Of a stretch of DNA of 64,000 bases, positions 1 to 64,000 are shown in pieces (the first letter of the stretch is position 1; every line of letters starts with the position of its first letter). The notes beneath the pieces were generated by a model. The model saw nothing but the letters and a program-made list of their open reading frames with translations, did no database searches and was not told where the DNA came from. The DNA is taken from contig CAVYSY010000003.1 of the NCBI GenBank assembly GCA_963771175.1, forward strand, positions 1-64,000, given 5' to 3'. The stretch comes from an uncultured delta proteobacterium (GTDB taxonomy: Bacteria > Myxococcota > Myxococcia > Myxococcales > Myxococcaceae). Both the position numbers and the translations under genes were made by a program.

Positions 1-399
1 CAGCCGGCGCTTCACCTGATCCCTCGGGCCCCCGGGCAGGATGATGCGCGACAGCACCAGCGCGCCCAGGCTCAGCGGGACGCCGACGATGAGGTACTCG
101 GGGTGCCAGCGGGCCTCGGCGAAGGCCTGGGCCAGCTCCAGCGGCGCGTCGGACTCGGGCCGCAGCACGTCCACCAGGCGCGGGAAGCCGAAGACCAGGC
201 CGCTGACGAGCGCGATGAGGTTGGCGAAGAGGCCCGCGGCGAGGCCGGCATAGAGGCCCACCACCGCGCCCGCCACCGGGAGCACCGAGGGGCCCGGCAA
301 CCGGATGCGGTTGGTGGCCGCCAGCAGCTTCAACACCCACCGATGCCAGTCCGACCTGCGTCGGCCCGGCGTCCCGCTCGCTTGGGAAGAGGAGTCCAT
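1..399 (-). CDS. Membrane protein, probably ClC chloride channel family (5' part; runs off window)
   Basis: Manual translation from ATG 399: MDSSSQ...SVLPVAGAVVGLYAGLAAGLFANLIALVSGLVFG; hydrophobic helices resembling a ClC N-terminus. Confidence 0.5.
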   Translation of the reverse strand, partial: MDSSSQASGTPGRRRSDWHRWVLKLLAATNRIRLPGPSVLPVAGAVVGLYAGLAAGLFANLIALVSGLVFGFPRLVDVLRPESDAPLELAQAFAEARWHPEYLIVGVPLSLGALVLSRIILPGGPRDQVKRRL

Positions 400-616
400 C
401 TCCGCGACACGCGCCTCGAGGTCAAAGGCATCACCCTCGCACGCTCGCGCACGCCGGTGTCACGCCTTCCGTGCGGGGCCTTCGACCAGCGGACACTGCG
501 CCACTCCGTGGGAGTGCGACCGGACGAGCGAACGCTCCGCCCCGTCGTGGTCGCTCTCCTCCCCATCCCTAACTTCAACGAACAGCAGGGCACGGATTTC
601 CGTCAGGAGAGGGACA

Positions 617-859
617 ATGAAACGCGCTTTGGGATGGATGATGGTGCTGGGAATGGGCGCGGCGCTCGCCACGGGTTGCGCCTCCCGGCAGGACCACCCC
701 TCGGACTTCAACGGGGAGGACGCGAATCGCGCCAGCGGGCCCTACCTCCTCAGCCAGCCGCAGCCGGTGCCGCGGGAGCGACGGCCGGCGCCCCTGGGCG
801 TGGGCGGGGGCATGGACTCGGCCAGGAAGATGGCCCAGGACCAGCTCAAGTCCTACTGA
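617..859 (+). CDS. Small lipoprotein
   Basis: AGGAGAGG upstream; MKRALGWMMVLGMGAALATGC lipobox. Confidence 0.75.
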   Translation: MKRALGWMMVLGMGAALATGCASRQDHPSDFNGEDANRASGPYLLSQPQPVPRERRPAPLGVGGGMDSARKMAQDQLKSY

Positions 860-874
860 CGAGCCCCGGACACG

Positions 875-1669
875 CTAACGACTCCGGTCCGGCCATCCCG
901 CGCGCGGGGCGAACAGGCGCGCTCCCGAGGGCGCGCTCGCCATCTCCATGGGCACACCGTAGAGGGCCTCGAGCCGCTCGCGCTGCAGCACGTCCATCGC
1001 GGTGCCGCTCGCCAGCACGCGCCCGTCGCGCAGCAGCAGCACGTGGGTGGCGAAAGCAGCCGCGAGGTTGACGTCGTGGAGCACCGCCACCGCGCCCAGG
1101 CCCGCGTCCACCCGCGCGCGCACCCGCTCGAGCGCCCCCACCTGGTGGGCCACGTCGAGGAAGGCGGTGGGCTCGTCCAGCAGCAACAGCTTCGGCTGCT
1201 GCACCAGTCCCCGCGCCAGCAGCAGCATGCGGCGCTCGCCACCGGACATCGCCTCGCAGGAGCGCTCCGCCAGGTACGCCACCCCCAGCTCCTCCAACAC
1301 CTCCCGCGCCAGCGCCTCGTCACTCGCCGAGGTGAGGCCCCACAGGCCCAGGTGCGGGCTGCGCCCCATCAGCACCAACTCCAACCCACTGAAGCCCTCG
1401 GCCTCCTCGAAGGTCTGCGGCACCCACGCCATGTGCCGCGCGAGCGCCCGCGCCTCCCACTCCCGCCGCTCCCGTCCCAGCAGCCGGATGCCGCCGCGCG
1501 TCCACGGCATTCCTCCCAGCACCCCGCGCAGCAGCGTGCTCTTGCCCGTGCCGTTGGGCCCGAGCACCGCCCACAGCTCGCCGGCCCGCACGGTGCAGTC
1601 CACCCCGTGCAGCACGGGCACGGGCCCATAACCGGCGCTCAGGCCCTGGATGTCGAGGAGCGTGTCCAC
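875..1669 (-). CDS. ABC transporter ATP-binding protein, FecE/BtuD-like
   Basis: Walker A GPNGTGKS, signature MSGGE, Walker B LLLLDEPT, LHD switch. Confidence 0.9.
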   Translation of the reverse strand: MDTLLDIQGLSAGYGPVPVLHGVDCTVRAGELWAVLGPNGTGKSTLLRGVLGGMPWTRGGIRLLGRERREWEARALARHMAWVPQTFEEAEGFSGLELVLMGRSPHLGLWGLTSASDEALAREVLEELGVAYLAERSCEAMSGGERRMLLLARGLVQQPKLLLLDEPTAFLDVAHQVGALERVRARVDAGLGAVAVLHDVNLAAAFATHVLLLRDGRVLASGTAMDVLQRERLEALYGVPMEMASAPSGARLFAPRAGWPDRSR

Positions 1670-1691
1670 GGCTCGTCCGGAGGGCCTGGGG

Positions 1692-4600
1692 CTACTGGCC
1701 GCTCATCTTCTCCAACTTCATCTTCAGGATGTCCCTGCGCAGCGCCTTCACGTTGTTGAGTAGCGTGGCATCGTCGACATCCCCCATGTCCGACACATCG
1801 GCATTGAGGACCTCGTAGCGGGGGCACAGCAGCTCGAGGTCCTCGCACGCGTACACCTTGTTGAGCGCCAGGAAGGCACTCTTCGTGTGCATCCACTCCT
1901 TCTGAAGGTTCGACTGGTATCGCGAAGACGTGCGCTTGCGCAGTTGCGACGTGCGCTTGGTGCTGGTGGAGGACGGCGCCCCCCGCGAGGGCGTGAGCGG
2001 AGCGATCAAGGCCGTATCCGGAGCCGGGTCGACCGGAGCGGCGTCCGTGTTCGGCTCCGGAGCTGCCTCCGCCTCCATCTGGGCGGAGTCATCCTCGGGG
2101 GAGGCCGTCGCACCGGCCATCTTCATCTCCCCGGGAGGGGGAGGAGGCGTGGAGGGCTTCGGTGCCGAAACCGGGGCCGCCTTGCTCGCCGGAGGAAACA
2201 GGGGACGCGCGGGCGGAGGCTTCACCACCGGCTCTGGCTTCTGCAGCAGGAAGAAGGCGATGGCCCCCCCGCCAGCACCCAGCAGCAACAGCCCGAGCCC
2301 CAAGAAAATCCACCGCCACGGCCTCCCCGGCCGCGTGGGCATTTGCGTGCGCCGGGTCACCTCACGGCGCGAGGACGGGAAGGCCTCCTCCTCGCCAGGA
2401 TCGCTGTCCTCCGAATCGCCTCCCCGAGCGGACGCGAGCGGCATCTTCGAGGAGGACGTCGAGCGCACGGGGAGGGCGGGAGAGCCCGTCGACGTCACAC
2501 GGCGGCGAACCACCACGGCCCCCGCCGGGCCGCGACCTGCCGCTCTGCGACACCTCCTCCTGCTCCTCCGAGTGCACGGGCGACTCGTCGAGCACCCCGC
2601 GCTGCGGGTTGCCCTGGCGGTACACGTCCGACAGGAACACACGCGGCTGCGTGTCGTCATGGGACGGGGGCGGCATCTGGATGCGCGGATGCGTGTCCTC
2701 CAGGCGCACGTCCACCGACGCCTCGCCCGGGTGCTCGGTCTCGACGCCGACCACGATGTCGGACTCATCGGAGTCATCCCCCTGGGCCTCCGCGTCCCAG
2801 GCGGGCAACGGCTCCTCATCGCCCTCCGGGTGCTCGGGCTGCTCCTCCGAGACATCCCAGGCGGCCTCCACCGCCTCGGAAGGCACCGGGGGTGCAATCC
2901 CAGGATCTCGCGATGACTCGATGGCGGACAGGTCGTCGTCCGCGGAGAGTGCCTCCGACCAGGCCGGGGTGTTCTCGATGGGGAGCTGGGAAATGTCCAT
3001 CGGAGGCGACTGCGGCACCTGGGACAGGGAGGACAGGGCACCGTGCGAGGTGCCGGGCCCGGAGGACACCGGCAGCTCGCGCGTCGGCGCGAGGGAGTGG
3101 GACGGCGACGGGGGAAGCGTCGGCGCGGCGCGCGGCGCGGGGGGCACCGATGCACCGGGCGGCATGAAGTCCCGGAGCATGCTGGAGGACACCGGCAGCT
3201 CGCGCGTCGGAGAGGTGGAGCCGGCCGGCGCCGACAGGGTCGGCCTGATACCGGAGCGCATGTCCGGGACCAGCACGGGAGGAGCAGTCGGCGCCGCGGC
3301 GCGCGGGGCAACGGGGCCCGGCCCGGCCGGCGCGAACGGCGCGGGCATGGCTCGAGGCGATGTCGGCACACGCGGAGCGACGACGCCTTCCTGCGACGCG
3401 GCGGGTGACGGCACCTCGAGACCGGAGACCTCCACCGTGGGCGAGCCCATCATCGGCGAGGGGCGACCGCGCGCGGACTCCTCGACGGACTCCACGGTGA
3501 CGGCGGGCCGCGTGGGCTCGTCCACCACGGCCCGGCGCGTCTCGTTGTCGTCCCCCACCGGACCGCCCTCGCGCGTACGCGGCGTGGGCCGGAAGGAGAG
3601 CGGCTCGACGGCGCCATCCAGGCGGATCGTCTTGGGCGGCAGGGTCGGAGTGGGCTTCGGGGGGACGCCCTCCGGCATGCCGATCACCACGGGCTCCGGC
3701 TCGGGAGGACGCCCCGCCTCCTTGAGGCTCGCGAGCAGCCGCCGCTCGGACTGGTAGTCCGAGGCGAAGAACTCATGCATGTACCGGCTGACGCTCTCCG
3801 GGCCCGAGGACGGGTCCAGTTCCACCAGGCAGCCGTTCAGCTTGCCACGCAGCTCCTCCGCCGACTGGAAGCGCTGCGACGGATCCACCGCCAGGGCCCT
3901 CATCACCAACTGCGCCACCGCGGGCGGCAGCGACGGCACCACCTCGCCCAGCGGTGGGATGTTCGGATGGGCCACGGCGGACATCAGCTCGCCGGGAGGC
4001 AGCAGGTCGAAGGGGTTCCTCCCGGCGAGGAGCTCGTAGAGACACAGGCCCACCGCGTACAGATCGCTGCGGCGATCCACCGGGCTGGTGCCGCGCCTGC
4101 TCCGGCGACATGTAGAGGAACTTGCCGAGGATGATGCTCGGGTTCGTCTTCGGCCGCGCTCAGCCGGCTCTTGGCCAGGCCGAAGTCGATGACCTTCACC
4201 TCGCCCTCGTAGGAGATGAGGATGTTCTGCGGCGGAGATGTCGCGGTGGACGAGGTGCAGCTCCCCCTCGTCGTCGCCCTTCTTGCGGTGCGCGTAGGCG
4301 AGCGCGTCGAGCACCCGGCACATCACGAAGAGGACGAAGGTGAGCGGCAGCGGCATCTGCCTGTCTCGCGCCCGCGCCGCCACCTTGCGCAGGTCCTTGC
4401 CGTCCACGTACTCGAGCGCCATGTAGGCCTCGCCCTCGTGGAGCCCCATGTCCAGCACCTGCGCGATGGAGCCGTGCGTCAGCTTCACCAGCGTGCGCGC
4501 CTCGTTCACGAAGCGCTCGACGAACTCCGGGTCCTCCGCCAGCTGCGGGAGGATCTTCTTGATGACGCAGAGCTTCTCGAAGCCCTGCACCCCATCCAGC

Positions 4601-4716
4601 CGCGCCAGGAAGATCTCCCCCATCCCGCCGGTGGCGAGCTGGGACAGCAGCGTGTAGCGGCCGAACGGCACCGGCCGGAACGGGCGCAGTCGAGCGGGCG
4701 AGGACGACGTGTTCAT
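1692..4716 (-). CDS. Ser/Thr protein kinase with Pro-rich linker and C-terminal TM (frameshifted)
   Basis: GGMGEIF, VIKK, HRDIS, KVIDFG and MSPEQ split across frames near 4080-4230; TM WIFLGLGLLLLGAGGGAIAFFLL in another frame after ~2500. Confidence 0.85.
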
Positions 4717-4854
4717 GCCAGACGCGGGGCGATCATGCTCGGGAGAGGGGCAACCATGCTCTCATTGATCAGGGTCCGAGCGCGAGTCCACCGCCATCAT
4801 CCCACACCATCCCCCTTCAACGCACACCGAGAAAGGGAGTCAGTGGACGTTGGG

Positions 4855-5388
4855 TCAGCCGAGGGAGAGCAGCAGGAGAATCATCTGCTCGGCCGGTGTG
4901 AGCTTTTGAAAGTCCTCGGGGAGGCCGACCGTCACGGGACGCGCCAGGGGGCTGTCGCAGCTGCGCGGGCCCACGTAGTGGTCTCCCTCGGCCTTCAACC
5001 GGTAGGTGCACCCGTTGAGGTAGACGTGGAGCTCCTGCGGGCTGAAGCGCAACCGCACGGGGCCGCCGAGAAAGCCCCCCTCGCCGATGAGCGCCCCATC
5101 CTCCGTGCGGGCCTTCAGGTTCACCGGGACACCGCCGATGTTCCCGGACACCGTGTCCTGCTTCAACGAGAGCACCGCCACGGAGCCGAAGGCCCGCCCC
5201 TGCATCTTCGTGGGGCTCCAGTTGAGCTGGATGTGGTTGGCGACGACGTTTCCGTCGACCAGGCGCACGTTGTAGGTCGCCTGCGGCAGGCTCACCGAGA
5301 TGGCCGACTCATTCGGAGCGCCAACGGCCACTCCTCCCGCCAGCAACCCGATTCCCAACATGAGACGGACGAAGCGTGGAGTTCTCAT
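4855..5388 (-). CDS. Secreted hypothetical protein
   Basis: Signal peptide MRTPRFVRLMLGIGLLAGGVAVG followed by a beta-rich domain. Confidence 0.7.
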   Translation of the reverse strand: MRTPRFVRLMLGIGLLAGGVAVGAPNESAISVSLPQATYNVRLVDGNVVANHIQLNWSPTKMQGRAFGSVAVLSLKQDTVSGNIGGVPVNLKARTEDGALIGEGGFLGGPVRLRFSPQELHVYLNGCTYRLKAEGDHYVGPRSCDSPLARPVTVGLPEDFQKLTPAEQMILLLLSLG

Positions 5389-5483
5389 GCCAGGGAACAT
5401 AGCCCCGCGCCCCTTCCCCGGCAGCCTTGGTGGATACCGGACAGGACAATGTCCTTCGGGACGAGCGGGCCGCCCCAACTCCT

Positions 5484-7167
5484 TCAGCGCACGCCGGGAT
5501 TGGTGAGCTGGGGGATGTCCTCGTCCACCACCTCGAAGGCGGCGACCTTGTCGCGCGGGGGGCGGATGAGGCGCTCGCCCAGGGGCATGACGTCGAAGCG
5601 GGCGCCGATGACGGCCAGCGTCTTGCCGGTGATGAGCACCTGGCCGGGCATGGCGGTGCCGGCCAGCCACGAGGCCACATGCACTCCCTCGCCCACGGCG
5701 GTGTACGAGGGGCGGGACTCGGGGCCCACCATTCCCACCAGGGCACGGGTCGTGTTGATGCCGATGCGCAGCTCGCACCGCTCGTCCATGGGGCGGCGAG
5801 CCATGTAGCGCTCCCAGTCCTGGCGCAGGGCGAGCGCGGCCCTCACCGCGCGCACCGCGTCGTCGGGCTTGGCGTAGGGCGCGCCGAAGAAGGCCCGCAG
5901 CGACTCGCCGACGAAGGCCTCCACCGTGCCCTCGTAGCTGAAGACGAGCCCGCCCAGGCGCGCGTGGAAGTCGTTGAGCAGGTCGGCGGCGCGCTCGGGG
6001 CCGATGCGCGGGGCACAGCGCGCCGAAGCCGACGAGCTCGGCGTGCACGAGGGTGAGGGCACGCTCCTCCAGCCTGGCCTGCTTGCCGCCCGTGCGCTGG
6101 AGCTCGGCCGCGCGTCGATCGGCCACCTCCGGAGCGTGGAAGCGCTCCAGGTGGTGGCGCAGGGACTGGGTGGGCGAGGCGGCGGAGAACTTCTGCACGC
6201 CGGTGGCCACCAGGTGCGCCACGGCGGTACAGGCGTCGAGCATGACCTCCAGCTCGGTGTCGTTCTTCGCCGAGGTGTTGACGTAGAGGACGCCGGCGAA
6301 GGGAGGCTCGAACCCGATGGGGATGCAGAGCACCCGGTCCACGCCGTAGAGGATGACGCTCTCGCGGCCAGCGAAGCGCCGGTCGTCGCGCACGTCACCC
6401 ACCACGAGCGAGCGACCCTGGCTCAGGGCCTCCTCGACGATGGCGTCGGAGACGGGCACCTCGCCCTTGGCGAGCTTGCCCCGGTGGCGCACGGCGGCGG
6501 GCACCAGCACCCCGGTGGGGTGGCGCAGCAGCACCACGGCGGTGGTGGCGTCGATGCGCTCGAGCACCCGGTCCATGGTGGCCTCGAGGAAGGCCGTCTG
6601 GCTCACGGCGGTGGCGAGCGACTCCGCGATGTGGAAGAGGAGGACGAGCGTCTCGTACGCGCCGCGGGGAGCGGTGGGCGGAGTCGGCGCGATGGGGGCC
6701 GCGGTGGCGGGGACATCGAAGGGATTGAAGGAGAAGTTGTCGAGCGCCCGCAGCAGGTCCACGCTCTTGACGTTCTTGGCGAGGATGACGGAGGGCGCCA
6801 CGTCCTCGCCGTGGCCGAAGCGACGCACGCCTCCAGCGCCCAGGTCCACCATCTCGGTGGCGGCGTTCTCCACCTGGTTGGGCTGGCGCACCGAGAGGGT
6901 GTTCTCCCCCAGGGAGATGGTGTCGCCGGGTTGCAGCTCGATGCCGCCGGTGAGGGGCGTGCCGTTGACGCGGCTGCCGTTGCGGCTGCCGAGGTCCTCG
7001 ATGCGCAGGGCGTCCCCGTCCACCACGAGGCGGGCGTGCCGTCGCGAGACGAGGTCCCCCCCGAGAACGATGTCGTTCTCATCCGCGCGGCCGAGGTGCG
7101 TGACGCCCTCCGGCAGCTCGTAGGCGGTATCGAAATAACCCGGGCCGTTGATGATGATCTGCCACAT
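5484..7167 (-). CDS. FHA-GAF-class III cyclase-like protein (frameshift ~6010; catalytic residues degenerate)
   Basis: FHA motifs GR, SRRHA, SRNGS; GAF VGDVRDDRRF; cyclase fold FFGAP, LRIGINT, YTAVG. Confidence 0.85.
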
Positions 7168-7303
7168 CGCGGCGCGAAGACTACACGACCCGGCCCTCCG
7201 TTCGCGCGTAGGTGGAAACGCGGAGGGCCGGGCCAGATGGCCGATTGACACGGAGAGTCAAAAAGGCCGGGTGTCAGGACACCCAGGGGCCGCCTCCGCG
7301 CCG

Positions 7304-7471
7304 TCAGAGCGGGCGATGGACCCAGATGGAGTCCCCCTCCCGGGTGGCCTCCCGCCACTCGGGGCCGCAGCCGGCACAGAGGGTGGCGAGGGCACAGGTG
7401 CCGTGCAGCAGCGAGCCGAGCACGGTGCGCCGATCGACCTGGGACTCCGTGTCCGAGGGAGGCCGGGGCAT
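7304..7471 (-). pseudogene. Short ORF, probable internally deleted exported protein (possibly a Rieske-type remnant)
   Basis: Tat/lipoprotein-like leader DRRTVLG...LCAGC joined to a short tail TREGDSIWVH; CGGGAGG repeated at the junction. Confidence 0.4.
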
Positions 7472-7476
7472 GCGAC

Positions 7477-8162
7477 TCACCGCCACTCGCAGACGGGCGA
7501 GCCGTTCACCACCGAGATGGCGTCCAGGTCGAAGCCGCCGGCGGTGAAGCCGTAGGAGTTGGCCCCGCTGTCACGAATACGGACGAAGCGAGCCCGGGCC
7601 ACTCCGAGGGTGGCCAGGTCGAAACCATCGCCGCCCGCCACGGCCGGATCGGTGGCGCTGATGCCATTATCCGGCGAGGAGTTCACGGGCTTCACGCCCG
7701 CGCAGCCGGGGTAGCCCCCGTGGAGTCCGTGGTGTCGCAGGGGAACTCGTGCCACGTCTGGCCGTCCTCGCTGACCGCGACCACGCCCGTCTCCACGAAG
7801 CCCCCGAAGGGGTTCTCGAAGACGAGCAGGTCCACGCCGGGCCCATCCACCACGCCGAGGGTGAGTTCCAGGACGATCTCCCCCTGGTTGCCGAGGGAGA
7901 GCACGTCCAGCGAGCCCATGCCGGCGCCGACCCCATGGGGAGGTCCGAGCACGATGTTCGGGTAGCCATCCTGGCCGAAGCCGGCGTCCTCGCCGGGCTT
8001 GAAGGAGACCACCCGGGTGGCGAACGGGTTGTACTCGACCGAGCACACCGGAGGCTGGGCGGGCTGGGGGTTCTCCTCCTCGGAGGGACCCCCGCAGCCC
8101 ACGGCGACCAGCGGCACGACGAGCCAGGCGCACAGACGCGCCCAAGTGCCGTGTGTCTTCAT
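7477..8162 (-). CDS. Cell-surface lipoprotein in B12-regulated unit (frameshift ~7715)
   Basis: Lipobox VAVGC; motifs VLSLG, DLLVFENPF, GGDGFDL, RFVRIRD, GFDLDAI. Confidence 0.8.
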
Positions 8163-8164
8163 GG

Positions 8165-9403
8165 CTATTGCTTCTTGAGGAGGACGAGCCGGCGGCCGTT
8201 CTTGTCCTTCACGCCGACGAGCAAGTCCGAGCCCATGGAAGTCAGCGACACCACGTTGGTGCAGGAGTTACTGGTGGTGAGCACGGCCTCGAGGTCACCC
8301 GGGGTGACGGAGCCGGGGGTGATGCCGCCCAGCGTCAGCGCGATGCGCGAGACATCCTTGGTGCTCGTGAAGGGGCCACGATGCAGGGCCACGCCCTCGC
8401 CGAAACCCGCGACCGACTTGAGGTCCGAGCCCGAGTAGATCTCAGGCGCGTTGGTGTCGGTCAGGGCCAGGGTCGTCCCGCCCGTGAGTGCCGGCGTGTA
8501 CGTCGCGGGAGCCACCGCGCGCAGGTGATTGGCGAAGCTGCTGTCGGCGTACCCGAGCACGGCGACCCCGTTGGCCGCCACCGCCGTGGACCCGCTGTAG
8601 ACGGCCGTGACTCCGGGAAGGTCGCCAGCTTCGAGCCCTGGAAGGGCGAGGACTCCGTCCTCAGGGCGTAGATGGCATTGCCGCTCTCGCTCGCGCCCTC
8701 GATGCCCTGACCGTTGATGAGGAAGGCCCCGGAGAGGCCGGCGGCGGAGAAGTTGCCGGGCGCGGAGACGTACTTGGAATTGGCCGGGGTGACCGTGTCG
8801 TAGACCAGGACCGTGCCCGGAATGCTCGTGAGGGAACCCGGCTTCGTGTAACCGGTGAGCAGCCGGGTGCCATCGTTGGTCAGGAAGCCGCTCGCGTATT
8901 TGGTGCCTCCATCGCGATCCTCCTCCGCGTAGATGCTCTGGAGGGGCGCGTCGCCGAGGGCGACGTTCGGCCAGGTGCCGAGCGCGTAGAGGCTATCGTC
9001 GGTCTCGCGCAAGCCGTACAGCTTGAACTCGGAGCCACTCTGGATGGCCGTCACCGCGCCGATGCCCTCGGGAAGCGTGGCGGTCTCGGTGGCGGCGGCG
9101 AAGCCCGTCTGGAGCTGCAGCGTGCCGAGCTTCGGATCATGCGGCAGGTCCGCACACGCGACACCCGCGTCGGTGCCGGAATCCGTCCGGCTCGGTGCCC
9201 GCGTCGGGGGTGATGTCCCGCACCACGCAGCGGTTGCTCTCGCAGACGTACCGCTTGCCCTCGCCCGGGCTGTCCTTGCTCGCACAGTCGAACGCGTCCA
9301 CGCACTCCGGCTCACAGCCGGTGACCAGCAGCCCCAGCGACAGGGCGCCCAGCGCCACCCCGAAGCGGCCGAACCACCGCGAACCCATCGTCTCCGTCTT
9401 CAT
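8165..9403 (-). CDS. Lipoprotein, first gene under second B12 riboswitch (frameshifted)
   Basis: MKTETMG...LLVTGC lipobox, Cys-rich N-terminus; continues in ORFs 8461-9315 and 8165-8581. Confidence 0.7.
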
Positions 9404-9557
9404 GCTGTCCTGCTTCCTCGCCCCCTCGGGCGCATTACCTTCGAGGGAAAGCGGGAGCGGGATGCGACCCGGACACGGCCTGGGAGAGGACGCACACGGC
9501 GACGCATCCGCTACCTCCCCTCGGAGGTCTCGGTGTGTCCGTGCCAGGGGCACGGGT

Positions 9558-9746
9558 CCTCGGCAGGTTTTCGGACTCACAGGCGCGGGGGCCTCGCGAG
9601 GAGACCCCTTTCCTACTGACCGTCGCTTCCCAGCCCCGGAGGGCCAGTGCTTCCTGACGGCGTTCGTTCCTGTTCACCGCTGCGGGGCAGTCCCGGACTC
9701 GCACCGGGTTCCCTCGAGTCCCCACCACCTGGTGAGGAACCGAAGA
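9558..9746 (-). promoter_or_regulatory. Cobalamin riboswitch
   Basis: AGGGAACCCGGTGCGAGTCCGGGACTGCCCCGCAGCGGTGA...GCACTG...GGGAAG...GAGTCCGAAAACCTGCC B12 box. Confidence 0.93.
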
Positions 9747-9756
9747 CGGGGCGCGG

Positions 9757-9784
9757 GATATGGCGACAGGACGGGTCTTGTCAA
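9757..9784 (-). promoter_or_regulatory. Putative sigma70 promoter for the riboswitch
   Basis: TTGACA-16 nt-CATATC immediately upstream of the riboswitch. Confidence 0.5.
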
Positions 9785-9819
9785 ATGCTCCGAGTACCGC
9801 GGGCGGGATTCGAACCCGC
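9769..9819 (-). repeat. att-like direct repeat (3' end of tRNA-Leu(CAG) plus downstream bases)
   Basis: 50/51 identical to 19024-19074. Confidence 0.92.
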
Positions 9820-9885
9820 CACTTGGAGCCTCCGGCGCGAGTGGACCAGGCTGGATTGCCGCGCAGGACATTCGCGCTATTGGGC

Positions 9886-10725
9886 TCAGGCCTCCCAGAC
9901 CCCCGGGGCGCGGCGGAGGGCCTCGGAGAGTGACTCCCTCGCCCGCCGCAGCGCCACGTCCGCGCGCCGGGTGGCCGCCGAGAGCAGCCACAGCGGTGGG
10001 CCGCCCGGAAGCTCCTCCTCCAGCACCAGGCGAGGGTCCCCCTCGGCGAGCAGCGCTGGGAGTACGCTCCTCCCCAGACCCGCGACGCAGGCATCCCGGA
10101 TGCCGAGCAGTGAGTCGCACTCCACGAGGGCCTTGGCATCCGCCGGCACCACCTTCCACCAGCGCATGGAGGCGCGGGCGCGCAGGCTCGCGGAGGGAAG
10201 GACCCAGGCCGTTGCGTCCTGTCCGGCCGCCCGCGCCCGGAAGACGCCCAGCCGCAGCCTGCCCAGCCGCTGGCCGCGCAGCGCGCCGCCCGGGGTGTGA
10301 CTGGGCCGCAGGGCCAGGTCCGTCACGCCGGGCTCCAACGCCAACTCGCTCTCGGAGATGCGCACCTGCACCCGCTGCGCGAAGGCGCACTCGCGCAGCG
10401 CGCCGAACAGCAGCGACGCCAGCACCTCGTTGGTGGTGATGACGAGGCGGCCAGCGCGCGCCCGTCGCTGCTCCTCGAGGAGTGCGTCCACGTCCTGTGC
10501 ATGGGTGCGCATCCGGGCCGCGCGCTCGGCGATGGAGAGGCCGAGCGGCGTCGGGCTCAGCCGTCTCCCCCGCAGGAAAAGCGGTGCCCCCAGCGAGCGC
10601 TCGAGCGCATCCACTCGCCGCGAGATGGAGGAGTGTCGCAGCGAGAGCTCGCGCGCCGCTCCCACGACACTCCCCGTACGCACCAATGCCTCCACCGTCT
10701 GCAGGTCGTCCCAGGAGATGTGCAT
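9886..10725 (-). CDS. LysR family transcriptional regulator
   Basis: N-terminal HTH WDDLQ...GSVVGAARELSLRHSSISRRVDALE...LF; divergent from pirin. Confidence 0.88.
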   Translation of the reverse strand: MHISWDDLQTVEALVRTGSVVGAARELSLRHSSISRRVDALERSLGAPLFLRGRRLSPTPLGLSIAERAARMRTHAQDVDALLEEQRRARAGRLVITTNEVLASLLFGALRECAFAQRVQVRISESELALEPGVTDLALRPSHTPGGALRGQRLGRLRLGVFRARAAGQDATAWVLPSASLRARASMRWWKVVPADAKALVECDSLLGIRDACVAGLGRSVLPALLAEGDPRLVLEEELPGGPPLWLLSAATRRADVALRRARESLSEALRRAPGVWEA

Positions 10726-10822
10726 GCACGCACATGCTGTGTGCGTTGAGCGGGAATCGTCAACACGGGCCCTCACTGCTATCTCTCTCCTCGGCTGCTC
10801 CTCTTCTTCGATGTCCCCCACC

Positions 10823-11515
10823 ATGACTGACCTTCGCCTGCGCCCTCTCGCCTCCCTGCCGGCCACGGAGCTGCCGTGGCTCCGCCTGCACGACCACTTC
10901 GTCGCCACCGTCGGCCCCAGCGCGGGCACGGGGCGGCCGCTCGGAAACCTCCTCGTCCTGGCCGACGCGACGTTCGCACCCCGCTCGCGCTTTCCCCTGC
11001 ACCCGCACCGGGAGATGGAAATCCTCAGCATCGTCCTCGGCGGCGAGCTGAGCCACCACGGTAATCAGGCCCACGGGGCCATCCTGCGCCCGCGCGAGGC
11101 GCAGCTGATTTCCGCCCGCGACGGGATGGTCCACGCCGAGGGCAACGACACGGACGAGGACACGCGGATGCTGCAGCTGTGGTTCACGCCGAACCACCAT
11201 GGCGGCGCGCCCGCCTACTTCCGGCGCCTCGTCCCCCACGCCCCTCGAGGAGGCCGCCACCTGGTGGCCGGGGACGAGGGGATGCCCCTGCGGAGCGACG
11301 CCCGCGTGTGGTGGCTGGACCTGGCAGCGGGACAGGAGGCGGCGCTCGAGGTGGCACCCGGACGCGCAGGCTATCTACTGTCCCTGGATGCCCCCTTGCG
11401 GCTGGGTGGGGGGGAGGTCCTCGCCAGGGGCGAGGGGGCGCAGCTGCACCGAGGAGGCATGACGGTGCGCGCGTCGCAGGCCTCGGGCGCGCTCTGGATT
11501 GACGTGACGGCCTGA
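10823..11515 (+). CDS. Pirin family protein
   Basis: FPLHPHREMEILS, GMVHAEGN and LQLW cupin motifs. Confidence 0.9.
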   Translation: MTDLRLRPLASLPATELPWLRLHDHFVATVGPSAGTGRPLGNLLVLADATFAPRSRFPLHPHREMEILSIVLGGELSHHGNQAHGAILRPREAQLISARDGMVHAEGNDTDEDTRMLQLWFTPNHHGGAPAYFRRLVPHAPRGGRHLVAGDEGMPLRSDARVWWLDLAAGQEAALEVAPGRAGYLLSLDAPLRLGGGEVLARGEGAQLHRGGMTVRASQASGALWIDVTA

Positions 11516-11668
11516 GGGGTCTCTGACTTCGCCAGGTTGCCAAAGGACGCACAGCCCGGGGGGAGCGAGCAGCTCGGCGCCGGGAACGCGCGGCTTGCGT
11601 CCCGGGTCGCGGGCGGATAACCCGGCGGCGTCTCTCCTGTTCGTGCTGACCGGCTCCGGAGATCCTCC

Positions 11669-12265
11669 TTGCCCGCTGCTCCCGTCATCCAGCCACGTCC
11701 CACCGTCCTGGCGGACCTGGTCGCCCGCACTCGCGTCCATGACATGGTGGCCGTGCTCGGAGCAGCCCTGTTCACCGCGCTCCTCTCGCAACTCGCCGTT
11801 CCGGTGCCCGGCTCCCCGGTGCCCATCACCGGCCAGACGCTCGCGGTCGTGCTCTCCGCCGCGGCGCTCGGGCCGGTGCGCGGCATGTTCGGTCAACTGG
11901 CCTATGTTCTCATGGGCGCGGTGGGACTGCCGTTCTACTCGCGGGCCGCCAGTGGCTTCGAGCACGTCCTCGGGGCGACCGGCGGCTATCTGGTGGGCTT
12001 CATCCCGGCGGCCTTCCTCGTAGGGCTGGCCGCGCGCCGTGGCCTGGACCGGCACCCGTGGAAGGCCCTGCCGCTCTTCATCGCCGGCCAGTTGGCGATA
12101 CTCGCCGTCGGCGTGCCATGGCTTGCCGTGGTGGCCCGGCTCGACGCCGCCACGGCGTTGGAAAAGGGTTTCCTGCCGTTCCTCCCGGGCGCGCTGCTCA
12201 AGGCCGCCATCGCCGCCACGCTGATGCCTCTCCTCTGGCGATTCGGGCGTCTCCGCGAGGCATAG
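11669..12265 (+). CDS. bioY: Biotin transporter BioY
   Basis: PVPITGQTLAV, GLPFY, GATGGYLVGF, GFLPFLPG. Confidence 0.92.
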   Translation: MPAAPVIQPRPTVLADLVARTRVHDMVAVLGAALFTALLSQLAVPVPGSPVPITGQTLAVVLSAAALGPVRGMFGQLAYVLMGAVGLPFYSRAASGFEHVLGATGGYLVGFIPAAFLVGLAARRGLDRHPWKALPLFIAGQLAILAVGVPWLAVVARLDAATALEKGFLPFLPGALLKAAIAATLMPLLWRFGRLREA

Positions 12266-12556
12266 ATACTCCTTGATGTCCTCTGGCTTTTTAAAATCAG
12301 CGGCGTCCTGGCCCTGTTCTTCGCGGCGGTGACGGCACTGGAATATTGGAACGTGTGGCGGCTGAAGCGCCAATCGAACGAACACTCCGATTGAGCCGCG
12401 AGGGAGTCCGCATGTTCCCCTTTCGTGGGACTCAGGAGTCCGTGCGCCGGGCATCGGCCGACGGCACGGTGAGGGCGGCGAGGCGCAGCAGCTCGTCATC
12501 GGCGAGCTGCTCGGTGGCGAGCACGGACGGGTCGGCCTTCATGGGCTGCATGTGCC

Positions 12557-13187
12557 ATCGCGGATGACAAGGAACGAATCGCGTTGGTGCTGGGTGCGAC
12601 GGGTGGAATCGGCGGTGAGACGGCGGCCGCCCTGCTGGCCAGGGGATGGAAGGTGCGCGCCCTGCATCGCAAGCCAGAGGCAGGTGGGCGGCACGCGGGG
12701 CTCGAGGCCGCGGAGTGGATCCGCGGGGATGCGTTGCGCGCCGAGGACGTCATCCAGGCCGCGCGCGGCGCTGACCTGCTCGTCCATGCGGTCAATCCCC
12801 CTGGCTACCGGGACTGGGAGAAGCTCGTGCTGCCCATGCTGGAGAGCAGCCTCCAGGCGGCCCGGGAGGCCGGCTCCCGCCTTCGCGCGCTTCCATTTCG
12901 GCGGCCACTGGTTGGAAGACGGCGGGGAGATGGGCCGGAGCATTCAACGAGTCCTGGGCCACCCCACCCCGTCGATCCGCCGGATGCCCTGGCCTCTGCT
13001 GCGGCTCGCCGCGCCCTTCAACGTCACGCTTCGCGAGCTGCTGGAGGTGCGCTACCTCTGGCAACACCCCGTCCGCCTCGACAACACGCGCCTGCGCTCC
13101 TTCCTCGGCGAGGAGCCGCACACGCCGTTGGATGTCGCGGTGCGCACGACGCTCGCGGCGTTGGGTTGCGGCGCGAGACTGGCCTAG
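12557..13187 (+). pseudogene. NAD-dependent epimerase/SDR pseudogene with central deletion
   Basis: ALVLGATGGIG...HAVNPPGY N-terminal part joined out of frame at ~12873 to the C-terminal part FHFGGHW...LDNTRL; no intact start. Confidence 0.8.
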
Positions 13188-14008
13188 AACTCATAGCGCA
13201 GGTGACGGACCAGGTTCCGATAGAACGGCAGCCGGCCCATCATCCCGTGCATCGCCCTGGAGAACCCGCTCCTGGCCAGCCGGCTCACCAGGTCGGGCAT
13301 CGTGAGGAACGGGACGTCCTCGACGAGGTGGAGCTTGGGCACCTGCTTCTCGAGGTCGTGTGGATCATCGACTCCCCAGACGAGCTCGACCTTCGCGCCA
13401 CCTACCGTCGCCAACCGGGAGACGAGGCGCACCATCGGCCCGCTGTAGCCGTCGAACGCGAGCTGCCCGCTCGGGAACTGCTCGGTGATGCGCCGGAGCA
13501 ACGCCGTCCCGTCCTGCTCGTGCAGGTACATCATCAGGCCCTCGGCGATGACGAACACCGGCGTGTCTCCGGGGATGGCGTCGAGCCAGGAGAGATTCGT
13601 CACCGAGGAGCCAATCTGGCGATAGCCGTCGCGCTCCGGATACAGCTGCTCGCGCAAGGCGATGACGTCAGGAAAGTCGACGTCGTACCAGCGGACCTTC
13701 GGCCCCGGGTCAATCCGATACACGCGGGTGTCGAGGCCGCAGCCGAGGTGCAGCACTGTCGACTCAGGATTCGCGGCGAGGAACGCTCGCGTCCACTGGT
13801 CGAAGTGCAAGGCCCGCATCGGCAGGGTGATTTCGCCCCCGCTCGGGAGCTTCAAGGCCTTGAAGTCGTAGTCGATGCGCGCGACGGCGTCCGCCGCGAA
13901 CCGGTCGCCGAGGATGGGATGCTCGGCCGCGGCGTCCAGCGCCTTGCCGTACAGCGTGGCGAGGTACGTCTCCTTCTCCTTCGTCAGACGAACCTTCTGC
14001 TCTGCCAT
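13184..14008 (-). CDS. Class I SAM-dependent methyltransferase (LCM/TcmP-like)
   Basis: TLYGKALD, VLHLGCGLDTR, WYDVDFPDVI, IAEGLMMYL. Confidence 0.9.
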   Translation of the reverse strand: MAEQKVRLTKEKETYLATLYGKALDAAAEHPILGDRFAADAVARIDYDFKALKLPSGGEITLPMRALHFDQWTRAFLAANPESTVLHLGCGLDTRVYRIDPGPKVRWYDVDFPDVIALREQLYPERDGYRQIGSSVTNLSWLDAIPGDTPVFVIAEGLMMYLHEQDGTALLRRITEQFPSGQLAFDGYSGPMVRLVSRLATVGGAKVELVWGVDDPHDLEKQVPKLHLVEDVPFLTMPDLVSRLARSGFSRAMHGMMGRLPFYRNLVRHLRYEF

Positions 14009-14288
14009 TGTCGCCTCCGGCCGCGGTGCGCGGCCCGGGGAGCGAAGCAATCCTCATCTCCCTGGTCAAGCAGCTGAAAGCCAGCTCGCCGCGGTGGGTG
14101 AAGGTGCCGCGGCGAGCGCATCGGACGGGCTCCGGGGCGTGAGGTGCAGTGCCTGCACAGGGGCGACGCAAGAATTTCCTTGGGTGTCGACCCGGTGCAA
14201 ATCCTGCGCGGACGTGGGGGAAACGGCTGACACGGGACATACGACATGCCCTGGCCGGAGCCTTGCAGTCGCCCTGGGTGAGCCCACC

Positions 14289-15407
14289 ATGCGTATCGTC
14301 CTCGTGCTCCTCCTCGTCTTCCACGGCCTGCTCCACCTGCTCGGGTTCGCGAAGGCATGGAAGCTCGCGCCTGTCCCGGAGCTCACGGGCGCGACGCTGT
14401 TCCCGCTGCCGGAGTCCCTCTCCAAGGTCATCGGCACCTTCTGGCTCCTCGCCTGCCTGGTGCTCCTGGGAGCGGCCGCCCTGGTCCTGGTGCGGAGTGG
14501 AGTGTGGTGGCTCGTCGCGACGGTGGGAGTCCTCCTCTCGCAGTTGCTCGTCATCTACTCGTGGCCCGATGCGAAGGCCGGCACGGTCGCCAACCTCCTT
14601 CTTGCCATCGCGGTGCTCGTGGCGGGGTCCGATGCGCGCTTCCAGCGGGAGACCGACGGCACGGTGCGGGCACTCCTCTCGGGGGTGCCCACCTCCTCCT
14701 CGGCCATCGTGACGCACCAGGAGCTCGAACCGCTGCCCACCCCCGTGCGCCAATGGCTCGAGGCGTCAGGAGTGGTCGGAAAGCCGCGCCCCCGGACCGT
14801 ACGGCTGAAGCAGCGGGGGTTGCTGCGCACATCGCCGGACCAGGACTACATGCCCGCGGTGGCTCACCAGTACTTCCGCACGGACGAACCCGGCTTCGTC
14901 TGGCGCGTCCGGGTGAAGATGATGCACGTCCTCCCCGTCGCGGGACGTGACTCGTACCTCGATGGCAGGGGCCGGATGCTCATCAAGGCCGCCTCCCTCG
15001 TGCCCGTGGTCGACGCGGCGGGCGAGAAGATCGATCAGGGAACGCTCCTCCGCTTCCTGGGCGAGATCGTCTGGTTCCCGAGCGCAGCGCTCAGCCCGCA
15101 CATCCGGTGGGAGGCCATCGACGCGACGTCAGCGAGGGCCACGATGACCTACGAGGGCGTTACTGGCTCCGCGGTCTTCTCGTTCGACGAGCGTGGGCGC
15201 TTCGTCAGTATGAGCACGGAGCGGTATATGGGCTCCGGCGCAGACGCCAGGCTCGAGCGCTGGTTCACCCAGGCCACCGAGTGGCGGGAGATGGGTGGCG
15301 TGGTGATCCCGGTCCAGGGCGACGTCATCTGGAAGCTCGCGAGCGGCGACTTCAGCTACTACCGGTGGGAGCTCACCGAGCTCGAGTTCGATCCACCCGA
15401 GCTGTAA
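14289..15407 (+). CDS. DUF6544-like membrane-anchored protein
   Basis: 4 N-terminal TMs (HGLLHLLGF); LPTPVRQWL, PGFVW, RFLGEIVWFPSA. Confidence 0.8.
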   Translation: MRIVLVLLLVFHGLLHLLGFAKAWKLAPVPELTGATLFPLPESLSKVIGTFWLLACLVLLGAAALVLVRSGVWWLVATVGVLLSQLLVIYSWPDAKAGTVANLLLAIAVLVAGSDARFQRETDGTVRALLSGVPTSSSAIVTHQELEPLPTPVRQWLEASGVVGKPRPRTVRLKQRGLLRTSPDQDYMPAVAHQYFRTDEPGFVWRVRVKMMHVLPVAGRDSYLDGRGRMLIKAASLVPVVDAAGEKIDQGTLLRFLGEIVWFPSAALSPHIRWEAIDATSARATMTYEGVTGSAVFSFDERGRFVSMSTERYMGSGADARLERWFTQATEWREMGGVVIPVQGDVIWKLASGDFSYYRWELTELEFDPPEL

Positions 15408-15526
15408 AGGCATAAGCATCAGAAAGATGGGAGGCCGGTTGAAGGACGAGGGCCGGAAGCGGCAGTGCCGCTCGGCCCTGCAATGTATTTCGGCGGAGCC
15501 TTTGACTACCGCGCCAGTCTCCGTGT

Positions 15527-18007
15527 TCAGTCCAGAAGGTTCGCCAGGCCCGCGTACGTATTGGGTCCGGGGATGCCATCAATCGGGCCAGCGTAGCCGC
15601 CTCGGCTCGCCAGGGACTGGAGCGTCTTATAGGTATTGGTTCCCGGTACCCCATCGATGGGCCCCGTGTACCCGGCGCCACTCAAGAAGGTCTGGAGGCC
15701 CCTCCACGAGTTCACCCCCAGCACGCCGTCAACGGGGCCCATGTACCCGCCCAGGCGCGCGACCCGCTGAAGCGCCGCGTACGAGTTGGTCCCCATGACG
15801 CCATCAATGGGGCCCGTGTAGCCAAAACCTCGCAGAACGGTCTGCACGCCCTTCCAGGAGTTGGTTCCCATCACCCCGTCAATAGGACCTGTGTAGCCGC
15901 CCTTCGCCGCGAAACGCTGAACCCCCTTCCACGAGTTGGTTCCCATGACGCCATCCACGGGCCCCGAGTAGCCGTAGCCGCTGAGTACCTGCTGGACTCC
16001 CTTCCACGTGTTCGTGCCGGGGACGCCGTCCACGACGCCGGTGTACCCGCCTGCTCGAGCCACCCGCTGCAGCGTCACCCCCTGACTGTTGGTGACGGGA
16101 GGCACACCGCCGCCCGACCCGTCCAGGTACGCCTGGATCCCGTTATACGTATTGGGCCCGGGGATGCCATCGATGGGACCCGTGTAGCCACCGTCCTGGG
16201 CAAGCAGTTGCAATCCCTTGTAGGTGTTGATGCCCGGATCGCCGTCGACAGGCCCGTCGTAGTACCCCAGCCCTCGAAGGACTTTTTGCACCCCGAGCCA
16301 GGTATTGACACCCGGGACGCCATCAACGGGGCCTGTGTAGCCGCCCCTCTGGGCCAGCTTCTGCAGGATGATTCCCTGCTCGATGGTGATGGCGGGATCG
16401 CCGCCGCCCGAGCCACCCCCGGGGATGGCCGTCGGCGGGGGCGGAGTCGCGCCATCCGGTGGTTGAGACAGCCCGGTGAACGCAGACAGCTTCGCGACAT
16501 TCAAATCGAGAGGAATTCCATTCTGGTTGCCGGACGAGGTGTACTGATGAATCTCCCACGACGGAAAGGCCGCCCCGATCGTCGGATTGCCCGGCGTGCC
16601 CGTGTAGTGGGCGATCCACAGTTTTGACCCCACTGCCTTGGTCTGGGTCCAGGTGTTGGACGTGAGCAGGCTCGAATAGGTGTACAGGAACGGGGCCTTC
16701 CCCAGGCGGGTCTTGACCGCTTGCATGAAGGTCGCGGTCATCGAGTCGTTCCAGAAGATGCCATCGTCGATCGCCTCGTTGTCGAGCACCAGGAGGTCGC
16801 CGGGCCGATGGTCATACAGGTGGTCCATGAAGTACTGGGCGTCCGCCGCGGGGTTGGTGGAGCCCGCCACCCAGTAGTGCCCGACAATCAAACCGGCTGC
16901 GCGGGCCCGGGCGACCTGCTGGGCATAGTACGGCGCGACGTACAGGGGTGAGACATTGGATCCGCCTGCTTTGACGATCGCGAACTGATAGCCGGCACCG
17001 CGAATGGCGTTGAAGTCCAGATCACGCTGGGTCGTGCCGACATCGATCCCGTAGACACCGCTCATCCCTGCCGGTGGAGGTGTCCCGGGGTCCTGGGCCA
17101 ACCAGTTGTTGAGGCCAAGATAGGTATACTGTCCCGGAAACCCATCCACAGGTCCCGTGTACCCGCCCAGCTGTGCGAGCCTCTGGACCCCCTTCCAGGT
17201 GTTCTCACCCGGGATGCCGTCGATGGGGCCGGAGTAGAAGCCACGGTTCGTGATGACGGTCTGAACGCCCTTCCACGTATTGACCCCCGGTACACCGTCC
17301 ACCGGACCCGTATATCCACCCCGCTGGGCAACGCGCTGGAGGGTCTTGCCATCCTCGATGCTGACCTGGATTCCCCCGGAACCACCACCGGTGCCGGTAC
17401 CACCGCCCGATCCAGTGCCAAGCACGTTCCGGATGAGGGGAGCGGGATCGCTGACATTCTCCCCAAACGCACAACGATCCGTGGAGCCTCGGGTCATGTG
17501 GAGGTGCGGCCCGGTCCACGCCGACCCATGGTCATCCCCGTAGCTTGCCGCATAGGCAATGATGGCACCCTGCTGGACGTAATCTCCCACGGAGACGCGT
17601 GTCCGGATGACGTGGGCGTACCCGGAAAAGTCACCTGGCGCGGACTCCACGGCGATGGTGTGTCCCACGATGGATGAGTACTGGATGCGGCGGACGATGC
17701 CAGAGCGCAGCGCGGGAATCGCTTGACCGCCACCGGCGGCAATATCGAGACCCCGGTGACCAGCGGGGCCGTAGTAGGGGCCCGTGACTCCGAAAAGGGT
17801 GTTCCACTGTCCTTCCGCATAGAACACTTGCACATTGGACGGAGCGGCGAGCGCTCCTTGTCCCGTGACAGCGTCAAGGCTCCCGCCTTGCAGACCCTCC
17901 GGCTCCATCCCACCACAGCCAGTCAGGGCCGCCATGCCCAACACCAGCGTCACGGCGGCCGAGAAGACACTCCGGAACAAGCTTTTTGAATTGGACCTGT
18001 TGTTCAT
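15527..18007 (-). CDS. Lipoprotein peptidoglycan hydrolase: M23 peptidase + GH25 muramidase + 13 wall-binding repeats
   Basis: Lipobox LTGC; HRGLD and HLH; GID, LDNE, HQYTS; YxGxxDGxxG repeats. Confidence 0.9.
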   Translation of the reverse strand: MNNRSNSKSLFRSVFSAAVTLVLGMAALTGCGGMEPEGLQGGSLDAVTGQGALAAPSNVQVFYAEGQWNTLFGVTGPYYGPAGHRGLDIAAGGGQAIPALRSGIVRRIQYSSIVGHTIAVESAPGDFSGYAHVIRTRVSVGDYVQQGAIIAYAASYGDDHGSAWTGPHLHMTRGSTDRCAFGENVSDPAPLIRNVLGTGSGGGTGTGGGSGGIQVSIEDGKTLQRVAQRGGYTGPVDGVPGVNTWKGVQTVITNRGFYSGPIDGIPGENTWKGVQRLAQLGGYTGPVDGFPGQYTYLGLNNWLAQDPGTPPPAGMSGVYGIDVGTTQRDLDFNAIRGAGYQFAIVKAGGSNVSPLYVAPYYAQQVARARAAGLIVGHYWVAGSTNPAADAQYFMDHLYDHRPGDLLVLDNEAIDDGIFWNDSMTATFMQAVKTRLGKAPFLYTYSSLLTSNTWTQTKAVGSKLWIAHYTGTPGNPTIGAAFPSWEIHQYTSSGNQNGIPLDLNVAKLSAFTGLSQPPDGATPPPPTAIPGGGSGGGDPAITIEQGIILQKLAQRGGYTGPVDGVPGVNTWLGVQKVLRGLGYYDGPVDGDPGINTYKGLQLLAQDGGYTGPIDGIPGPNTYNGIQAYLDGSGGGVPPVTNSQGVTLQRVARAGGYTGVVDGVPGTNTWKGVQQVLSGYGYSGPVDGVMGTNSWKGVQRFAAKGGYTGPIDGVMGTNSWKGVQTVLRGFGYTGPIDGVMGTNSYAALQRVARLGGYMGPVDGVLGVNSWRGLQTFLSGAGYTGPIDGVPGTNTYKTLQSLASRGGYAGPIDGIPGPNTYAGLANLLD

Positions 18008-18086
18008 ACGGACGATTGTCGAGGCGTCCGTCGCGAAGTTGCGCCCGGATTTCCCAGATTCTTGGGAGTTCGGGAGGCGCCCGAAG

Positions 18087-18890
18087 CTACCCGCCGGTCA
18101 CCTGGATGTTGTAGGCGACGTCATTCGACTCGGCCTCGCGGATCCACGCGATCACCCCCTCCACCAGCGCTCCGGGGTGGAGGATGAGCTTGCCCAGATT
18201 GGCCACGACCTGGTCATGCGCTTCGATGAGGGGCCCCCATTTCTCCTGAGGCAGCGGCGCGAGGAGCTCGGCCAGCAACCAGGCTCCCTCGCGCGCGGCG
18301 TCCATCGCGAAGTTGAACACCGCGTCCTCCCCGTCGGGACTGATGGCCTCGAGGCGCTTCAAGCGGGGAGAGACCTCGCCGAGCTCCACTTCAATCACGG
18401 CGACGAGCCGCGACAGGAGGGTGTTGATGCGGTGGAAGTCCTCCTTCAGCGCGGCCAGCTCCGGGCCAGGAGCCACGGTCGCCGCGGCGATGCCGAGGTC
18501 CAGGTTGATATGGGCATTCATCCCCAGCAGCAGGTGCTGAAGGATCAACGGGGAGTCCTGCTCCAGGGCGTCGAAGGCCATCTTCCACGACTTCGTCGGA
18601 GTGCCACCAGAGGACCAGATGTTCCAGGCAGCCAGGAAGCGGCTGGCGAAGACCACGTCCAGCCGCTCCATGCGGGCGTTGTCCTGGAAGACATTGCCCG
18701 CGATGATCGCTCGCCTCACGTTGACGGTGACCCGCTCGTAGAGCGCGGTGAAGTACCCGATGCGCGAAGGATTCCGCAGCGACTGGTCGATGATGTCATT
18801 GGCCTGCTGGATGACCTCGTCGATAGTCGCGGGCGGAGCGGGAGACGGAGACTGGGCGGGAGCAAGGGACGGAGAGGTGGACAGGGCCAT
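18087..18890 (-). CDS. DUF5995-like protein
   Basis: FTALYERVT, LDVVFASRF, LLLGMNAHINLDL. Confidence 0.8.
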   Translation of the reverse strand: MALSTSPSLAPAQSPSPAPPATIDEVIQQANDIIDQSLRNPSRIGYFTALYERVTVNVRRAIIAGNVFQDNARMERLDVVFASRFLAAWNIWSSGGTPTKSWKMAFDALEQDSPLILQHLLLGMNAHINLDLGIAAATVAPGPELAALKEDFHRINTLLSRLVAVIEVELGEVSPRLKRLEAISPDGEDAVFNFAMDAAREGAWLLAELLAPLPQEKWGPLIEAHDQVVANLGKLILHPGALVEGVIAWIREAESNDVAYNIQVTGG

Positions 18891-19023
18891 GGATCTCGAT
18901 AGCACGGAATCAAGGAGCAGGCCGCTTGGTGTTGAGGCTTACGCCGCCACAGAGCCAACAGGTCCAGGCTCCTGTCGCGCACCTCATGGGAGGGCGGCCT
19001 GGGCAGGCGTGTGCCCAAAGGGG

Positions 19024-19074
19024 GGACGGGTCTTGTCAAATGCTCCGAGTACCGCGGGCGGGAGTCGAACCCGC
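19024..19074 (-). repeat. att-like direct repeat overlapping the tRNA-Leu(CAG) 3' end
   Basis: Matches 9769-9819 except for one T-loop base. Confidence 0.92.
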
Positions 19075-19124
19075 AACCTCTGCGTTCTGAACGCAGCGCC
19101 TCTACCAGGTTGGGCTACCGCGGC
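19050..19124 (-). tRNA. tRNA-Leu(CAG)-like, short variable loop, no encoded CCA
   Basis: GCCGCGG TA GCC CAACCTGGTAGA GGC G CTGCG TTCAGAA CGCAG AGGTT GCGGG TTCGACT CCCGC CCGCGGT A. Confidence 0.88.
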
Positions 19125-19127
19125 ATG

Positions 19128-19201
19128 TGCCGAAAGCGGGAGTCGAACCCGCAACCTCCAGACTCTCGTTCTGGCGCCTCTACCAATTGGGCTACTCCGG
19201 C
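19128..19201 (-). tRNA. tRNA-Leu(GAG)-like, atypical (C33, short variable loop)
   Basis: GCCGGAG TA GCC CAATTGGTAGA GGC G CCAGA ACGAGAG TCTGG AGGTT GCGGG TTCGACT CCCGC TTTCGGC A. Confidence 0.8.
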
Positions 19202-19225
19202 GACTGGGACTGCTGGACTGCGAAG

Positions 19226-19297
19226 AGCGGTCGGCGGGAGTCGAACCCGCGTTCTCCTGAGTGGCGCTCAGGGGCCTCACCTCTCGGCCACGGCCGC
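19226..19297 (-). tRNA. tRNA-Gly(GCC)-like, atypical (G32/C33/C38, C5-A68 mismatch)
   Basis: GCGGCCG TG GCC GAGAGGTGA GGC C CCTGA GCGCCAC TCAGG AGAAC GCGGG TTCGACT CCCGC CGACCGC T. Confidence 0.72.
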
Positions 19298-19310
19298 GTG
19301 GATGACCCGG

Positions 19311-19350
19311 AAAAGCAAGAGGCCGGGTCCCCTCTCGGGAGCCCGGCCTC
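19311..19350 (-). terminator. Intrinsic terminator/attenuator hairpin upstream of the tRNA array
   Basis: GAGGCCGGG-CTCCC-GAGA-GGGGA-CCCGGCCTC followed by TTGCTTTT. Confidence 0.85.
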
Positions 19351-19387
19351 CACTCACCGTGCCTCGTCTGGGACGAGGACGCGGAAG

Positions 19388-19537
19388 TCAGAGTCCGGGC
19401 GGTCGACCGCGAAGCGACTCGAGGCCGAGCAGGACATCCAGGGTGGTGGCCAGACCGTTGCGCGAGAGCGCATCGATGCCAGTGTCAACGTCGTTGAGGT
19501 GCTTGGGGTTCATCGGGCTCTGCTTCGTCACCGTCAT
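19388..19537 (-). CDS. Putative attenuator leader peptide (49 aa)
   Basis: SD AAAGGAG; MTVTKQSPMNPKHLNDVDTGIDALSRNGLATTLDVLLGLESLRGRPPGL; its 3' end is complementary to the terminator 5' arm. Confidence 0.65.
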   Translation of the reverse strand: MTVTKQSPMNPKHLNDVDTGIDALSRNGLATTLDVLLGLESLRGRPPGL

Positions 19538-19611
19538 GGTCACCGCTCCTTTCATCGAGAAAAGACGCGGCCGGAATTCGTTCCTGACAGGCGACAGCGC
19601 TCGCACGCTCC

Positions 19612-20681
19612 TCAAGCCGCCGTCAGCCGCCCGCTGCGGTACAGGAGCACGAGGAACAGCGGCCCGCCGAGGAGCGCCGTCACCGAGCCCACGGGAAGCT
19701 CCTTCCCGAACAGCGGGAGGGCCAGCCGCGCCAGCAGGTCCGCGAGCAGGAGGAACGCCGCGCCCCCGAGCGCGGAGAGCGGCACGAGCAGCCGCTGGTC
19801 CGGCCCGAACACGAGACGCAGCAGGTGGGGGACGATGAGCCCCACGAAGCCGACGAGCCCCGAGAGCACCACGGCCCCCGCCACGCTGACGCTCGCGGCG
19901 AGCAGCAACGTCCGGCGCGTCCAGGCCACGGACACGCCGAGCGAGGCCGCGTCTTCATCGCCCAAGGAGAGCAGGTTGAGCCGCCCCGACAGCGCCGAGC
20001 ATCACGCCGATGGCCCCCACCTCGAGGAGCGCGCTCAGCACGAGCGTGTGGAGGTACTCGTAGCCGAGGTTCCCCACGAGCCAGTAGAGGATCGCCTCCA
20101 GTTGGGTCGGATTGGAGAGCGTCTTGATGAGGGTGATGACCGCGGAGGCGAAGGCGTTGAAGACGACGCCGATGAGGAGCGCCGCATAGGGCGTGCGGCC
20201 ACCATGGCCCCGGCTGACGACGAGCACGAGGAGCATGGACGCCGCGGCACCGAGGATGGCGAAGAAGGCCGGAGCGGAGCTGCGCGCCAGCATTCCACCG
20301 AGCCCAGGAGCCACCTCGCCCACGGTGGCGAGCCCCAGGGCCACCGCGATGGTGGCGCCCAGGGCCGCGCCACCCGAGACGCCGAGCACGAAGGGGTCCG
20401 CCAGGGGGTTGCGCAGCACGCCCTGCAGTGTGGTCCCGGAAGCGGCGAGCCCCGCGCCGACGATGGCCGCCAGCACGGCGCGTGGCAGGCGGACGGACCA
20501 GAAGATGCTGGCGTCCTTGGACCTGGGCCCCTCGAAGAAGGCGGCGTGAAGGGGAGATGGACTGATCTCCAAAGCGGACGGCCAGGACGAACGCCACGAG
20601 CAGCAGGACGAGGAACGCCCCGCAGAGCCCGAGCGCCCACCCCGGAGTGAACGGCCCCCTGCCTCTGCCCGGCTCACGCAT
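19612..20681 (-). CDS. FecCD/BtuC family ABC permease (frameshifted)
   Basis: VRLPRAVLA, LRNPLADPFVLGVSGGA, GFVGLIVPH, ELPVGSVTALLGGP. Confidence 0.9.
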
Positions 20682-20683
20682 GC

Positions 20684-21557
20684 TCAGCGCCCGCTCCCCG
20701 CATCGGACTTCACGGACGGGTGCAGCAGCCGGAACAACTCCTCCAACCCGCGCCCCAGCGAGGGCCCCGGCTGCAGCATCGCCAGGGAGGGCACCTCCAC
20801 CCAGCGAGCCTCCGAGAGCAGCGCGACGAGCTTGTCCTTGCCCACGTCCACGTCCGCGGCGTCCACCACCACGTCCGGCTCGGCCACCAGCGCGCGCTCG
20901 ACGGAGTAGACGGAGTAGGCCGAGCCCGCGTCCGCCGCCACGTTGAGGGCCCCCGCGTCGCGCAGCAACTCGTCCGCGAAGGAGCCGGGCCCCGCGACGA
21001 CGAGTGGCTCGAAGCCGTAGACGAAGAGGACTCGGGGAGGCTTCAGCGTCCTGGCGGTCTCACGGATGCCGGGCGCGGGTGGACTCGATGCGCTGGACGA
21101 GGGCCTCGGCCTCCTTCTCCTTCCCGAGCGCCTTGCCCACGGCACGGAGGGCGGCCAGCGTATCGGCGACGGTGTGCAGGGGCAGCACCAGCACGGGCAC
21201 GTCGAGCTCGGCCAGCTTCTCCACGGGCCGCTGGTTGCCAGGCCCGGGCTGGACGAGCACGAGGTCCGGCTCGAGACCCACCACGGCCTCGATGGACGGG
21301 TCGATGAAGCCACCCACGCGGGGCAGGCCAGCCACCTCCTTCGCCTCGTCGAAGCGAGAGACCCCCACGAGGGTGCTCCCGGCTCCGAGCGCGATGACCA
21401 TCTCCGTGAGGGACGGAACGAGCGTCACCACGCGCTTCACCTTCTCGGGGGGCTTGGGACCCAGGAAGCGAGGGCCCCCCTTGGGAGGCGCGGCGTGCGC
21501 GGCGGTGACGAGGCACAGCGCGGCGAGCAGGACGAACGGGACGAGACGGGTCTTCAT
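20684..21557 (-). CDS. BtuF-like helical-backbone substrate-binding protein (frameshift ~21075)
   Basis: Signal peptide; RVVTLVPSLTE, LEPDLVL, AGPGSFADEL, LQPGPS. Confidence 0.88.
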
Positions 21558-21566
21558 GGGGAAGGC

Positions 21567-23156
21567 TCAGGGAATCGCGACGACATCACCGACGAGAGAG
21601 GGCTTGTTGTTGCGCGGGCAGGCGAGGATGGGCGGCTCGGCACCGGGCCCGAAGCCACGCCGCTCCACGAGCGAGTCGCCCGACACCTCGATGACGAAGA
21701 CACGGCCCGCGCTGTTGTCGCCCACGTAGGCGCGGTTGCCCACCACGGAGAACCGGCCCGCGGAGGGCAGCGGGCACGAGGTTCCTTCCGGGCACCGCAG
21801 CGCGAGCGAGGCCACCACACGGTCATCCGCGCCGAGCATCATCAGGCCAGTCCCCCTCACGTCGACGAGGTTGAAGTTGCGGTCATAGGTCGTCCCGCCG
21901 CTGCAGCTCACGAGCAGCCGCTCTCCCACGGGGGCGAGCCAGAACGGGTTGAGGCAGCCCTCCCCCAGCTCGAGGAGGTCCACCGTGCGGGTGGTGGGGT
22001 CGATGCGGGCCAGGAACCCGGGGCCACCGACGGTGAAGTCCTTCAGGTCCAGGTTGCCGAGGGCCGCGTACACCCTGCCCTGGCGCGCGGCGATACCAGC
22101 GGGCGCGGGGGCGGTGGTACGGCCCGGGAAGGGCTTCAGGGCCTCGCCCGTGGGCAGCGTGAAGGTGTCCGTGATGCTCGGGGCAGTGGGGTCGGCCATC
22201 GAGACCCGGACCACCTTCCCACCCGCGGACGGAGCCGTCTGCAGGTTGCCCAGCAGGGTGACGTACACGTCCGAGCCCAGCTCGGTGAACCCGTACGGGT
22301 TGGTGTTCTCGCCGAAGTTCACGCTCGCCACGTCGGTGAGCGTGATGCCATCCGGGAAGCGCGGGCCGGGGCCGCTGCCGGGCTCCTCGTCGCGCCGGAG
22401 CACCTGGAGGGTGTTGCTCGTGGAGTTGAGGATGAAGACGTAGGGGTCTCGGACGAGGAGGTGGTTGGGAACCAGTCCCGTGGTGTTCCGAGCGGGCAGC
22501 TCGCCGTAGTCGGTGAGCCGCGCCTGGAGCAACCGCATGGAGGCATCCAGCACCAGCAGCTCGTCCTGCATGCGCGCGACGGACTGGGGACTCGTCCCCA
22601 CCGCCACGCCGGGACCCTTCACGTCCGACCCCGACTGGATGCCCACCACCTGCCCGGTGTTGAAGCACGTCGCGACGAGGTCATAGGTGCAGGCGCCTCC
22701 GCGGCAGCTCCGGGCATCCGCGCACACGCTGCCGCAGGTCCCGCAGTGGAAGGCATCCGTGTCCAGGTCCACGCACGAGCGGTCACAGCGCTCGGAGGTC
22801 GCCAGGGTGCAGGTGGCCTTGCACTGCCCCTGCTCGCACACCTGGTCCGGTGCGCACGCCGTTCCCCCCTCTCCCGCGCAACCGCCACAGTGCGACGGGT
22901 CCGAGGCGGTGACGACACACTGCCCACCACACAGCGTCGCGCCCGAGCGGCAGCGGCAGGCCCCCTCGACGCAGACTTCCGTGCCGGCGCAGGCCACACC
23001 ACAGGCGCCGCAGTGCGCGGAGGCGCTGGAGATGTCCACGCACGCTTCACCGCAGCGGGTCTGCCCCTCGACACACAGGGCGCCCTCGTCCGGGCACCCC
23101 GCCAGCAGCAGGGACAGCGTGACCAGGCACAGAACCGCGGAGCCGTTCCCATTCAT
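21567..23156 (-). CDS. Cys-rich lipoprotein with beta-propeller-like C-terminus (MXAN_6577-like)
   Basis: Lipobox LAGC; repeated CVD...HCGACG modules; overlaps the TonB receptor stop. Confidence 0.8.
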   Translation of the reverse strand: MNGNGSAVLCLVTLSLLLAGCPDEGALCVEGQTRCGEACVDISSASAHCGACGVACAGTEVCVEGACRCRSGATLCGGQCVVTASDPSHCGGCAGEGGTACAPDQVCEQGQCKATCTLATSERCDRSCVDLDTDAFHCGTCGSVCADARSCRGGACTYDLVATCFNTGQVVGIQSGSDVKGPGVAVGTSPQSVARMQDELLVLDASMRLLQARLTDYGELPARNTTGLVPNHLLVRDPYVFILNSTSNTLQVLRRDEEPGSGPGPRFPDGITLTDVASVNFGENTNPYGFTELGSDVYVTLLGNLQTAPSAGGKVVRVSMADPTAPSITDTFTLPTGEALKPFPGRTTAPAPAGIAARQGRVYAALGNLDLKDFTVGGPGFLARIDPTTRTVDLLELGEGCLNPFWLAPVGERLLVSCSGGTTYDRNFNLVDVRGTGLMMLGADDRVVASLALRCPEGTSCPLPSAGRFSVVGNRAYVGDNSAGRVFVIEVSGDSLVERRGFGPGAEPPILACPRNNKPSLVGDVVAIP

Positions 23157-25174
23157 GGTGCATCCATCCCGGAAGCAGAGGAGGCCGGAGCGGGAGCACC
23201 CGGCCCAAAGGCCCCCGCCACTGACAGGTACACGCCGCGGCTGGGGAGTGGATAGCCGACGAAGTCCTCGGCGCGCGCGTCGAAGAGGTTCTTCACCTCG
23301 CAGGTGACGGTGAGCTCCGTGCGCGAGCCCCAGGTGCTGGACAGTCCCGCGTGCACGAAGGCGCGCCCGGGGAGCGACATCGCGCCGTCCCTCGTGAGGA
23401 AGTGCGCCGACTGGGCCACCACCTCCACTCGGCCCGTGAGCCACCGGGGCCCACCCATGGCTCGCGCGGCCAGCTTGTGGCGCGGACGGTACGGCAGCTC
23501 GCGCAGGTAGAAGCGCCCGTCCCGCTGCAGGTCGTTCGACATCGTCAGCGTGTAGCTGAAGGCACCGGAGAGAAGCGGGTGGGGGCGCCACTCGCCCTCG
23601 GCCTCGAGCCCCATCACCCGCGCGCTGGTGAAGTTGTACGGCTTCGCGGCGCCGGGCGGATAGGCCTCGTAGGAGATGAGGTCCTGGTAGAGGCTCACGA
23701 AGCCACCCACCGAGGCGAAGGACTCCTCCGAGCGATGCACCACCGCCGCGTCCGCGTACAGCGCGCTCTCGGGGCGCAGGTCCGGGTTGGGCAGCAGCGT
23801 GCCCTGGCGCACGTACAGCTCCAGGAAGGAGGGCGCTCGGTGGGAACGGCCTCCGTTGGCGCGCAGTTCGAAGCCCAAGGGCAGCGACACCGTGGCGCCC
23901 ACCTTCGGGGACAGCAACGTGTACGGGCCCGCCTGTTCCAAGCGCAGCGAGGGCGCCACCACGAGCTGCCCGTCCCACAACAGCAGCTCGTCCATCGCCA
24001 TCACGCTCGCGCGCAGCCACGTGGGCTCACCGCCCGAGGCCTCGTTCGTCTCCGCCGCGGACACGGACTCGCCACCGAGGCCCACCAGCGCGGACAGCGA
24101 GTGCCAGTCGCCCAGCAGCACCTGCCCCTCCACCTCCACCCCGCCCAATCGCTGCACCTGCGCGCCCGACTGGCCCAGGGGTCCACCGGACAGCGCCACC
24201 CGGTCCCTCCGGAAGTACGCGCGCGCGTTCGTCCGCACCCCGCCCGGCAACGTCCCCGCGAGCCTCAGGCTGGCCGAGCCTCGCCCTCCGGACTGCCTCG
24301 CGTCCTCGCTCGGGTTCTGCGCGGTGCCGGCGAGGCCCCGCTCGTCGAAGGAGAGCTCCCCCAGCAGGTCCGCCGAGAAGCCGCCCCCCAGCTCGCGCCT
24401 CAACCGCAGCAGGCCCCCCGCTCCGCGCGCGTCGTTGTTGGTGCGTCGGCGCTCGAGGAGCGCGTCTCCGGGCAGCGTGGGGCTCGGATCAAAGGAGTAC
24501 GGGAAGTGCCCACTGGAGGTGCCCCCGTGGACGAGCAGCAGGGCCTCGCCACCCGCGAGCGGTCCCGAGGCCGACAGCCACCCCATCGCCGTGTCCCAAC
24601 TGCCGTAGGAGAACTCCCCCGCCACGCGAGGGCTCGCGCCCGGACGGCGGGTGATGATGTTGATGGCGCCGCCCAGGCCCCCCGCGCCGTAGCGCGCTCC
24701 GGTGCCGCCGCGCAGCACCTCGAAGCGCTCGGCCAGCGCCGCGGGCACGCGCGAGAGGTCCGCGATGCCTCCCGCTCCGTTGAGGGGAATGCCGTCGAGC
24801 AGCACGAGCGTCCCGTTGGAGGACGCGCCGCGCACCACGAGGCTCTTGCTCTGTCCGTAGCCCCCCGTGTCCTGCAGCGTGACGCCGGGGGCGGTGGACA
24901 GCATGGCCGAGGTGTCCCGGGCCGCGCCGCCGAACTCGTCCACGCGGATGACGGTGAGGGCGCCGCTCGGATCCCTCCGCTCGGCCGAGTCCGGGGGCTC
25001 GGGCGCCACGCGCGCCTCCTCCACCTCCACCGTGGGCACGTGGAGGACCTCGCCCTCGGGCGCGTCCGAGACTGGAGCCTCCTGGGAAGGCTCCGTCGCC
25101 TGCTGGGCGAGCGCGGCTCCGCTCGTGCTGAGCACCAGGCACAACAACCGCCCGGCGAGGTGTGACCACCGCAT
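23153..25174 (-). CDS. TonB-dependent receptor, BtuB-like
   Basis: Plug motifs VRG...VLLDGIPLN and RFEVLRG...YG...GGAINIIT; NPDLRPE, KNLFD; directly under a B12 riboswitch. Confidence 0.92.
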   Translation of the reverse strand: MRWSHLAGRLLCLVLSTSGAALAQQATEPSQEAPVSDAPEGEVLHVPTVEVEEARVAPEPPDSAERRDPSGALTVIRVDEFGGAARDTSAMLSTAPGVTLQDTGGYGQSKSLVVRGASSNGTLVLLDGIPLNGAGGIADLSRVPAALAERFEVLRGGTGARYGAGGLGGAINIITRRPGASPRVAGEFSYGSWDTAMGWLSASGPLAGGEALLLVHGGTSSGHFPYSFDPSPTLPGDALLERRRTNNDARGAGGLLRLRRELGGGFSADLLGELSFDERGLAGTAQNPSEDARQSGGRGSASLRLAGTLPGGVRTNARAYFRRDRVALSGGPLGQSGAQVQRLGGVEVEGQVLLGDWHSLSALVGLGGESVSAAETNEASGGEPTWLRASVMAMDELLLWDGQLVVAPSLRLEQAGPYTLLSPKVGATVSLPLGFELRANGGRSHRAPSFLELYVRQGTLLPNPDLRPESALYADAAVVHRSEESFASVGGFVSLYQDLISYEAYPPGAAKPYNFTSARVMGLEAEGEWRPHPLLSGAFSYTLTMSNDLQRDGRFYLRELPYRPRHKLAARAMGGPRWLTGRVEVVAQSAHFLTRDGAMSLPGRAFVHAGLSSTWGSRTELTVTCEVKNLFDARAEDFVGYPLPSRGVYLSVAGAFGPGAPAPASSASGMDAP

Positions 25175-25235
25175 GAGTCCGCCTTCCACTCTCTCCGTCG
25201 AAGAGAGAAGGCATCACGGGCGACACGCCCGCACC

Positions 25236-25440
25236 CCTGGGCAGGTCTCCTGGCTCCGGGCTCCGGCCGAGGCGCACACCGCGCCTCCCAGAAGGGCTCC
25301 TCCGCCTTCCCCCGCCGGCTGGCTGGAGTGGCGACTGCCGAGGACCCCTGCCCTGACGTCAGGGCTGCCCGATCTCAGTGGCGGGACCGCGCCGGATTCG
25401 CACCGGCTTCCCTCTTGAAGGCCCGGCATGGGCACCCAAG
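25236..25440 (-). promoter_or_regulatory. Cobalamin riboswitch
   Basis: AAGAGGGAAGCCGGTGCGAATCCGGCGCGGTCCCGCCACTG...GCCACT...GGGAAGGC...GAGCCAGGAGACCTGCC. Confidence 0.95.
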
Positions 25441-25449
25441 GGCAGGCCC

Positions 25450-25478
25450 TTCCTAGGGGCTCAACTCCCGCGCGTCAA
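25450..25478 (-). promoter_or_regulatory. Putative sigma70 promoter
   Basis: TTGACG-17 nt-TAGGAA just upstream of the riboswitch. Confidence 0.5.
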
Positions 25479-26021
25479 GCCACCCTCGGTGAGGGACGAG
25501 GCACGCGAGGCCCTGTTGTGCCGGGCCAGCCAGTCGAGGATGAACTGGTTGAAGGCGCTGAACCGCAGGAAGGTAGCCATCACGTCCCCGAAGCACAGCG
25601 AGGCGCGCTCGAAGAGCGGCGTGTCGCGGCCGGGGATGAGCAGGGTGCCGTTGTGCCAGGTGCCGTTGTGGCTGCCGTCATCCTTGACGTACCAGACCCC
25701 TGTCTTCGGCTCCTCGCGGAAGGTGGCGTGGATGCGCGAGACGGTGGGGTCCTCCACGACGATGTCGTTGTCGGGGGTACGCCCCAGCGTGACACCCGCG
25801 TGCGGGGTCGCCGCGTGTGTGCGCTTGCGGACTTCGAGCACGAGCGGCTCGGCGACGGTGGGCCGGCGCATGGAGATGCCCGTCAGGGTGCTCCGGGTAA
25901 AGAGGGGACGCACACCCATGGGCGGGGCCTCCCACACCAACACCGGCCAGCACACCGAGCGGCGCACGGCATTGGGAGCTTCGAGGAATTGAGAGGCGAG
26001 GACGGAGAACTTCAGAGGCAC
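25461..26021 (-). CDS. FHA domain protein
   Basis: TLGRTPDNDI, VSRIHA, GSHNGTW. Confidence 0.85.
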   Translation of the reverse strand: MPLKFSVLASQFLEAPNAVRRSVCWPVLVWEAPPMGVRPLFTRSTLTGISMRRPTVAEPLVLEVRKRTHAATPHAGVTLGRTPDNDIVVEDPTVSRIHATFREEPKTGVWYVKDDGSHNGTWHNGTLLIPGRDTPLFERASLCFGDVMATFLRFSAFNQFILDWLARHNRASRASSLTEGGLTRGS

Positions 26022-26324
26022 GGAACAGCCCTCCACCACCACGGGGGTGACGGAGACGGTGTGCACGAGGAGCGCGCGCGGCCAGTCCCCCTCGATGGGT
26101 GCGGGCGAGGTGGACGGAGTCGGTGGAGGTACTCGGTGGGAGCAGTCGGGCAGCGCACGAGGACGTCCATTCCGCTGGACCCGGAAGAGAATGGCGGGTG
26201 TTGGAGCGGTGTGGCGGATGGGAACAAAAAGCTGTCCGACCCGCGAAAGCGCGCCACACGCGCCCAGGGCACATTGCGCACCGTCGACGGGGGCCATTCC
26301 CCGGACCCACAAAGGACGGAACCC

Positions 26325-27278
26325 ATGAAGCGCAACTCCCTGATGACCCTGGTGCTGAGCGCGGTGCTCGCGAGCGGCTGTGCCCCGAAGCTCATCGACT
26401 CCGCGCTCGTTGGCTACACCAGCGACGCCAACGGCTTCGACACGCACTCGTTCTTCTACGACACCGGCGCGGAGGTGGTCGTCTTCGACGCGCAGTTCAC
26501 CGAGGCCGAGGCGGAGAAGGTGCTCGCCGCCATCCGCGCGAAGACGAGCAACCCCATCCGCTATGTCGTCGTCACCCATCCCAACCCGGACAAGTTCAAC
26601 GGGGTGACGGTGTTCCAGCGCGAGGGCGCCCGGGTGGTGGCCAGCGAGGCCACGGCGGCGGCCATCCCCGCGGTGCACGCCTACAAGCAGTACTACTTCA
26701 CGAAGATCGCCGGCATGTTCACCGAGGCGACGTACCCGAAGCAGGCCACCGTGGACGTCACCTTCAAGGACAGCCTGAAGCTGCCGCTCGAGGGCGGTGC
26801 CGAGGTGGAGCTGAAGGTGCTCCAGCACCCGGGCATCACCACCACGCAGACGGTGGCGTACCTGCCGCGGCGCAATGCGCTCGTGGTGGGAGACCTGGTG
26901 CATTACCGCACCCACGCGTGGCTGGAGGGCGGCCTTCGCGACGGCAAGATGGTGCCTGACCTGGAGTCCTGGAAGGCCGCGCTCGACGAGCTGGCCACGT
27001 GGAAGGGCGCCACGGTGTACGGCGGCCGCGGCGAGAGCGCCCCGGTGGAGACGGCCATCGCCGAGGAGAAGCAGTACCTCGACACGATGAAGTCGCTGGT
27101 GTCCGCGTATGCCACCGAGCTCGGCGACCGGAAGGCGGAGCTGTGCGGCAACGCGGCCGGGCCGCACTACGAGGAGCTCACCAGGCGCGCCACCCAGGCC
27201 TTCCCCCAGCACACGCTGCCGTACATGGTGCAGTACAGCATCTACGGGCTGGTCAACGCGCTCGCTTGCGGCGGGTAG
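26325..27278 (+). CDS. MBL-fold lipoprotein with altered metal motif
   Basis: Lipobox LASGC; VFDAQF, THPNPDKFNG, VGDLV. Confidence 0.85.
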   Translation: MKRNSLMTLVLSAVLASGCAPKLIDSALVGYTSDANGFDTHSFFYDTGAEVVVFDAQFTEAEAEKVLAAIRAKTSNPIRYVVVTHPNPDKFNGVTVFQREGARVVASEATAAAIPAVHAYKQYYFTKIAGMFTEATYPKQATVDVTFKDSLKLPLEGGAEVELKVLQHPGITTTQTVAYLPRRNALVVGDLVHYRTHAWLEGGLRDGKMVPDLESWKAALDELATWKGATVYGGRGESAPVETAIAEEKQYLDTMKSLVSAYATELGDRKAELCGNAAGPHYEELTRRATQAFPQHTLPYMVQYSIYGLVNALACGG

Positions 27279-28092
27279 CCGGTGCCGCCCCGGCCCGGGG
27301 CTCCGCGCCTCGGGCCACCCGCTGCCGGAAGTCCCGGGGACGCTCTCCGGTGAAGGCGTGGAAGGCATGGGTGAAGGCGGCGAGGCTCTCGAAGCCCACC
27401 GCGTAGGCCGTCTGCGTCACCCGCGCCCCCTCCTCCGCGAGCAACTCCATGGCGCGCAGCATCCGCGCGTCGTGGAGGAACCTCCGCCACGTCGTCTGGG
27501 CCTCCTCCTCGAAGCGCCGCGCGAGCGTCCTCCCGGACAGCCGCGCGGCGCGTGCCGCGTCCTCGAAGGAGATGGGCTCTCCCAGGTGCTTCAACGTGAA
27601 GGCCATGGCCCGCTCCAGCTCCGGTGTCCGGGCCCGTGGCAGCCGCCAGTCCTGGGCCTCCGAGGCCCACTCGGAGAGCAGCTGCGCCAGCGTCCCGAAG
27701 AAGCTGTCCGCCAGGGCATCCCGGGGAGGACGCGCCGAACACCAACGGGTGGAGTACAGGATCATCTCCCGCGCGAGCGGCTCGATGACGAACACCCGGC
27801 ATTCGCCCTCGGGAGGCCGGCGCACCAGTGCCGGGTCCAGGTACACCGTGCGCAGGCTCACGGGTTGGGAGACGCGCACCCGGTGCCGGGTCCCGGCGAG
27901 CAGCCACGCGGCGCGCTGGGGCGGAAGGAGCCACTGCGCCCGCTCCACCTCCAGGTGCAGCGCCCCTCGCGCCGAGTAGAGGAGCTGGTGCTTGCGGTGG
28001 GCGTGCCACGCCGTGGTGAGGGGAGACAGCTCGTCGGCGAGGCAGAAGGCCGGAGCCACCACCGCGTCCACATCCACCAGGGGTTTCGGCAC
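27253..28092 (-). CDS. AraC family regulator with cupin domain
   Basis: WHAHRKHQLLY cupin; C-terminal AVGFESLAAFTHAF...TGERP. Confidence 0.9.
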   Translation of the reverse strand: MPKPLVDVDAVVAPAFCLADELSPLTTAWHAHRKHQLLYSARGALHLEVERAQWLLPPQRAAWLLAGTRHRVRVSQPVSLRTVYLDPALVRRPPEGECRVFVIEPLAREMILYSTRWCSARPPRDALADSFFGTLAQLLSEWASEAQDWRLPRARTPELERAMAFTLKHLGEPISFEDAARAARLSGRTLARRFEEEAQTTWRRFLHDARMLRAMELLAEEGARVTQTAYAVGFESLAAFTHAFHAFTGERPRDFRQRVARGAEPRAGAAPATRRKRAR

Positions 28093-28313
28093 GCCACGTC
28101 CTCCCGCGCTACGGCTCGTCCCCAAGGAATCAAGCTGGCGCGTGGATTTCAAGCGGCCGGCCCCTCACCTCCATCCCGTGAGCTGGACGGTTCGCGCGCG
28201 GCTGTACTCCCCGTGTGCCCCCGCTCCGAGGGAAACGCCGCTGGCATGGCATCTGCTCTGGAGCCGGGGACCGCGCCAATGGAGGCGCGACGGTGAAGCA
28301 GGTGAGGTGGTTG

Positions 28314-28568
28314 ATGCTGACGGCGGGGAAGCGGTTGGCGGTGTTCTCCATCCGCGAGGGCAAGGGCGGGAGCATCTGGGTGAGGGCGGGGAGCGCGTTC
28401 GTGAACAAGGACGGTTCGCTGAACGTGCTGCTGGACGTGCTGCCACTGGACGGGAAGCTGCACGTGCGCGAGGCGGCGGAGAAGCGGGACACGGCGCAGG
28501 CGGGTGGCGGCGGGCGCTACGGGGTGGACGGCGGCCTGGACTCGCTGCCGGTGGGAGGCCACTCGTGA
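28314..28568 (+). CDS. Small conserved hypothetical protein, possibly ssDNA-binding
   Basis: SD GAGGTG; WVRAGSAFVNKDGSLNVLLDVLPLDGKL; stop overlaps the comEA start (GTGA). Confidence 0.7.
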   Translation: MLTAGKRLAVFSIREGKGGSIWVRAGSAFVNKDGSLNVLLDVLPLDGKLHVREAAEKRDTAQAGGGGRYGVDGGLDSLPVGGHS

Positions 28569-28945
28569 GCGGGCGCGTGATGGGGAGGGTGGTGGCGGCG
28601 GTGCTGGGGCTGGTGTTGCTGGGGCCCGGGGCCGCCGAGGCGGCGAACGCGAAGCTGCGGACCCAGTACACGGGGCTGGTGAACCTGAACGAGGCGACGG
28701 CGGCCCAGCTCGACCTGTTGCCGGGCGTGGGGCCGAAGGCGGCTCAGCGCATCATCGCCTGGCGGCAGAAGCGGGCCTTCAAGCGCATGGAGGAGCTGGT
28801 GCGGGTGAAGGGCTTCGGCAAGAAGCAGTTCCTGAAGCTCAAGCCGTACCTCACGCTGGAGGGCCCGACGACACTGAGGGTGGAGAAGGTGCCGGTGGAG
28901 GAGGACGAGGTCCGCGCCACGGGCGATTCGGTGGCGAAGCGCTGA
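28565..28945 (+). CDS. comEA: ComEA-like helix-hairpin-helix DNA-binding protein
   Basis: Signal peptide; VNLNEAT...LPGVGPKAAQRII...ELVRVKGFG. Confidence 0.85.
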   Translation: MSGRVMGRVVAAVLGLVLLGPGAAEAANAKLRTQYTGLVNLNEATAAQLDLLPGVGPKAAQRIIAWRQKRAFKRMEELVRVKGFGKKQFLKLKPYLTLEGPTTLRVEKVPVEEDEVRATGDSVAKR

Positions 28946-29000
28946 GGCCCCCGGGGGAGAGGGTGTCGCGGAGGACGCACACCCTCTGCCTCGGAGCCAC

Positions 29001-30635
29001 CTACCCGCGAGCCGTGCGGTTCCGCGAAACCGTGTCGGCCTGCTCCGTGAGGGCCATCTCGGGCGTGAGCTGGAGGGGGACGACGGGCGAGGCGGTCTGG
29101 GTGCTGGCCTGGCGCATGACCTCGATGAGCTGCTGCCGTCCGTACGGGTAGGGAGCCTCGGTTCCGGAGAGCGCCATCAACTGCTGCTGCAGCACCTCGC
29201 CCGAGGGCGTGCGCTGCGCCGGGTCGTGCTGCAACAGGCCCATGATGATGGCGTCCAGCGCGGGGGAGAGCTCGGGCACGAAGCGCGAGGGCGGCAGCAG
29301 CTGCTGCTGAGTGGAGGCGACCATCAAGTCCGCCTCGCTGTCGCCCCGCAGGGCTGGCTGGCCGGTGAGGGCCTCGTGCAGGGTGAGGCCGAGGGCGAAG
29401 AGGTCCGCACGGCCATCCAGGGGCTTGCCGTAGGCCTGCTCCGGCGCCATGTAGCCGGCCTTGCCGCGCACGACCTGGGTCTGGGTGAGAACAACGTGGT
29501 TGGCCGCGCGCGCGATGCCGAAGTCCGACAGCTTCACCTCGCCGATGCGCGACAGCAGGACGTTGGGCGGGTTGAGGTCCCGGTGCACCAGCCCCAGCGG
29601 CTCGCCCTTGGAGCCCGTGCGACCATGCATGTACGCCAGCGCGGCGGCGATCTCCGCGCCGACGTAGGCCACCGCCGCCGGAGGCAGCCGCTTCCGGGGC
29701 ATGCGTCGCAGCAGCGAGCCCAGTGGCATCCCATCCACGAACTCCATGGCCAGGAAGATGGTCCCCTGGTGCCGCCCCAGGTCGAGCACCTGCACGATGT
29801 TGGGATGGATGAGCAGCGAGCCCAGCTCCGCCTCGCGCCGGAACATGGCCAGGAACTCCTCGTTGTCCGCATACGCCGGGAGGACGCGCTTGACGGCCAC
29901 CTGCTTCTCGAAGCCGCCCTCCGGGCTGTAGGTGGCGCGAAACACCTCGGCCATGCCGCCCGCGCCCAGCCGCTCGTGGAGGAAGTACTTCCCCATCACG
30001 TCCTTCTCACGGATGGCGCGCAGCGCGGCCTCGGCCTTGTTCACGATGAGGCCAGCCAGCGTCGCCGTCAGCGGGCCGTAGGCGAAGAGGAACACGCAGC
30101 GCATCAGCACCATCGGGAACGACAGGGTGCTCAGGGCGTCGGGAGGGAGCCGGGGCTGCAGCACCAGCAGGTACAGCCCCATGTACTCCACCGCGACGAG
30201 CGCCGCCGCCGCGTAGGCCAGCGCCTTGCCCGCCCGGAGCGCGCACACCACGATGAGCGCGCCCCACGCGAACGCTGGCGGCGTGGTGAGGGCGTACACG
30301 GCATCCCGGAAGTACACGTCCACCACGCACGCCACCGCCGGGATGGACACCGTGATGGCGCTGTCCACCCACTGGACGGCCGGGTGGAACCCGCCCTGCT
30401 GCAGCGTGCGCAGCATGAGGGCGTAGTAGATGCACAGCCCGCCCGTCATCCCCGCGAGGGTCAGCGCCAGCCGCCAGCCGAGCAGCTCTCCGAGCACCAG
30501 CGAGGCCACGCAGCACAGCAGCGTCATCCCGCGCATGAAGCGCGCGATGGACATCTCGCGAGCCACGACGTCCTGGTTCAGGTACTCCTGCAACAACTGG
30601 GAGGAGTGCGACACTTTGGGAGCAGCGGCTTCCAT
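29001..30635 (-). CDS. Membrane Ser/Thr protein kinase
   Basis: N-terminal multi-TM domain; GAGGMA, AVKR, HRDLNPPN, DFG, YMAPE. Confidence 0.93.
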   Translation of the reverse strand: MEAAAPKVSHSSQLLQEYLNQDVVAREMSIARFMRGMTLLCCVASLVLGELLGWRLALTLAGMTGGLCIYYALMLRTLQQGGFHPAVQWVDSAITVSIPAVACVVDVYFRDAVYALTTPPAFAWGALIVVCALRAGKALAYAAAALVAVEYMGLYLLVLQPRLPPDALSTLSFPMVLMRCVFLFAYGPLTATLAGLIVNKAEAALRAIREKDVMGKYFLHERLGAGGMAEVFRATYSPEGGFEKQVAVKRVLPAYADNEEFLAMFRREAELGSLLIHPNIVQVLDLGRHQGTIFLAMEFVDGMPLGSLLRRMPRKRLPPAAVAYVGAEIAAALAYMHGRTGSKGEPLGLVHRDLNPPNVLLSRIGEVKLSDFGIARAANHVVLTQTQVVRGKAGYMAPEQAYGKPLDGRADLFALGLTLHEALTGQPALRGDSEADLMVASTQQQLLPPSRFVPELSPALDAIIMGLLQHDPAQRTPSGEVLQQQLMALSGTEAPYPYGRQQLIEVMRQASTQTASPVVPLQLTPEMALTEQADTVSRNRTARG

Positions 30636-30702
30636 GGTGGGCCAGTCTACCCAACTCTCCGGCCCACCATCGACCCGCCCCCTTGGCCAGCGGGGCGCTC
30701 CC

Positions 30703-31329
30703 CTAGCCGAACGTCACGTTCATCAGCTTCACGATGGGCTCGTCCCCGTAGAAGTCGAGGATGTTCACCGCCGCGTACCCCTGCTCCAGTCGGAACAGGT
30801 TGTCGTCCGGCATGCCCAGCGCCTCCGCCAGCAGCGTCCGGTTCACCCCGCCGTGCGACACCAGCACGAACGTCTCCCCGGCGTGCCGCGTCCGCAGCAT
30901 CCGTCCCGCCGCCCTCACCCGCTCGCGCATCTCCGGGTAGCTCTCCCCTCCGGGGAACCGCACTCGCGTCGGATGCGCCATCCACTCCGCGTAGACCTCC
31001 GGATAGCGCTTCTCCGCCTCCTCGTACGTGAGCCCCTCGAAGAGACCGAAGTCGATCTCCCGGAAGGACTCCTCCGAGTCCACCGACATCCCCTTCAACT
31101 CCGCCAGGGGCGTCGCGCTCTCCAGCGCCCGCCGACGCGGGCTCGTGTAGATGCGCAACAGCGGCGCCTCGGCCAGGAAGCGCGCGGCCCGCTCCGCCTG
31201 CAGCCGCCCCGTCGAGGACAGGCCCACGTCCAGCCGCCCGTAGCACCGCCCCCGCACCTCCTCCACCGGCTGGCCGTGCCGCACCAGCACCATCCGCGTC
31301 ACACCCTTCGGGAGTCTCCAGTCCATCAT
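30703..31329 (-). CDS. cobC: Histidine phosphatase, alpha-ribazole phosphatase-like
   Basis: RHG, EIDFG, SHGG; overlaps cobS. Confidence 0.8.
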   Translation of the reverse strand: MMDWRLPKGVTRMVLVRHGQPVEEVRGRCYGRLDVGLSSTGRLQAERAARFLAEAPLLRIYTSPRRRALESATPLAELKGMSVDSEESFREIDFGLFEGLTYEEAEKRYPEVYAEWMAHPTRVRFPGGESYPEMRERVRAAGRMLRTRHAGETFVLVSHGGVNRTLLAEALGMPDDNLFRLEQGYAAVNILDFYGDEPIVKLMNVTFG

Positions 31330-32078
31330 GTCCCCCCCTCCCCCACCCCGAGCAGCACCACGAACACCAGCACCTCGCAGACCTCTGTGTTCGCACCCAT
31401 CGTGTCTCCTGTAATCCCCCCAATCTTCTTCAGGCACCATGCGCCCTGGAGCGCCGACACCGCGGCCACTCCGGCCAGCGCCACGCCCCCGCGCCACCCG
31501 AGCAGTCCCAGCGCGAGCCCCAGCGCCAGCAGCGTCGCCCCCACCCACTCCGTCCACCCCACGTGGTCCGTGATGGCCGAGCCCAGCCCTCCCGAGCGCC
31601 GCGCGTACGGCAGGAACCGCCCCAGGAACACCGAGGCCCACCGGCCCAGCGCCGGCGCCACCACCAACGCCTCGTCCGCCCGGCCCCGCTCGAGCAGCGC
31701 CGCCAGGGCGCTCGCCTTCACTCCCACCGCCAGCAGCAGCGCCACCGCCCCGTACGCACCGATGAGGTGGTCGCGCATGATGCGCAACACGTCCTCCTTC
31801 GTGTGCCCTCCGCCGAAGCCGTCCGCCATGTCCGCCAGGCCGTCCAGGTGCAGCGCCCCCGTGAGCAGCGCCCCCACGGCCAACAGCAGGAAGGAGGCCA
31901 CCATGGCGGGCAGCGCCGGGTAGAGCGCGTGGCTCAGCAGCACCAGCACCATGCCCAACAGCGCGCCCACCACGGGGAACGTCAACGTCGCGCGGCCCAC
32001 GTCCGCGGCGTCGAACGTGGCCGCCCCTGGCACGGGGATTCGGCTGAGGAATGCGATGCCGGCGAACAGGCGCCTCAT
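31326..32078 (-). CDS. cobS: Adenosylcobinamide-GDP ribazoletransferase
   Basis: FLSRIP, TGALHLDGLADMADG, IMRD, GGITGDTMGA. Confidence 0.95.
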   Translation of the reverse strand: MRRLFAGIAFLSRIPVPGAATFDAADVGRATLTFPVVGALLGMVLVLLSHALYPALPAMVASFLLLAVGALLTGALHLDGLADMADGFGGGHTKEDVLRIMRDHLIGAYGAVALLLAVGVKASALAALLERGRADEALVVAPALGRWASVFLGRFLPYARRSGGLGSAITDHVGWTEWVGATLLALGLALGLLGWRGGVALAGVAAVSALQGAWCLKKIGGITGDTMGANTEVCEVLVFVVLLGVGEGGT

Positions 32079-32143
32079 GGGGGAGGCGCCTCATGCCACG
32101 TTTTCGCCCGGATGGCATCAGCACTCGACGCTGGGACAGGGCG

Positions 32144-32914
32144 TTAGCGCTTCCCGCCCACCTGCGCCGACATCCTCGACCAGGCCTGCGCCAGGGCCGC
32201 GTCGAGCCTGTCCCAGGGCACCCACCGCCCCGCGAACAGTCCCAGGAGGACCCCCAACACCAGGAGGCGGCCTCCCCTCCCACGTCCACGCGCCCGAGCC
32301 GCCGGGCCCCTCGGCGCCGAGGCCTGGGCCTGCTCGGGCCCGGCCAACTGCTCGTCCAGCACGAGCACCCGCACCTTGATGCCGCCCGAGATGAGGGCAT
32401 TCACCAGGTCCTCCAGGAAGCGCGCGTAGTGCTCCGGGGAGAGGTCCAGCTCCGTGCCATGGTGGGACTCGAACCGCCGGGCCGCCGACTCGTAGCTGCG
32501 AAGCTGCGCCTCCCCCTTCGCGGTGTCCACCCAGCCGCAGATGACCGAGGGCGCCGAGCCCTCCCGCGCCACGAGCGAGATGGTCTGCCGGGCCAGGCGC
32601 CCTCCCGCCGTGCTGGGGCCCTCGGGCTCGTCGACGCGCAGCACCCGGTACGGCGCCCGGCCGAAGAAGCGCCGCGAGAACTTGTCCCGCAAGAGGTCGG
32701 CAATCAGGAACGCCCGGGACGAGAACGCCGTGAGCAGCGGCTCCGGCTCCTCCGTCCGGGGCCTCCCCAGCTTGCCCGTCGGGTCATCATCGAGGGGCGC
32801 CAGCCGCGTCTGCTCCGTCGCTGGCGCGGCCCAGGACGACTCCGACTCGTCCTCTTCCAGGGAGGAGAAATCGAGCTTCCTCGCGCGCCCGAGGTTCTTC
32901 TTCCTGTCAGCCAT
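32144..32914 (-). CDS. Hypothetical protein with C-terminal TM
   Basis: 256-aa ORF with upstream GGAG, co-oriented with cobS. Confidence 0.7.
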   Translation of the reverse strand: MADRKKNLGRARKLDFSSLEEDESESSWAAPATEQTRLAPLDDDPTGKLGRPRTEEPEPLLTAFSSRAFLIADLLRDKFSRRFFGRAPYRVLRVDEPEGPSTAGGRLARQTISLVAREGSAPSVICGWVDTAKGEAQLRSYESAARRFESHHGTELDLSPEHYARFLEDLVNALISGGIKVRVLVLDEQLAGPEQAQASAPRGPAARARGRGRGGRLLVLGVLLGLFAGRWVPWDRLDAALAQAWSRMSAQVGGKR

Positions 32915-33038
32915 GCACAGCTCCCTTCCACGGTTCCGAGCGCGGCAGGATAGGGGCCCCGAGCCATTCCTCGCGACAGGCCTTCAATCCAAGCATTGCC
33001 TGATACACATGTGAACGGGTGTCTCCAGCCCATCCGCT

Positions 33039-33082
33039 ATAGCAGATGAAGTTCTTGACAAGAAGAGGCGCTCGCGCACTGT
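33039..33082 (+). promoter_or_regulatory. Putative promoter/operator, copy 1
   Basis: ATAGCAGATG-N5-CTTGACAAG containing -35 TTGACA; weak -10 CACTGT. Confidence 0.55.
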
Positions 33083-33168
33083 CGGCTTGAAGGCTGACAC
33101 AGTGTTTCTCAGTAGGTTCTCGAATCCCCGGACGTCTCGCGGGCCCTTCCCCGTTACGAGGTGTCATC

Positions 33169-34446
33169 TTGGAAAACCCTATCTGGATGCTGGCCGCCGG
33201 CTGGCTCGCCCTCCCCGGCCCCGTGTGGGCGCAGCAGGCCACGGGAGACGAGAAGGAGGCGGCCGTCGTCAGCGCCGGGCCGGAGGGCTTCACCCTGTCG
33301 TCCCCCGACAAGCAGTTCCAGCTCAAGCTGCGCGGCTACGTCCAGGCGGACGGCCGGCTCTTCACGAGTGGCAAGGACCGGCCCGGGGGCAACACCTTCC
33401 TCATCCGGCGTGCCCGCCCCATCCTCGAGGGCACCCTCTTCGGATGGCTCGACTTCCGCCTGATGCCGGACTTTGGGAGTGGCACGACGGTCCTCCAGGA
33501 CGCGTACATGGACCTCCGCCCCCTGCCCGAGCTGCGGCTGCGCGTAGGCAAGTACAAGCCACCGGCGGGGCTCGAGCAGCTCCAGTCCGACACCCACATC
33601 GTCTTCGTCGAGCGCAACCTGCCCACCAACCTCGTCTCCAACCGGGATGAAGGCATCCAGGTCCACGGGGAGATTCTCGGGGGCGTGCTGACGTACGTGC
33701 TCGGAGCCTTCAACGGCACGCCCGACGATGCCAGCGTGGACTTCAACTTCGACGACAACGTGGACCTGGCGGGGCGCCTCTTCGCGCACCCGTTCCGCAA
33801 GAGCGCACTGCGGCCGCTCCAGGGACTCGGGTTCGGACTCGCGGCGAGCCGGGGCAGCCAGCACGGCTCGGCCACGAGTAGCGGCCTCGCGCCCTTCCGC
33901 ACCGTGGGACAGCAGGTCTTCTTCAGCTACCTCGTGAGCGCCACCACTCCGGCGGACACCGTCGTCGCCGATGGCGAGCACGTCCGGCTGATGCCCCAGG
34001 GCTACTATTACTGGGGACCGTTCGGCCTGCTCGCCGAGTACGTCTCCTCCGCGCAGGAGGTTCGGCGGGGCACCGAGCGCGCCCGGCTGAGGAACGAGGC
34101 GTGGCAGGTCCAGGCCTCCTACGTGCTCTTCGGCGGCAACGCCTCCTTCGAGGGAGTCCGGCCGACGCGCGCCGTGAAGCCCTCGGAGGGCAGCTGGGGC
34201 GCCGTCGAGCTCGCCGCTCGCTACGCCGAGCTGCACATCGACTCCGACGCCTTCCCCCTCTTCGCGGACCCCAGCCGCTCGGCCCGCGTGGCGAAGGACC
34301 TGGGCGCCGCCCTCAACTGGTACCTGGGCGGCAACTCCCGCATCGCCCTCAGCCTGGAGCGGACCACCTTCGAGGGCGGCGCCGCGGACGGGGGCGACCG
34401 GCCCACGGAGGTCGTCCTGTTCAACCGCTTCCAGGCGAGCTGGTGA
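33169..34446 (+). CDS. OprO/OprP family anion-selective porin
   Basis: LRGYVQAD, IRRARP, RVGKYK, GAVELAARY; terminal W; adjacent to sulfate ABC genes. Confidence 0.88.
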   Translation: MENPIWMLAAGWLALPGPVWAQQATGDEKEAAVVSAGPEGFTLSSPDKQFQLKLRGYVQADGRLFTSGKDRPGGNTFLIRRARPILEGTLFGWLDFRLMPDFGSGTTVLQDAYMDLRPLPELRLRVGKYKPPAGLEQLQSDTHIVFVERNLPTNLVSNRDEGIQVHGEILGGVLTYVLGAFNGTPDDASVDFNFDDNVDLAGRLFAHPFRKSALRPLQGLGFGLAASRGSQHGSATSSGLAPFRTVGQQVFFSYLVSATTPADTVVADGEHVRLMPQGYYYWGPFGLLAEYVSSAQEVRRGTERARLRNEAWQVQASYVLFGGNASFEGVRPTRAVKPSEGSWGAVELAARYAELHIDSDAFPLFADPSRSARVAKDLGAALNWYLGGNSRIALSLERTTFEGGAADGGDRPTEVVLFNRFQASW

Positions 34447-34475
34447 ACCGCCCTCCGCCATAGCGGACGTCCGTC

Positions 34476-34520
34476 ATAACGGATGTTCCGCTTGACAAGC
34501 GGATGAGCCCCGGGCACCTT
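34476..34520 (+). promoter_or_regulatory. Putative promoter/operator, copy 2
   Basis: ATAACGGATG-N5-CTTGACAAG; TTGACA-17-CACCTT. Confidence 0.55.
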
Positions 34521-34531
34521 GTGTCTCGTTC

Positions 34532-34612
34532 ATGCCCATCCCCCGCCACATGCACAGGCTGGTTTGTCGCTGTTGGCACCACGGGGTGGGCGCTCGCCCG
34601 CCGGAAGCCTGA
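34532..34612 (+). CDS. Putative Cys-sensing leader peptide
   Basis: MPIPRHMHRLVCRCWHHGVGARPPEA; two TGT codons; lies upstream of a hairpin and sbp. Confidence 0.65.
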   Translation: MPIPRHMHRLVCRCWHHGVGARPPEA

Positions 34613-34635
34613 GAGCTGACGGCCGCGTGTTCTGA

Positions 34636-34668
34636 AGAGCCCACCACCCGCGAGGGGCGGTGGGCTTT
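34636..34668 (+). terminator. Attenuator hairpin
   Basis: AGAGCCCACC-ACCC-GCGA-GGGGC-GGTGGGCTTT. Confidence 0.65.
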
Positions 34669-34729
34669 CGAGCTTCATGGGCCTGAAGCACCCCGGTACC
34701 TCGCGGTCACCTCATGCCCGAGGTACCGA

Positions 34730-35800
34730 ATGAAGTCGCTGAACCGTCGCACCACCGCCGCGCTGCTATCCGTGTTGCTGTCCGTCGTGCCCGCGCTGGG
34801 CGGCTGCTCGAAGCCGGCCAGCGCCCAGGGGGAGCCCGTCACCCTGCTCAACGTCTCGTACGACCCCACGCGCGAGCTCTACCAGGACTTCAACGCCGCC
34901 TTCGCGAAGCACTGGAAGGCGAAGACCGGGACGAAGCGTCACCATCAAGCAGTCGCACGGCGGCTCCGGCAAGCAGGCGCGCGCCGTCATCGACGGGCTG
35001 GAGGCCGACGTCGTGACGCTGGCGCTCGCCTACGACATCGACGCGCTCGCCGACAAGGCGCCAGCTCCTGCCCGAGGACTGGCAGACGCGCCTGCCGAAC
35101 AACAGCGCGCCGTACACCTCCACCATCGTCTTCGTGGTGCGCAAGGGCAACCCGAAGGGCATCCAGGACTGGGACGACCTCGCGCGGCCCGGCGTCGCGG
35201 TCATCACGCCGAACCCGAAGACCTCCGGCGGCGCGCGCTGGAACTACCTGGCCGCCTGGGGCTACGCGCTGCGCGAAGGCCGGCGGCGACGAGGCGAAGG
35301 CGCGGGAGTTCGTCGCCAGCCTCTTCAAGAACGTGCCGGTGCTCGACTCCGGGGCGCGCGGCTCCACCACCACCTTCGCCGAGCGCGGCATCGGCGACGT
35401 GCTCATCGCCTGGGAGAACGAGGCGCTCCTCGCTCACGAAGGAGGTGGGCAAGGACCAGTTCGAGATCGTCGTCCCCTCGGTGAGCATCCTCGCCGAGCC
35501 GCCGGTGGCCGTCGTGGACAAGGTACGTCGACAAGCACGGCACGCGCGCCGTGGCGGAGGCCTACCTCGCAGTTCCTCTACTCCGACGGAGGGCCAGGAG
35601 ATCGCGGCGAAGCACTACTTCCGCCCGCGCTCGCCAGACGGTCGCCGCGAGGCACGCCAGCCAGTTTCCCCAGCGTGCAGCCTCTTCACCATCGACGAGG
35701 TGTTCGGCGGCTGGGCGCAAGGCGCAGAAGGCGCACTTCGACGACGGCGGCATCTTCGACCAGCTCTATCAGCCGAGGCGCGGTAGCCCGGGAGCCACGT
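34730..35800 (+). CDS. sbp: Sulfate ABC substrate-binding protein (multiple frameshifts; end approximate)
   Basis: [53 protein letters not shown]. Confidence 0.92.
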
Positions 35801-35801
35801 C

Positions 35802-36647
35802 ATGCAGGCGAGCGCGCACTGCGTCCTGCCGGGCTTCGGCCTGACGCTCGGCGTCACGCTGGCTCTACCTCGGGCCTCGTCGTCCTGCTGCCGCTGGCCG
35901 GACTCTTCCTCAAGACCGTCACGCTCACGCTGGGCGCAGTTCTGGGCGACCGTGACCTCGCCGCGAGCGCTCGCCGCGTACCGGCTCAGCTTCGGCGCGG
36001 CGCTTCGTCGCGGCGCTCGTCAACGCCGTCTTCGGGCTGCTCGTCGCCTGGGTGCTCGTGCGCTACCGCTTCCCGGGCCGCGGCGCTCGTCGACGCGCTG
36101 GTCGATCTGCCCTTCGCCCTGCCCACGGCGGTCGCCGGCATCACGCTCACGGCCCTCTACTCCCAGAACGGGTGGATCGGGCAGTACCTCGAGCCGCTCG
36201 GGCTCAAGGTCGCCTTCACGCCGCTCGGCGTCGTGGTGGCGCTCACCTTCGTCGGCCTGCCCTTCGTGGTGCGCACCGTCCAGCCCGTGCTGGAGGAGCT
36301 CGACGCGGACGTCGAGGAGGCCGCCGCCACGCTCGGGGCCACGCCGCTGGCAGACCTTCACGCCGCGTCCTCTTCCCCAGCGTGCTGCCCGCGCTGCTCA
36401 CCGGCTTCACGCTGGCCTTCGCCCGAGCCATCGGCGAGTACGGCTCCGTCATCTTCATCTCCGGCAACATGCCCATGCAGGACGGAGATCGCCCCGCTGC
36501 TCATCGTCACCAGGCTCGAGCAGTACGACTACGCCGGCGCGACGGCCATCGCCGGTGGTGATGCTCGCGGTCTCGTTCGCGCTGCTGCTCGCCGTCAACG
36601 TCCTCCAGCGCTGGAGCCACCGCCGCTTCGAGGCCCGGCCCGGATAG
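35802..36647 (+). CDS. cysT: Sulfate ABC permease CysT (frameshifted)
   Basis: [45 protein letters not shown]. Confidence 0.92.
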
Positions 36648-36654
36648 GAGTCCC

Positions 36655-37508
36655 ATGCACCCGACCTCGCTCACGCCGCGCCGAGACAGGCGCACCGTCT
36701 CCGGGTCAGCGCCCGTGCGCTGGCTGCTCATCGGCGTGGCGCTCCTCTTCCTCGGGGTCTTCCTCGTCGTCCCGCTGGTGGCCGTCTTCGCGCTACGCCC
36801 TGCAGAAGGGCGTGGGCGCGTACCTCGCGGCCATCCAGGAGCCCGAGTCCCTCGTCGGCCATCCGCCTCACGCTGCTGACCGCCGCCGATCGCCGTGCCG
36901 CTCAACCTGGTCTTCGGGCTCGCCGCCGCGTGGCTCATCGCCAAGTTCCACTTCCCCGGCCAGAGACGTGCTCCTCACGCTCATCGACCTGCCCTTCAGC
37001 GTCTCGCCCGTCATCGCGGGGCTCGTCTTCGTCCTGCTCTTCGGCCGGCAGGGGTGGCTCGGACCGTGGCTCGCCGACAGGGACATCCACATCATCTTCG
37101 CCGTGCCCGGCATCGTGCTGGCCACGGTGTTCGTCACGTTCCCCTTCGTCGCGCGCGAGGTGCTGCCCGTCATGCAGGCGCAGGGCAACGACGAGGAGGA
37201 GGCCGCCCTGTCACTCGGCGCGAGCGGCTGGCAGCACCTTCCTGCGCGTGACGCTGCCGAAGGTGAAGTGGGGCGTGCTCTACGGTGTGCTGCTGTGCAA
37301 CGCGCGCGCGATGGGCGAGTTCGGCGCCGTCTCGGTCGTCTCCGGGCACGTGCGCGGAGTGACGAACACGCTGCCGCTGCACGTCGAGATTCTCTACAAC
37401 GAGTACAACTTCGCCGGTGCCTTCGCCGTGGCCTCGCTGCTCACGTTGCTCGCACTGGTGACCCTGGCCGCGAAGAAGTACGTCGAGTGGAGGGCCGAGG
37501 CCCCATGA
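36655..37508 (+). CDS. cysW: Sulfate ABC permease CysW (frameshifted)
   Basis: [38 protein letters not shown]. Confidence 0.92.
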
Positions 37509-38566
37509 GCGTCATCGTCGAGCAGCTCACCAAGCGCTTCACCACCGGGGGCACGCCCGCCGTCTCGGATGTGTCGTTCCACGCCCCGTCCGGAGCCATC
37601 ACCACCCTGCTCGGGCCCTCGGGGGCGGGCAAGTCCACCCTCCTGCGCCTCATCGCCGGGCTCGAGCATCCGGACTCCGGTTCCGTCCACATCGAGGGCG
37701 TGGACTGTACGTATCTGCCCGTGCAGAAGCGCGGCATCGGCGTCGTCTTCCAGAGCTACGCGCTCTTCAAGCACATGACGGTGCGGCAGAACGTCGCCTT
37801 CGGGCTGGAGACGCGCCGGCTGCCCCGCGCCGAGATGGAGGCGCGCGTGGACGAGATGCTGCGCCTGGTGCAGCTCGAGGAGCTGGGAAAGCGCTACCCC
37901 GGGCAGCTCTCCGGCGGACAGCGGCAGCGCGTGGCCTTCGCCCGGGCGCTCGCCATCCGTCCCAAGCTGCTGCTGCTCGACGAGCCCTTCGGGGCGCTCG
38001 ACAGCCGCGTGCGCGTCGAGCTGCGCGAGTGGCTCCAGTCCCTCCACGAGCAGACGGGCGTCACCACGCTGCTCGTCACCCATGACCAGGAGGAGGCGCT
38101 CGAGATCTCCCAGCACGTGGTGGTGATGTCCGAGGGGCGCGTGGCCCAGGCCGGGCCGCCCGAGGACATCTATGACAGGCCGGCCACGCCGTTCGTCGCC
38201 TCCTTCGTGGGCGGCACCAGCGTCCTGCGCGGACGCGTCCAGTCGGGCCGGGCCCAGATGGGAACACTCGTCGTGGCGGCGCCCGACAGTGCCCGTGAGG
38301 GCGAGGCGGTCCACGCGTTCGTCCGTCCGCACGACATCAAGCTCGCCAGGCCCGCCAACGGCTCCACCGCGCTCACCACGGGCCGTGTCGAGCGGCTGAA
38401 GTCCGTGGGTGGCTACGTGAAGGTGTTGCTCAAGCTCCCCTCCGGAGAGACGGTCACCGTCGAGGTGCCCCGCGCCGAGTTCGACGACCTGGGCGTCGTC
38501 GAGGGCGACCACGTCCACGCGGACGTGCGCATGGCCAAGGTGTTCCTGGGCGACTTCGCCATCTGA
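37505..38566 (+). CDS. cysA: Sulfate ABC ATP-binding protein CysA
   Basis: [31 protein letters not shown]-terminal TOBE-like domain. Confidence 0.93.
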
Positions 38567-38586
38567 GCCCGAATGGATTGCTCGGC

Positions 38587-39654
38587 TCAGCGCATGGGCG
38601 ATGGCCTGTCCGTCACGCCCGCCTCGGTGAACGTGGCCATGTCGTGCAACACCGCCAGCGCCGCATCCACCAGGAAGAAGGCCAGCGCCGCGCCACTGCC
38701 CTCGCCCAGGCGCAGCCCCAGGTCCAGCAACGGCCGCTGTCCCAGCTCCTCCAGCACCCGCATGTGCCCCACCTCCACCGAGAGGTGGCTCGCCAGCAGG
38801 TACGGCTTCACCCCCGGGCACAGCCGCACCGCCACCAGCCCCGCCACCGAGGCGATGAACCCGTCCAGCATCACCGGCACCCGCCTCGATGCCGCGCCCA
38901 GCGCCACGCCCGCGAGGCCGGCGATCTCGAAGCCGCCCACCTTCGCCAGCGCGTCCAGCGGCTCGCCCGCCTCGGGCCGGTTCACCTCCAGCCCCCGCCG
39001 CACCGCCGCCACCTTCCGCGCGAGCCCCGCGTCGTCCACCCCCGTCCCCCGCCCCACCACCTCCTCGGGCGACAGCCCCGTGAAGACGCACGTCAGCGCG
39101 CTCGAGGCCGTCGTGTTGCCAATCCCCATATCCCCCAGCCCCACCAACCCCACGCCCTCCTCCACCAATCCCCACGCCACCTCCACCCCCACGTCCAGCG
39201 CCGCCTCCGCCGCCTCGCGCGTCATCGCCGGCCCCCGCGTGAAGTTCGCCGTCCCCGGCCCCATCCGCCGCACCTTCACTCCCCCCAGCCCCTCCACCGG
39301 GTGACGCACGCCCATGTCCACCACCTCCACCCGCGCCCCCACCTGCCGCGCCAGCACGTTGATGGCCGCCCCTCCCCGCGCGAAGTTCGCCACCATCTGC
39401 CCCGTCACCTCCGCCGGGTACGCGCTCACTCCCTCCTCCACCACCCCGTGGTCCGCCGCCATGACCACCACCGCCTTGGCCGGCATGGCCGGCGAGGGCT
39501 TGCCCGTCATGGCGGCGAGCCGGCAGGCCAGCTCCTCCAGCCTCCCGAGGCTCCCTCGTGGCTTCGTCTTCGCGTCCAGCAGCGCCTGACAGCGAGCGGC
39601 CACTCCAGCGTCCGGCTCGGGGAGGGAGGACAGGAGGGAACGGTACGAGGGCAT
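38587..39654 (-). CDS. cobT: Nicotinate-nucleotide-dimethylbenzimidazole phosphoribosyltransferase
   Basis: KPRGSLGRLE, AADHGV, GDMGIGNTT, LRLGEGSG. Confidence 0.95.
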   Translation of the reverse strand: MPSYRSLLSSLPEPDAGVAARCQALLDAKTKPRGSLGRLEELACRLAAMTGKPSPAMPAKAVVVMAADHGVVEEGVSAYPAEVTGQMVANFARGGAAINVLARQVGARVEVVDMGVRHPVEGLGGVKVRRMGPGTANFTRGPAMTREAAEAALDVGVEVAWGLVEEGVGLVGLGDMGIGNTTASSALTCVFTGLSPEEVVGRGTGVDDAGLARKVAAVRRGLEVNRPEAGEPLDALAKVGGFEIAGLAGVALGAASRRVPVMLDGFIASVAGLVAVRLCPGVKPYLLASHLSVEVGHMRVLEELGQRPLLDLGLRLGEGSGAALAFFLVDAALAVLHDMATFTEAGVTDRPSPMR

Positions 39655-39801
39655 GTGAACTCCCGGGGAAACAGACCGAGCGCCCTAGCCGGACCTGGTT
39701 CACCAGACAATGGGTTTTCCACCCGGGTGGGACCCAAACATACTATGTGTCCAAATTTAGGATGGGCGACAGAGAGGTAGAAGTTGGAGGACACTGTAGA
39801 A

Positions 39802-40398
39802 ATGAAGCCAATCGATGAGGCCGGCGAGCCGACCTCTCCGGAAAAAGGCAAGGGTCCCGCCCTCGGCGAAGTGCTGGAGTTCATGCGCCTGCTGTGGGCA
39901 GTGGATCATGGCCTGCAATCCACCTCGAAACGCATGGAGTCCTCGCTCGGGCTGACCGGTCCGCAGCGACTGGTGCTGCGCCTCGTGGGCCGCTTCCCCG
40001 GCATCACCGCGGGCCGGCTCGCGCAGATCATGCACGTGCACCCGAGCACCCTCACCGGAGTGCTCAAGCGGATGGAGAAGCGCGGCCTGCTGGAGCGCAA
40101 GTCGGATCCGCTCGACGGGCGCAAGGCCCTCTTCCTCCTCACCGATGCGGGACGCGCGCTGGACGTGCCCTCCCCCGGCACCGTGGAGGCCGCCGTGCAG
40201 CGGGCCATCTCCCGCATGTCGCGCGCGCGCATCGTCGGCGCCCAGGACGTGCTCACCGCGCTCGCCGAGGAGTTGGGTGCCGGAGAGCCGAACAACCACC
40301 CCAACGGCACCGGGCCCGGGGAAGGCGAGGCGGAGCACGTGGTGCTGACGGCGGATGACGACCAGACAGACGCCTCGCGAAAGACCGCCAGCCGCTGA
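39802..40398 (+). CDS. MarR family regulator
   Basis: LTGPQ...STLTGVLKRMEKRGLLER...DGR...LT. Confidence 0.9.
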   Translation: MKPIDEAGEPTSPEKGKGPALGEVLEFMRLLWAVDHGLQSTSKRMESSLGLTGPQRLVLRLVGRFPGITAGRLAQIMHVHPSTLTGVLKRMEKRGLLERKSDPLDGRKALFLLTDAGRALDVPSPGTVEAAVQRAISRMSRARIVGAQDVLTALAEELGAGEPNNHPNGTGPGEGEAEHVVLTADDDQTDASRKTASR

Positions 40399-40564
40399 AC
40401 CCCTCCGCCTCCCGGAGACCGTCCAAGCTTCCACCGGCGGACACCCGGGAGCGGAAGGCGCCCGCCCGGACAGCGGCGGGACGCGCCGCGCGCTCGGGCC
40501 TGCTACAGATTTGGAATAGGTGACCCGGTCGTGGGTTGCCACACGACCGAGCGGACGTGACAGC

Positions 40565-43500
40565 GTGAATCTCGAATCCCCGCAGACGACCCCAGGACCG
40601 GAGCTCCCGCCCCCGTCTCCTCCCCAGCCGCCCGCCCCGCCGCGGGGGCCCCGGGAGGAGCCGCGCTCACGAGGCGTGGAGAGACTGCTCGCCGCGGTGC
40701 GCGCCCGCCAGCGCCGCCTGCTGTGGCTGCAGGGCGTGTTGCTGGGGACCGCCGCCCTCCTCGTGCTTTGGGTGGCCGGTGGCTTCCTCGCGCTCGCCGC
40801 TCCGGGGCTCGGCCGCTGGGTGATGTTCCTGTCCCCGGTGGTGGGCGCGCTCGTGGCGTGTGCCTTCGGCGTGGGGCTCGCCCTGCGCACCGTGGGCGAC
40901 GACGTCCGCACCGCGCGCCTCATCGGCGAGCACCGGCCCGAGCTGTCCCTGGACGTGCTCGCCGCGGTGGAGCTGTCGCGCACGCGCGGCGGCCCCGAGG
41001 CCCCTCACTCGGCGGACCTCGCGGACGCCTTCCTGCGGCAGATGGACCTGCGCGCCGGGCAGGTGGACGCGGGCACGGTGGTGGACGGCACGCGCCTCAA
41101 GCACGCGGGCCTCGTGCTGGGCGGCGTGGTGCTGGTGCTCGCGGTGGTGCTGGGCCTCGCGGGCGCGCAGTGGCGCGCGGGGCTGACCAAGGCGCTCGAG
41201 TCCGCGAGCCGCATCGGCCAGCCCGAGCAGCGCGAGCCCATCACCGGCGACATCGAGCTGACGTACCGCTACCCGGCCTACACGGGGCTCGCCCCGCGCA
41301 CCGTGCCCGGCACCAATGGCGAGGTGAGCGCCCCGGCCGGCACCGAGGTGCAGCTCAAGACGCGCTCCGATCGCGAGGTGGAGCGCGCGGAGCTGCGTCG
41401 TCAATGGCGAGACGCTCCCCCTCACCGTCACCGGCAAGCGCGAGCTGACGGGCACCTTCGTGGCGAAGAAGACGGGCAACTACCACTTCGTCTTCTACGG
41501 CACGGGCCGCGAGGCCATCGCCACCGGGCCGGACATCCCGCTCAACGTGGAGGCGGACGCCCCTCCCCAGGTGAGCCTGCTCACCCCCGCGGCGGAGCTG
41601 GAGATCGACCCGGGCCAGAAGGTGACGCTCAAGTACGAGGCCACCGACGACTACGGCCTCGGCGGGCCTCGCGCTCGTCTTCCGCACGCCCGGCGCGAAG
41701 GAGGAGACGCGCGTCTCCCTGCCTCGCGAGGACAGCCGGCGCAGCCGCGGCACCCATGACTGGGACCTGGGCACCCTGAAGCTGCAGCCGGGAGACCGCG
41801 TCACCTACTACGTCGAGGCGAAGGACAACGACGCGGTGGAGGGCCCCAAGCGGGGCGTCAGCCGCACCCAGGTGCTGCGCGTCTACAGCGCCGCCGAGCA
41901 CCGGCGCCTCGCCCTGGAGAAGGCCGAGGCGCTCTGGGACCGCATGGTGGACCACCTCGCGGACCGGCTGGAGGGCCCCGAGCGGGAGAAGGTGAGGACG
42001 CCGGAGAAGGTGGCCTCGGCGCAGTCGGTGGACACCAACGGCCTGACACTGGTGGGGGACATGCGCGCGCTCGCCCAGGAGCTGCGCCGCGAGCGCGACG
42101 CGCCCGCCGAGCTCGTCACCGCGCTCGCCAACATCTCCGCCACGCTGGGCGTGCGGGTGCGCGCCACCTCGGACTTCCGGCGCGTCTACCTGCGCACCCA
42201 GCAGCGCCGGCAGGGCGATGACTTCGGCACCGGGGCCCGCCTGGGCGCGCTGGTGGAGGAGGAAATCACCGAGCTGGAGAAGGACGTCCTCTACCTGGAG
42301 TCCCTGCTGGACCGGCAGAAGCTGGAGGAGCTGCAGGAGCTGGCCAAGCAGCTCGCCAACGAGCGCCGCGAGCTCGCGCGCCTCATCGAGGAGTACAAGC
42401 AGAACCCCGACGAGCAGACGCGCGAGCAGGTGATGCAGCAGATTCAGGAGATGCGCTCGCGCATCAACGAGCTGATGCAGCGCATGGCCGAGCTGCGCCA
42501 GGGCATCCGCGACGAGCACCTCAATGCCGAGGCCCTTCAGGAGATGATGAAGGACCAGGACATGCAGAGCGCGCTCGACGAGGTCGAGAAGCTGATGCGC
42601 GAGGGCAAGACGGACGAGGCGCTCGCCAAGCTGCAGGAGCTGTCCATGCAGATGGACGAGATGCTCAACGGCCTCGACGAGGCGCAGGACGAGTTCGGCG
42701 ACCGAGCAGTACCCCGAGCTGGCGCAGAAGTTCGGCCAGTTCATGGACGAGCTGCAGAAGACGGCGCAGGAGCAGCAGCGCGTGGCCGACGCCACCAAGG
42801 CGCTGCGCGACCAGGCGCGGCAGCAGAACAAGGAGCGGCTGTCCGAGCGCGGCAAGGGGATGAAGGACGAGCTGCAGCGTCAAATCGAACAGGTCCAGAA
42901 GGACTACAAGCAGCTCCGGCCGGACGAGCTCAACAGCCGGGCCTCCCGGCCCCTGGAGGAGGCGCAGGCCGAGCTGGAGAACGCGAGGAACGCGCTGAAG
43001 GTGGACGACTTCGACCTCGCGGCCGAGTCGACGCAGCGGGCCTCGGAGGCCTCGCAGCAGCTCGCCATGTACGGGCGAGCAGCAGCGCGCGCTGGACGAG
43101 ATGTCCGGCAACCCCGACGGAGGTGCGGAAGCAGTCCACGCAGCTCGCCGAGCAGCTGCGAGAAGGACGCGAAGTCGGTGGAGGACGTGAACCGCAAGCT
43201 GCAGTCGCTCTTCCCGCCGCCGGGCTCGCAGATGAGCCAGCAGGAGAAGCAGCAGCTGCAGCAGCTCGCCCAGGAGCAGCAGGCAGCTGGAGCAGAAGGC
43301 CAAGGGCCTGCGCCAGCAGATGGAGGAGATGGAGCAGATGGCGCCGCTCTTCGGCCAGGAGGCCGGGGAGCAGATGGACGAGATTGGCCGAGCGCATGGG
43401 TGAGGCGGCGCAGCGGATGCAGGGCAAGGACGCCAACCGGGGCTACGGCGAGCAGCAGGCGGCGCTGGAGGGCCTGCAAGCAGTTCCAGCAGCAGATGAA

Positions 43501-43734
43501 GGAGAGCCAGCGCGGCCAGGGCAAGGGGCGCGGGCTGCCGCTGCCCATGGGCATCGGCGGCCGGCAGGAGGGCAACGGGAGCGCGATCCGCGCGACAAGG
43601 TGGAGATTCCGGACGAGGACGCCTACCAGGCGCCGAAGGAGTTCCGCAAGGACCTGCTGGACGCGATGAAGCAGGGCGCGCCCGAGAAGTACCGGGACCA
43701 GGTGAAGCGCTACTACGAGGAGCTGGTGAAGTGA
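40565..43734 (+). CDS. DUF4175-like membrane coiled-coil protein (frameshifted)
   Basis: N-terminal TMs, YPAYTG, DDYGL, AKDND, Q/E-rich coils, C-terminal VKRYYEEL. Confidence 0.8.
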
Positions 43735-43747
43735 GCGCGGGACTCAC

Positions 43748-45532
43748 GTGAGGCAGCGGGCTCGCGTGAGCCTCCTCGCCGCGCTGCTCGGCCTGTGCCT
43801 GCTCCTCGCCACGGGCGCTCAGGCCGCAGGAGCCGCTCAAGGGCGAGGCCAAGGCGCGACTGGGCAAGGTCGAGCAGCGCCTGGACGACTGGGACGTGCC
43901 GGCGCGCGCGGCGGGAGCTGGCGGCGCTGGAGCGGCTCGTCCCCGCGGACATCGAGCCGCTCAAGTACTTCCAGGGCCGGGTGGCCTTCGAGGAGGGCCA
44001 CTACGCCGAGGCGGTGCGAGCTGCTCGCAGGGCGCCGACATCGAGGACAAGCCGGGCAGCTACCTGCGGCTGGCCAAGGACACCGCGCGACATCGTGAAG
44101 GACCACGCGCGCGCCGAGAGCGAGCACTTCATCTTCTTCTACCCCAAGGGGAAGGACGAGGTGCTGGTGCCCTACGCGCTGGAGACGCTGGAGGCCATCC
44201 ACGCGCGCGCTCGACGAGGACCTCGGGCTACGCGCCGCCGGGCGGAAGATGCGCGTGGAGGTGGTGAACAACGCGCGCGAGCTGGCCAAGGTGTCGCACG
44301 CTCACCTACGAGCAGATTCAGCACCACCGGCACCATCGCCATCTGCAAGTTCAACAAGCTGATGGTGACCAGCCCCAAGGCGGTGGCGCGCGGCTACGAC
44401 TGGCAGGACACGCTGGCGCACGAGTACGTGCACCTGGTGGTCGAGCCAGATGAGCCACAACACCGTGCCCATCTGGCTGCACGAGGGCCTGGCCAAGTAC
44501 CTGGAGTCGCGCTGGCGCGGCAAGCCGGGGCTGGCGATGACGCCCTCGACGCTGGCGCTGCTGGGCAGGCGGGTGAAGAAGGACAAGCTCATCCCCTTCG
44601 AGAAGATGCACCCGTCGATCGCGCTGCTGCCCACGGCCGAGGACGCCGCCACCGCCTTCGCCGAGGTCTTCTTCGCCATCGACTACGTGCACTCGACGCA
44701 GGGCAACGCGGGCCTGCGCGAGCATCATCCTCGGCCTGCGCGACGGCGGGCAGCGGACCACAAGGCGGTGGAGGCGGCCACGGGCATGCCCTTCGCCGAC
44801 CTTCGAGAAGGCCTGGCTCGCGCACATCAAGAAGCAGCCCTTCCCCAAGGAGCTGCTCCCCGCGCACGAGGAGGTGGTGCTCAAGGAGGACGCCAAGGAC
44901 GAGGACGAAGAAGAAGAAGGGCCGGGAGATCTCCTTCGGCGACTTCGCGGAGGTGACGGAGGTGCCGGCGCGCAAGTTCGCGCACCTGGGCGAGCTGATG
45001 CGCGAGCGCAACCGCATCAAGGCCGCCGCCGAGGAGTACGCGCAAGGCGCACAAGCTGGTGGGCGACAAGTACGAGTCGCGTGTCCAACAAGTACGCGCT
45101 GACGCTGCTCGAGCTGCGGCGGCTGGACGAGGCCGAGCAGGTGCTGCGCGGCTCGCCTGCGCGTGCACCCCGGCTCGCCGAGCACCAACGTGCACCTGGG
45201 GCGCATCCTCCTGTTCCGCAAGGACTACGGCGAAGGCCAGGCAGGCCTACCTGGAGGCGCTCGCGGCGGACCCGTTCGACCCGGAGATCCACCTGGCGCT
45301 CATGCGCATCCACGGGGCGCTCGGCGAGACGGCGCTCGTCACGCGCACGCGGGCGGCGAGCGTGGTGCTCACCGGCCTCGAGGCCGAGGAGGTGGACCGG
45401 GTCTCCCAGGAGCTCATGCGCGAGGACTCGGAGCTGGTCGAGACCGAGGACTTCGGGAAGGGCGACTCGGGCAAGGACGGTGCGCCCGCGAAGGCTCCGG
45501 CCGCGGCCCCCGCGAAGGACGGCGGCAAGTAG
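43748..45532 (+). CDS. TPR / peptidase MA-like metalloprotein (frameshifted)
   Basis: TLAHEYVH, PIWLHEGLA; TPR-like segments. Confidence 0.8.
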
Positions 45533-45607
45533 TCACTCGGAGTCACACCGCCCGATGAAGGCGGTTCGTGGTAATCCGCGCGCTGGGAGGAGAGGCTCCC
45601 AGCGTCG

Positions 45608-47008
45608 ATGAACCCTTCAGTCCCCCTCAGACCCGCGTGGGAGCGGAGACTGGCCGTGGCGGGGGCCGTCCTCGCCATCGTGGTGGTGGCGCTCAAGCGC
45701 GGCCGGCAGCACCCGGACGAGGTCTTCCAGTTCCTGGAGCCCGCTCATGGGCTCGCCTTCGGGTACTGGCTCGTCGCCTGGGAGTGGGTGGCGGGCCTGC
45801 GCAACTGGGCCGTCCCCGGGGTCCTCGGAGGCATTCTCGCGCTGTGCGGGCGGTTGGGGCTCACCCAGGCGTGGGCCCTGGCCTCGGTGGTGTGGGCCTG
45901 CTGTGCCACGGTGCAGGCGTGGGGCGCCGTGGCGCTGTTCCGGCTCGTCGAGGAACGAGACGGTCGCGAGGCCGCGCTCCTGGCCACGGCCATCCACGTC
46001 ACCTGGGGCGGGTGGCTCCTCTATGCCGCGAGACCGCTCGCGGACTCGCTGAGCGTGGCCCCGCTGCTGGGCGCGCTCCTGTGGGCCTGGCGTGCTCGCG
46101 CGCGAGACGGCCTGCGCGAGGGCTTCTGGAGTGGCCTCCTGCTGGGCGTGGCGTTCGTGGTGCGTTACCCCTCGGCGGTGTTCGGCGTGCCCATCGCCGT
46201 GAGCCTGCTGGCCGCGCGGCACTGGCGCTCGCTGGCGGGCGGCGCGCTGGGGGTGGGCGTGGTGCTGCTGGGGCTCGGCCTGCTCGACTGGCTTACCTGG
46301 GGCATGCCCTGGCACTCCGTCTGGAAGTACGTCGAGTTCAACATCCTCGCCGGTGGCTCGGAGAAGTTCGGCATCAAGCCCTGGTGGTGGTACCTCCCCA
46401 CCCTCGCGGGCATGGTGCCGCTGCTGCTCGCCTGGCACTTCGGGCGCGGGCTGGCCCGGAGAGACCTGCTCGTCGGCGCCTTCGCCGTCTACCTCGGGGT
46501 CGTGATGGCGCTGGCGCACAAGGAGGTGCGCTTCCTCGCGCCGCTGCTGCCGCTCTTCGTGGCCCTCGCGGCCGGGCCGGCGTGGCGCACCCTCTCGCAA
46601 CGGGTGCGCTCCCGCCGGGCGGTGGGCGGGCTCGTGGGCGTGTACGCGCTCTCCTCGCTGGCGGCGGCCACCGTGCAGATGCCGGGCGGACTGTGCACGG
46701 AGCAGATCGACGCCCTCGTCTTCGCCGGGCAGGACCCCGCGCTCACGGGCATCCTCGTCGCCGGCCAGAAGGAGTGGAATGTCAGCGGCCGGTTCTACCT
46801 GCGCCGCGACGTGCCGATACTCGTGCGCCCCGAGCACCAGGTGCGAGAACTGTACGGCCCGCTCCAGGAGCCACAGTTCTCCCATGTGCTCGTCCACAAG
46901 GCGGCGATCGGGGAGCACGAGCTGGAGACGGCCGGGTTCTGCGTCCAGCGGGAGTGGGGCCCGACGGCGCTCTGGAAGCGCTGCCCGCCTCAACTCTCTC
47001 GCGAGTAG
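45608..47008 (+). CDS. Alg9/PIG-B-like (GT22) mannosyltransferase
   Basis: HPDEVFQFLE, WEW..GLR, HKEVRF; multi-TM. Confidence 0.85.
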   Translation: MNPSVPLRPAWERRLAVAGAVLAIVVVALKRGRQHPDEVFQFLEPAHGLAFGYWLVAWEWVAGLRNWAVPGVLGGILALCGRLGLTQAWALASVVWACCATVQAWGAVALFRLVEERDGREAALLATAIHVTWGGWLLYAARPLADSLSVAPLLGALLWAWRARARDGLREGFWSGLLLGVAFVVRYPSAVFGVPIAVSLLAARHWRSLAGGALGVGVVLLGLGLLDWLTWGMPWHSVWKYVEFNILAGGSEKFGIKPWWWYLPTLAGMVPLLLAWHFGRGLARRDLLVGAFAVYLGVVMALAHKEVRFLAPLLPLFVALAAGPAWRTLSQRVRSRRAVGGLVGVYALSSLAAATVQMPGGLCTEQIDALVFAGQDPALTGILVAGQKEWNVSGRFYLRRDVPILVRPEHQVRELYGPLQEPQFSHVLVHKAAIGEHELETAGFCVQREWGPTALWKRCPPQLSRE

Positions 47009-47047
47009 CCCGCCGCCGAGGTGGCCCCCTCACGAGCTTCCCTCGCA

Positions 47048-47782
47048 TCATGCGTGGTGCATGGGCCGCGGCTCGACGACCAGCTTGAGCAACCCTCGTT
47101 CCTCCAGCAGCTTCTGGACGCGCCACGCGAGGGCCACGTGTTCGGGGTTGCTCGGGCTGAGGCGCTCGGGAGTCAGGATGACGAGCGTGCCCTTGTCGCC
47201 TACTGGCTCCACCCGGACGGGCGCGGGCAGGGCAGGCACCTCACCACGCTCTCGCGAGAAATACGTCATCCACCCCAGGAAGCAGCCGAGCCGACTGCCG
47301 CCGGAGAGCTGGTTCCAGAGTCCGTCCGCCGTCGCGAGCGCCCACTCCGGTTCCCAGGCCAACGCAACGGCACGCATGACGTCGGCGACAACGGGCGCGC
47401 TGAGCATCCGCTCGTGACCCAGGGCCTCCTCGGGGTAGAAGAGCCACAGGAAGTTCGGCGCGACCTCCGCCTTCGACCCACACCTGAGCATGACCATACC
47501 GCCTTGGTCCTGCTTCACGTGCCCCGTCCACGCACCAAATGAAAAGCCGTCCGAGCCGCTCTGATACTTCTTCTTTCCGAAGAAGCTCAGGAAGCTCTCA
47601 TGCGTGGGCTCGAATCCGAGCTGAAGCGACGTCCGGGTGGAATTGTTCTGCTCGTACCAGCGCGCGTAGCTCGGATGGCACTTCGCGAGGAGCCGGAAGA
47701 ATGTCTCCGCACGCCGAGCACATTCCTCAGCCGACTCTGGCCGCCCTCCCCAATAGGCTTTAATTCCGTAAGACTCGCTCAT
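47048..47782 (-). CDS. Imm52-like immunity protein
   Basis: YWGGRPESAEECARRA, AWEPEW, GWMTY, VEPVGDKGTLVILTPER. Confidence 0.85.
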   Translation of the reverse strand: MSESYGIKAYWGGRPESAEECARRAETFFRLLAKCHPSYARWYEQNNSTRTSLQLGFEPTHESFLSFFGKKKYQSGSDGFSFGAWTGHVKQDQGGMVMLRCGSKAEVAPNFLWLFYPEEALGHERMLSAPVVADVMRAVALAWEPEWALATADGLWNQLSGGSRLGCFLGWMTYFSRERGEVPALPAPVRVEPVGDKGTLVILTPERLSPSNPEHVALAWRVQKLLEERGLLKLVVEPRPMHHA

Positions 47783-47794
47783 GCGTGACGGCCC

Positions 47795-48007
47795 TCATTG
47801 CACTGGCTGCGTGTACACGACCTCAATCGCGTTGAGGCCGCGAGCGTCGAAATGCTTCCGAAGAACCGCGACCATCCGCTCCTCCGCGACGTGCCACCGC
47901 AGGCGCATTCCTCTCGCGACCCGGAACTGCCGCTCCGCCTGCTCAAGCATGCCTTTGAGCCCCTGGTTGAGCCTGCCCCGATTTCGTGGAGAGTTCCATT
48001 GTCTCAT
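47795..48007 (-). pseudogene. C-terminal remnant of a Tox-REase-5-like toxin
   Basis: QAERQ...A.G..LRWHVAE...IEVVYT directly upstream of Imm52; no catalytic N-terminal part. Confidence 0.65.
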
Positions 48008-48031
48008 CCCATCAGCAGGATATTGATGACA

Positions 48032-48617
48032 TCAGGGCAGGTTGGCCAGATCGTTGCTGAGGAGAGCATCAAGCAACGAGGGTTCTCCTCCATTGAGGTA
48101 GTAGATGCAGCGGCCCGGAATGGGGCACGTTTGCCAGCTCGAGTGGGAACGGCCGGTAGTTAAGTTCCCGCGCGAGGTGCTGCGCGAGCCGCTTCGCGTG
48201 CGGCCTGATTTCGTCCGGTGGCTGCAAGAAGAACTGCGGCCGGGCGCATGAGCCATCGGCTCGGATGTGCTGCACCGTGGCGTAAACGAGATACAGCGGG
48301 GCAAGCACGCTCACGGCGCCAGCCATGCGGGTCAGAACCCGCCCCCCCTCCGGTAGAGGGCTCTCCAGGTACACGCAACACCGGAGACAGGCGGACAGAC
48401 CGGGCTGCGTCACGTTCCCGACGGGACGACCGGGAAATGCAGCCCTGAGTCCACCGAGAAGAGAGGCCCAGCGCTCCCAGGCCAGAGCCCTATCCCAGGC
48501 CTCGGACCAGCGCTGGAATTCGGGACTGGACCTGTCGATGTCGATGAAGACAGTGCTTCCAAGAGGGTAGTGGTGGTGCGCGATGCGGATGAGCTCTGCT
48601 TTCGTAAAGGCCCTCAT
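48032..48617 (-). CDS. Hypothetical protein, putative immunity partner (frameshift ~48120)
   Basis: Start overlaps the upstream stop (ATGA); C-terminus PSLLDALLSNDLANLP in another frame. Confidence 0.6.
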
Positions 48618-49126
48618 GGCTTGGAAGACTTCGGGATGTCGAAGGGGATAGTTTCGATGCCTTTGGAGACACAAGCTCCCACCTGGGCACCCGGATGCTT
48701 CTCCTTGAGCATCAGGTCATAGAGAGTTTTGAACTCATTGCACAACACGGCGATCATCTGACCACGCTTGGCCTTGGAGAGGACCCTGTACGCAGCACGA
48801 TTGGCCATTTCCGCCGCGTCCTGCTGGGCGATCGCCAAACGGATTTCCCTCTGGCCATTCCGCAACGGGAGACCAACCTCGAACTTGCATACGGAAGTCG
48901 CTCCCGAGTCGCCCTCCGTGAGACGGGCGTGGATGCAGACCGCTCGCCATCCGCCCGGTTGCGCCTCGGATTCCTCGACGGTCGTTGTGAACCAGAAGTG
49001 CTCAGGAGAGATGCGTCCGACGACGGTGTTGCGGTAAGCACATCCTGCTTGAGCGCTGACCCCCAATAGCAGGAGGCAAGCGAGCAACCTTGAGCGTGGA
49101 GACCAGCAACTCCGTGGGGACGCCAT
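48614..49126 (-). CDS. Small Cys-containing exported protein/lipoprotein
   Basis: SD GGAAAGAGG; LLLLGVSAQAGC; less GC-biased codons. Confidence 0.65.
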   Translation of the reverse strand: MASPRSCWSPRSRLLACLLLLGVSAQAGCAYRNTVVGRISPEHFWFTTTVEESEAQPGGWRAVCIHARLTEGDSGATSVCKFEVGLPLRNGQREIRLAIAQQDAAEMANRAAYRVLSKAKRGQMIAVLCNEFKTLYDLMLKEKHPGAQVGACVSKGIETIPFDIPKSSKP

Positions 49127-49140
49127 GCCTCTTTCCCCTT

Positions 49141-51818
49141 TCAGGCCTTGCCCACCACCTTCTTCAGGAAGCCCCAGAAGCGGCCGGAGCGCTCCTTGAG
49201 GTCCTGGCCTCGGCGCTCCTCGGCCGCCTTCGCCACGTCCGAGGCCACGCCCAACCGCTGCCGCAGCTCGTCCGGCGTGTAGCGCGTCGCCAGCGTCGCC
49301 TTCACTTCCTTGCGCGTCGAGTACTCCTGCGCGTTCACGTGCAGCACGCACTCCGCGTCCAGCCGCAGCGTCACCGCCACCCGCACCGAGCCCTTCGGCC
49401 CCTTCGGTAGCCCCTCCAGCCGTACCGTCCCCAGATACTCGTTCGCCGCGATGTGCGTGTCCTCTCCCTGGAAGACGGACAGCTCCATCACCTCTTCGTT
49501 GTCCCGCGTCGTCGAGATGGCGAACGAGCGCTGCGCCGGCAGCGGCGTGTTGCGCTCGATGACTCGCGTGAAGGCGCCTCCCGGCATCGCCACGCCAATC
49601 GTCATCGGCAGCACGTCGATGAGCACCACGCTCGTCACCTTGTCCACGGCGCTCGAGTACAGCGCCGCGCCCAGGGCCACCGCCTCGTCCGTGTTCACGC
49701 CCGCGAGCGGAGGCTTGCCGAACACCTCCTTGAGCTTCTCGCGCACCAGCGGCATGCGGCTCTGGCCACCCACCAGCAGGATGTCGTCGACCTCTCCCGG
49801 CCGCAGCTTCGCGTCCAGCAGCACGTCACGCACCACGTCCAGCGTGCGCATCACCAGCGGCAGGCACACCCGCTCCATCTCCGCGCGCGTGAGCGTGACG
49901 TGCAGGTCTCGTGGCTGCCCCGTCTCGTCCATCATCAGCATCGGGATGTGGACCTCGTAGGAGTTGCTCTCCGAGAGCGCCACCTTCGCGCGCTCGGCGG
50001 CGTCCGTCACCCGCGACAGCGCGATGCGGTCTCCCTGGAAGTTCACCTTCTCCGTCTGCTGGAAACGCTCCAGCAGCAGGTCCACCAGGAGGTTGTCGAA
50101 GTCCATGCCTCCCAGGAAGATGTCGCCACCCGTGGACAACACCTCGAACACGTTCTTGTCGATGCGCAGGATGGTCGCGTCGAAGGTGCCGCCGCCCAGG
50201 TCATAGACGAGCACCTTCTTGGCCAGGTCCCGGTTGAGCCCGTAGGCCAGCGCCGCCGAGGTGGGCTCATTGAGGATGCGCTCCACCTTCAGCCCCGCCA
50301 TCCACCCCGCCCGGCGCACCGCCTCGCGCTGTGGCTCCGAGTAGTACGCCGGCACCGTCACCACCGCGCGCTCCACCTTCTGCCCCAGGTGCTGCTCCGC
50401 CAGCTCCTTGCACTCGCGGAGGACGATGCCCTGCACCTCCTCCAGCGACAGCACGTTCTCGCCCATCCGCACCGCCGCCCGGCCACGCGTGTCGGGGACG
50501 ATCTGATAGTGGAAGCGCTCGCGCACCTGGTTCACCACCGCGCTGTCGAAGGGGCGGCCCACCAGGCGCTTCGCGCCGTAGATGGTCTGCTCGGGGCGCA
50601 GCAGCACCTGGCTCTTCGCGCGGTGGCTCACCAGCAGCTTGCCCTGCGTGGACAGCGACACCACCGAGGGGATGGTGTTGTAGCCCTCGCGCGAGCGCAG
50701 CACCGTGGGCTTGTTGTTCGTCACCACCGCCACGCACGAGTTGGTGGTACCCAGGTCGATGCCAATGACCGGGCCCTTGCCCTCGAGGATCGCGGGCGGC
50801 GTCAGGAAGATGGTGCGCACCTGGCCCGGCGAGCTCTTGGGCTCGGGGGGCAGCGGTGCGGCCGGCTTCGCGGCCGGCGCGAGCACGGGTGCCGCGGACT
50901 GCGCGACCGCCTGGGGCTGTGCCGGAGCGGCTGGCGCGGCCGGAGCTGGAGCCACGGGACGCACGCTGGAGGGCTCGGGCCTCCTCGGCGGAGGCCTGCG
51001 CTGAGGCTGCCCCGCCACGGGCCGGGCGAACTCGAGCGGCTCGTCATCGTCGGAGGACTCCAGCTCCAGCTCCACCGCGCTGCTGGCCTGCGCGGTGCGC
51101 ACGGGCTGCGGCGCGGGCACGGGCGCGGACGTGGCCGCCCCCGAGAGGTCCAGATCGAACTCCTGCCCACCTCCGGGCTGCCTCGGGGGCGGCGTCGCGA
51201 TGGTCGGCATCTCGCGCGTCGGCCTCTCGAACACATCCAGCGAGGTGTTCGGCTCGGGCGTGCTGGCGATGAGCTCGTCGAGCGGAATGTCGACGGCGGT
51301 GAGGGGGGAGAAGGCGGCGGCACGATGGGCCGTGCCACGGGCGCTGCCGGGGCCGCCGATGCCACGGCGGGAATCCTCGACGTCAGAGGTGGAAGCACCG
51401 GGGCAACGGACGGAGTCACGGGCACGCTCGGCGGAGCGGCCACCGGCGGCGGGGCGGTCGGCCGTGGAGCCTCCACGGACGCCTCACCCTTGCGCTGCAG
51501 CATCCGATCGACGAGCGCCTGCGAGGCCGGCTCCAGCTCCGTGAACTGGATGCCCATGCCCGGGGGGCCGGACAGATCCTCGGGGGGCCGGACCCAGCGC
51601 ACCACCGCCGAGCCTCGCAGCACCCGGACTCCGTCGGCGATCCGCACCTCGAACTTCACCGGAGTGCCCACCGGCTGTGGCTCGCGCGAGCGGATGAACA
51701 TGCCCCCGGGGCTGATGTTGACGGCGAACTCCTCGACGAAGCTGCCGATGTCCGTGTGCTTGAGCTTCACGAGCAGACCCACGGACTTTCGATCCGTGGC
51801 GCGCCGACCCTGATCCAT
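49141..51818 (-). CDS. PilZ (TIGR02266)-Hsp70 fusion protein (frameshift ~51300)
   Basis: RRATDR and NISPGG; IGIDLGTTNS, VVTVPAY, NEPTSAA, YDLGGGTFD. Confidence 0.9.
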
Positions 51819-51890
51819 AGGCTCCGACTGTCGCGGGTCCGACAGGCTCGCTCAAGTCTTAATGTTCTCTCTCGCCCTCCTGCCGGCCGA

Positions 51891-53360
51891 TCATCCGGCC
51901 CAGGTGGGCTCATGGGCGACTCCCGCCCACGCTTCTCCCCCGCGCGACGTGCCTGGAAGGCCGCTTGCCTGGAGACCTGACAGGTCGTTCTCGCATCCCG
52001 GAAAAGTACGGACGGAGCACTCAGGGGCCGAGCAGCCGCAGGAAGGCCTCCTGGTCCCACGCGTCGCCCGCGCCCGCGCCCCGTGCCGCTGGTTGCCGAG
52101 GAGCGTGAGGCCCCGACCCGGGACGAAGCCCAACGCGGTGCTCGTCACCGGGCAGCCGCCCTCGGGGCACGCGCCGGGAGACAGCGTGCGCTGGTCGCGC
52201 GGCGTTCCCTCCGGCGCGTACGCGCTCAGCACGCCGCCACAGGCCGCCACCACCCGCGCCCGGTCATCCACCGACACCACCGGGGGAGCCGGCCGGGCGC
52301 CGCATGGCGAGCGAATGGAGCCAGCGCTCGGCACCCTCCGGCCCCGCGGCGAGCGCGAAGGCCCCGGAGCCGGTGAGCGTGCGTCCCGCCCCACGACAGG
52401 GAGCCGCGGAACTCACCCACCAGCGCCACGCCTCCGTCCGGGCCCGGCTTCAGCCCGGTGACGTGGCCATCCACTCCTCGCACCTCCTTGCCCCACGCGA
52501 GGCGCCCATCCGACTCGAAGGCGAGCAGCAGCAGTCCCCGTCCGCTCGCGGTCCCGAAGGTGCGGCCGTCCACCGTGAGCGTGCCGACGAGGCGGCCGGC
52601 GAGCAGCGCCTGGCCGGAGGGCATGAACGCCACCGCGTGCAGCTCGCGTCCCCTCGGCCACCGCATCGAGCTGCCGCGTCCAGCGATGGACTCCCTCGGC
52701 ATCGTGGTGAGCGAGCACCGGGAGATGGCCCTCCGGCGTCCACTCCTCGGCCGCGACGAGCACGCCGCCCTCCCCGTCCGCCGCCAGCCCGTACACCTTC
52801 TGTCCCACGCGCCGCTGCCAGAGGGGCTGGCCGTCGCCGGAGAACTTCACGAGGAAGCCGTCGTTGGCCGCGCCCAGGCCGAAGTCCAACGGGTACAGGA
52901 AGGCATTGCCCGTGAGGAAGACGCTCCCCGAGGGCGAGGCCGCCACGCGCGGCGAGGCCACGCGCATGCCGGAGAACTCGCGCGTCCACCGCACCCGGCC
53001 GTCCGGTGCGTACCGGGCCAGGGTGAGGGCACGCCGCTCGCCGGGGACGGGCTCGCGGTCCTCGTCCATGCGCGGCGAGGAGAGCCACACCACGCGGAAA
53101 TGTCCCCCGTGCCGTCCACCGCGAGCCCCGTGCCGGTGTCGTCCTGCGGCCCCCCGAGGCGGTGGAACCAGGGCGTCGGACCCTGGGGCTCGGGCACACC
53201 GGGGCGGGCGAGCCGAGTGCGCGGCGGCTGGAGACTCGGGCGTCGGTCCGTCGGCTCCGAGGCTCCCGAGCCCCCGCATCCCACGGCCAGCGCCAGCAGC
53301 GTCGGCGGGCAGGACCCGGTTCCAGGGACGGGCGGCGTGTACTCGTGACTCTCGGTGCAT
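51891..53360 (-). CDS. Lipoprotein with beta-propeller-like repeats (frameshifted)
   Basis: LLALAVGC; repeated (Y/F)xxDGxxxWxR units across several frames. Confidence 0.6.
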
Positions 53361-53629
53361 GACTCTCCCACCAGTCCTCCCGGCCCGAGGGGCCCGGAGA
53401 CTCGAACCGGGGGAAGGTCAATGGGGTCATTCCCCAGCGGCATCCCCCCTCGTCCCGGGCGACCGAGCCCCCTGGAGGGTAGGGAGACAGCCACGGCGGT
53501 CGGGGGGCGGACGAACGTCCGATGGCAGGAATACAGGGTGCCGGAACGGTTGGCAGCCCACGTTCGAGCCTCGCCCCTGTCGCGAACCCCTTGGTCCGCG
53601 CGCCGCCCGCGATTAAGAGAACGCTTCTC

Positions 53630-54670
<1,041 letters not shown>

Positions 54671-54680
54671 CGCCACGCGC

Positions 54681-55556
<876 letters not shown>

Positions 55557-55560
<4 letters not shown>

Positions 55561-57678
55561 CCTTCGCGCACCCGTGGATGCTGCTGGGCGCGCTGGCGGC
55601 GCTCATCCCGCTGCTCGTGCACCTCTTCGACCGCCGTCGGCCCCGGCCCCACCCCTTCGGGCCGCTCGCCTTCGTGCTGCGCAGCCAGAAGCGCACCGCG
55701 AGCCGCCTCAAGCTCAAGCGGCTGCTGCTCTACACGCTGCGCACGCTGATCCTCCTGGCGCTCCCGCTCGCGCTGGCGCGGCCGGAGTTGCGGCGGGACG
55801 CCGGCGCGGCGGCGGTGCGCGAAGGGCCCGGCGGCCACCGCCATCGTGCTCGACACCTCGCTGTCCATGCGCTGGTCGGACGGCGACCTCGCTCTTCGAG
55901 CGCGCCCGCGACGAGGCGCGCGACGCGCTCGCGGACCTGCGCCCCGAGGAGCCGGCCACGGTGCTGGTGTGCACGGGCTCGCCCGCGCCGCCGCGCGGCG
56001 CCGGGCTTCGACCGCGCGCAAGCTGCGGCAGGTGATCGACGAGGCGCAGCCCACGCTACGCGGCCGCGGACCTGTCCCGCTGCCTGGAGCTGGCGGCGCG
56101 CGCGCTGGAGGAGAGCCCCATGGCGGGCAAGCGGCTGGTGGTGGTCTCCGACCTCACGGCCAGGCTCGCTTGCGCCTGGAGGCACCGCCGCCCACGGTGA
56201 AGGGCCCCACGGGCGAGGCGGTGCGCCCCGAGGTGGTGCTGCGCGACGCGGCCAGCGGCAAGGACGCGCTGCCCAACCACGCGCTGGTGGACCTGAAGGT
56301 GGAGCCGGCGCTGCAGGCGGGCCCGCGCGCCTTCCAGTTCACCTTCACGGTGAAGAACTTCGGCGAGGCGCCGCTGAAGGACCTGGAGGCCGCTGGTGCG
56401 AGGTGGGCGACGCCACGCTGGCCAAGGGCTTCGTGGACGTGCCGGCCGACGGCACGGCGCAGAAGACGCTGACGGAGCGCTTCCAGCAGGGCGGCGCGGT
56501 GGCGGGCGAGGTGTCGCTCGCGCCGGACGCGCTGGCCGAGGACGACCGGCGCGGCCTTCGTGCTGGCGGTGCCGCGCGCTGCTGAAGGCGCTGGTGGTGA
56601 ACGGCGCGCCGCACGCCACGCGCTACCGGGACGAGGCCTTCTTCGTGGAGGCGGCGCTGTCGGCGCCGGGCTCGCCGGTGCAGGCTGGCGGTGCGCGACG
56701 CGGAGGCCGGCCTGCGCGAGGACCTCGCCGACTACGACGTGGTGCTGCTGCTCAACGTGGCCGCGCCGGACGCGAGGCGGAGCGGCGAAGCTGCGCGCCT
56801 TCGTGGAGAACGGCGGCGGCCTCTTCGTCTGCGTGGGCGACCAGGTGGACCCGGAGGCCTACAACACGCGGCTCGGCGCGCTGCTGCCGCGGCCGCTGCG
56901 GCTGGTGCGCACCAGCGCGGAGCGCGAGGACCCGGACGCCGAGAGCAAGGCGGCGAAGCTGGCGCGAGGTCAAGGTGGAGCACCCGCTCTTCGCGCCCTT
57001 CACGGGCCGGGCCGAGGAGGGCCTCGTGGGCGCGCGCTTCTACCGCTACATGCTGCTGGAGGCGGACGGGAGCGGCGCGGCACAGGGCGCGAGCCAGGTG
57101 CTGGCCACGTACGAGGACGGCGCGCCGGCGGTGGCGGTGGCGCGGCGGGGCAAGGGCCGGGTGGCGCTCTTCACCTCCACGGTGGACCGCGACTGGAGCG
57201 ACTTCGCCATCCGCACCAGCTTCCTGCCGCTGATGCAGCGCTTCGCGGCCTACCTCGCGGGCTCGCTGGAGGAGCGCGAGGAGCAGAAGGTGCGCGTGGG
57301 CGAGACGCTCGCGCTGCGGCCCGAGGGCGGGCAGGCGGTGTCGGCGGTGAAGGCGCCGGACGGACCACGGAGCGTGCCGCTACAAGGCGCAGCCGGACGG
57401 CACGGTGCTGGTGGGTCCGGTGGAGCAGCCGGGGACGTTCTCGGTGCTGGGCGGCGGACGGCAAGCCGGTGCCCGCGCTGGCCTTCGCGGCGACGCTGGA
57501 CCCGGCCGAGAGCGACCTGACCCGGCTGCCGCAGGACGCGCTCGCGGCGTACTTCGGCGAGGAGACGGTGAAGGCGTCGAGCGCGGACGCGGAGCGCCCG
57601 CCGGTGCCGCTGTGGACGTGGCTCATCGTGGCCGCGGCCATGGCCTTCTTCTTCGAGGGCACGCTGCTGCGCAAGTGA
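55557..57678 (+). CDS. BatA/vWA domain membrane protein (frameshifted)
   Basis: FAHP...LIPLLVHL double-TM N-terminus, LDTSLSM MIDAS, C-terminal ESDL...LW TM. Confidence 0.85.
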
Positions 57679-57745
57679 GCCCATTGAACGCCCGGCCCCC
57701 TGGCACCTCCCTGTGGGCCGGGCGGCGTGGCAAGGTGACCCCTCT

Positions 57746-58848
57746 ATGAGCAACGCCCTCTACCGCGACTGTGCCCGGCTCTTCATGGTGGGCTTCCCCG
57801 GCCCGCGCATCGACGACGACTTCGCCTCGCTGATGGACGACGGCATCTTCGGCGCCATCCTCTTCAAGCGGAACGTGGGGACCGCCCAGGAGACGGCCGC
57901 CCTGTGCCGCGAGCATCAAGTCGCGCGCGCGCCGGCCCTTCATCCTCTCGGTGGACCAGGAGGGTGGACGGGTGGCCCGACTGCGCGGCGAGCCCTACAC
58001 CACCCTGCCCCCCATGCGTGAGCTCGGCCAGCGCGGGGACCTCGGGCTCATCGAGCGCGTGGGCCGGCTGCTCGCGCACGAGCTGCGCGCGGTGGGCTTC
58101 GACTGGGACTTCGCCCCCGTGCTCGACGTGGACACCAACCCCACCAACCCCGTCATCGGCGACCGCAGCTTCAGCCGCGACCCGGACGAGGTGGGCCGCA
58201 TGGGCGTGGCGCTGGGCGCGGGGCCTCGAGGCCGGTGGCGTGGCCTCGTGCGGCAAGCACTTCCCCGGACACGGCGACACCACCTCGGACAGCCACCTGA
58301 CGCTGCCGCGGCTGCCCCACGACATGGAGCGCCTGCGCCGCGTGGAGCTGGTGCCCTTCCGCGCCTTCGCCCAGGCGGGGCTCGCCTCGCTGATGACGGC
58401 GCACGTGCTCTTCGACGCGCTCGACCCGAAGGTGCCCGCCACCATGAGCCAGCGCGTGCTCCACGGCGTGCTGCGCGAGGAGATGGGCTTCGACGGCGTG
58501 CTGGTGAGCGACGACCTGGAGATGAAGGCCATCGCGGACCACTACTCGGTCGAGGAGGCCGCGGTGCTCGGCACCCTCGCCGGCGTGGACCTGTTCCTCG
58601 TCTGCCACAAGGCGGACGTGCAGCGGCGGGCCATCGAGGCGCTGGTGCGCGCGGTGGAGTCCGGCCGCGTGCCGCGCGCCCGCATCGACGAGGCCCACCG
58701 CCGTCTGGCCCGGCTCGAGGCCCGCTTCGCTCACGGCCCCGAGGAGCGTCTGGCCACGCTCGGCAACGCCGAGCACCGCGCGCTCGCCGAGGGACTCGCC
58801 AGCACCTTCAGCGGGAGGGATCCCACCGAGGTGCTGGCGTCCCGCTAG
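57746..58848 (+). CDS. nagZ: Beta-N-acetylhexosaminidase (GH3) (frameshifted)
   Basis: DQEGGRV, FAPVLD, KHFPGHG, DSH, SDDLEM. Confidence 0.92.
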
Positions 58849-58868
58849 TCTCGACCGGGCGGCCTCGC

Positions 58869-59195
58869 CTACTGCTGGAAGTCACCGCTCTCGCCCGTGT
58901 CGGACTCGAACTCCTCGAAGCCGGCACCTCCCGTGCCCGCGTCCATTGGGGCCGTGCCCGCGTCCTGGGTCATGGTGCCGCCACCCGTGGTGCCCCTGGT
59001 CCCGCCCTTCTGCGTGCCACCGGCACCACCGACTCCCTGGTCCTCCATGCCGACATCGCCCGCGCCGCCCGTGCCGGGCTGCTCCTGCATCCCGCCCTGC
59101 TCACCGCCCCGGTTGGTGTCCTGGCAACCCGGGAACAGCAGCGCAGCCGAGGCCAGCGCCCCCACCACCATCCACTTGCGAATGTTTCCGCGCAT
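58869..59195 (-). CDS. Gly-rich lipoprotein
   Basis: SD AGGAG; LLFPGC; GTGGAG repeats. Confidence 0.75.
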   Translation of the reverse strand: MRGNIRKWMVVGALASAALLFPGCQDTNRGGEQGGMQEQPGTGGAGDVGMEDQGVGGAGGTQKGGTRGTTGGGTMTQDAGTAPMDAGTGGAGFEEFESDTGESGDFQQ

Positions 59196-59413
59196 ATCCG
59201 CTCCTCCGTCCGGGCAGCCGTCATCAGCGGCCCGGGTCCATGACGGCTCGTGGGAGCCGTCTCCCGTCCCGCCCCCCCCAAGATGGGAGGAGCGGTCGTC
59301 CTCTTGAATCCGTACAGGTTCCGGTCGCTCCTCTCCCGAGACAGCGGGGCCGACCGGCATCGTCGCGCTCCGCTGTTCCCCGGGGAGACGCCTCCCGCCT
59401 CGCGTGGCTCCGA

Positions 59414-59845
59414 CTACTTCTCGTCCTTCTCGGGGCGCATGGGCTTCGGGGTCGCGGCGGGGCTGTCGCTCTTCCCCGGTAGGGTCTGCGCAGCGGGCTC
59501 CTGGCGCGTCGGAGTGTAGAGGCTGCCCCCAGCGCCCTGTTCGAGGCCACCCGCGCCCTGGCCACTGCCGCCCTGACCCTGCTGCTCGAGCAGGGCTCTC
59601 TGCCCGGGGTCCATCGCCAGAGAGCGGCCCTGAGTGCCGGCCGTCTGGGGCGTCCGGGGATCGATGCTGGTGGGGTTGTCCGTGATGGTGCCGTTGTAAC
59701 CGGACTGCTCCGGGCTCCGGGTCAGGCCAGGCCTGTAGGTCGCGTTGCCGGGGTAATCTGGAAGGGCTCCGCAGGCCGCCACCAGCCACGAGGCCGAGGC
59801 CAGCGCCCCCAACATCACCCACCGTCTGAAACCGTTGTCGTGCAT
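59414..59845 (-). CDS. Lipoprotein
   Basis: SD GGAG; LVAAC lipobox; GQGGSG. Confidence 0.75.
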   Translation of the reverse strand: MHDNGFRRWVMLGALASASWLVAACGALPDYPGNATYRPGLTRSPEQSGYNGTITDNPTSIDPRTPQTAGTQGRSLAMDPGQRALLEQQGQGGSGQGAGGLEQGAGGSLYTPTRQEPAAQTLPGKSDSPAATPKPMRPEKDEK

Positions 59846-60046
59846 GTCCGTCTCCAGGAAGGAGTCCCGCTCTCTTGCCGTCGGCGCATGGGGCACTGCC
59901 ATCCCCTGCCCCCCCTCGCGCGGTGCGAGTAGAGGAGCACGCCGCGCCATCAGGGATGGGCACCCGGAGGCTTCCGGACTACCGAGCGGGTGTCCGTCGA
60001 GGGCCCGGTCGCCCGGTCGGCCCGCGGCGAAGGCACCGGGCCCGCC

Positions 60047-60631
60047 CTACGGCCGGATGTACCCGTTCTCGCCTCGGACCCCCGTAGGTCCCGGCGGGGC
60101 CGTTTCGCTGCCTTCCGTGGGCACCTGCGGCTGGAACGACCCGCTGCTCGGAGCCATCGACGTCGCGAGACCGGAGCCCAGCTCGACGCCATAGGTGCCC
60201 TGAATCCACGCGCCCTTGGGGCCTTTCTTCAGCGGTCTGCCCGTCCCGAGCGCGCGAGCGGCCAGGGCATCGAACCGGGCCGGTGGGAACGGGACGCGCT
60301 CGTCCTGCCGCTGCCAGAGGTTCGCCTGCGCGGGCTCACGGCCCGGGCCTCCTGGGACGATGTTGCCCTGTCCGCCGCCGGGGGACTCACCGGCACCACC
60401 CGTACCCCGCTCCTGCTCGTTGGTCTCGAACAGCTCGGAGCTGGTGCCGATGTTGGAGTACTCCCGGGCAGCCTCGTCCTTGGCCTGGGCCTGCTCGGAG
60501 TAATAGTCCTCCTGGGCCGTCAAGGACCACGAACGCCCGCCGTAATAGCGATGATTGACCTCGCCGCACCCGGCGAGCAGCGCCACCCCGGCGAGCGCGC
60601 CGAGCAACCCCTTCACACCCCTGTTCCGCAT
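60047..60631 (-). CDS. Lipoprotein
   Basis: SD AGGAGG; LLAGC; GTGGAG. Confidence 0.78.
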   Translation of the reverse strand: MRNRGVKGLLGALAGVALLAGCGEVNHRYYGGRSWSLTAQEDYYSEQAQAKDEAAREYSNIGTSSELFETNEQERGTGGAGESPGGGQGNIVPGGPGREPAQANLWQRQDERVPFPPARFDALAARALGTGRPLKKGPKGAWIQGTYGVELGSGLATSMAPSSGSFQPQVPTEGSETAPPGPTGVRGENGYIRP

Positions 60632-60749
60632 GACCGCCTCCTGTCCTCATCTGCTCTCCATGGACAGGGGTGGCCATGCGCGCGGGGAGCGGGTAGCGGC
60701 AAGCGAGCGGGCGAGAGCTACTTGCCCGCCCGTAGGGCGGCGGGGAGAA

Positions 60750-61376
60750 CTAGCCGCGGCGCGCGGTGGCCTTCTTCGCGGCGCCCTTCTTCATCACGGT
60801 CTTGCCCGCCGGAGCCGCCTTCTTCGCCACGGTCTTCTTCGCGGGCTCCCGCTTCGCTGGAGCCGCCTTCTTCACCGGGGCCTTCCCCGAGGCGGGAGCC
60901 TCCGCGGGTACACCGCCCTTCAGGAGCTGGAGGAGCTCCTGCACGTGGCCCTGCACCTTCACCTTGGGCCATGCACGAGACACCTTGCCCTCGGGGTCGA
61001 TGAGGAAGGTGGCGCGCGTCACGCCCATGAACTTCCGGCCATAGAGCGACTTCTCGCCCCACACGCCGTAGGACTCGCACACCTGGCGCCCGGTGTCCGC
61101 GAGCAGCGGGAAGGGCAGCGAGAACTTCGTGGCGAACTTCTGGTGGCTCTTGATGTCGTCCGGCGAGACGCCCAGCACCACCGCGCCAGCATCCCGTAGC
61201 GCCGAGTGCTCGTCGCGGAAGTCACACGCCTCCTGCGTGCAGCCCGGGGTGTCATCCTTCGGGTAGAAGTAGAGGACGACGTTCTTCCCCCGGAACTGGG
61301 AGAGCTTCACGTCGTTGCCGTTCTGGTCCTGGAGCTGGAAATCGGGGGCCTGGTCGCCTGTCTGGGGAATGGGCAT
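60750..61376 (-). CDS. bcp: Peroxiredoxin BCP with Lys/Ala-rich tail
   Basis: LYFYPKDDTPGCTQEACDFRD. Confidence 0.93.
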   Translation of the reverse strand: MPIPQTGDQAPDFQLQDQNGNDVKLSQFRGKNVVLYFYPKDDTPGCTQEACDFRDEHSALRDAGAVVLGVSPDDIKSHQKFATKFSLPFPLLADTGRQVCESYGVWGEKSLYGRKFMGVTRATFLIDPEGKVSRAWPKVKVQGHVQELLQLLKGGVPAEAPASGKAPVKKAAPAKREPAKKTVAKKAAPAGKTVMKKGAAKKATARRG

Positions 61377-61417
61377 GGACGAGCATCCAGATAGCACACC
61401 TGACTTTCGAGGTCAGG

Positions 61418-61795
61418 TCACATTCCGCCGTCGACGCCGTCGTGCGAGTGCGGCGGGTGGCCGTGCTCGTCCAGGGAGGGCGACCCCCCGTCCGGCTCGC
61501 CGGGTCTCCGCAGCGGCCGGCGTGGCAGGGGCTCGCGGAGCCGCCGCAGGGTGGAGATCCGCCGCTCGGCCTCGGGCCGCGCCTTCGAGTCCCGAGGCAC
61601 GGAGTCGAACTCGGCGATGACGGCCTCCCAGGCCGGGTCGCGTGGGGGAACGCCGCGCTCGACGAGCTCCGCGTACTTCGCCTCGGCGCGGGCGAGCCGC
61701 TCGGGCCCCTCGTCCTTCCGGCAGGCCCCCAGGAGCAGGGCCCCCAGCAAGAGCAGCAGCACCGTCGTCGGACGGCTTCGGTAGATGGGAGACAC
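61418..61795 (-). CDS. Small lipoprotein
   Basis: LLLGAC lipobox; His-rich C-terminus. Confidence 0.65.
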   Translation of the reverse strand: MSPIYRSRPTTVLLLLLGALLLGACRKDEGPERLARAEAKYAELVERGVPPRDPAWEAVIAEFDSVPRDSKARPEAERRISTLRRLREPLPRRPLRRPGEPDGGSPSLDEHGHPPHSHDGVDGGM

Positions 61796-61847
61796 GTGCA
61801 ACCCTCCTGCTGGCCTCGGACACGAAGGGGGGATAGGGTGCTCCACC

Positions 61848-62489
61848 GTGTCGCCCCTCTTCATCGCATTCCTCTTCGGTCTCGGCCAGGGCCTGCTCCA
61901 CGCGGTGGGGCCGGACCACTGCGCCGCCATGGCCACGCTCGGTACGCTGGGACCGGCCCGGCGCCGGATCACGCTGCTCGTCGCGCTGCGCTTCGCCGTC
62001 GGGCATGCGACGGTGCTCGGCGGGGTGGCCACCTTCTGCCTCCTGGCGGGCGTGGGCCTCTCCGAGACCTTCGAGCGCTGGGCCGAGGTGTTCGGCGGCA
62101 TGGTGCTGGTGGCGCTGGCCGTCACCGCCTTCCTCTTCCCCAACGTGCTGCGCCATGGCCACCCGCACCTGCCCGGCCACACGCACGAGCCCCACTCCCA
62201 CATGCACGACCGGGTGAGCACCGCCGCCGGGGCCCTCATGGCCGTCAGCGGGGTGCGCTCGCTGCTGCTGGCCCTGCCCCCGCTGCTGGTGGGTGGCAGC
62301 CTTCAGTCCTCCGGGTGGACGTACCTCCCCGGCTTCGCGCTCGGCATCCTCGTGGGCATGGGCGCGGTGGGCCTGCTCTTCGCCGAGGGCCTGGCCCGCA
62401 TGGGCTCGGGTCTCGCCGAGCGCCTCCAGCGCGTGGTGGCCGCCGGCTCCGGCGCGCTCGGCCTCTTCTGGATCGCCTCCCGCCTCTGA
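61848..62489 (+). CDS. Ni/Co transporter-like (UreH/NicO) membrane protein
   Basis: LHAVGPDH, GH motif, His-rich loop. Confidence 0.75.
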   Translation: MSPLFIAFLFGLGQGLLHAVGPDHCAAMATLGTLGPARRRITLLVALRFAVGHATVLGGVATFCLLAGVGLSETFERWAEVFGGMVLVALAVTAFLFPNVLRHGHPHLPGHTHEPHSHMHDRVSTAAGALMAVSGVRSLLLALPPLLVGGSLQSSGWTYLPGFALGILVGMGAVGLLFAEGLARMGSGLAERLQRVVAAGSGALGLFWIASRL

Positions 62490-62529
62490 GTCCCCTGGCG
62501 AGGCGCCGTCCCCGCCAGGGCGGCGCTTC

Positions 62530-63863
62530 CTACGCGGTGCGCTGCTCGAGGATGCCCAGCGACACCATCGCCACCAGGAAGCCGTGGACCTGCGTGCTCG
62601 GGGCGGTTGGCGAACGCGAGCAGCTCGGCCACCGTGCGGGTGCCGTCGATCTTCGGCAGCAGCTCCGCCTCCCAGCGCTCCAGCTCCACCTCGTGCAGCT
62701 GGTAGGCCGGGGCCACGGCGGGGATCAGCCGGTCCTCGGGCTGGAGCATGCGGCGCAGGCGCTCGGGCTTGTAGAGCTTCTTGATGCCGCGGATGATGAG
62801 GTTGGCCGGGTGCACGTCCAGCTTGATGGACTCGGTGGTGGCCTTCTCCTGAAGGCACATGACGTAGGTGCCGTCCTCCCACGCGAAGAGCGAGTAGATG
62901 ATGGCCTTCACCTGCTGGCCCACGTAGTACAGGCGCTCGGTGTCCTTGAGCAGGCCGCGCTCCACCAGCACGTCGCCGGTGCGGCGGTTGCTGGCCGTGG
63001 CCACCGCCGCGGCGTCCTGGAGCTGCTCGGGCTTGATCTTCCCCACGCGCACCAGGAACTGGCCGAAGCGGTCCGCCAGCAGGTTGGAGAGCGCGAACAC
63101 CGGCATGCCGCGCTCGAAGTAGACGACCTTCTTCACCTTGCCGCGCTGGACGCCCAGCTCGCCGGTCTCGCGCGACAGGTAGAAGGCGGTGATGAGCGAG
63201 GGCAGGTTGTCCTGGAGGTCGCCGCGGCGGCTGCCCGGCGGAGCCCGCGCCCACCGGGCAGCGGCTCGCGCCGGCCGGCCCGGCACGGGCGGGCGCACCA
63301 GGGTGGCGGGCACCTTGTGCAGGGGCGAGGCGGTGAGGTTGGCGCCGCGGATCTCGGCGGTGAGGTTGTCGCCGCCCGTCACCTTGATGCGGCCCGTCAG
63401 CTCCATCGAGTCCTGGGGACTGTCCTCCTCGACGTCGATGTCCAGCTCGACGTCGAAGGCGTCCTGGAGGCGAGGAGGCGGCGGGGGCCTGCTTCTGGGC
63501 GGGCACCAGCATCTGCACGGTCTCCAGCAGCTTGGAGGCCTCGAAGGGCTTCTCGAAGTAGCCGGCGGCCGCGTACTTCTGCCGGGCCTCGATGGCGTGC
63601 TTGCCGCCCTTGAAGACGCCGGTGATGAAGAGGAGCGGGAGCTGGGGCTGATCCTTCCGGAGCGCGTCCGCCAGGTGGTAGCCCATCATGTCGGGCAGGA
63701 GGATATCGAGCACGGCCACGGCGGGCGGTCGGGCACGCGAGACCTCGACCGCCTGCTTGCCCTTGGTCGCGCCCACGACCTCGTAGCCTGCATCTTCGAA
63801 GAGCTGGGTGAGGAGCGTGAGCAGCTCCTGGTTGTCATCGACGACGAGGATTCTGGGAGCCAT
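62530..63863 (-). CDS. Response regulator with DUF4388-like domain (frameshifted)
   Basis: ILVVDD, LDILLPD, KPF receiver; TGEL...VYFERG...FGQFLV. Confidence 0.85.
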
Positions 63864-64000
63864 CGCGAGCCACCCTACCAAAAGCCTGACCATCCGTAAG
63901 TGGCTGTGTTCCCAAGGGATGCATCCCGCTTGTCGGGCGGATAGGTTGAGGGCTCCATGAAGGATTCCCCCCCGACCCGGTGCACGTTGTCGCGCCTCGC

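Follow-up and report, generated by a model that had tools for sequence, protein, structure and literature searches.

On the minus strand of the 64,000-nucleotide stretch of DNA analysed here (the window), three tRNA genes spanning 249 nt lie behind a 49-codon ORF and a predicted intrinsic terminator (Table 1), which raises the question of what a short leader and a terminator do in front of genes for tRNAs. The reading that we favor, and that we consider probable, is that the unit is a ribosome-mediated leader-peptide attenuator placed before supernumerary tRNA genes, which would gauge how well its own cognate aminoacyl-tRNAs are supplied through the speed at which a ribosome reads codons decoded by those tRNAs. 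Computation finds in it a short ORF led by a Shine-Dalgarno sequence, a predicted terminator before the tRNAs, an alternative pairing that a ribosome could mask, and codons matched to the tRNAs downstream.

Table 1. Features of the leader-tRNA unit in the window, listed in the direction of transcription; positions are those of the whole stretch.
Feature	Positions	Strand	Details
Promoter-like block, conserved	19558..19589	-	TGTCAGGAA (19589-19581); inverted repeat GGAA..TTCC; CGCGTC TTTTCT (19569-19558)
Shine-Dalgarno AAGGAG	19546..19551	-	8-nt spacer to the ATG at 19537
Leader ORF, 49 codons + TGA	19388..19537	-	MTVTKQSPMNPKHLNDVDTGIDALSRNGLATTLDVLLGLESLRGRPPGL; TGA at 19390-19388
Antiterminator 5' strand	19384..19412	-	last eight codons, stop and 4 nt; core 19400-19388; from folds
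Small hairpin after the stop	19357..19384	-	stem CCUCGUC/GACGAGG 19378-19362, with CCG/CGG extension
Intrinsic terminator (predicted)	19311..19351	-	stem 19351-19318: 5' arm 19351-19337, loop 19336-19332, 3' arm 19331-19318; U-rich tail to 19311
tRNA-Gly(GCC), 73 nt	19225..19297	-	ARAGORN and Rfam; U73, G1-C72, C2-G71, G3-C70; anticodon loop GCGCCAC, C33
tRNA-Leu(GAG), 75 nt	19127..19201	-	ARAGORN and Rfam; without long variable arm; A73; loop ACGAGAG (C33)
tRNA-Leu(CAG), 76 nt	19049..19124	-	ARAGORN and Rfam; without long variable arm; A73; canonical loop

Leader, terminator and alternative hairpin

A preliminary description of the locus had reported a 49-aa minus-strand ORF with a strong Shine-Dalgarno sequence, followed by a GC-rich terminator whose U-tract ends 13 nt before the first tRNA gene, and each of these elements was recovered. 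We infer the conserved block upstream of the leader to be the promoter of the unit. The block is nearly invariant across 20 aligned units and is retained before an array of the same genome (C25) where neither the long leader nor the terminator survives; it is also the sole conserved promoter-like block of the unit. A sigma-70 consensus scan of 18500-20200 returned no promoters. The terminator stem-loop has 14 bp with one bulged C, folds at -29.7 kcal/mol (z -2.39) and is followed by the tail sequence UUGCUUUU. A simple consensus terminator scan of 18500-20200 called no terminators, which we attribute to the bulged C in the stem.

The end of the ORF, its UGA stop included, can pair with the 5' arm of this terminator. 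As had been pointed out for this locus before, 9 of the 10 positions of GCCCGGACTC (19400-19391) can pair with GAGGCCGGGC (19350-19341), and the accompanying proposal that the pairing extends into one long antiterminator hairpin is borne out by folding: with the transcript taken up to the terminator loop, 19412-19384 pairs with 19333-19357 in a single long hairpin at -41.6 kcal/mol (z -1.79). The motif GAGGCCGGG..CCCGGCCTC has 3 occurrences in the 9.8-Mb genome, every one of them behind a copy of the leader, and all 17 other genomes of the genus have kept the unit, which together argue that the long-hairpin pairing exceeds chance. Pairing potential by itself is weak evidence, since the RNA is GC-rich and shuffled tails still pair; shuffling the ORF tail, a weak control, left 6.6 of 10 arm bases paired, compared with 8.7 in the real sequence. 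Folded singly, the sequences give modest z-scores (-1.8 to -2.7).

Both conformers contain the small hairpin that follows the stop codon (-10.5 kcal/mol, z -2.68), a candidate pause hairpin. Eight of its nine pairs have changed on both sides, and on four of five measures the observed value was reached in 0/500 shuffles. A survey of Myxococcales for conservation and covariation had been suggested as a check; the leader-tRNA units are indeed conserved in relatives, while covariation supports the small hairpin only, among the helices of the unit. On a MAFFT alignment the terminator stem is conserved and does not covary, the column-shuffle control not being exceeded. For the antiterminator, 68.3% of positions were paired against 68.2% in the column-shuffle control (212/500), and the pairing exceeds that of slid registers (30-53%); these counts are lowered by alignment A1, which is sequence-based rather than structure-guided and in which the classes ending ...CTCTTCTGA and ...CTGCTGA are misaligned.

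The position of the pairing was compared across 91 parsed units, in 79 of which terminator arms were recognised (12/91 have no recognisable terminator). The best partner of the terminator 5' arm anywhere in the ORF ends at most 7 nt from the stop in 55 of these 79 units, or in 16 clusters of 22; the architecture of ribosome-mediated attenuation proposed at the outset is present and conserved, the antiterminator 5' strand being the ORF end plus stop in those 55/79 units. This position is kept in different reading frames (leaders with PGL, PDSC and PVPC endings), in the L018/L095 lineage both terminator arms and the ORF end have changed in a matched way, and the leader stop codon is TGA in 86/86. 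Pro-Pro-Gly as a peptide stalling motif was considered and rejected: the same RNA complement occurs in other frames with other peptides, which makes RNA pairing the simpler explanation.

Contigs from a soil oligo-dT RNA library cover the leader, and one 890-nt contig runs from 19382 through the terminator to 19030, with DNA carry-over being possible. The public runs offered assembled contigs of related strains only (each run contained fewer than half of the sampled words), in which RNA ends are unreadable, and the contig depths of the soil library (~120 vs 10.5) are unusable for ranking parts of the unit.

Leader copies in relatives and the codon match

Two further leader-hairpin-terminator units are found in the same genome, one before Glu-Asp tRNA genes and one before an array of 13 tRNA genes, the largest module of this genome; the four loci counted as modules total 23 tRNA genes. 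The three-gene locus of the window derives by a split from a unit of five genes, Glu-Asp-Gly-Leu-Leu. Leader orthologs were found in relatives, and modules in the family hold 2-18 tRNA genes, are often dispersed and each have their own leader and terminator. The ribosome-site motif TGAAAGGAGCGGTGAC was present in 18/18 genomes of the genus, Archangium (reversed control, 0), and in 33/201 genomes of the order (reversed control, 5). Broken down by family, the motif occurred in 30 of 69 sampled other genomes of the same family against 2 of 132 elsewhere. Among species-representative matches, 48 of 58 are named Archangium, Cystobacter, Hyalangium, Vitiosangium, Myxococcus, Corallococcus or Pyxidicoccus or carry a family-level name; the remaining 10 have no myxobacterial names, and by our own estimate about 12 matches to the pattern are expected by chance. 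tRNA genes lie within 300 nt downstream in 88 of the 91 parsed units.

The codons of these leaders follow the tRNAs encoded behind them. In the window leader, the three tRNAs decode 13 of 49 codons: all nine that specify Leu with CTC, CTT or CTG, and four (GGC, GGT) of the five that specify Gly. Over the leaders as a whole the cognate share is about 35-38%, and permuting the arrays among 27 leader clusters lowers the cognate fraction from 0.353 to 0.223 (0/10000). Repeating the permutation with 22 and 16 clusters gave the same outcome (0/20000); given the common descent of the units, these figures overstate independence. For each of the 31 anticodons, leaders with the tRNA in their array are the richer in its cognate codons; Tyr codons, for instance, stand at 2.12 with the tRNA in the array and at 0.15 with the tRNA absent, and Cys codons at 1.80 and 0.23. 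When leaders were compared within single genomes, 68 of 79 leaders scored best with their own array (about 28 expected by chance), and 11 of 79 failed. Even within one amino acid, the share of a codon is higher with the matching isoacceptor present in 13 of 16 comparisons (TTG 0.29 vs 0.04; GAA 0.55 vs 0.15), 3 of 16 not being as expected. Cognate codons peak at positions -6 to -20 before the stop (0.38-0.48) and are scarce in the last five (0.20). The original guess that Leu or Gly is sensed at this locus is strengthened by this tracking of downstream tRNA identity by leader codons across 88 units.

The same attenuator could instead be a general sensor of slowed translation, responding to antibiotics or to ribosome shortage, with the codon match a by-product or a fine tuning, and we regard this as unlikely without dismissing it. 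The geometry is compatible with such a role, as any ribosome delay upstream of the last codons would yield read-through; the cognate share of leader codons is only about 35-38%, and the long tRNA array of Anabaena is induced by impaired translation (available text of PMC8421152). A general sensor, however, would need no match between leader and array, and the match is found at all 31 anticodons, including those for the rare Cys, Trp, Tyr and His, extends to the rare codons TTG and GAA, and separates the arrays of one genome in 68/79 cases.

The first 12-25 residues of the leader are conserved, across classes and genera, far beyond the needs of codon sensing, which counts against the sensing reading. 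This conservation would suit a small ORF that encodes a functional peptide and has its own terminator, the tRNAs being expressed independently or by leakage and the juxtaposition being non-regulatory. Moderate purifying selection would suit it too, as would the annotation of the homologs in databases as hypothetical proteins (21 matches). Variable sites of the leader number 13, 12 and 19 at the first, second and third codon positions, the third being the most variable, and its single-nucleotide differences comprise 223 synonymous and 229 nonsynonymous changes; these figures also speak for translation of the leader, as the attenuator reading requires. We nevertheless hold a free-standing peptide to be highly improbable: the middle and C-terminus of the leader are completely different between classes and follow tRNA content, searches of the ORF against Pfam and NCBIfam gave no family match, and the C-terminus is kept as RNA complementarity across reading frames. 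Moreover, the 13-nt gap between the U-tract and the first tRNA gene has no conserved promoter-like block, and 88 of 91 copies directly precede tRNAs.

The tRNA genes and their lineage

The genes behind the leader had been called non-canonical tRNA-like genes. The first half of that label stands, in that both tRNA-Leu are short (75-76 nt) and that Gly(gcc) and Leu(gag) have C33 rather than U33; the second half does not, as the genes encode genuine tRNAs (Rfam bit scores of 50.3 for Gly, 52.3 for Leu(gag) and 60.4 for Leu(cag), against a threshold of 29), which on sequence grounds belong to the horizontally spread long-array lineage. The window Leu-Leu tandem is 72% identical to the tandem tRNA-Leu genes of Bixzunavirus mycobacteriophages, and the tRNA-Gly(GCC) of a Nostoc plasmid array has the identical anticodon loop GCGCCAC with C33. 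Housekeeping Gly(gcc), Leu(gag) and Leu(cag) are also encoded in the genome, and window and housekeeping tRNAs are identical at 47/81, 52/83 and 51/87 aligned columns, respectively. The window tRNAs are supernumerary, differ from the housekeeping isoacceptors and have relatives among the tRNAs of mycobacteriophages and a Nostoc plasmid. Since the same anticodons also occur among the housekeeping tRNAs, the two pools are indistinguishable to the sensor, which counts against the sensing reading. By the definition in the available text of PMC4758250, a tRNA array unit has 20 or more tRNA genes and a density of 2 or more per kb, and the window locus, with 3 genes, falls below that size.

The deviations in the anticodon loop are constant across genera, with non-U33 in 37/37 Gly(gcc), C33 in 19/19 Leu(gag) and non-U33 in 26/27 Asp(gtc); other array tRNAs deviate by C33 in Asp(GUC) and Val(CAC) and by U37 in Asp. 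When phages and plasmids were searched with the window unit, the leader and terminator were without any match, and only the two Leu tRNAs (query 426-572) matched. No integrase was found between the direct repeats at 9785-9830 and 19049-19095. That the unit is left over from a horizontally acquired array and is decaying, its tRNAs non-functional and its regulation not under selection, is hardly credible: the departures of the tRNAs from canon (C33, short Leu, one C-A mismatch in the Gly acceptor stem), the loss of the terminator, its 3' arm or the U-tract in some units and the split of the window unit from a five-gene unit would fit such decay, but the deviations are conserved per isoacceptor across genera and common to the Nostoc plasmid array, the unit is retained in 18/18 genomes of the genus, and 23 of 26 tRNAs of the Anabaena array are aminoacylated in vivo according to the available text of PMC8421152.

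Proposed mechanism and known systems

Starting from the computed anatomy, conservation, codon match and geometry, we infer for the codon-matched attenuator a promoter, pausing, actual termination or read-through and a triggering stress, as follows. Transcription would start at the conserved block upstream of the leader, and the leader would be translated during transcription, while the small hairpin beyond the stop may delay RNA polymerase. With plentiful cognate aminoacyl-tRNA, the ribosome would arrive at the last codons and the UGA and mask 19412-19384; with this strand masked, the terminator 5' arm would be free for the 3' arm, and transcription would stop at ~19311 with no tRNAs made. If the ribosome were to lag at Leu, Gly or Asp codons, 6-20 before the stop, or if none were loaded, the ORF end would pair with the 5' arm, and the resulting long hairpin would prevent the terminator from forming in time, such that the tRNA genes would be transcribed. 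Fresh tRNAs would then speed leader translation and shut the unit off, amounting to negative feedback. There is no obvious upstream partner to restore termination without translation, and loss of the start codon should therefore leave the unit constitutively on, not super-attenuated.

The window unit would belong to a second tRNA set of the long-array lineage that is dispersed as modules, each with a codon-matched leader. More tentatively, Myxococcaceae may keep modular, self-sensing back-up tRNAs: phages, prey or rival myxobacteria might, for example, use anticodon nucleases or tRNA-targeting toxins to cut, modify or deplete particular housekeeping tRNAs; in response, the matching replacements alone might be switched on, and the C33/U37 loop deviations could confer refractoriness.

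Leader-peptide attenuation is textbook material for amino-acid operons. The earlier remark that no system of the present kind was known agrees with our literature searches, in which we found no report of leader-peptide attenuation of tRNA genes and no family of leaders whose codons follow the tRNAs that they control, word look-ups in the available text of PMC8421152 and PMC4758250 included. Our results suggest that, in related myxobacteria, tRNA supply regulates itself through codon-matched leaders. If true, this would be direct, codon-resolved feedback on tRNA supply and would explain how horizontally acquired tRNA arrays stay silent yet useful. It would also provide about 90 natural sensor-output pairs for studying the readout of ribosome speed at individual codons, and the purpose of long tRNA arrays would become directly testable in the genetically tractable Myxococcus and Corallococcus.

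The leader-peptide attenuators of Escherichia coli include trp, his, leu, thr, pheA and pheM-pheST. Like the unit described here, they have a short translated ORF, a pause-type hairpin and mutually exclusive antiterminator and terminator, with codons placed so that a stalled ribosome frees the antiterminator strand and with cognate aminoacyl-tRNA as the readout. The differences are that the controlled genes here are tRNAs, as opposed to enzymes or a synthetase, that many kinds of codon per leader are matched to a multi-tRNA array in place of a run of one codon, and that the antiterminator strand here contains the stop codon. The erm/cat-type and ABCF resistance leaders depend on particular peptide or drug contexts for stalling, and what they control are resistance proteins. 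These leaders share with the present leaders that stalling remodels the downstream RNA and switches on genes that relieve a translation problem; unlike them, the present leaders vary in step with tRNA content.

T-box riboswitches are comparable in that a specific tRNA is sensed and a terminator before genes of the translation apparatus is read through, and they need no ORF because the tRNA binds the T-box RNA directly. A T-box was rejected here, with no covariance-model match in Rfam at E up to 1 over 18500-20000. That search returned 8 matches, of which only the three tRNA matches reach the family threshold; the sub-threshold ones (Plastid-ycf2 three times, YrlA and Tymo tRNA-like) all overlap the tRNA genes.

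Long tRNA arrays are, as here, a second, horizontally spread tRNA set beside the housekeeping set, with short tRNA-Leu and the Gly loop GCGCCAC. The Anabaena array is silent until translation is impaired and is controlled at its promoter via direct repeats and a repressor, and the words attenuat-, leader and terminator are absent from the available text (PMC8421152). Whereas control in Anabaena is by a repressor at the promoter level, here the tRNA set is split into modules behind a leader and a terminator. Phage-encoded tRNA sets replace host tRNAs that have been cut by anticodon nucleases (available text of PMC10264068 and PMC11555353). They resemble the window genes in being extra tRNAs with deviant anticodon loops, the mycobacteriophage tandem tRNA-Leu being the nearest phage match; in contrast to such phage-encoded sets, the window genes lie on a chromosome and are conserved within a family of bacteria.

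The leader unit and its two predicted conformers

The preliminary description had read this locus as a leader-peptide attenuator controlling three non-canonical tRNA-like genes. The computational evidence on its anatomy, its family, the match between its codons and its tRNAs, and its geometry supports this reading and considerably widens it, and from computation alone we conclude that the finding is real. An Rfam search over 18500-20000 returned no family at threshold besides tRNA and zero T-box matches.

Features of the leader unit in the window (Rfam tRNA model threshold, 29 bits)
Feature	Position	Strand	Remarks
Promoter-like conserved block	19589-19558	minus	TGTCAGGAA..CGCGTCTTTTCT
Ribosome site	19551-19546	minus	AAGGAG
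Leader ORF	ATG at 19537, TGA at 19390-19388	minus	49 codons
Small hairpin, stem	19378-19362	minus	3' of the ORF stop
Terminator, GC-rich stem-loop	19351-19318	minus	tail UUGCUUUU to 19311
Spacer		minus	13 nt, between tail and first tRNA gene
tRNA-Gly(gcc)	19297-19225	minus	ARAGORN; Rfam tRNA model 50.3 bits
tRNA-Leu(gag)	19201-19127	minus	ARAGORN; Rfam tRNA model 52.3 bits
tRNA-Leu(cag)	19124-19049	minus	ARAGORN; Rfam tRNA model 60.4 bits

Both conformers of the proposed switch were recovered by folding. The transcript up to the terminator loop forms a single long hairpin (-41.6 kcal/mol, z -1.79) in which 19412-19384, i.e., the last eight codons, the stop, and 4 nt, pairs with 19333-19357. 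With the 3' arm included, the minimum-energy fold is the terminator conformer at -61.0 kcal/mol, the terminator itself folding at -29.7 kcal/mol (z -2.39). The 9/10 complementarity initially seen between the ORF end and the terminator 5' arm is borne out. A consensus scan did not detect the terminator, which we attribute to the bulge in its stem.

Three further elements lie in or beside the unit. A conserved CCGGGTC at 19310-19304 follows immediately after the U-tract, is complementary to part of the terminator 3' arm, and pairs with the ORF end in the full-length fold; it might have a role in processing of the read-through precursor. The promoter-like block contains an inverted repeat, GGAA-N4/5-TTCC, at 19584-19573 and at the same place in other units (GGAAT-GG-ATTCC in the copy on contig C54 of the same genome), possibly an operator through which a protein exerts a second control. 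A FecCD-type permease gene (19612-20677, minus strand), immediately upstream of the leader, is broken into two ORFs that match profile positions 16-193 and 204-311, reflecting either a frameshift or an assembly error.

Leader copies in the same genome and in relatives

The window's genome (9.8 Mb, 58 contigs, 82% complete) has two further leader copies. The C54 copy is a 49-codon paralog with 87% DNA identity and the same hairpin and terminator, followed by tRNA-Glu(ctc) and tRNA-Asp(gtc). The copy on contig C26 is a 57-codon leader before a 13-tRNA array, with the same ribosome site and the same N-terminus (MRTMTKQSTMNPK...) and a remainder unrelated to the window's and rich in Pro, Arg, Ser, Phe, and Tyr. 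Genome-wide, GAGGCCGGG..CCCGGCCTC, the motif of the terminator, is confined to these three leader copies. Of the 96 predicted tRNA genes, 23 are extras that lie close together at four loci; the rest form a normal housekeeping set, whose tRNA-Leu are long (82-86 nt). In the fourth module (contig C25, 56114-56497; Trp, Ile, Val, Ala, Ala), the promoter-like block is retained, the only ORF is a mini-ORF of 13 codons, and the terminator is absent. The unit order in relatives is leader, terminator, Glu, Asp, Gly, Leu, Leu; a five-gene unit was therefore duplicated, and the window's locus (three genes) and that on C54 each correspond to one half of it.

Scanned with at most one mismatch, the ribosome-site motif TGAAAGGAGCGGTGAC was found in 18/18 genomes of the genus (reversed control 0) and in 33 of 201 sampled genomes of the order (5 control matches); by family, it was found in 30/69 genomes of the window's family vs 2/132 in other families. 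A longer pattern run over 185,579 species representatives retrieved 58 loci, 48 of them named Archangium, Cystobacter, Hyalangium, Vitiosangium, Myxococcus, Corallococcus, Pyxidicoccus, or Myxococcaceae/Archangiaceae. From 85 fetched regions we parsed 91 leader-like units, with tRNA genes starting at most 300 nt past the stop in 88 and terminator arms recognizable in 79. Natural variants include region L100, in which the U-tract is replaced, and others (the second unit of L121 and of L125; L066, L073, L085, L086, L093, and L098) in which the terminator 3' arm is deleted, with the 5' arm abutting tRNA-Glu, or the whole terminator is absent; these variants are predicted to be expressed constitutively.

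Leader codons, their tRNAs, and the conserved pairing

The main new result is that leader codons follow the tRNAs behind them. For instance, an Ala/Pro/Leu/Gly/Asp-rich leader precedes a Gly-Gly-Ala-Leu-Pro-Pro-Asp-Ala array, one rich in Glu/Arg/Val stands before Glu-Glu-Arg-Val, an array including tRNA-Cys and tRNA-Trp follows a leader that contains two Cys and one Trp, and tRNA-Arg follows a 22-codon leader in which six codons are Arg. Own arrays decode 0.353 of the leader codons vs 0.223 (sd 0.016) when arrays are swapped among 27 leader clusters (0 of 10000 permutations), and 0.373 vs 0.201 once the conserved N-terminus and last four codons are removed; coarser clustering (22 and 16 clusters) gave 0 of 20000. 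For 31/31 anticodons, leaders with the corresponding tRNA in their array use its codons more often than other leaders do, the differences being marginal for three (cgt, gtt, and tgc). Within genomes, 68 of 79 leaders reached their highest normalised score with their own array (chance ~28), and the misses fell mostly between duplicated units with near-identical arrays. In pooled counts, compared without a test, in 13 of 16 comparisons a codon takes a larger share within its amino acid if the array includes its isoacceptor, most strongly for rare codons (TTG 0.29 vs 0.04, GAA 0.55 vs 0.15, CGG 0.30 vs 0.14). These figures overstate independence because the units are related by descent; the direction is the same at every level examined.

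The density of cognate codons peaks 6-20 codons before the stop (0.38-0.48) and is low in the last five (0.20); a stall in that dense stretch would keep the ribosome from covering the ORF end. Within the ORF, the best duplex partner of the terminator 5' arm ends at most 7 nt from the stop in 55/79 units, and in 39 of those 55 exactly at it, UGA pairing with the UCA just before the arm; per cluster, the median partner-stop distance is at most 6 nt in 16/22. The stop codon is TGA in 86/86. Since the arm complement is kept across reading frames (endings such as ..PPGL, ..PDSC, ..PVPC, and ..PGLF), it is the RNA pairing, not a peptide motif, that is conserved. One lineage has an A to G change in the 5' arm matched in both the 3' arm and the ORF end.

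Covariation, proposed in the preliminary description as a check, was found for one pairing and not for the other two. In a MAFFT alignment of 75 sequences, the small hairpin shows both-side changes in 8 of 9 pairs, and in four of five measures 0 of 500 shuffles matched the observed value. The terminator core is almost invariant and therefore demonstrates conservation, not covariation. The antiterminator, i.e., the ORF end paired with the terminator 5' arm, is paired in 68% of cells vs 30-53% in slid registers and is not above a column-shuffle control, two leader classes being misaligned there. The proposed antiterminator thus rests on folding, the conserved placement of its 5' strand at the end of the ORF, and a few matched changes.

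In ten gapless orthologs, variable sites by codon position number 13, 12, and 19, and single-nucleotide differences are 223 synonymous vs 229 nonsynonymous, a pattern that fits translation of the leader ORF, with moderate constraint on it. No Pfam or NCBIfam family matched the ORF, and its 21 database homologs are all hypothetical proteins or without name, the organism, where given, being mostly Archangium. Residues 1-25 of most classes conserve M.T..(K/L)(Q/T)SPMNP..LNDT..GIDAL across genera, far beyond the needs of codon sensing, which might reflect a nascent-peptide effect or an RNA element. Within 19030-19543 of the window, contigs of a related strain from one oligo-dT soil RNA library (run X1) lie over the leader ORF, and an 890-nt contig runs from the small hairpin through the terminator to all three tRNAs; the contigs give neither ends nor levels.

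Proposed mechanism and origin of the tRNAs

With the anatomy of the unit, the conservation of that anatomy, the codon match, and the geometry established, we propose ribosome-mediated attenuation. Transcription would start from the promoter-like block and pause at the small hairpin, the ribosome on the leader would read the supply of aminoacyl-tRNA, the terminator would act or be read through, and the new tRNAs would feed back negatively on the unit. As for the presumed natural trigger, since the ribosome would read aminoacyl-tRNA supply, the unit alone could not tell apart amino-acid starvation, tRNA loss, and a general slowdown of translation. The codon match speaks for a role of shortages of particular tRNA species.

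Classical leader-peptide attenuators work by the mechanism proposed here, and in cargo the unit resembles long tRNA arrays. What is new is a known type of control applied to tRNA genes and matched to them codon by codon. The Anabaena array is induced by translational stress, but its control lies in promoter repeats and a repressor (PMC8421152; PMC10272220). The words attenuat-, leader, and terminator are absent from the text of PMC8421152, as are myxo- and leader from a 2015 survey of tRNA arrays (PMC4758250). Searches of full-text literature returned nothing relevant on attenuation or leader peptides with tRNA operons or arrays, or on myxobacteria with tRNA arrays.

The window's tRNAs differ strongly from the housekeeping isoacceptors; when aligned, they have 47/81 (Gly(gcc)), 52/83 (Leu(gag)), and 51/87 (Leu(cag)) columns in common. 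The tRNA-Gly(gcc) carries U73, G1-C72, C2-G71, and G3-C70, which we take to be the bacterial glycine identity set, and both tRNA-Leu have A73 and no long variable arm. Among 491 array tRNAs surveyed, every tRNA-Leu is 74-77 nt long, and position 33 is not U in 37/37 Gly(gcc), 19/19 Leu(gag), 26/27 Asp(gtc), and 14/15 Val(cac). In the modules of regions L065-L147 and L208, Asp(gtc) additionally carries U37, and no tRNA-Ser was detected.

Tandem short tRNA-Leu genes in 194 mycobacteriophages share 72% identity with the window's Leu pair, which also finds matches in a 21-tRNA array carried by a Nostoc plasmid; the tRNA-Gly(gcc) of that array shares the window's loop, GCGCCAC. On these grounds the window genes belong to the long-array lineage, which has spread horizontally. 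Of the long-array tRNAs of Anabaena, 23/26 were charged in vivo upon induction (PMC8421152). The 3' half of tRNA-Leu(cag), with 24 nt of downstream flank, forms a direct repeat on the minus strand (9785-9830 and 19049-19095, ~9.2 kb apart) that resembles the ends of an element inserted in a tRNA gene. No integrase was detected in the segment between these repeats, which encodes a LysR regulator, a pirin, an NAD-binding protein, a DUF6544 protein, and a DUF5995 protein, as well as a large M23, GH25, and peptidoglycan-binding lytic enzyme.

Follow-up and report, generated by a model that had tools for sequence, protein, structure and literature searches.

Three conserved spare tRNA genes of a myxobacterium lie behind a small leader reading frame and a predicted transcription stop and are probably made when ribosomes stall

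The window, the whole 64,000-nucleotide stretch of DNA analyzed here, contains three spare tRNA genes that are real, conserved, and not decaying. Upstream of them lie a small, apparently translated leader and a predicted transcription terminator, so they are probably made when ribosomes stall. We read them as working array-type tRNAs, serving as back-up decoders for the commonest codons and placed behind a leader-peptide attenuator, and give this reading a probability of roughly 0.6. Short-armed tRNA-Leu was already known as a type, and there is a working precedent for C33 with a GAG anticodon in yeast; what is new is the conserved leader ORF and terminator wiring directly 5' of the tRNA genes.

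ARAGORN called three tRNA genes and no more in the 64-kb window, every one on the minus strand, and all three also scored above the gathering score (29) of the Rfam tRNA model, RF00005. They are listed with a direct repeat that overlaps one of them:

~19049-19124, minus strand: tRNA-Leu(CAG), type I (ARAGORN; Rfam, 60.4 bits)
~19127-19201, minus strand: tRNA-Leu(GAG), type I, in which the variable loop is short (ARAGORN; Rfam, 52.3 bits)
~19225-19297, minus strand: tRNA-Gly(GCC), array type (ARAGORN; Rfam, 50.3 bits)
19024-19077, strand not given: 54-nt direct repeat, made up of the 3' part of tRNA-Leu(CAG) and 25 nt of flanking sequence; the other copy is at 9769-9822 (96% identity)

An earlier note on this DNA had described a shared T-arm, A73, a five-nucleotide variable loop, the lack of an encoded CCA, and C33 in two of the three RNAs, and all of this was confirmed in the window sequence. 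The T-arm GCGGG-UUCGACU-CCCGC can be read in all three genes; orthologues have different T-arms, with loops of UUCGAAU or UUCGAGU and other stems. Both Leu genes have A73 and the variable loop AGGUU (5 nt), and G18G19 was kept in all three tRNAs. CCA was not encoded 3' of any of the genes, which is ordinary for this genome: by a crude test it was also unencoded in 29 of the 64 housekeeping-type tRNAs. The anticodon loops were UUCAGAA in Leu(CAG) (U33, A37), ACGAGAG in Leu(GAG) (C33, A37), and GCGCCAC in Gly(GCC) (C33), where G32 and C38 can pair, as had also been noted. The acceptor stem of Gly(GCC) contained G1-C72, C2-G71, G3-C70, and U73, along with a C5.A68 mismatch, and thus the acceptor-end elements described earlier (G1-C72/C2-G71/U73 for Gly, A73 for Leu) are retained. 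The three genes span 249 bp, while most relatives carry five. A 9.25-kb insertion has entered at the 3' end of tRNA-Leu(CAG), and in eight loci of relatives (L003-L005, L007, L011-L013, and L016) the tRNA cluster directly abuts the homolog of 8100-9822.

Upstream of tRNA-Gly, on the same strand, the following elements were identified, in order of transcription:

19564-19590, minus strand: conserved upstream element CTGTCAGGAACGAATTCCGGCCGCGTC, a candidate promoter or operator (conservation in leader copies)
19546-19552, minus strand: Shine-Dalgarno sequence AAAGGAG, 8 nt 5' of the leader ATG, within the 19-nt motif GAAAGGAGCGGTGACNATG
19388-19537, minus strand: leader ORF, 49 codons followed by UGA, MTVTKQSPMNPKHLNDVDTGIDALSRNGLATTLDVLLGLESLRGRPPGL (frame conservation)
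19406-19456, minus strand: Leu/Gly/Asp/Glu-rich stretch, leader codons 28-44 (sequence)
19388-19400, minus strand: region 2, the final 10 nt of the leader ORF together with its stop codon, GCCCGGACUCUGA, the proposed 5' strand of an antiterminator
19362-19378, minus strand: hairpin A, a small stem-loop that separates region 2 from region 3, CCUCGUC-CCA-GACGAGG (sequence, folds)
19341-19353, minus strand: region 3, GUGGAGGCCGGGC, common to the antiterminator and the 5' strand of the terminator (folds, pairing)
19311-19350, minus strand: predicted terminator hairpin, stems 19350-19337 / 19331-19319, with the U-rich tail UCUUGCUUUU (RNAfold)

Leader-peptide attenuators govern amino-acid operons (trp, his, leu, thr, ilv, and pheA) and pheST. 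The region described here resembles them in having a Shine-Dalgarno sequence and a short ORF directly 5' of the genes, in an apparent richness in cognate codons, in the overlap of the end of the ORF with a proposed antiterminator strand, and in the predicted intrinsic terminator, with which that strand would compete, just before the genes. It differs from them in that the genes that would be regulated are tRNAs and in that the leader is long (41-62 codons in relatives), multivalent, and has a conserved N-terminal block. No leader-peptide attenuator for tRNA genes was described in the literature searched.

The same leader heads all three odd-tRNA clusters of this genome. A search of 121 genomes of the family for the 19-nt motif found it in 31; the reversed control gave 0. 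Leader sites were gathered with a motif that already contains the Shine-Dalgarno sequence and the ATG, so the presence of these two at the sites is by construction. The N- and C-terminal blocks of the leader stayed in one frame across length variants at 33 of 34 sites. The last four codons and the stop were conserved at the nucleotide level, with the remaining peptide, apart from the N-terminal block, varying between leader classes. Neither the peptide nor the leader RNA matched a family, in Pfam and Rfam respectively. The upstream element was kept in all leader copies compared, in the C54 copy, and in a named Myxococcus record (L049); readings of it by eye as an ECF-like or a sigma-54-like promoter were discarded, as the spacing did not fit.

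The terminator hairpin had a predicted folding energy of -31.5 kcal/mol (z = -3.0, RNAfold) and was nearly invariant in 29 aligned sites. A simple consensus terminator scan of 18950-19750 made no call, owing to an internal mismatch in the stem. Region 2 pairs with region 3 at 11 of 13 positions in the window, and across sites this fixed register paired an average of 10.3 of 13 positions, versus 3.7-6.9 for shifted registers, and included one swap of U-A to C-G. When the RNA was cut after the 5' strand of the terminator, that strand was sequestered upstream in six of six folds, by the end of the ORF in five of the six; the C54 leader copy folds with a different partner for it. The antiterminator is not energetically special in this GC-rich leader RNA: the window's own duplex of regions 2 and 3 had a z of only -0.9 relative to shuffled sequences, and another window of the ORF paired equally well or better with region 3 in 19 of 31 sites.

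These elements suggest how the leader might act. A ribosome that reads the 49-codon leader to its stop would cover the end of the ORF, the terminator would form, and the tRNA genes would be off. A ribosome stalled earlier, in the Leu/Gly/Asp/Glu-rich stretch, would leave the end of the ORF free to pair with the 5' strand of the terminator, and transcription would continue into the tRNA genes.

The codon content of the leaders was compared with the tRNAs that follow them. In two class a leaders followed by the full set, Leu, Asp, Gly, and Glu made up 19 of 32 and 21 of 33 residues, versus 31% expected (p = 7e-4 and 1e-4). The window leader had 11 of 31 for its present set of Gly and Leu, versus 20% expected (p = 0.03). 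Matching was at expectation and not significant for the class c, L177, and L190 leaders, and class a was the only class for which it was significant. When representatives of the classes were scored against their own tRNA sets, 92 of 192 residues matched, a higher fraction than in any of 265 derangements (mean 0.31, maximum 0.40).

An unlikely alternative is that the tRNAs are used while the leader ORF is not a sensor, but encodes a small protein or belongs to a ~220-nt sRNA with its own terminator, the tRNAs being transcribed from another promoter or by constitutive read-through. The N-terminal block TVTKQSxMNPKH, conserved across classes whatever tRNAs follow, would be unusual for a pure leader peptide, and the energetics of the antiterminator, the weak codon matching outside class a, and a sigma-70 scan of 18950-19750 that found no promoter are all consistent with this alternative. 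However, the ORF, terminator, and tRNAs are linked at fixed spacing, with the tRNAs beginning 218-331 nt after the leader ATG in 33 of the 34 sites examined in relatives, and they relocate together. The nucleotide-level conservation at the end of the ORF falls on the very codons that are complementary to the 5' strand of the terminator, the leaders fit their own tRNA sets better than all of the derangements, and a promoter would hardly fit into the 13 nt that separate the terminator tail from tRNA-Gly. These observations speak against this alternative.

The window genes duplicate functions that the genome already has. It also encodes long-armed Leu tRNAs (gag, tag, cag, taa, and caa), and for Gly-GCC it has three ordinary genes. 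The closest kin of the window genes were each other and, at 80% identity, a Leu-CAA gene in the C26 array rather than the housekeeping genes, which identifies them as supernumerary isodecoders and as part of a divergent, array-type second tRNA set that exists beside the housekeeping set. Ancestrally this cluster had five genes, Glu(CUC)-Asp(GUC)-Gly(GCC)-Leu(GAG)-Leu(CAG), and the window retains what is left of it; the five-gene cluster is in turn related to long tRNA arrays that have spread horizontally among bacteria and phages. Supernumerary divergent tRNAs, isodecoder redundancy, and horizontal spread are common to this cluster and to such arrays, and relatives of the window genes sit in long arrays (L015, L175-L189, and L049). 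A tRNA array unit has been defined as at least 20 tRNA genes at a density of at least 2 per kb (Tran et al. 2016, PMC4758250), and with three genes here and five ancestrally the cluster does not reach that size. The Leu-Leu tandem was matched by 209 phage records, and there were only six weak matches in a plasmid collection. One match, the tRNA-Leu(gag) of cluster C mycobacteriophages, is also of type I, but has U33 and G37.

In contrast to the long arrays, the cluster has a fixed, syntenic site throughout the genus, where it was matched in 17 of 17 genomes. The conserved neighbors, a B12 uptake operon and the leader ORF, are on one side; the genes on the opposite side lie within a species-specific insertion.

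Position 33 was highly conserved within each type of tRNA. In orthologues, C33 was found in 16 of 16 copies of Gly-GCC, in nine of ten copies of the sister Asp-GUC, and in 22 of 25 copies of Leu-GAG, a count affected by the fact that part of the Leu-GAG loci were gathered with a pattern requiring C33; all 24 orthologous copies of Leu-CAG had U33. C33 is thus not a private mutation, which the earlier note had named as grounds for rejecting its proposal. Among 262 distinct array tRNAs, C33 was fixed in Asp-GUC (12/12), Gly-GCC (12/12), and Leu-GAG (17/17), and did not occur in Leu-CAG, Asn, Tyr, Phe, Ile, or Cys. Within this genome 5 of the 24 array-type tRNAs and none of the 64 housekeeping-type tRNAs had C33. 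The Gly-GCC anticodon loop was identical in all 16 copies and all 12 distinct sequences, and C33-G-A-G-A37 was invariant in an alignment of 19 Leu-GAG sequences. The window Leu genes have A37, versus G37 in the housekeeping Leu genes. C33, accompanied by A37 where the housekeeping genes have G37 and by G32-C38 in Gly, is a fixed, isoacceptor-specific trait of the array-type set. Two general rules for its occurrence were rejected. Avoidance of queuosine does not account for it, since Asp and His have C33, yet Asn and Tyr retain U33, and a rule of C33 whenever position 34 is G fails on Phe, Ile, Tyr, Asn, Cys, and Pro-GGG, which retain U33.

C was retained at both C33 sites in contigs from four other runs, three of which were RNA libraries, where carry-over of DNA into the contigs is possible. 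In one study, short contigs containing only the leader had a word depth far above that of the 890-nt contig spanning the tRNAs, and one leader-only contig ran into Illumina adapter sequence at 19543. The depth of contigs was dropped as evidence of termination, as it cannot rank the parts of a gene and came from a single study.

The covariation of the cloverleaf was strong. In the Leu-GAG family 99.7% of cells were paired, with double changes in 14 of 20 pairs, and in the Gly family 98.6% were paired, with double changes in 6 of 20 pairs; none of 500 shuffles reached these values in either family. The anticodon loops were all 7 nt long and the anticodons of the orthologues were invariant, so the earlier statement that decoding-loop features are lost was too strong. 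The statement that these genes are not the product of random decay was borne out by the covariation and by the fixation of C33 in particular isoacceptors.

These results bear on the possibility that the cluster is a neutral leftover, a hitch-hiking remnant of a horizontally acquired array that is of little use to the cell, with C33 a substitution at a tolerant site under GC pressure. The redundancy of the genes with the housekeeping set is what would be expected of such a remnant, as is the patchy distribution of the Leu-GAG/C33 pattern, which occurred in 36 of 401 genomes of the phylum. Reshuffling, splitting, and duplication have altered the cluster among species, position 37 varies in the Glu member, and the genome is 69% GC. 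However, that GC pressure has left U33 intact in 64 of 64 housekeeping-type tRNAs, and position 33 is constant within each isoacceptor while the adjacent position 32 flips. The covariation, the stability of the site in every genome of the genus, and the conserved regulatory leader that accompanies the genes are likewise hard to reconcile with neutrality, and we consider this explanation improbable, more so than a leader that is not a sensor.

The earlier note had also regarded the short-armed tRNA-Leu as aberrant. This was incorrect, as type I tRNALeu is a known and widespread type and is leucylated by Streptomyces LeuRS (Fan et al. 2019, NAR, PMC6614811). Both Leu genes of the window, with anticodons CAG and GAG and the short variable loop, belong to it. 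The D-arm pattern GCCC-AAnnGGnAGA-GGC matched short Leu tRNAs in 110 of 110 cases, from many phyla but mostly from the Actinomycetota; because this pattern is general to short Leu tRNAs, the scan of contigs indicates the breadth of the type and not the distribution of C33. Like the type I tRNALeu(CAA) of Streptomyces coelicolor, which was shown to be leucylated by its own LeuRS (PMC6614811), the window genes coexist with long-armed tRNALeu. They differ from it in that their anticodons duplicate those of housekeeping type II tRNAs, in having A37 where the housekeeping genes have G37, in the C33 of the GAG gene, and in belonging to an array-type set behind a leader.

The identity set of E. coli-type LeuRS (A73, A14, A15-U48, G18G19, and U54-A58; PMC6614811) can be read in both genes, from A73, the D-loops AAUUGG and AACCUGG, the U48 that ends AGGUU, and the T-loop UUCGACU. 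Not every LeuRS accepts type I tRNALeu, and that of E. coli rejects it (PMC6614811), so the presence of the identity elements does not allow charging to be assumed here. Two LeuRS loci were found in this genome, the main one on contig C40 and a second, ~45% identical, on the contig labeled C33. Among 62 chosen genomes, counting those outside the window's genus, two LeuRS hits were obtained for 15 of the 23 that have the Leu-GAG/C33 pattern and for 6 of the 31 that lack it. A LeuRS dedicated to type I tRNALeu was considered, but this idea was weakened by several observations. A broader D-arm pattern gave type-I-like matches in 58 of the 62 genomes (background of the reversed pattern, 0-4 per genome), so that such matches are nearly ubiquitous; the second LeuRS is 55-57% identical to hits from the same genus and may be mis-binned; it is not adjacent to the tRNAs; and the genomes compared, being related to one another, are not independent.

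The window anticodons would serve CUG (Leu-CAG), CUC/CUU (Leu-GAG), and GGC/GGU (Gly-GCC), and the codons read by the three tRNAs rank 2, 7, and 6 in use in the genome; those read by the five-gene cluster rank 1, 2, 6, 7, and 9. Bacterial LeuRS is not known to read the anticodon. The Leu anticodons are nevertheless invariant, which points to codon reading and suggests that the array-type tRNAs would be used on the ribosome as back-up decoders. The A, U, or C found at position 37 of the sister Glu tRNA and the U37 of Asp are odd for efficient decoders.

The earlier note had proposed, among other roles, that these RNAs are non-ribosomal aminoacyl donors or decoys. Donors might serve cell-wall bridges, peptide natural products, or the aminoacylation of lipids or proteins, and decoys would titrate tRNA-binding proteins. 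The unusual anticodon loops (C33, the possible G32-C38 closure, and the U37 of Asp) and the retained acceptor-end identity elements would suit such a role, and myxobacteria are rich in secondary metabolism. Non-proteinogenic tRNAs for cell-wall or peptide synthesis, such as staphylococcal tRNAGly, would be expected to lack G18G19 or to show weak EF-Tu features, and to have a partner transferase; the window genes, in contrast, keep both G18 and G19, and no Fem-type, cyclodipeptide-synthase, L/F-transferase, or MprF-like gene was found among the conserved neighbors of the cluster. A donor or decoy role is very improbable, given also that two distinct Leu anticodons are maintained, that the codons served are the commonest in the genome, that the genes lie behind a leader in which the codons they would read make up a large part, whose logic would couple their expression to the behavior of ribosomes, and that C33 is no bar to decoding in yeast (RNA 2026, PMC13492127). 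Of the earlier interpretation, the part that denied random decay is supported and the part that proposed donors or decoys is unsupported.

The tRNALeu(GAG) of S. cerevisiae has a natural C33 and decodes CUC, and changing C33 to U33 had minimal effect (PMC13492127). By analogy, C33 is compatible with decoding in the window genes. The yeast tRNA shares its anticodon and its departure from U33 with Leu(GAG) of the window, but it is eukaryotic, long-armed, single-copy, and outside any spare set, and the likeness is convergent, not homologous.

Spare tRNAs that respond to translational stress have a precedent. The L-array in Anabaena 7120's trn operon is silent until translation is impaired, and its control has been ascribed to direct repeats in the promoter; the main text of that report contains no mention of C33, U33, a leader peptide, or an attenuator (Santamaria-Gomez et al. 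2021, PMC8421152). Phage-type tRNAs that are insensitive to nucleases (eLife 2023, PMC10264068, the main text of which does not mention position 33) resemble the window genes in being extra tRNAs with loops unlike those of housekeeping tRNAs with the same anticodon; in the window the differences are C33, A37 for G37, and G32/C38. The window genes differ in being chromosomal and vertically kept. Proteins that recognize or cleave housekeeping anticodon loops would plausibly act poorly on array-type tRNAs because of the altered loops, and a role as nuclease-resistant replacements, as the earlier note had also suggested, would plausibly fit both stall-induced logic and the array-specific C33. A more speculative extension, which we regard as possible but doubtful, is that the set forms a stall-triggered reserve, in which multivalent leaders sense the codons that have failed and switch on matching spares whose loops (C33, A37, G32-C38, and U37) are invisible to whatever disabled the housekeeping tRNAs, for example anticodon nucleases from kin, prey, or phages, or the cell's own toxins.

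tRNA genes are usually seen as housekeeping genes that are constitutive or controlled by growth rate, and U33 as untouchable. If the reserve exists, the tRNA pool of these bacteria would be under regulation and would respond to damage, and U33, near-universal as it is, would serve as a handle for recognition that the cell can purposely discard. In annotation, neither short-armed Leu tRNAs nor C33 tRNAs should be labeled as pseudogenes. Genetically tractable bacteria hold a small second set of tRNAs with isoacceptor-specific C33, which, if its wiring to the leader is real, would open simple experiments on why some tRNAs dispense with U33 and on whether C33 protects from anticodon-loop enzymes. 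This second set appears to be wired to a translated sensor, as amino-acid operons are, and if that wiring is real it would explain how "cryptic" spare tRNA arrays can be turned on by translational stress and would provide a direct assay of their purpose.

Apart from three minus-strand genes, ARAGORN called no tRNA in the 64-kb window. Each of the three exceeded the gathering score of the Rfam tRNA model (29 bits):

19049-19124, minus strand, tRNA-Leu(cag), 60.4 bits
19127-19201, minus strand, tRNA-Leu(gag), 52.3 bits
19225-19297, minus strand, tRNA-Gly(gcc), 50.3 bits

The sequence and the cmscan alignments confirmed what the earlier note had observed of these genes. All three share the T-arm GCGGG-UUCGACU-CCCGC and none encodes CCA, both Leu genes combine A73 with a 5-nt variable loop (AGGUU), and C33 is present in the anticodon loops of Leu(gag) (ACGAGAG) and Gly(gcc) (GCGCCAC), the latter of which also carries G32 and C38. 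The Gly acceptor elements G1-C72, C2-G71, G3-C70, and U73 were all readable, and the loop of Leu(cag) is UUCAGAA. The absence of CCA is ordinary for this genome: a crude test showed it to be missing from 29 of the 64 tRNAs of its ordinary, housekeeping type as well.

The genome assembly (9.83 Mb in 58 contigs, 69.4% GC, with the window on contig C3) was estimated to be 82% complete and 4.5% contaminated. Reading frames are split in FecCD and the B12-binding protein (window 19612-21566) and in both LeuRS loci (contig C40:153755-156232 and contig C33:6253-8685), suggesting indel errors or pseudogenes in the assembly. Such indels bear on single-base lengths, for example that of Leu-GAG, which is 75 nt in the window and 76 nt in relatives. 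The LeuRS on contig C33 is a second paralogue that occurs in many large myxobacterial genomes; outside the window's genus it was found in 15 of 23 genomes with a short-armed (type I) Leu-GAG carrying a C at position 33 and in 6 of 31 without one. It is not adjacent to the type I tRNA genes, and the copy in the window's genome may be mis-binned.

The long-armed Leu set of the genome is normal (gag, tag, cag, taa, and caa) and there are three ordinary Gly-GCC genes; the three window tRNAs are therefore supernumerary. The two window Leu genes share 80% identity with one another and with a Leu(caa) gene on contig C26, and neither closely resembles the housekeeping Leu genes. Other odd tRNA genes in the same genome are:

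C26:380045-381301, cluster of 13-14 genes including the 75-nt Leu(caa)
C25:56114-56497, cluster of five genes
C54:50517-50673, pair of Asp(gtc) and Glu(ctc)
C47, tRNA-Cys gene

The window cluster was matched in all 17 genomes searched from the same genus and in 24 of the 41 genomes searched overall. Its usual form was Glu(ctc)-Asp(gtc)-Gly(gcc)-Leu(gag)-Leu(cag), of which the window keeps the last three genes, and one flank (the FecCD end and a small ORF) was syntenic in most matching genomes. In an alignment of 19 Leu-GAG sequences, 99.7% of the cells were paired and 14 of 20 pairs had changed on both sides, and sliding the 3' partners by 1-3 columns left only 37-50% paired. The corresponding values for Gly (11 sequences) were 98.6% and 6 of 20 pairs, and in neither case were any of 500 shuffles as high. 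This covariation supports selection on the cloverleaf fold and, with the conservation of the cluster in the genus, bears out the argument of the earlier note that these genes do not represent random decay.

C33 might have been a private mutation or a sequencing error, as the same note had allowed. The orthologues carry C33, however, and position 33 was fixed gene by gene: the loop read (U/A/C)CGAGA(G/C) in 22 of 25 Leu-GAG copies, GCGCCAC in 16 of 16 Gly-GCC copies, and CCGUCUA in 9 of 10 Asp-GUC copies, and Leu-CAG kept U33 in 24 of 24. A survey of tRNAs of the second, divergent set (array type) covered 262 distinct sequences from myxobacterial loci. All 12 Asp-GUC sequences had C33 (together with U37), as did all 12 for Gly-GCC and all 17 for Leu-GAG. 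The Leu-GAG count, unlike those for Gly and Asp, is partly by construction because loci L149-L160 were fetched with a pattern requiring C33. C33 was present in three of four His-GUG sequences and in none of those for Leu-CAG, Asn, Tyr, Phe, Ile, or Cys. In the window's genome U33 was found in 64 of 64 housekeeping-type tRNAs versus C33 in 5 of 24 array-type tRNAs, so GC pressure alone is insufficient to explain C33. Contigs from four other sequencing runs, three of them RNA libraries, had only C at both C33 sites (plus-strand 19168 and 19266) and showed the A-to-U difference at position 32 that is known from relatives; these contigs cover parts of the cluster, could conceal rare variants, and may originate from DNA, and so are not firm on expression or editing. 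The sister tRNA-Asp(GUC) (C54:50517-50588; orthologues in loci L003-L017 of other genomes) is even more aberrant, with G8 for U8, a U10-A25 D-stem pair, C33, and U37, the last two being shared by all 12 distinct sequences.

A direct repeat of 54 nt (9769-9822 and 19024-19077; 96% identity) consists of the 3' part of tRNA-Leu(CAG) and its flank. It brackets a 9.25-kb segment (9823-19023) that is missing from eight related loci and looks like an island integrated into the spare tRNA-Leu(CAG) gene; no integrase was found. The segment carries a LysR/pirin pair, BioY, an NAD-binding protein, an LCM-type methyltransferase, DUF6544/DUF6920, DUF5995, and a lytic protein with M23, GH25, and PG-binding domains, whose gene (15530-18007, minus strand) contains 12-13 diverged 75-nt tandem units (25 residues) at 15542-17318. 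Two cobalamin riboswitches were found on the minus strand. The one at 9545-9759 (92.6 bits) has its counterpart directly downstream of the tRNA cluster in relatives, and the one at 25223-25454 (53.7 bits) heads a TonB-receptor/BtuF/FecCD operon, the end of which is just upstream of the tRNA leader.

The leader contains the following elements:

19537-19388, minus strand, leader ORF of 49 codons between the B12 operon and tRNA-Gly, conserved in relatives
19378-19362, minus strand, small hairpin 3' of the leader stop
19350-19319, minus strand, strong hairpin with a UCUUGCUUUU tail (-31.5 kcal/mol, z = -3.0)

AAAGGAG is found 8 nt 5' of the leader ATG, and tRNA-Gly starts 13 nt past the tail of the strong hairpin. 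Most codons in the distal half of the ORF specify Leu, Gly, Asp, or Glu, which are also the amino acids of the ancestral five-gene cluster (orthologues read ...GLDTALDLLLGLELEGGLPPGL). Its codons CUG, CUC, CUU, GGC, GGU, GAU, GAC, and GAG are those read by the downstream tRNAs, and several of them end in U and are seldom used in this genome. The ORF moves with the tRNAs: a second copy precedes the Glu-Asp pair on C54, and copies precede rearranged clusters in two loci from other genomes (L014 and L015). The final 10 nt of the ORF and its stop codon (GCCCGGACUCUGA; region 2, 19388-19400) are complementary to the 5' strand of the strong hairpin and the bases just 5' of it (region 3, 19341-19353). 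In folds of RNA cut after that strand, it was sequestered upstream in six of six loci; the partner was the ORF end in five, and the C54 copy used an N-terminal ORF segment. Regions 2 and 3 paired at a mean of 10.3 of 13 positions in a fixed register, anchored by the stop codon and by GGCCGGGC, versus 3.7-6.9 at shifts of 1-3, and one position alternates between U-A (20 cases) and C-G (3 cases). Judged by sequence, the parts are arranged as in a classical leader-peptide attenuator. Neither a promoter nor a terminator was called at the locus by a simple scan, and the stem has an internal mismatch. The predicted antiterminator duplex is energetically undistinguished in this GC-rich RNA (window z = -0.9 versus shuffles), and another ORF window pairs with region 3 equally well or better in 19 of 31 sites (for example, the L-G-L-E codons CUCGGCCUC). 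Rfam yielded no family for the leader and Pfam none for the peptide. Short RNA-library contigs of one run (X7) are restricted to the leader (19321-19543), and one ends in sequencing adapter at 19543; these contigs, from one study and with unusable depth, are suggestive of abundant terminated leader RNA.

The window's genome contains three copies of a 19-nt start motif (GAAAGGAGCGGTGACNATG), each lying directly before an odd-tRNA cluster (C3, C54, and C26). Among 121 genomes of the family, 31 had the motif, at 55 sites, and these 31 include all 13 from the genus; the reversed control gave 0. At 33 of 34 analysed sites, which were located by a motif already including the SD and ATG, one or more same-strand tRNAs followed, the first 218-331 nt from the ATG. 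At the remaining site, L176, the ORF runs on and the terminator motif is missing. An N-terminal block and a C-terminal P-G-L/F-stop block share one frame in ORFs of 36-62 codons, which argues for translation of the leader. The N-terminal block, (M)TVTKQSxMNPK(H/Q), occupies the first 14 codons (window 19496-19537) and is conserved across leader classes regardless of tRNAs; it could function as a peptide, serve as a pairing segment of the RNA, or be left over from a pan-array leader, and is unaccounted for by the attenuator model.

Leader sequence classes go with different downstream tRNA sets:

Class a, subsets of Glu, Asp, Gly, Leu, Leu
Class b, Tyr Lys Gly Gln Asn Pro Pro (His) Arg Arg Met Phe Thr Val (Leu)
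Class c, long arrays including Cys, Trp, Ile, and His

The same architecture precedes a Tyr-Pro-Gln-Phe-Trp-Ala-Leu array in a Myxococcus sp. Y35 record (L049), where all seven residues (Y, P, Q, F, W, A, and L) occur in the leader. With the conserved first 14 and last 4 residues dropped, class a leaders with the full set had 19 of 32 and 21 of 33 Leu/Asp/Gly/Glu residues versus 31% expected (p = 7e-4 and 1e-4), and the window leader had 11 of 31 residues matching its present set of Gly and Leu versus 20% expected (p = 0.03). Class b leaders were weakly enriched in residues of their own set, and the class c, L177, and L190 leaders were not. Across six class representatives, a small sample with array sets clipped at locus ends, 92 of 192 residues matched the leader's own tRNA set; 265 derangements had a mean of 0.31 and a maximum of 0.40, and none was as high.

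Of 401 genomes sampled across the phylum, 36 had the type I Leu-GAG/C33 pattern; a reversed-pattern control gave 2 matches. The pattern was present in 33 of 171 genomes of the window's family, across several large-genome genera, and in both genomes of one distant family, where the gene lies within arrays beside type I Leu-CAG and Leu-CAA, and was not found in the remaining families searched. The trait is thus old and patchy, which fits array-derived genes. Short-armed tRNALeu like those of the window has already been published for S. coelicolor, whose single LeuRS charges type I tRNALeu(CAA), whereas E. coli LeuRS charges type II only (PMC6614811). A D-arm pattern scan of one genome per species matched at least 120 loci; among the matches listed, all 110 ARAGORN-called tRNAs with the pattern were Leu tRNAs of 74-79 nt, mostly single chromosomal genes of Actinomycetota, with some from Planctomycetota and other phyla. 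The Leu-Leu tandem matched 209 phage records, 195 of them Mycobacterium phages; the matching Leu(gag) of cluster C mycobacteriophages is short-armed like that of the window but has U33 and G37. A functional precedent for C33 with a GAG anticodon is yeast tRNALeu(GAG), in which C33 is natural and a swap to U33 has little effect (PMC13492127). Tran et al. (PMC4758250) and Santamaria-Gomez et al. (PMC8421152) have described long supernumerary tRNA arrays; the latter reported that translational stress induces the Anabaena array, and their main text does not mention position 33. Nor does that of van den Berg et al. (PMC10264068), whose subject is phage tRNAs that are insensitive to nucleases.

The five anticodons of the ancestral cluster serve codons ranked 1 (GAG), 2 (CUG), 6 (GGC), 7 (CUC), and 9 (GAC) in the genome, and its Leu anticodons are invariant. 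Bacterial LeuRS is not known to read the anticodon. The common codons served and the invariant Leu anticodons, together with expression that appears to be coupled to ribosome progress along a matching leader, point to ribosomal decoding, and the cluster most likely represents spare tRNAs made on demand. A ribosome at the leader stop would cover the antiterminator strand and the terminator would form, while a ribosome stalled further upstream would leave that strand free, allowing read-through into the tRNA genes. Since an extra tRNA would be useless when its amino acid is short, the logic of this putative switch fits impaired housekeeping tRNAs or ribosomes, as with toxins, nucleases, antibiotics, or modification failure. 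Housekeeping Leu genes have G37 where the window Leu genes have A37, and C33, A37, G32/C38 in Gly, and U37 in Asp might escape whatever acts on the housekeeping loops.

The tRNA genes are thus real, conserved, and of a known kind. Literature searches gave no report of leader-peptide control of tRNA genes, and the conserved candidate switch before tRNAs is apparently unpublished. The added interest of this cluster lies in a C33 that is fixed in an isoacceptor-specific manner and in the conserved candidate leader switch that precedes it.
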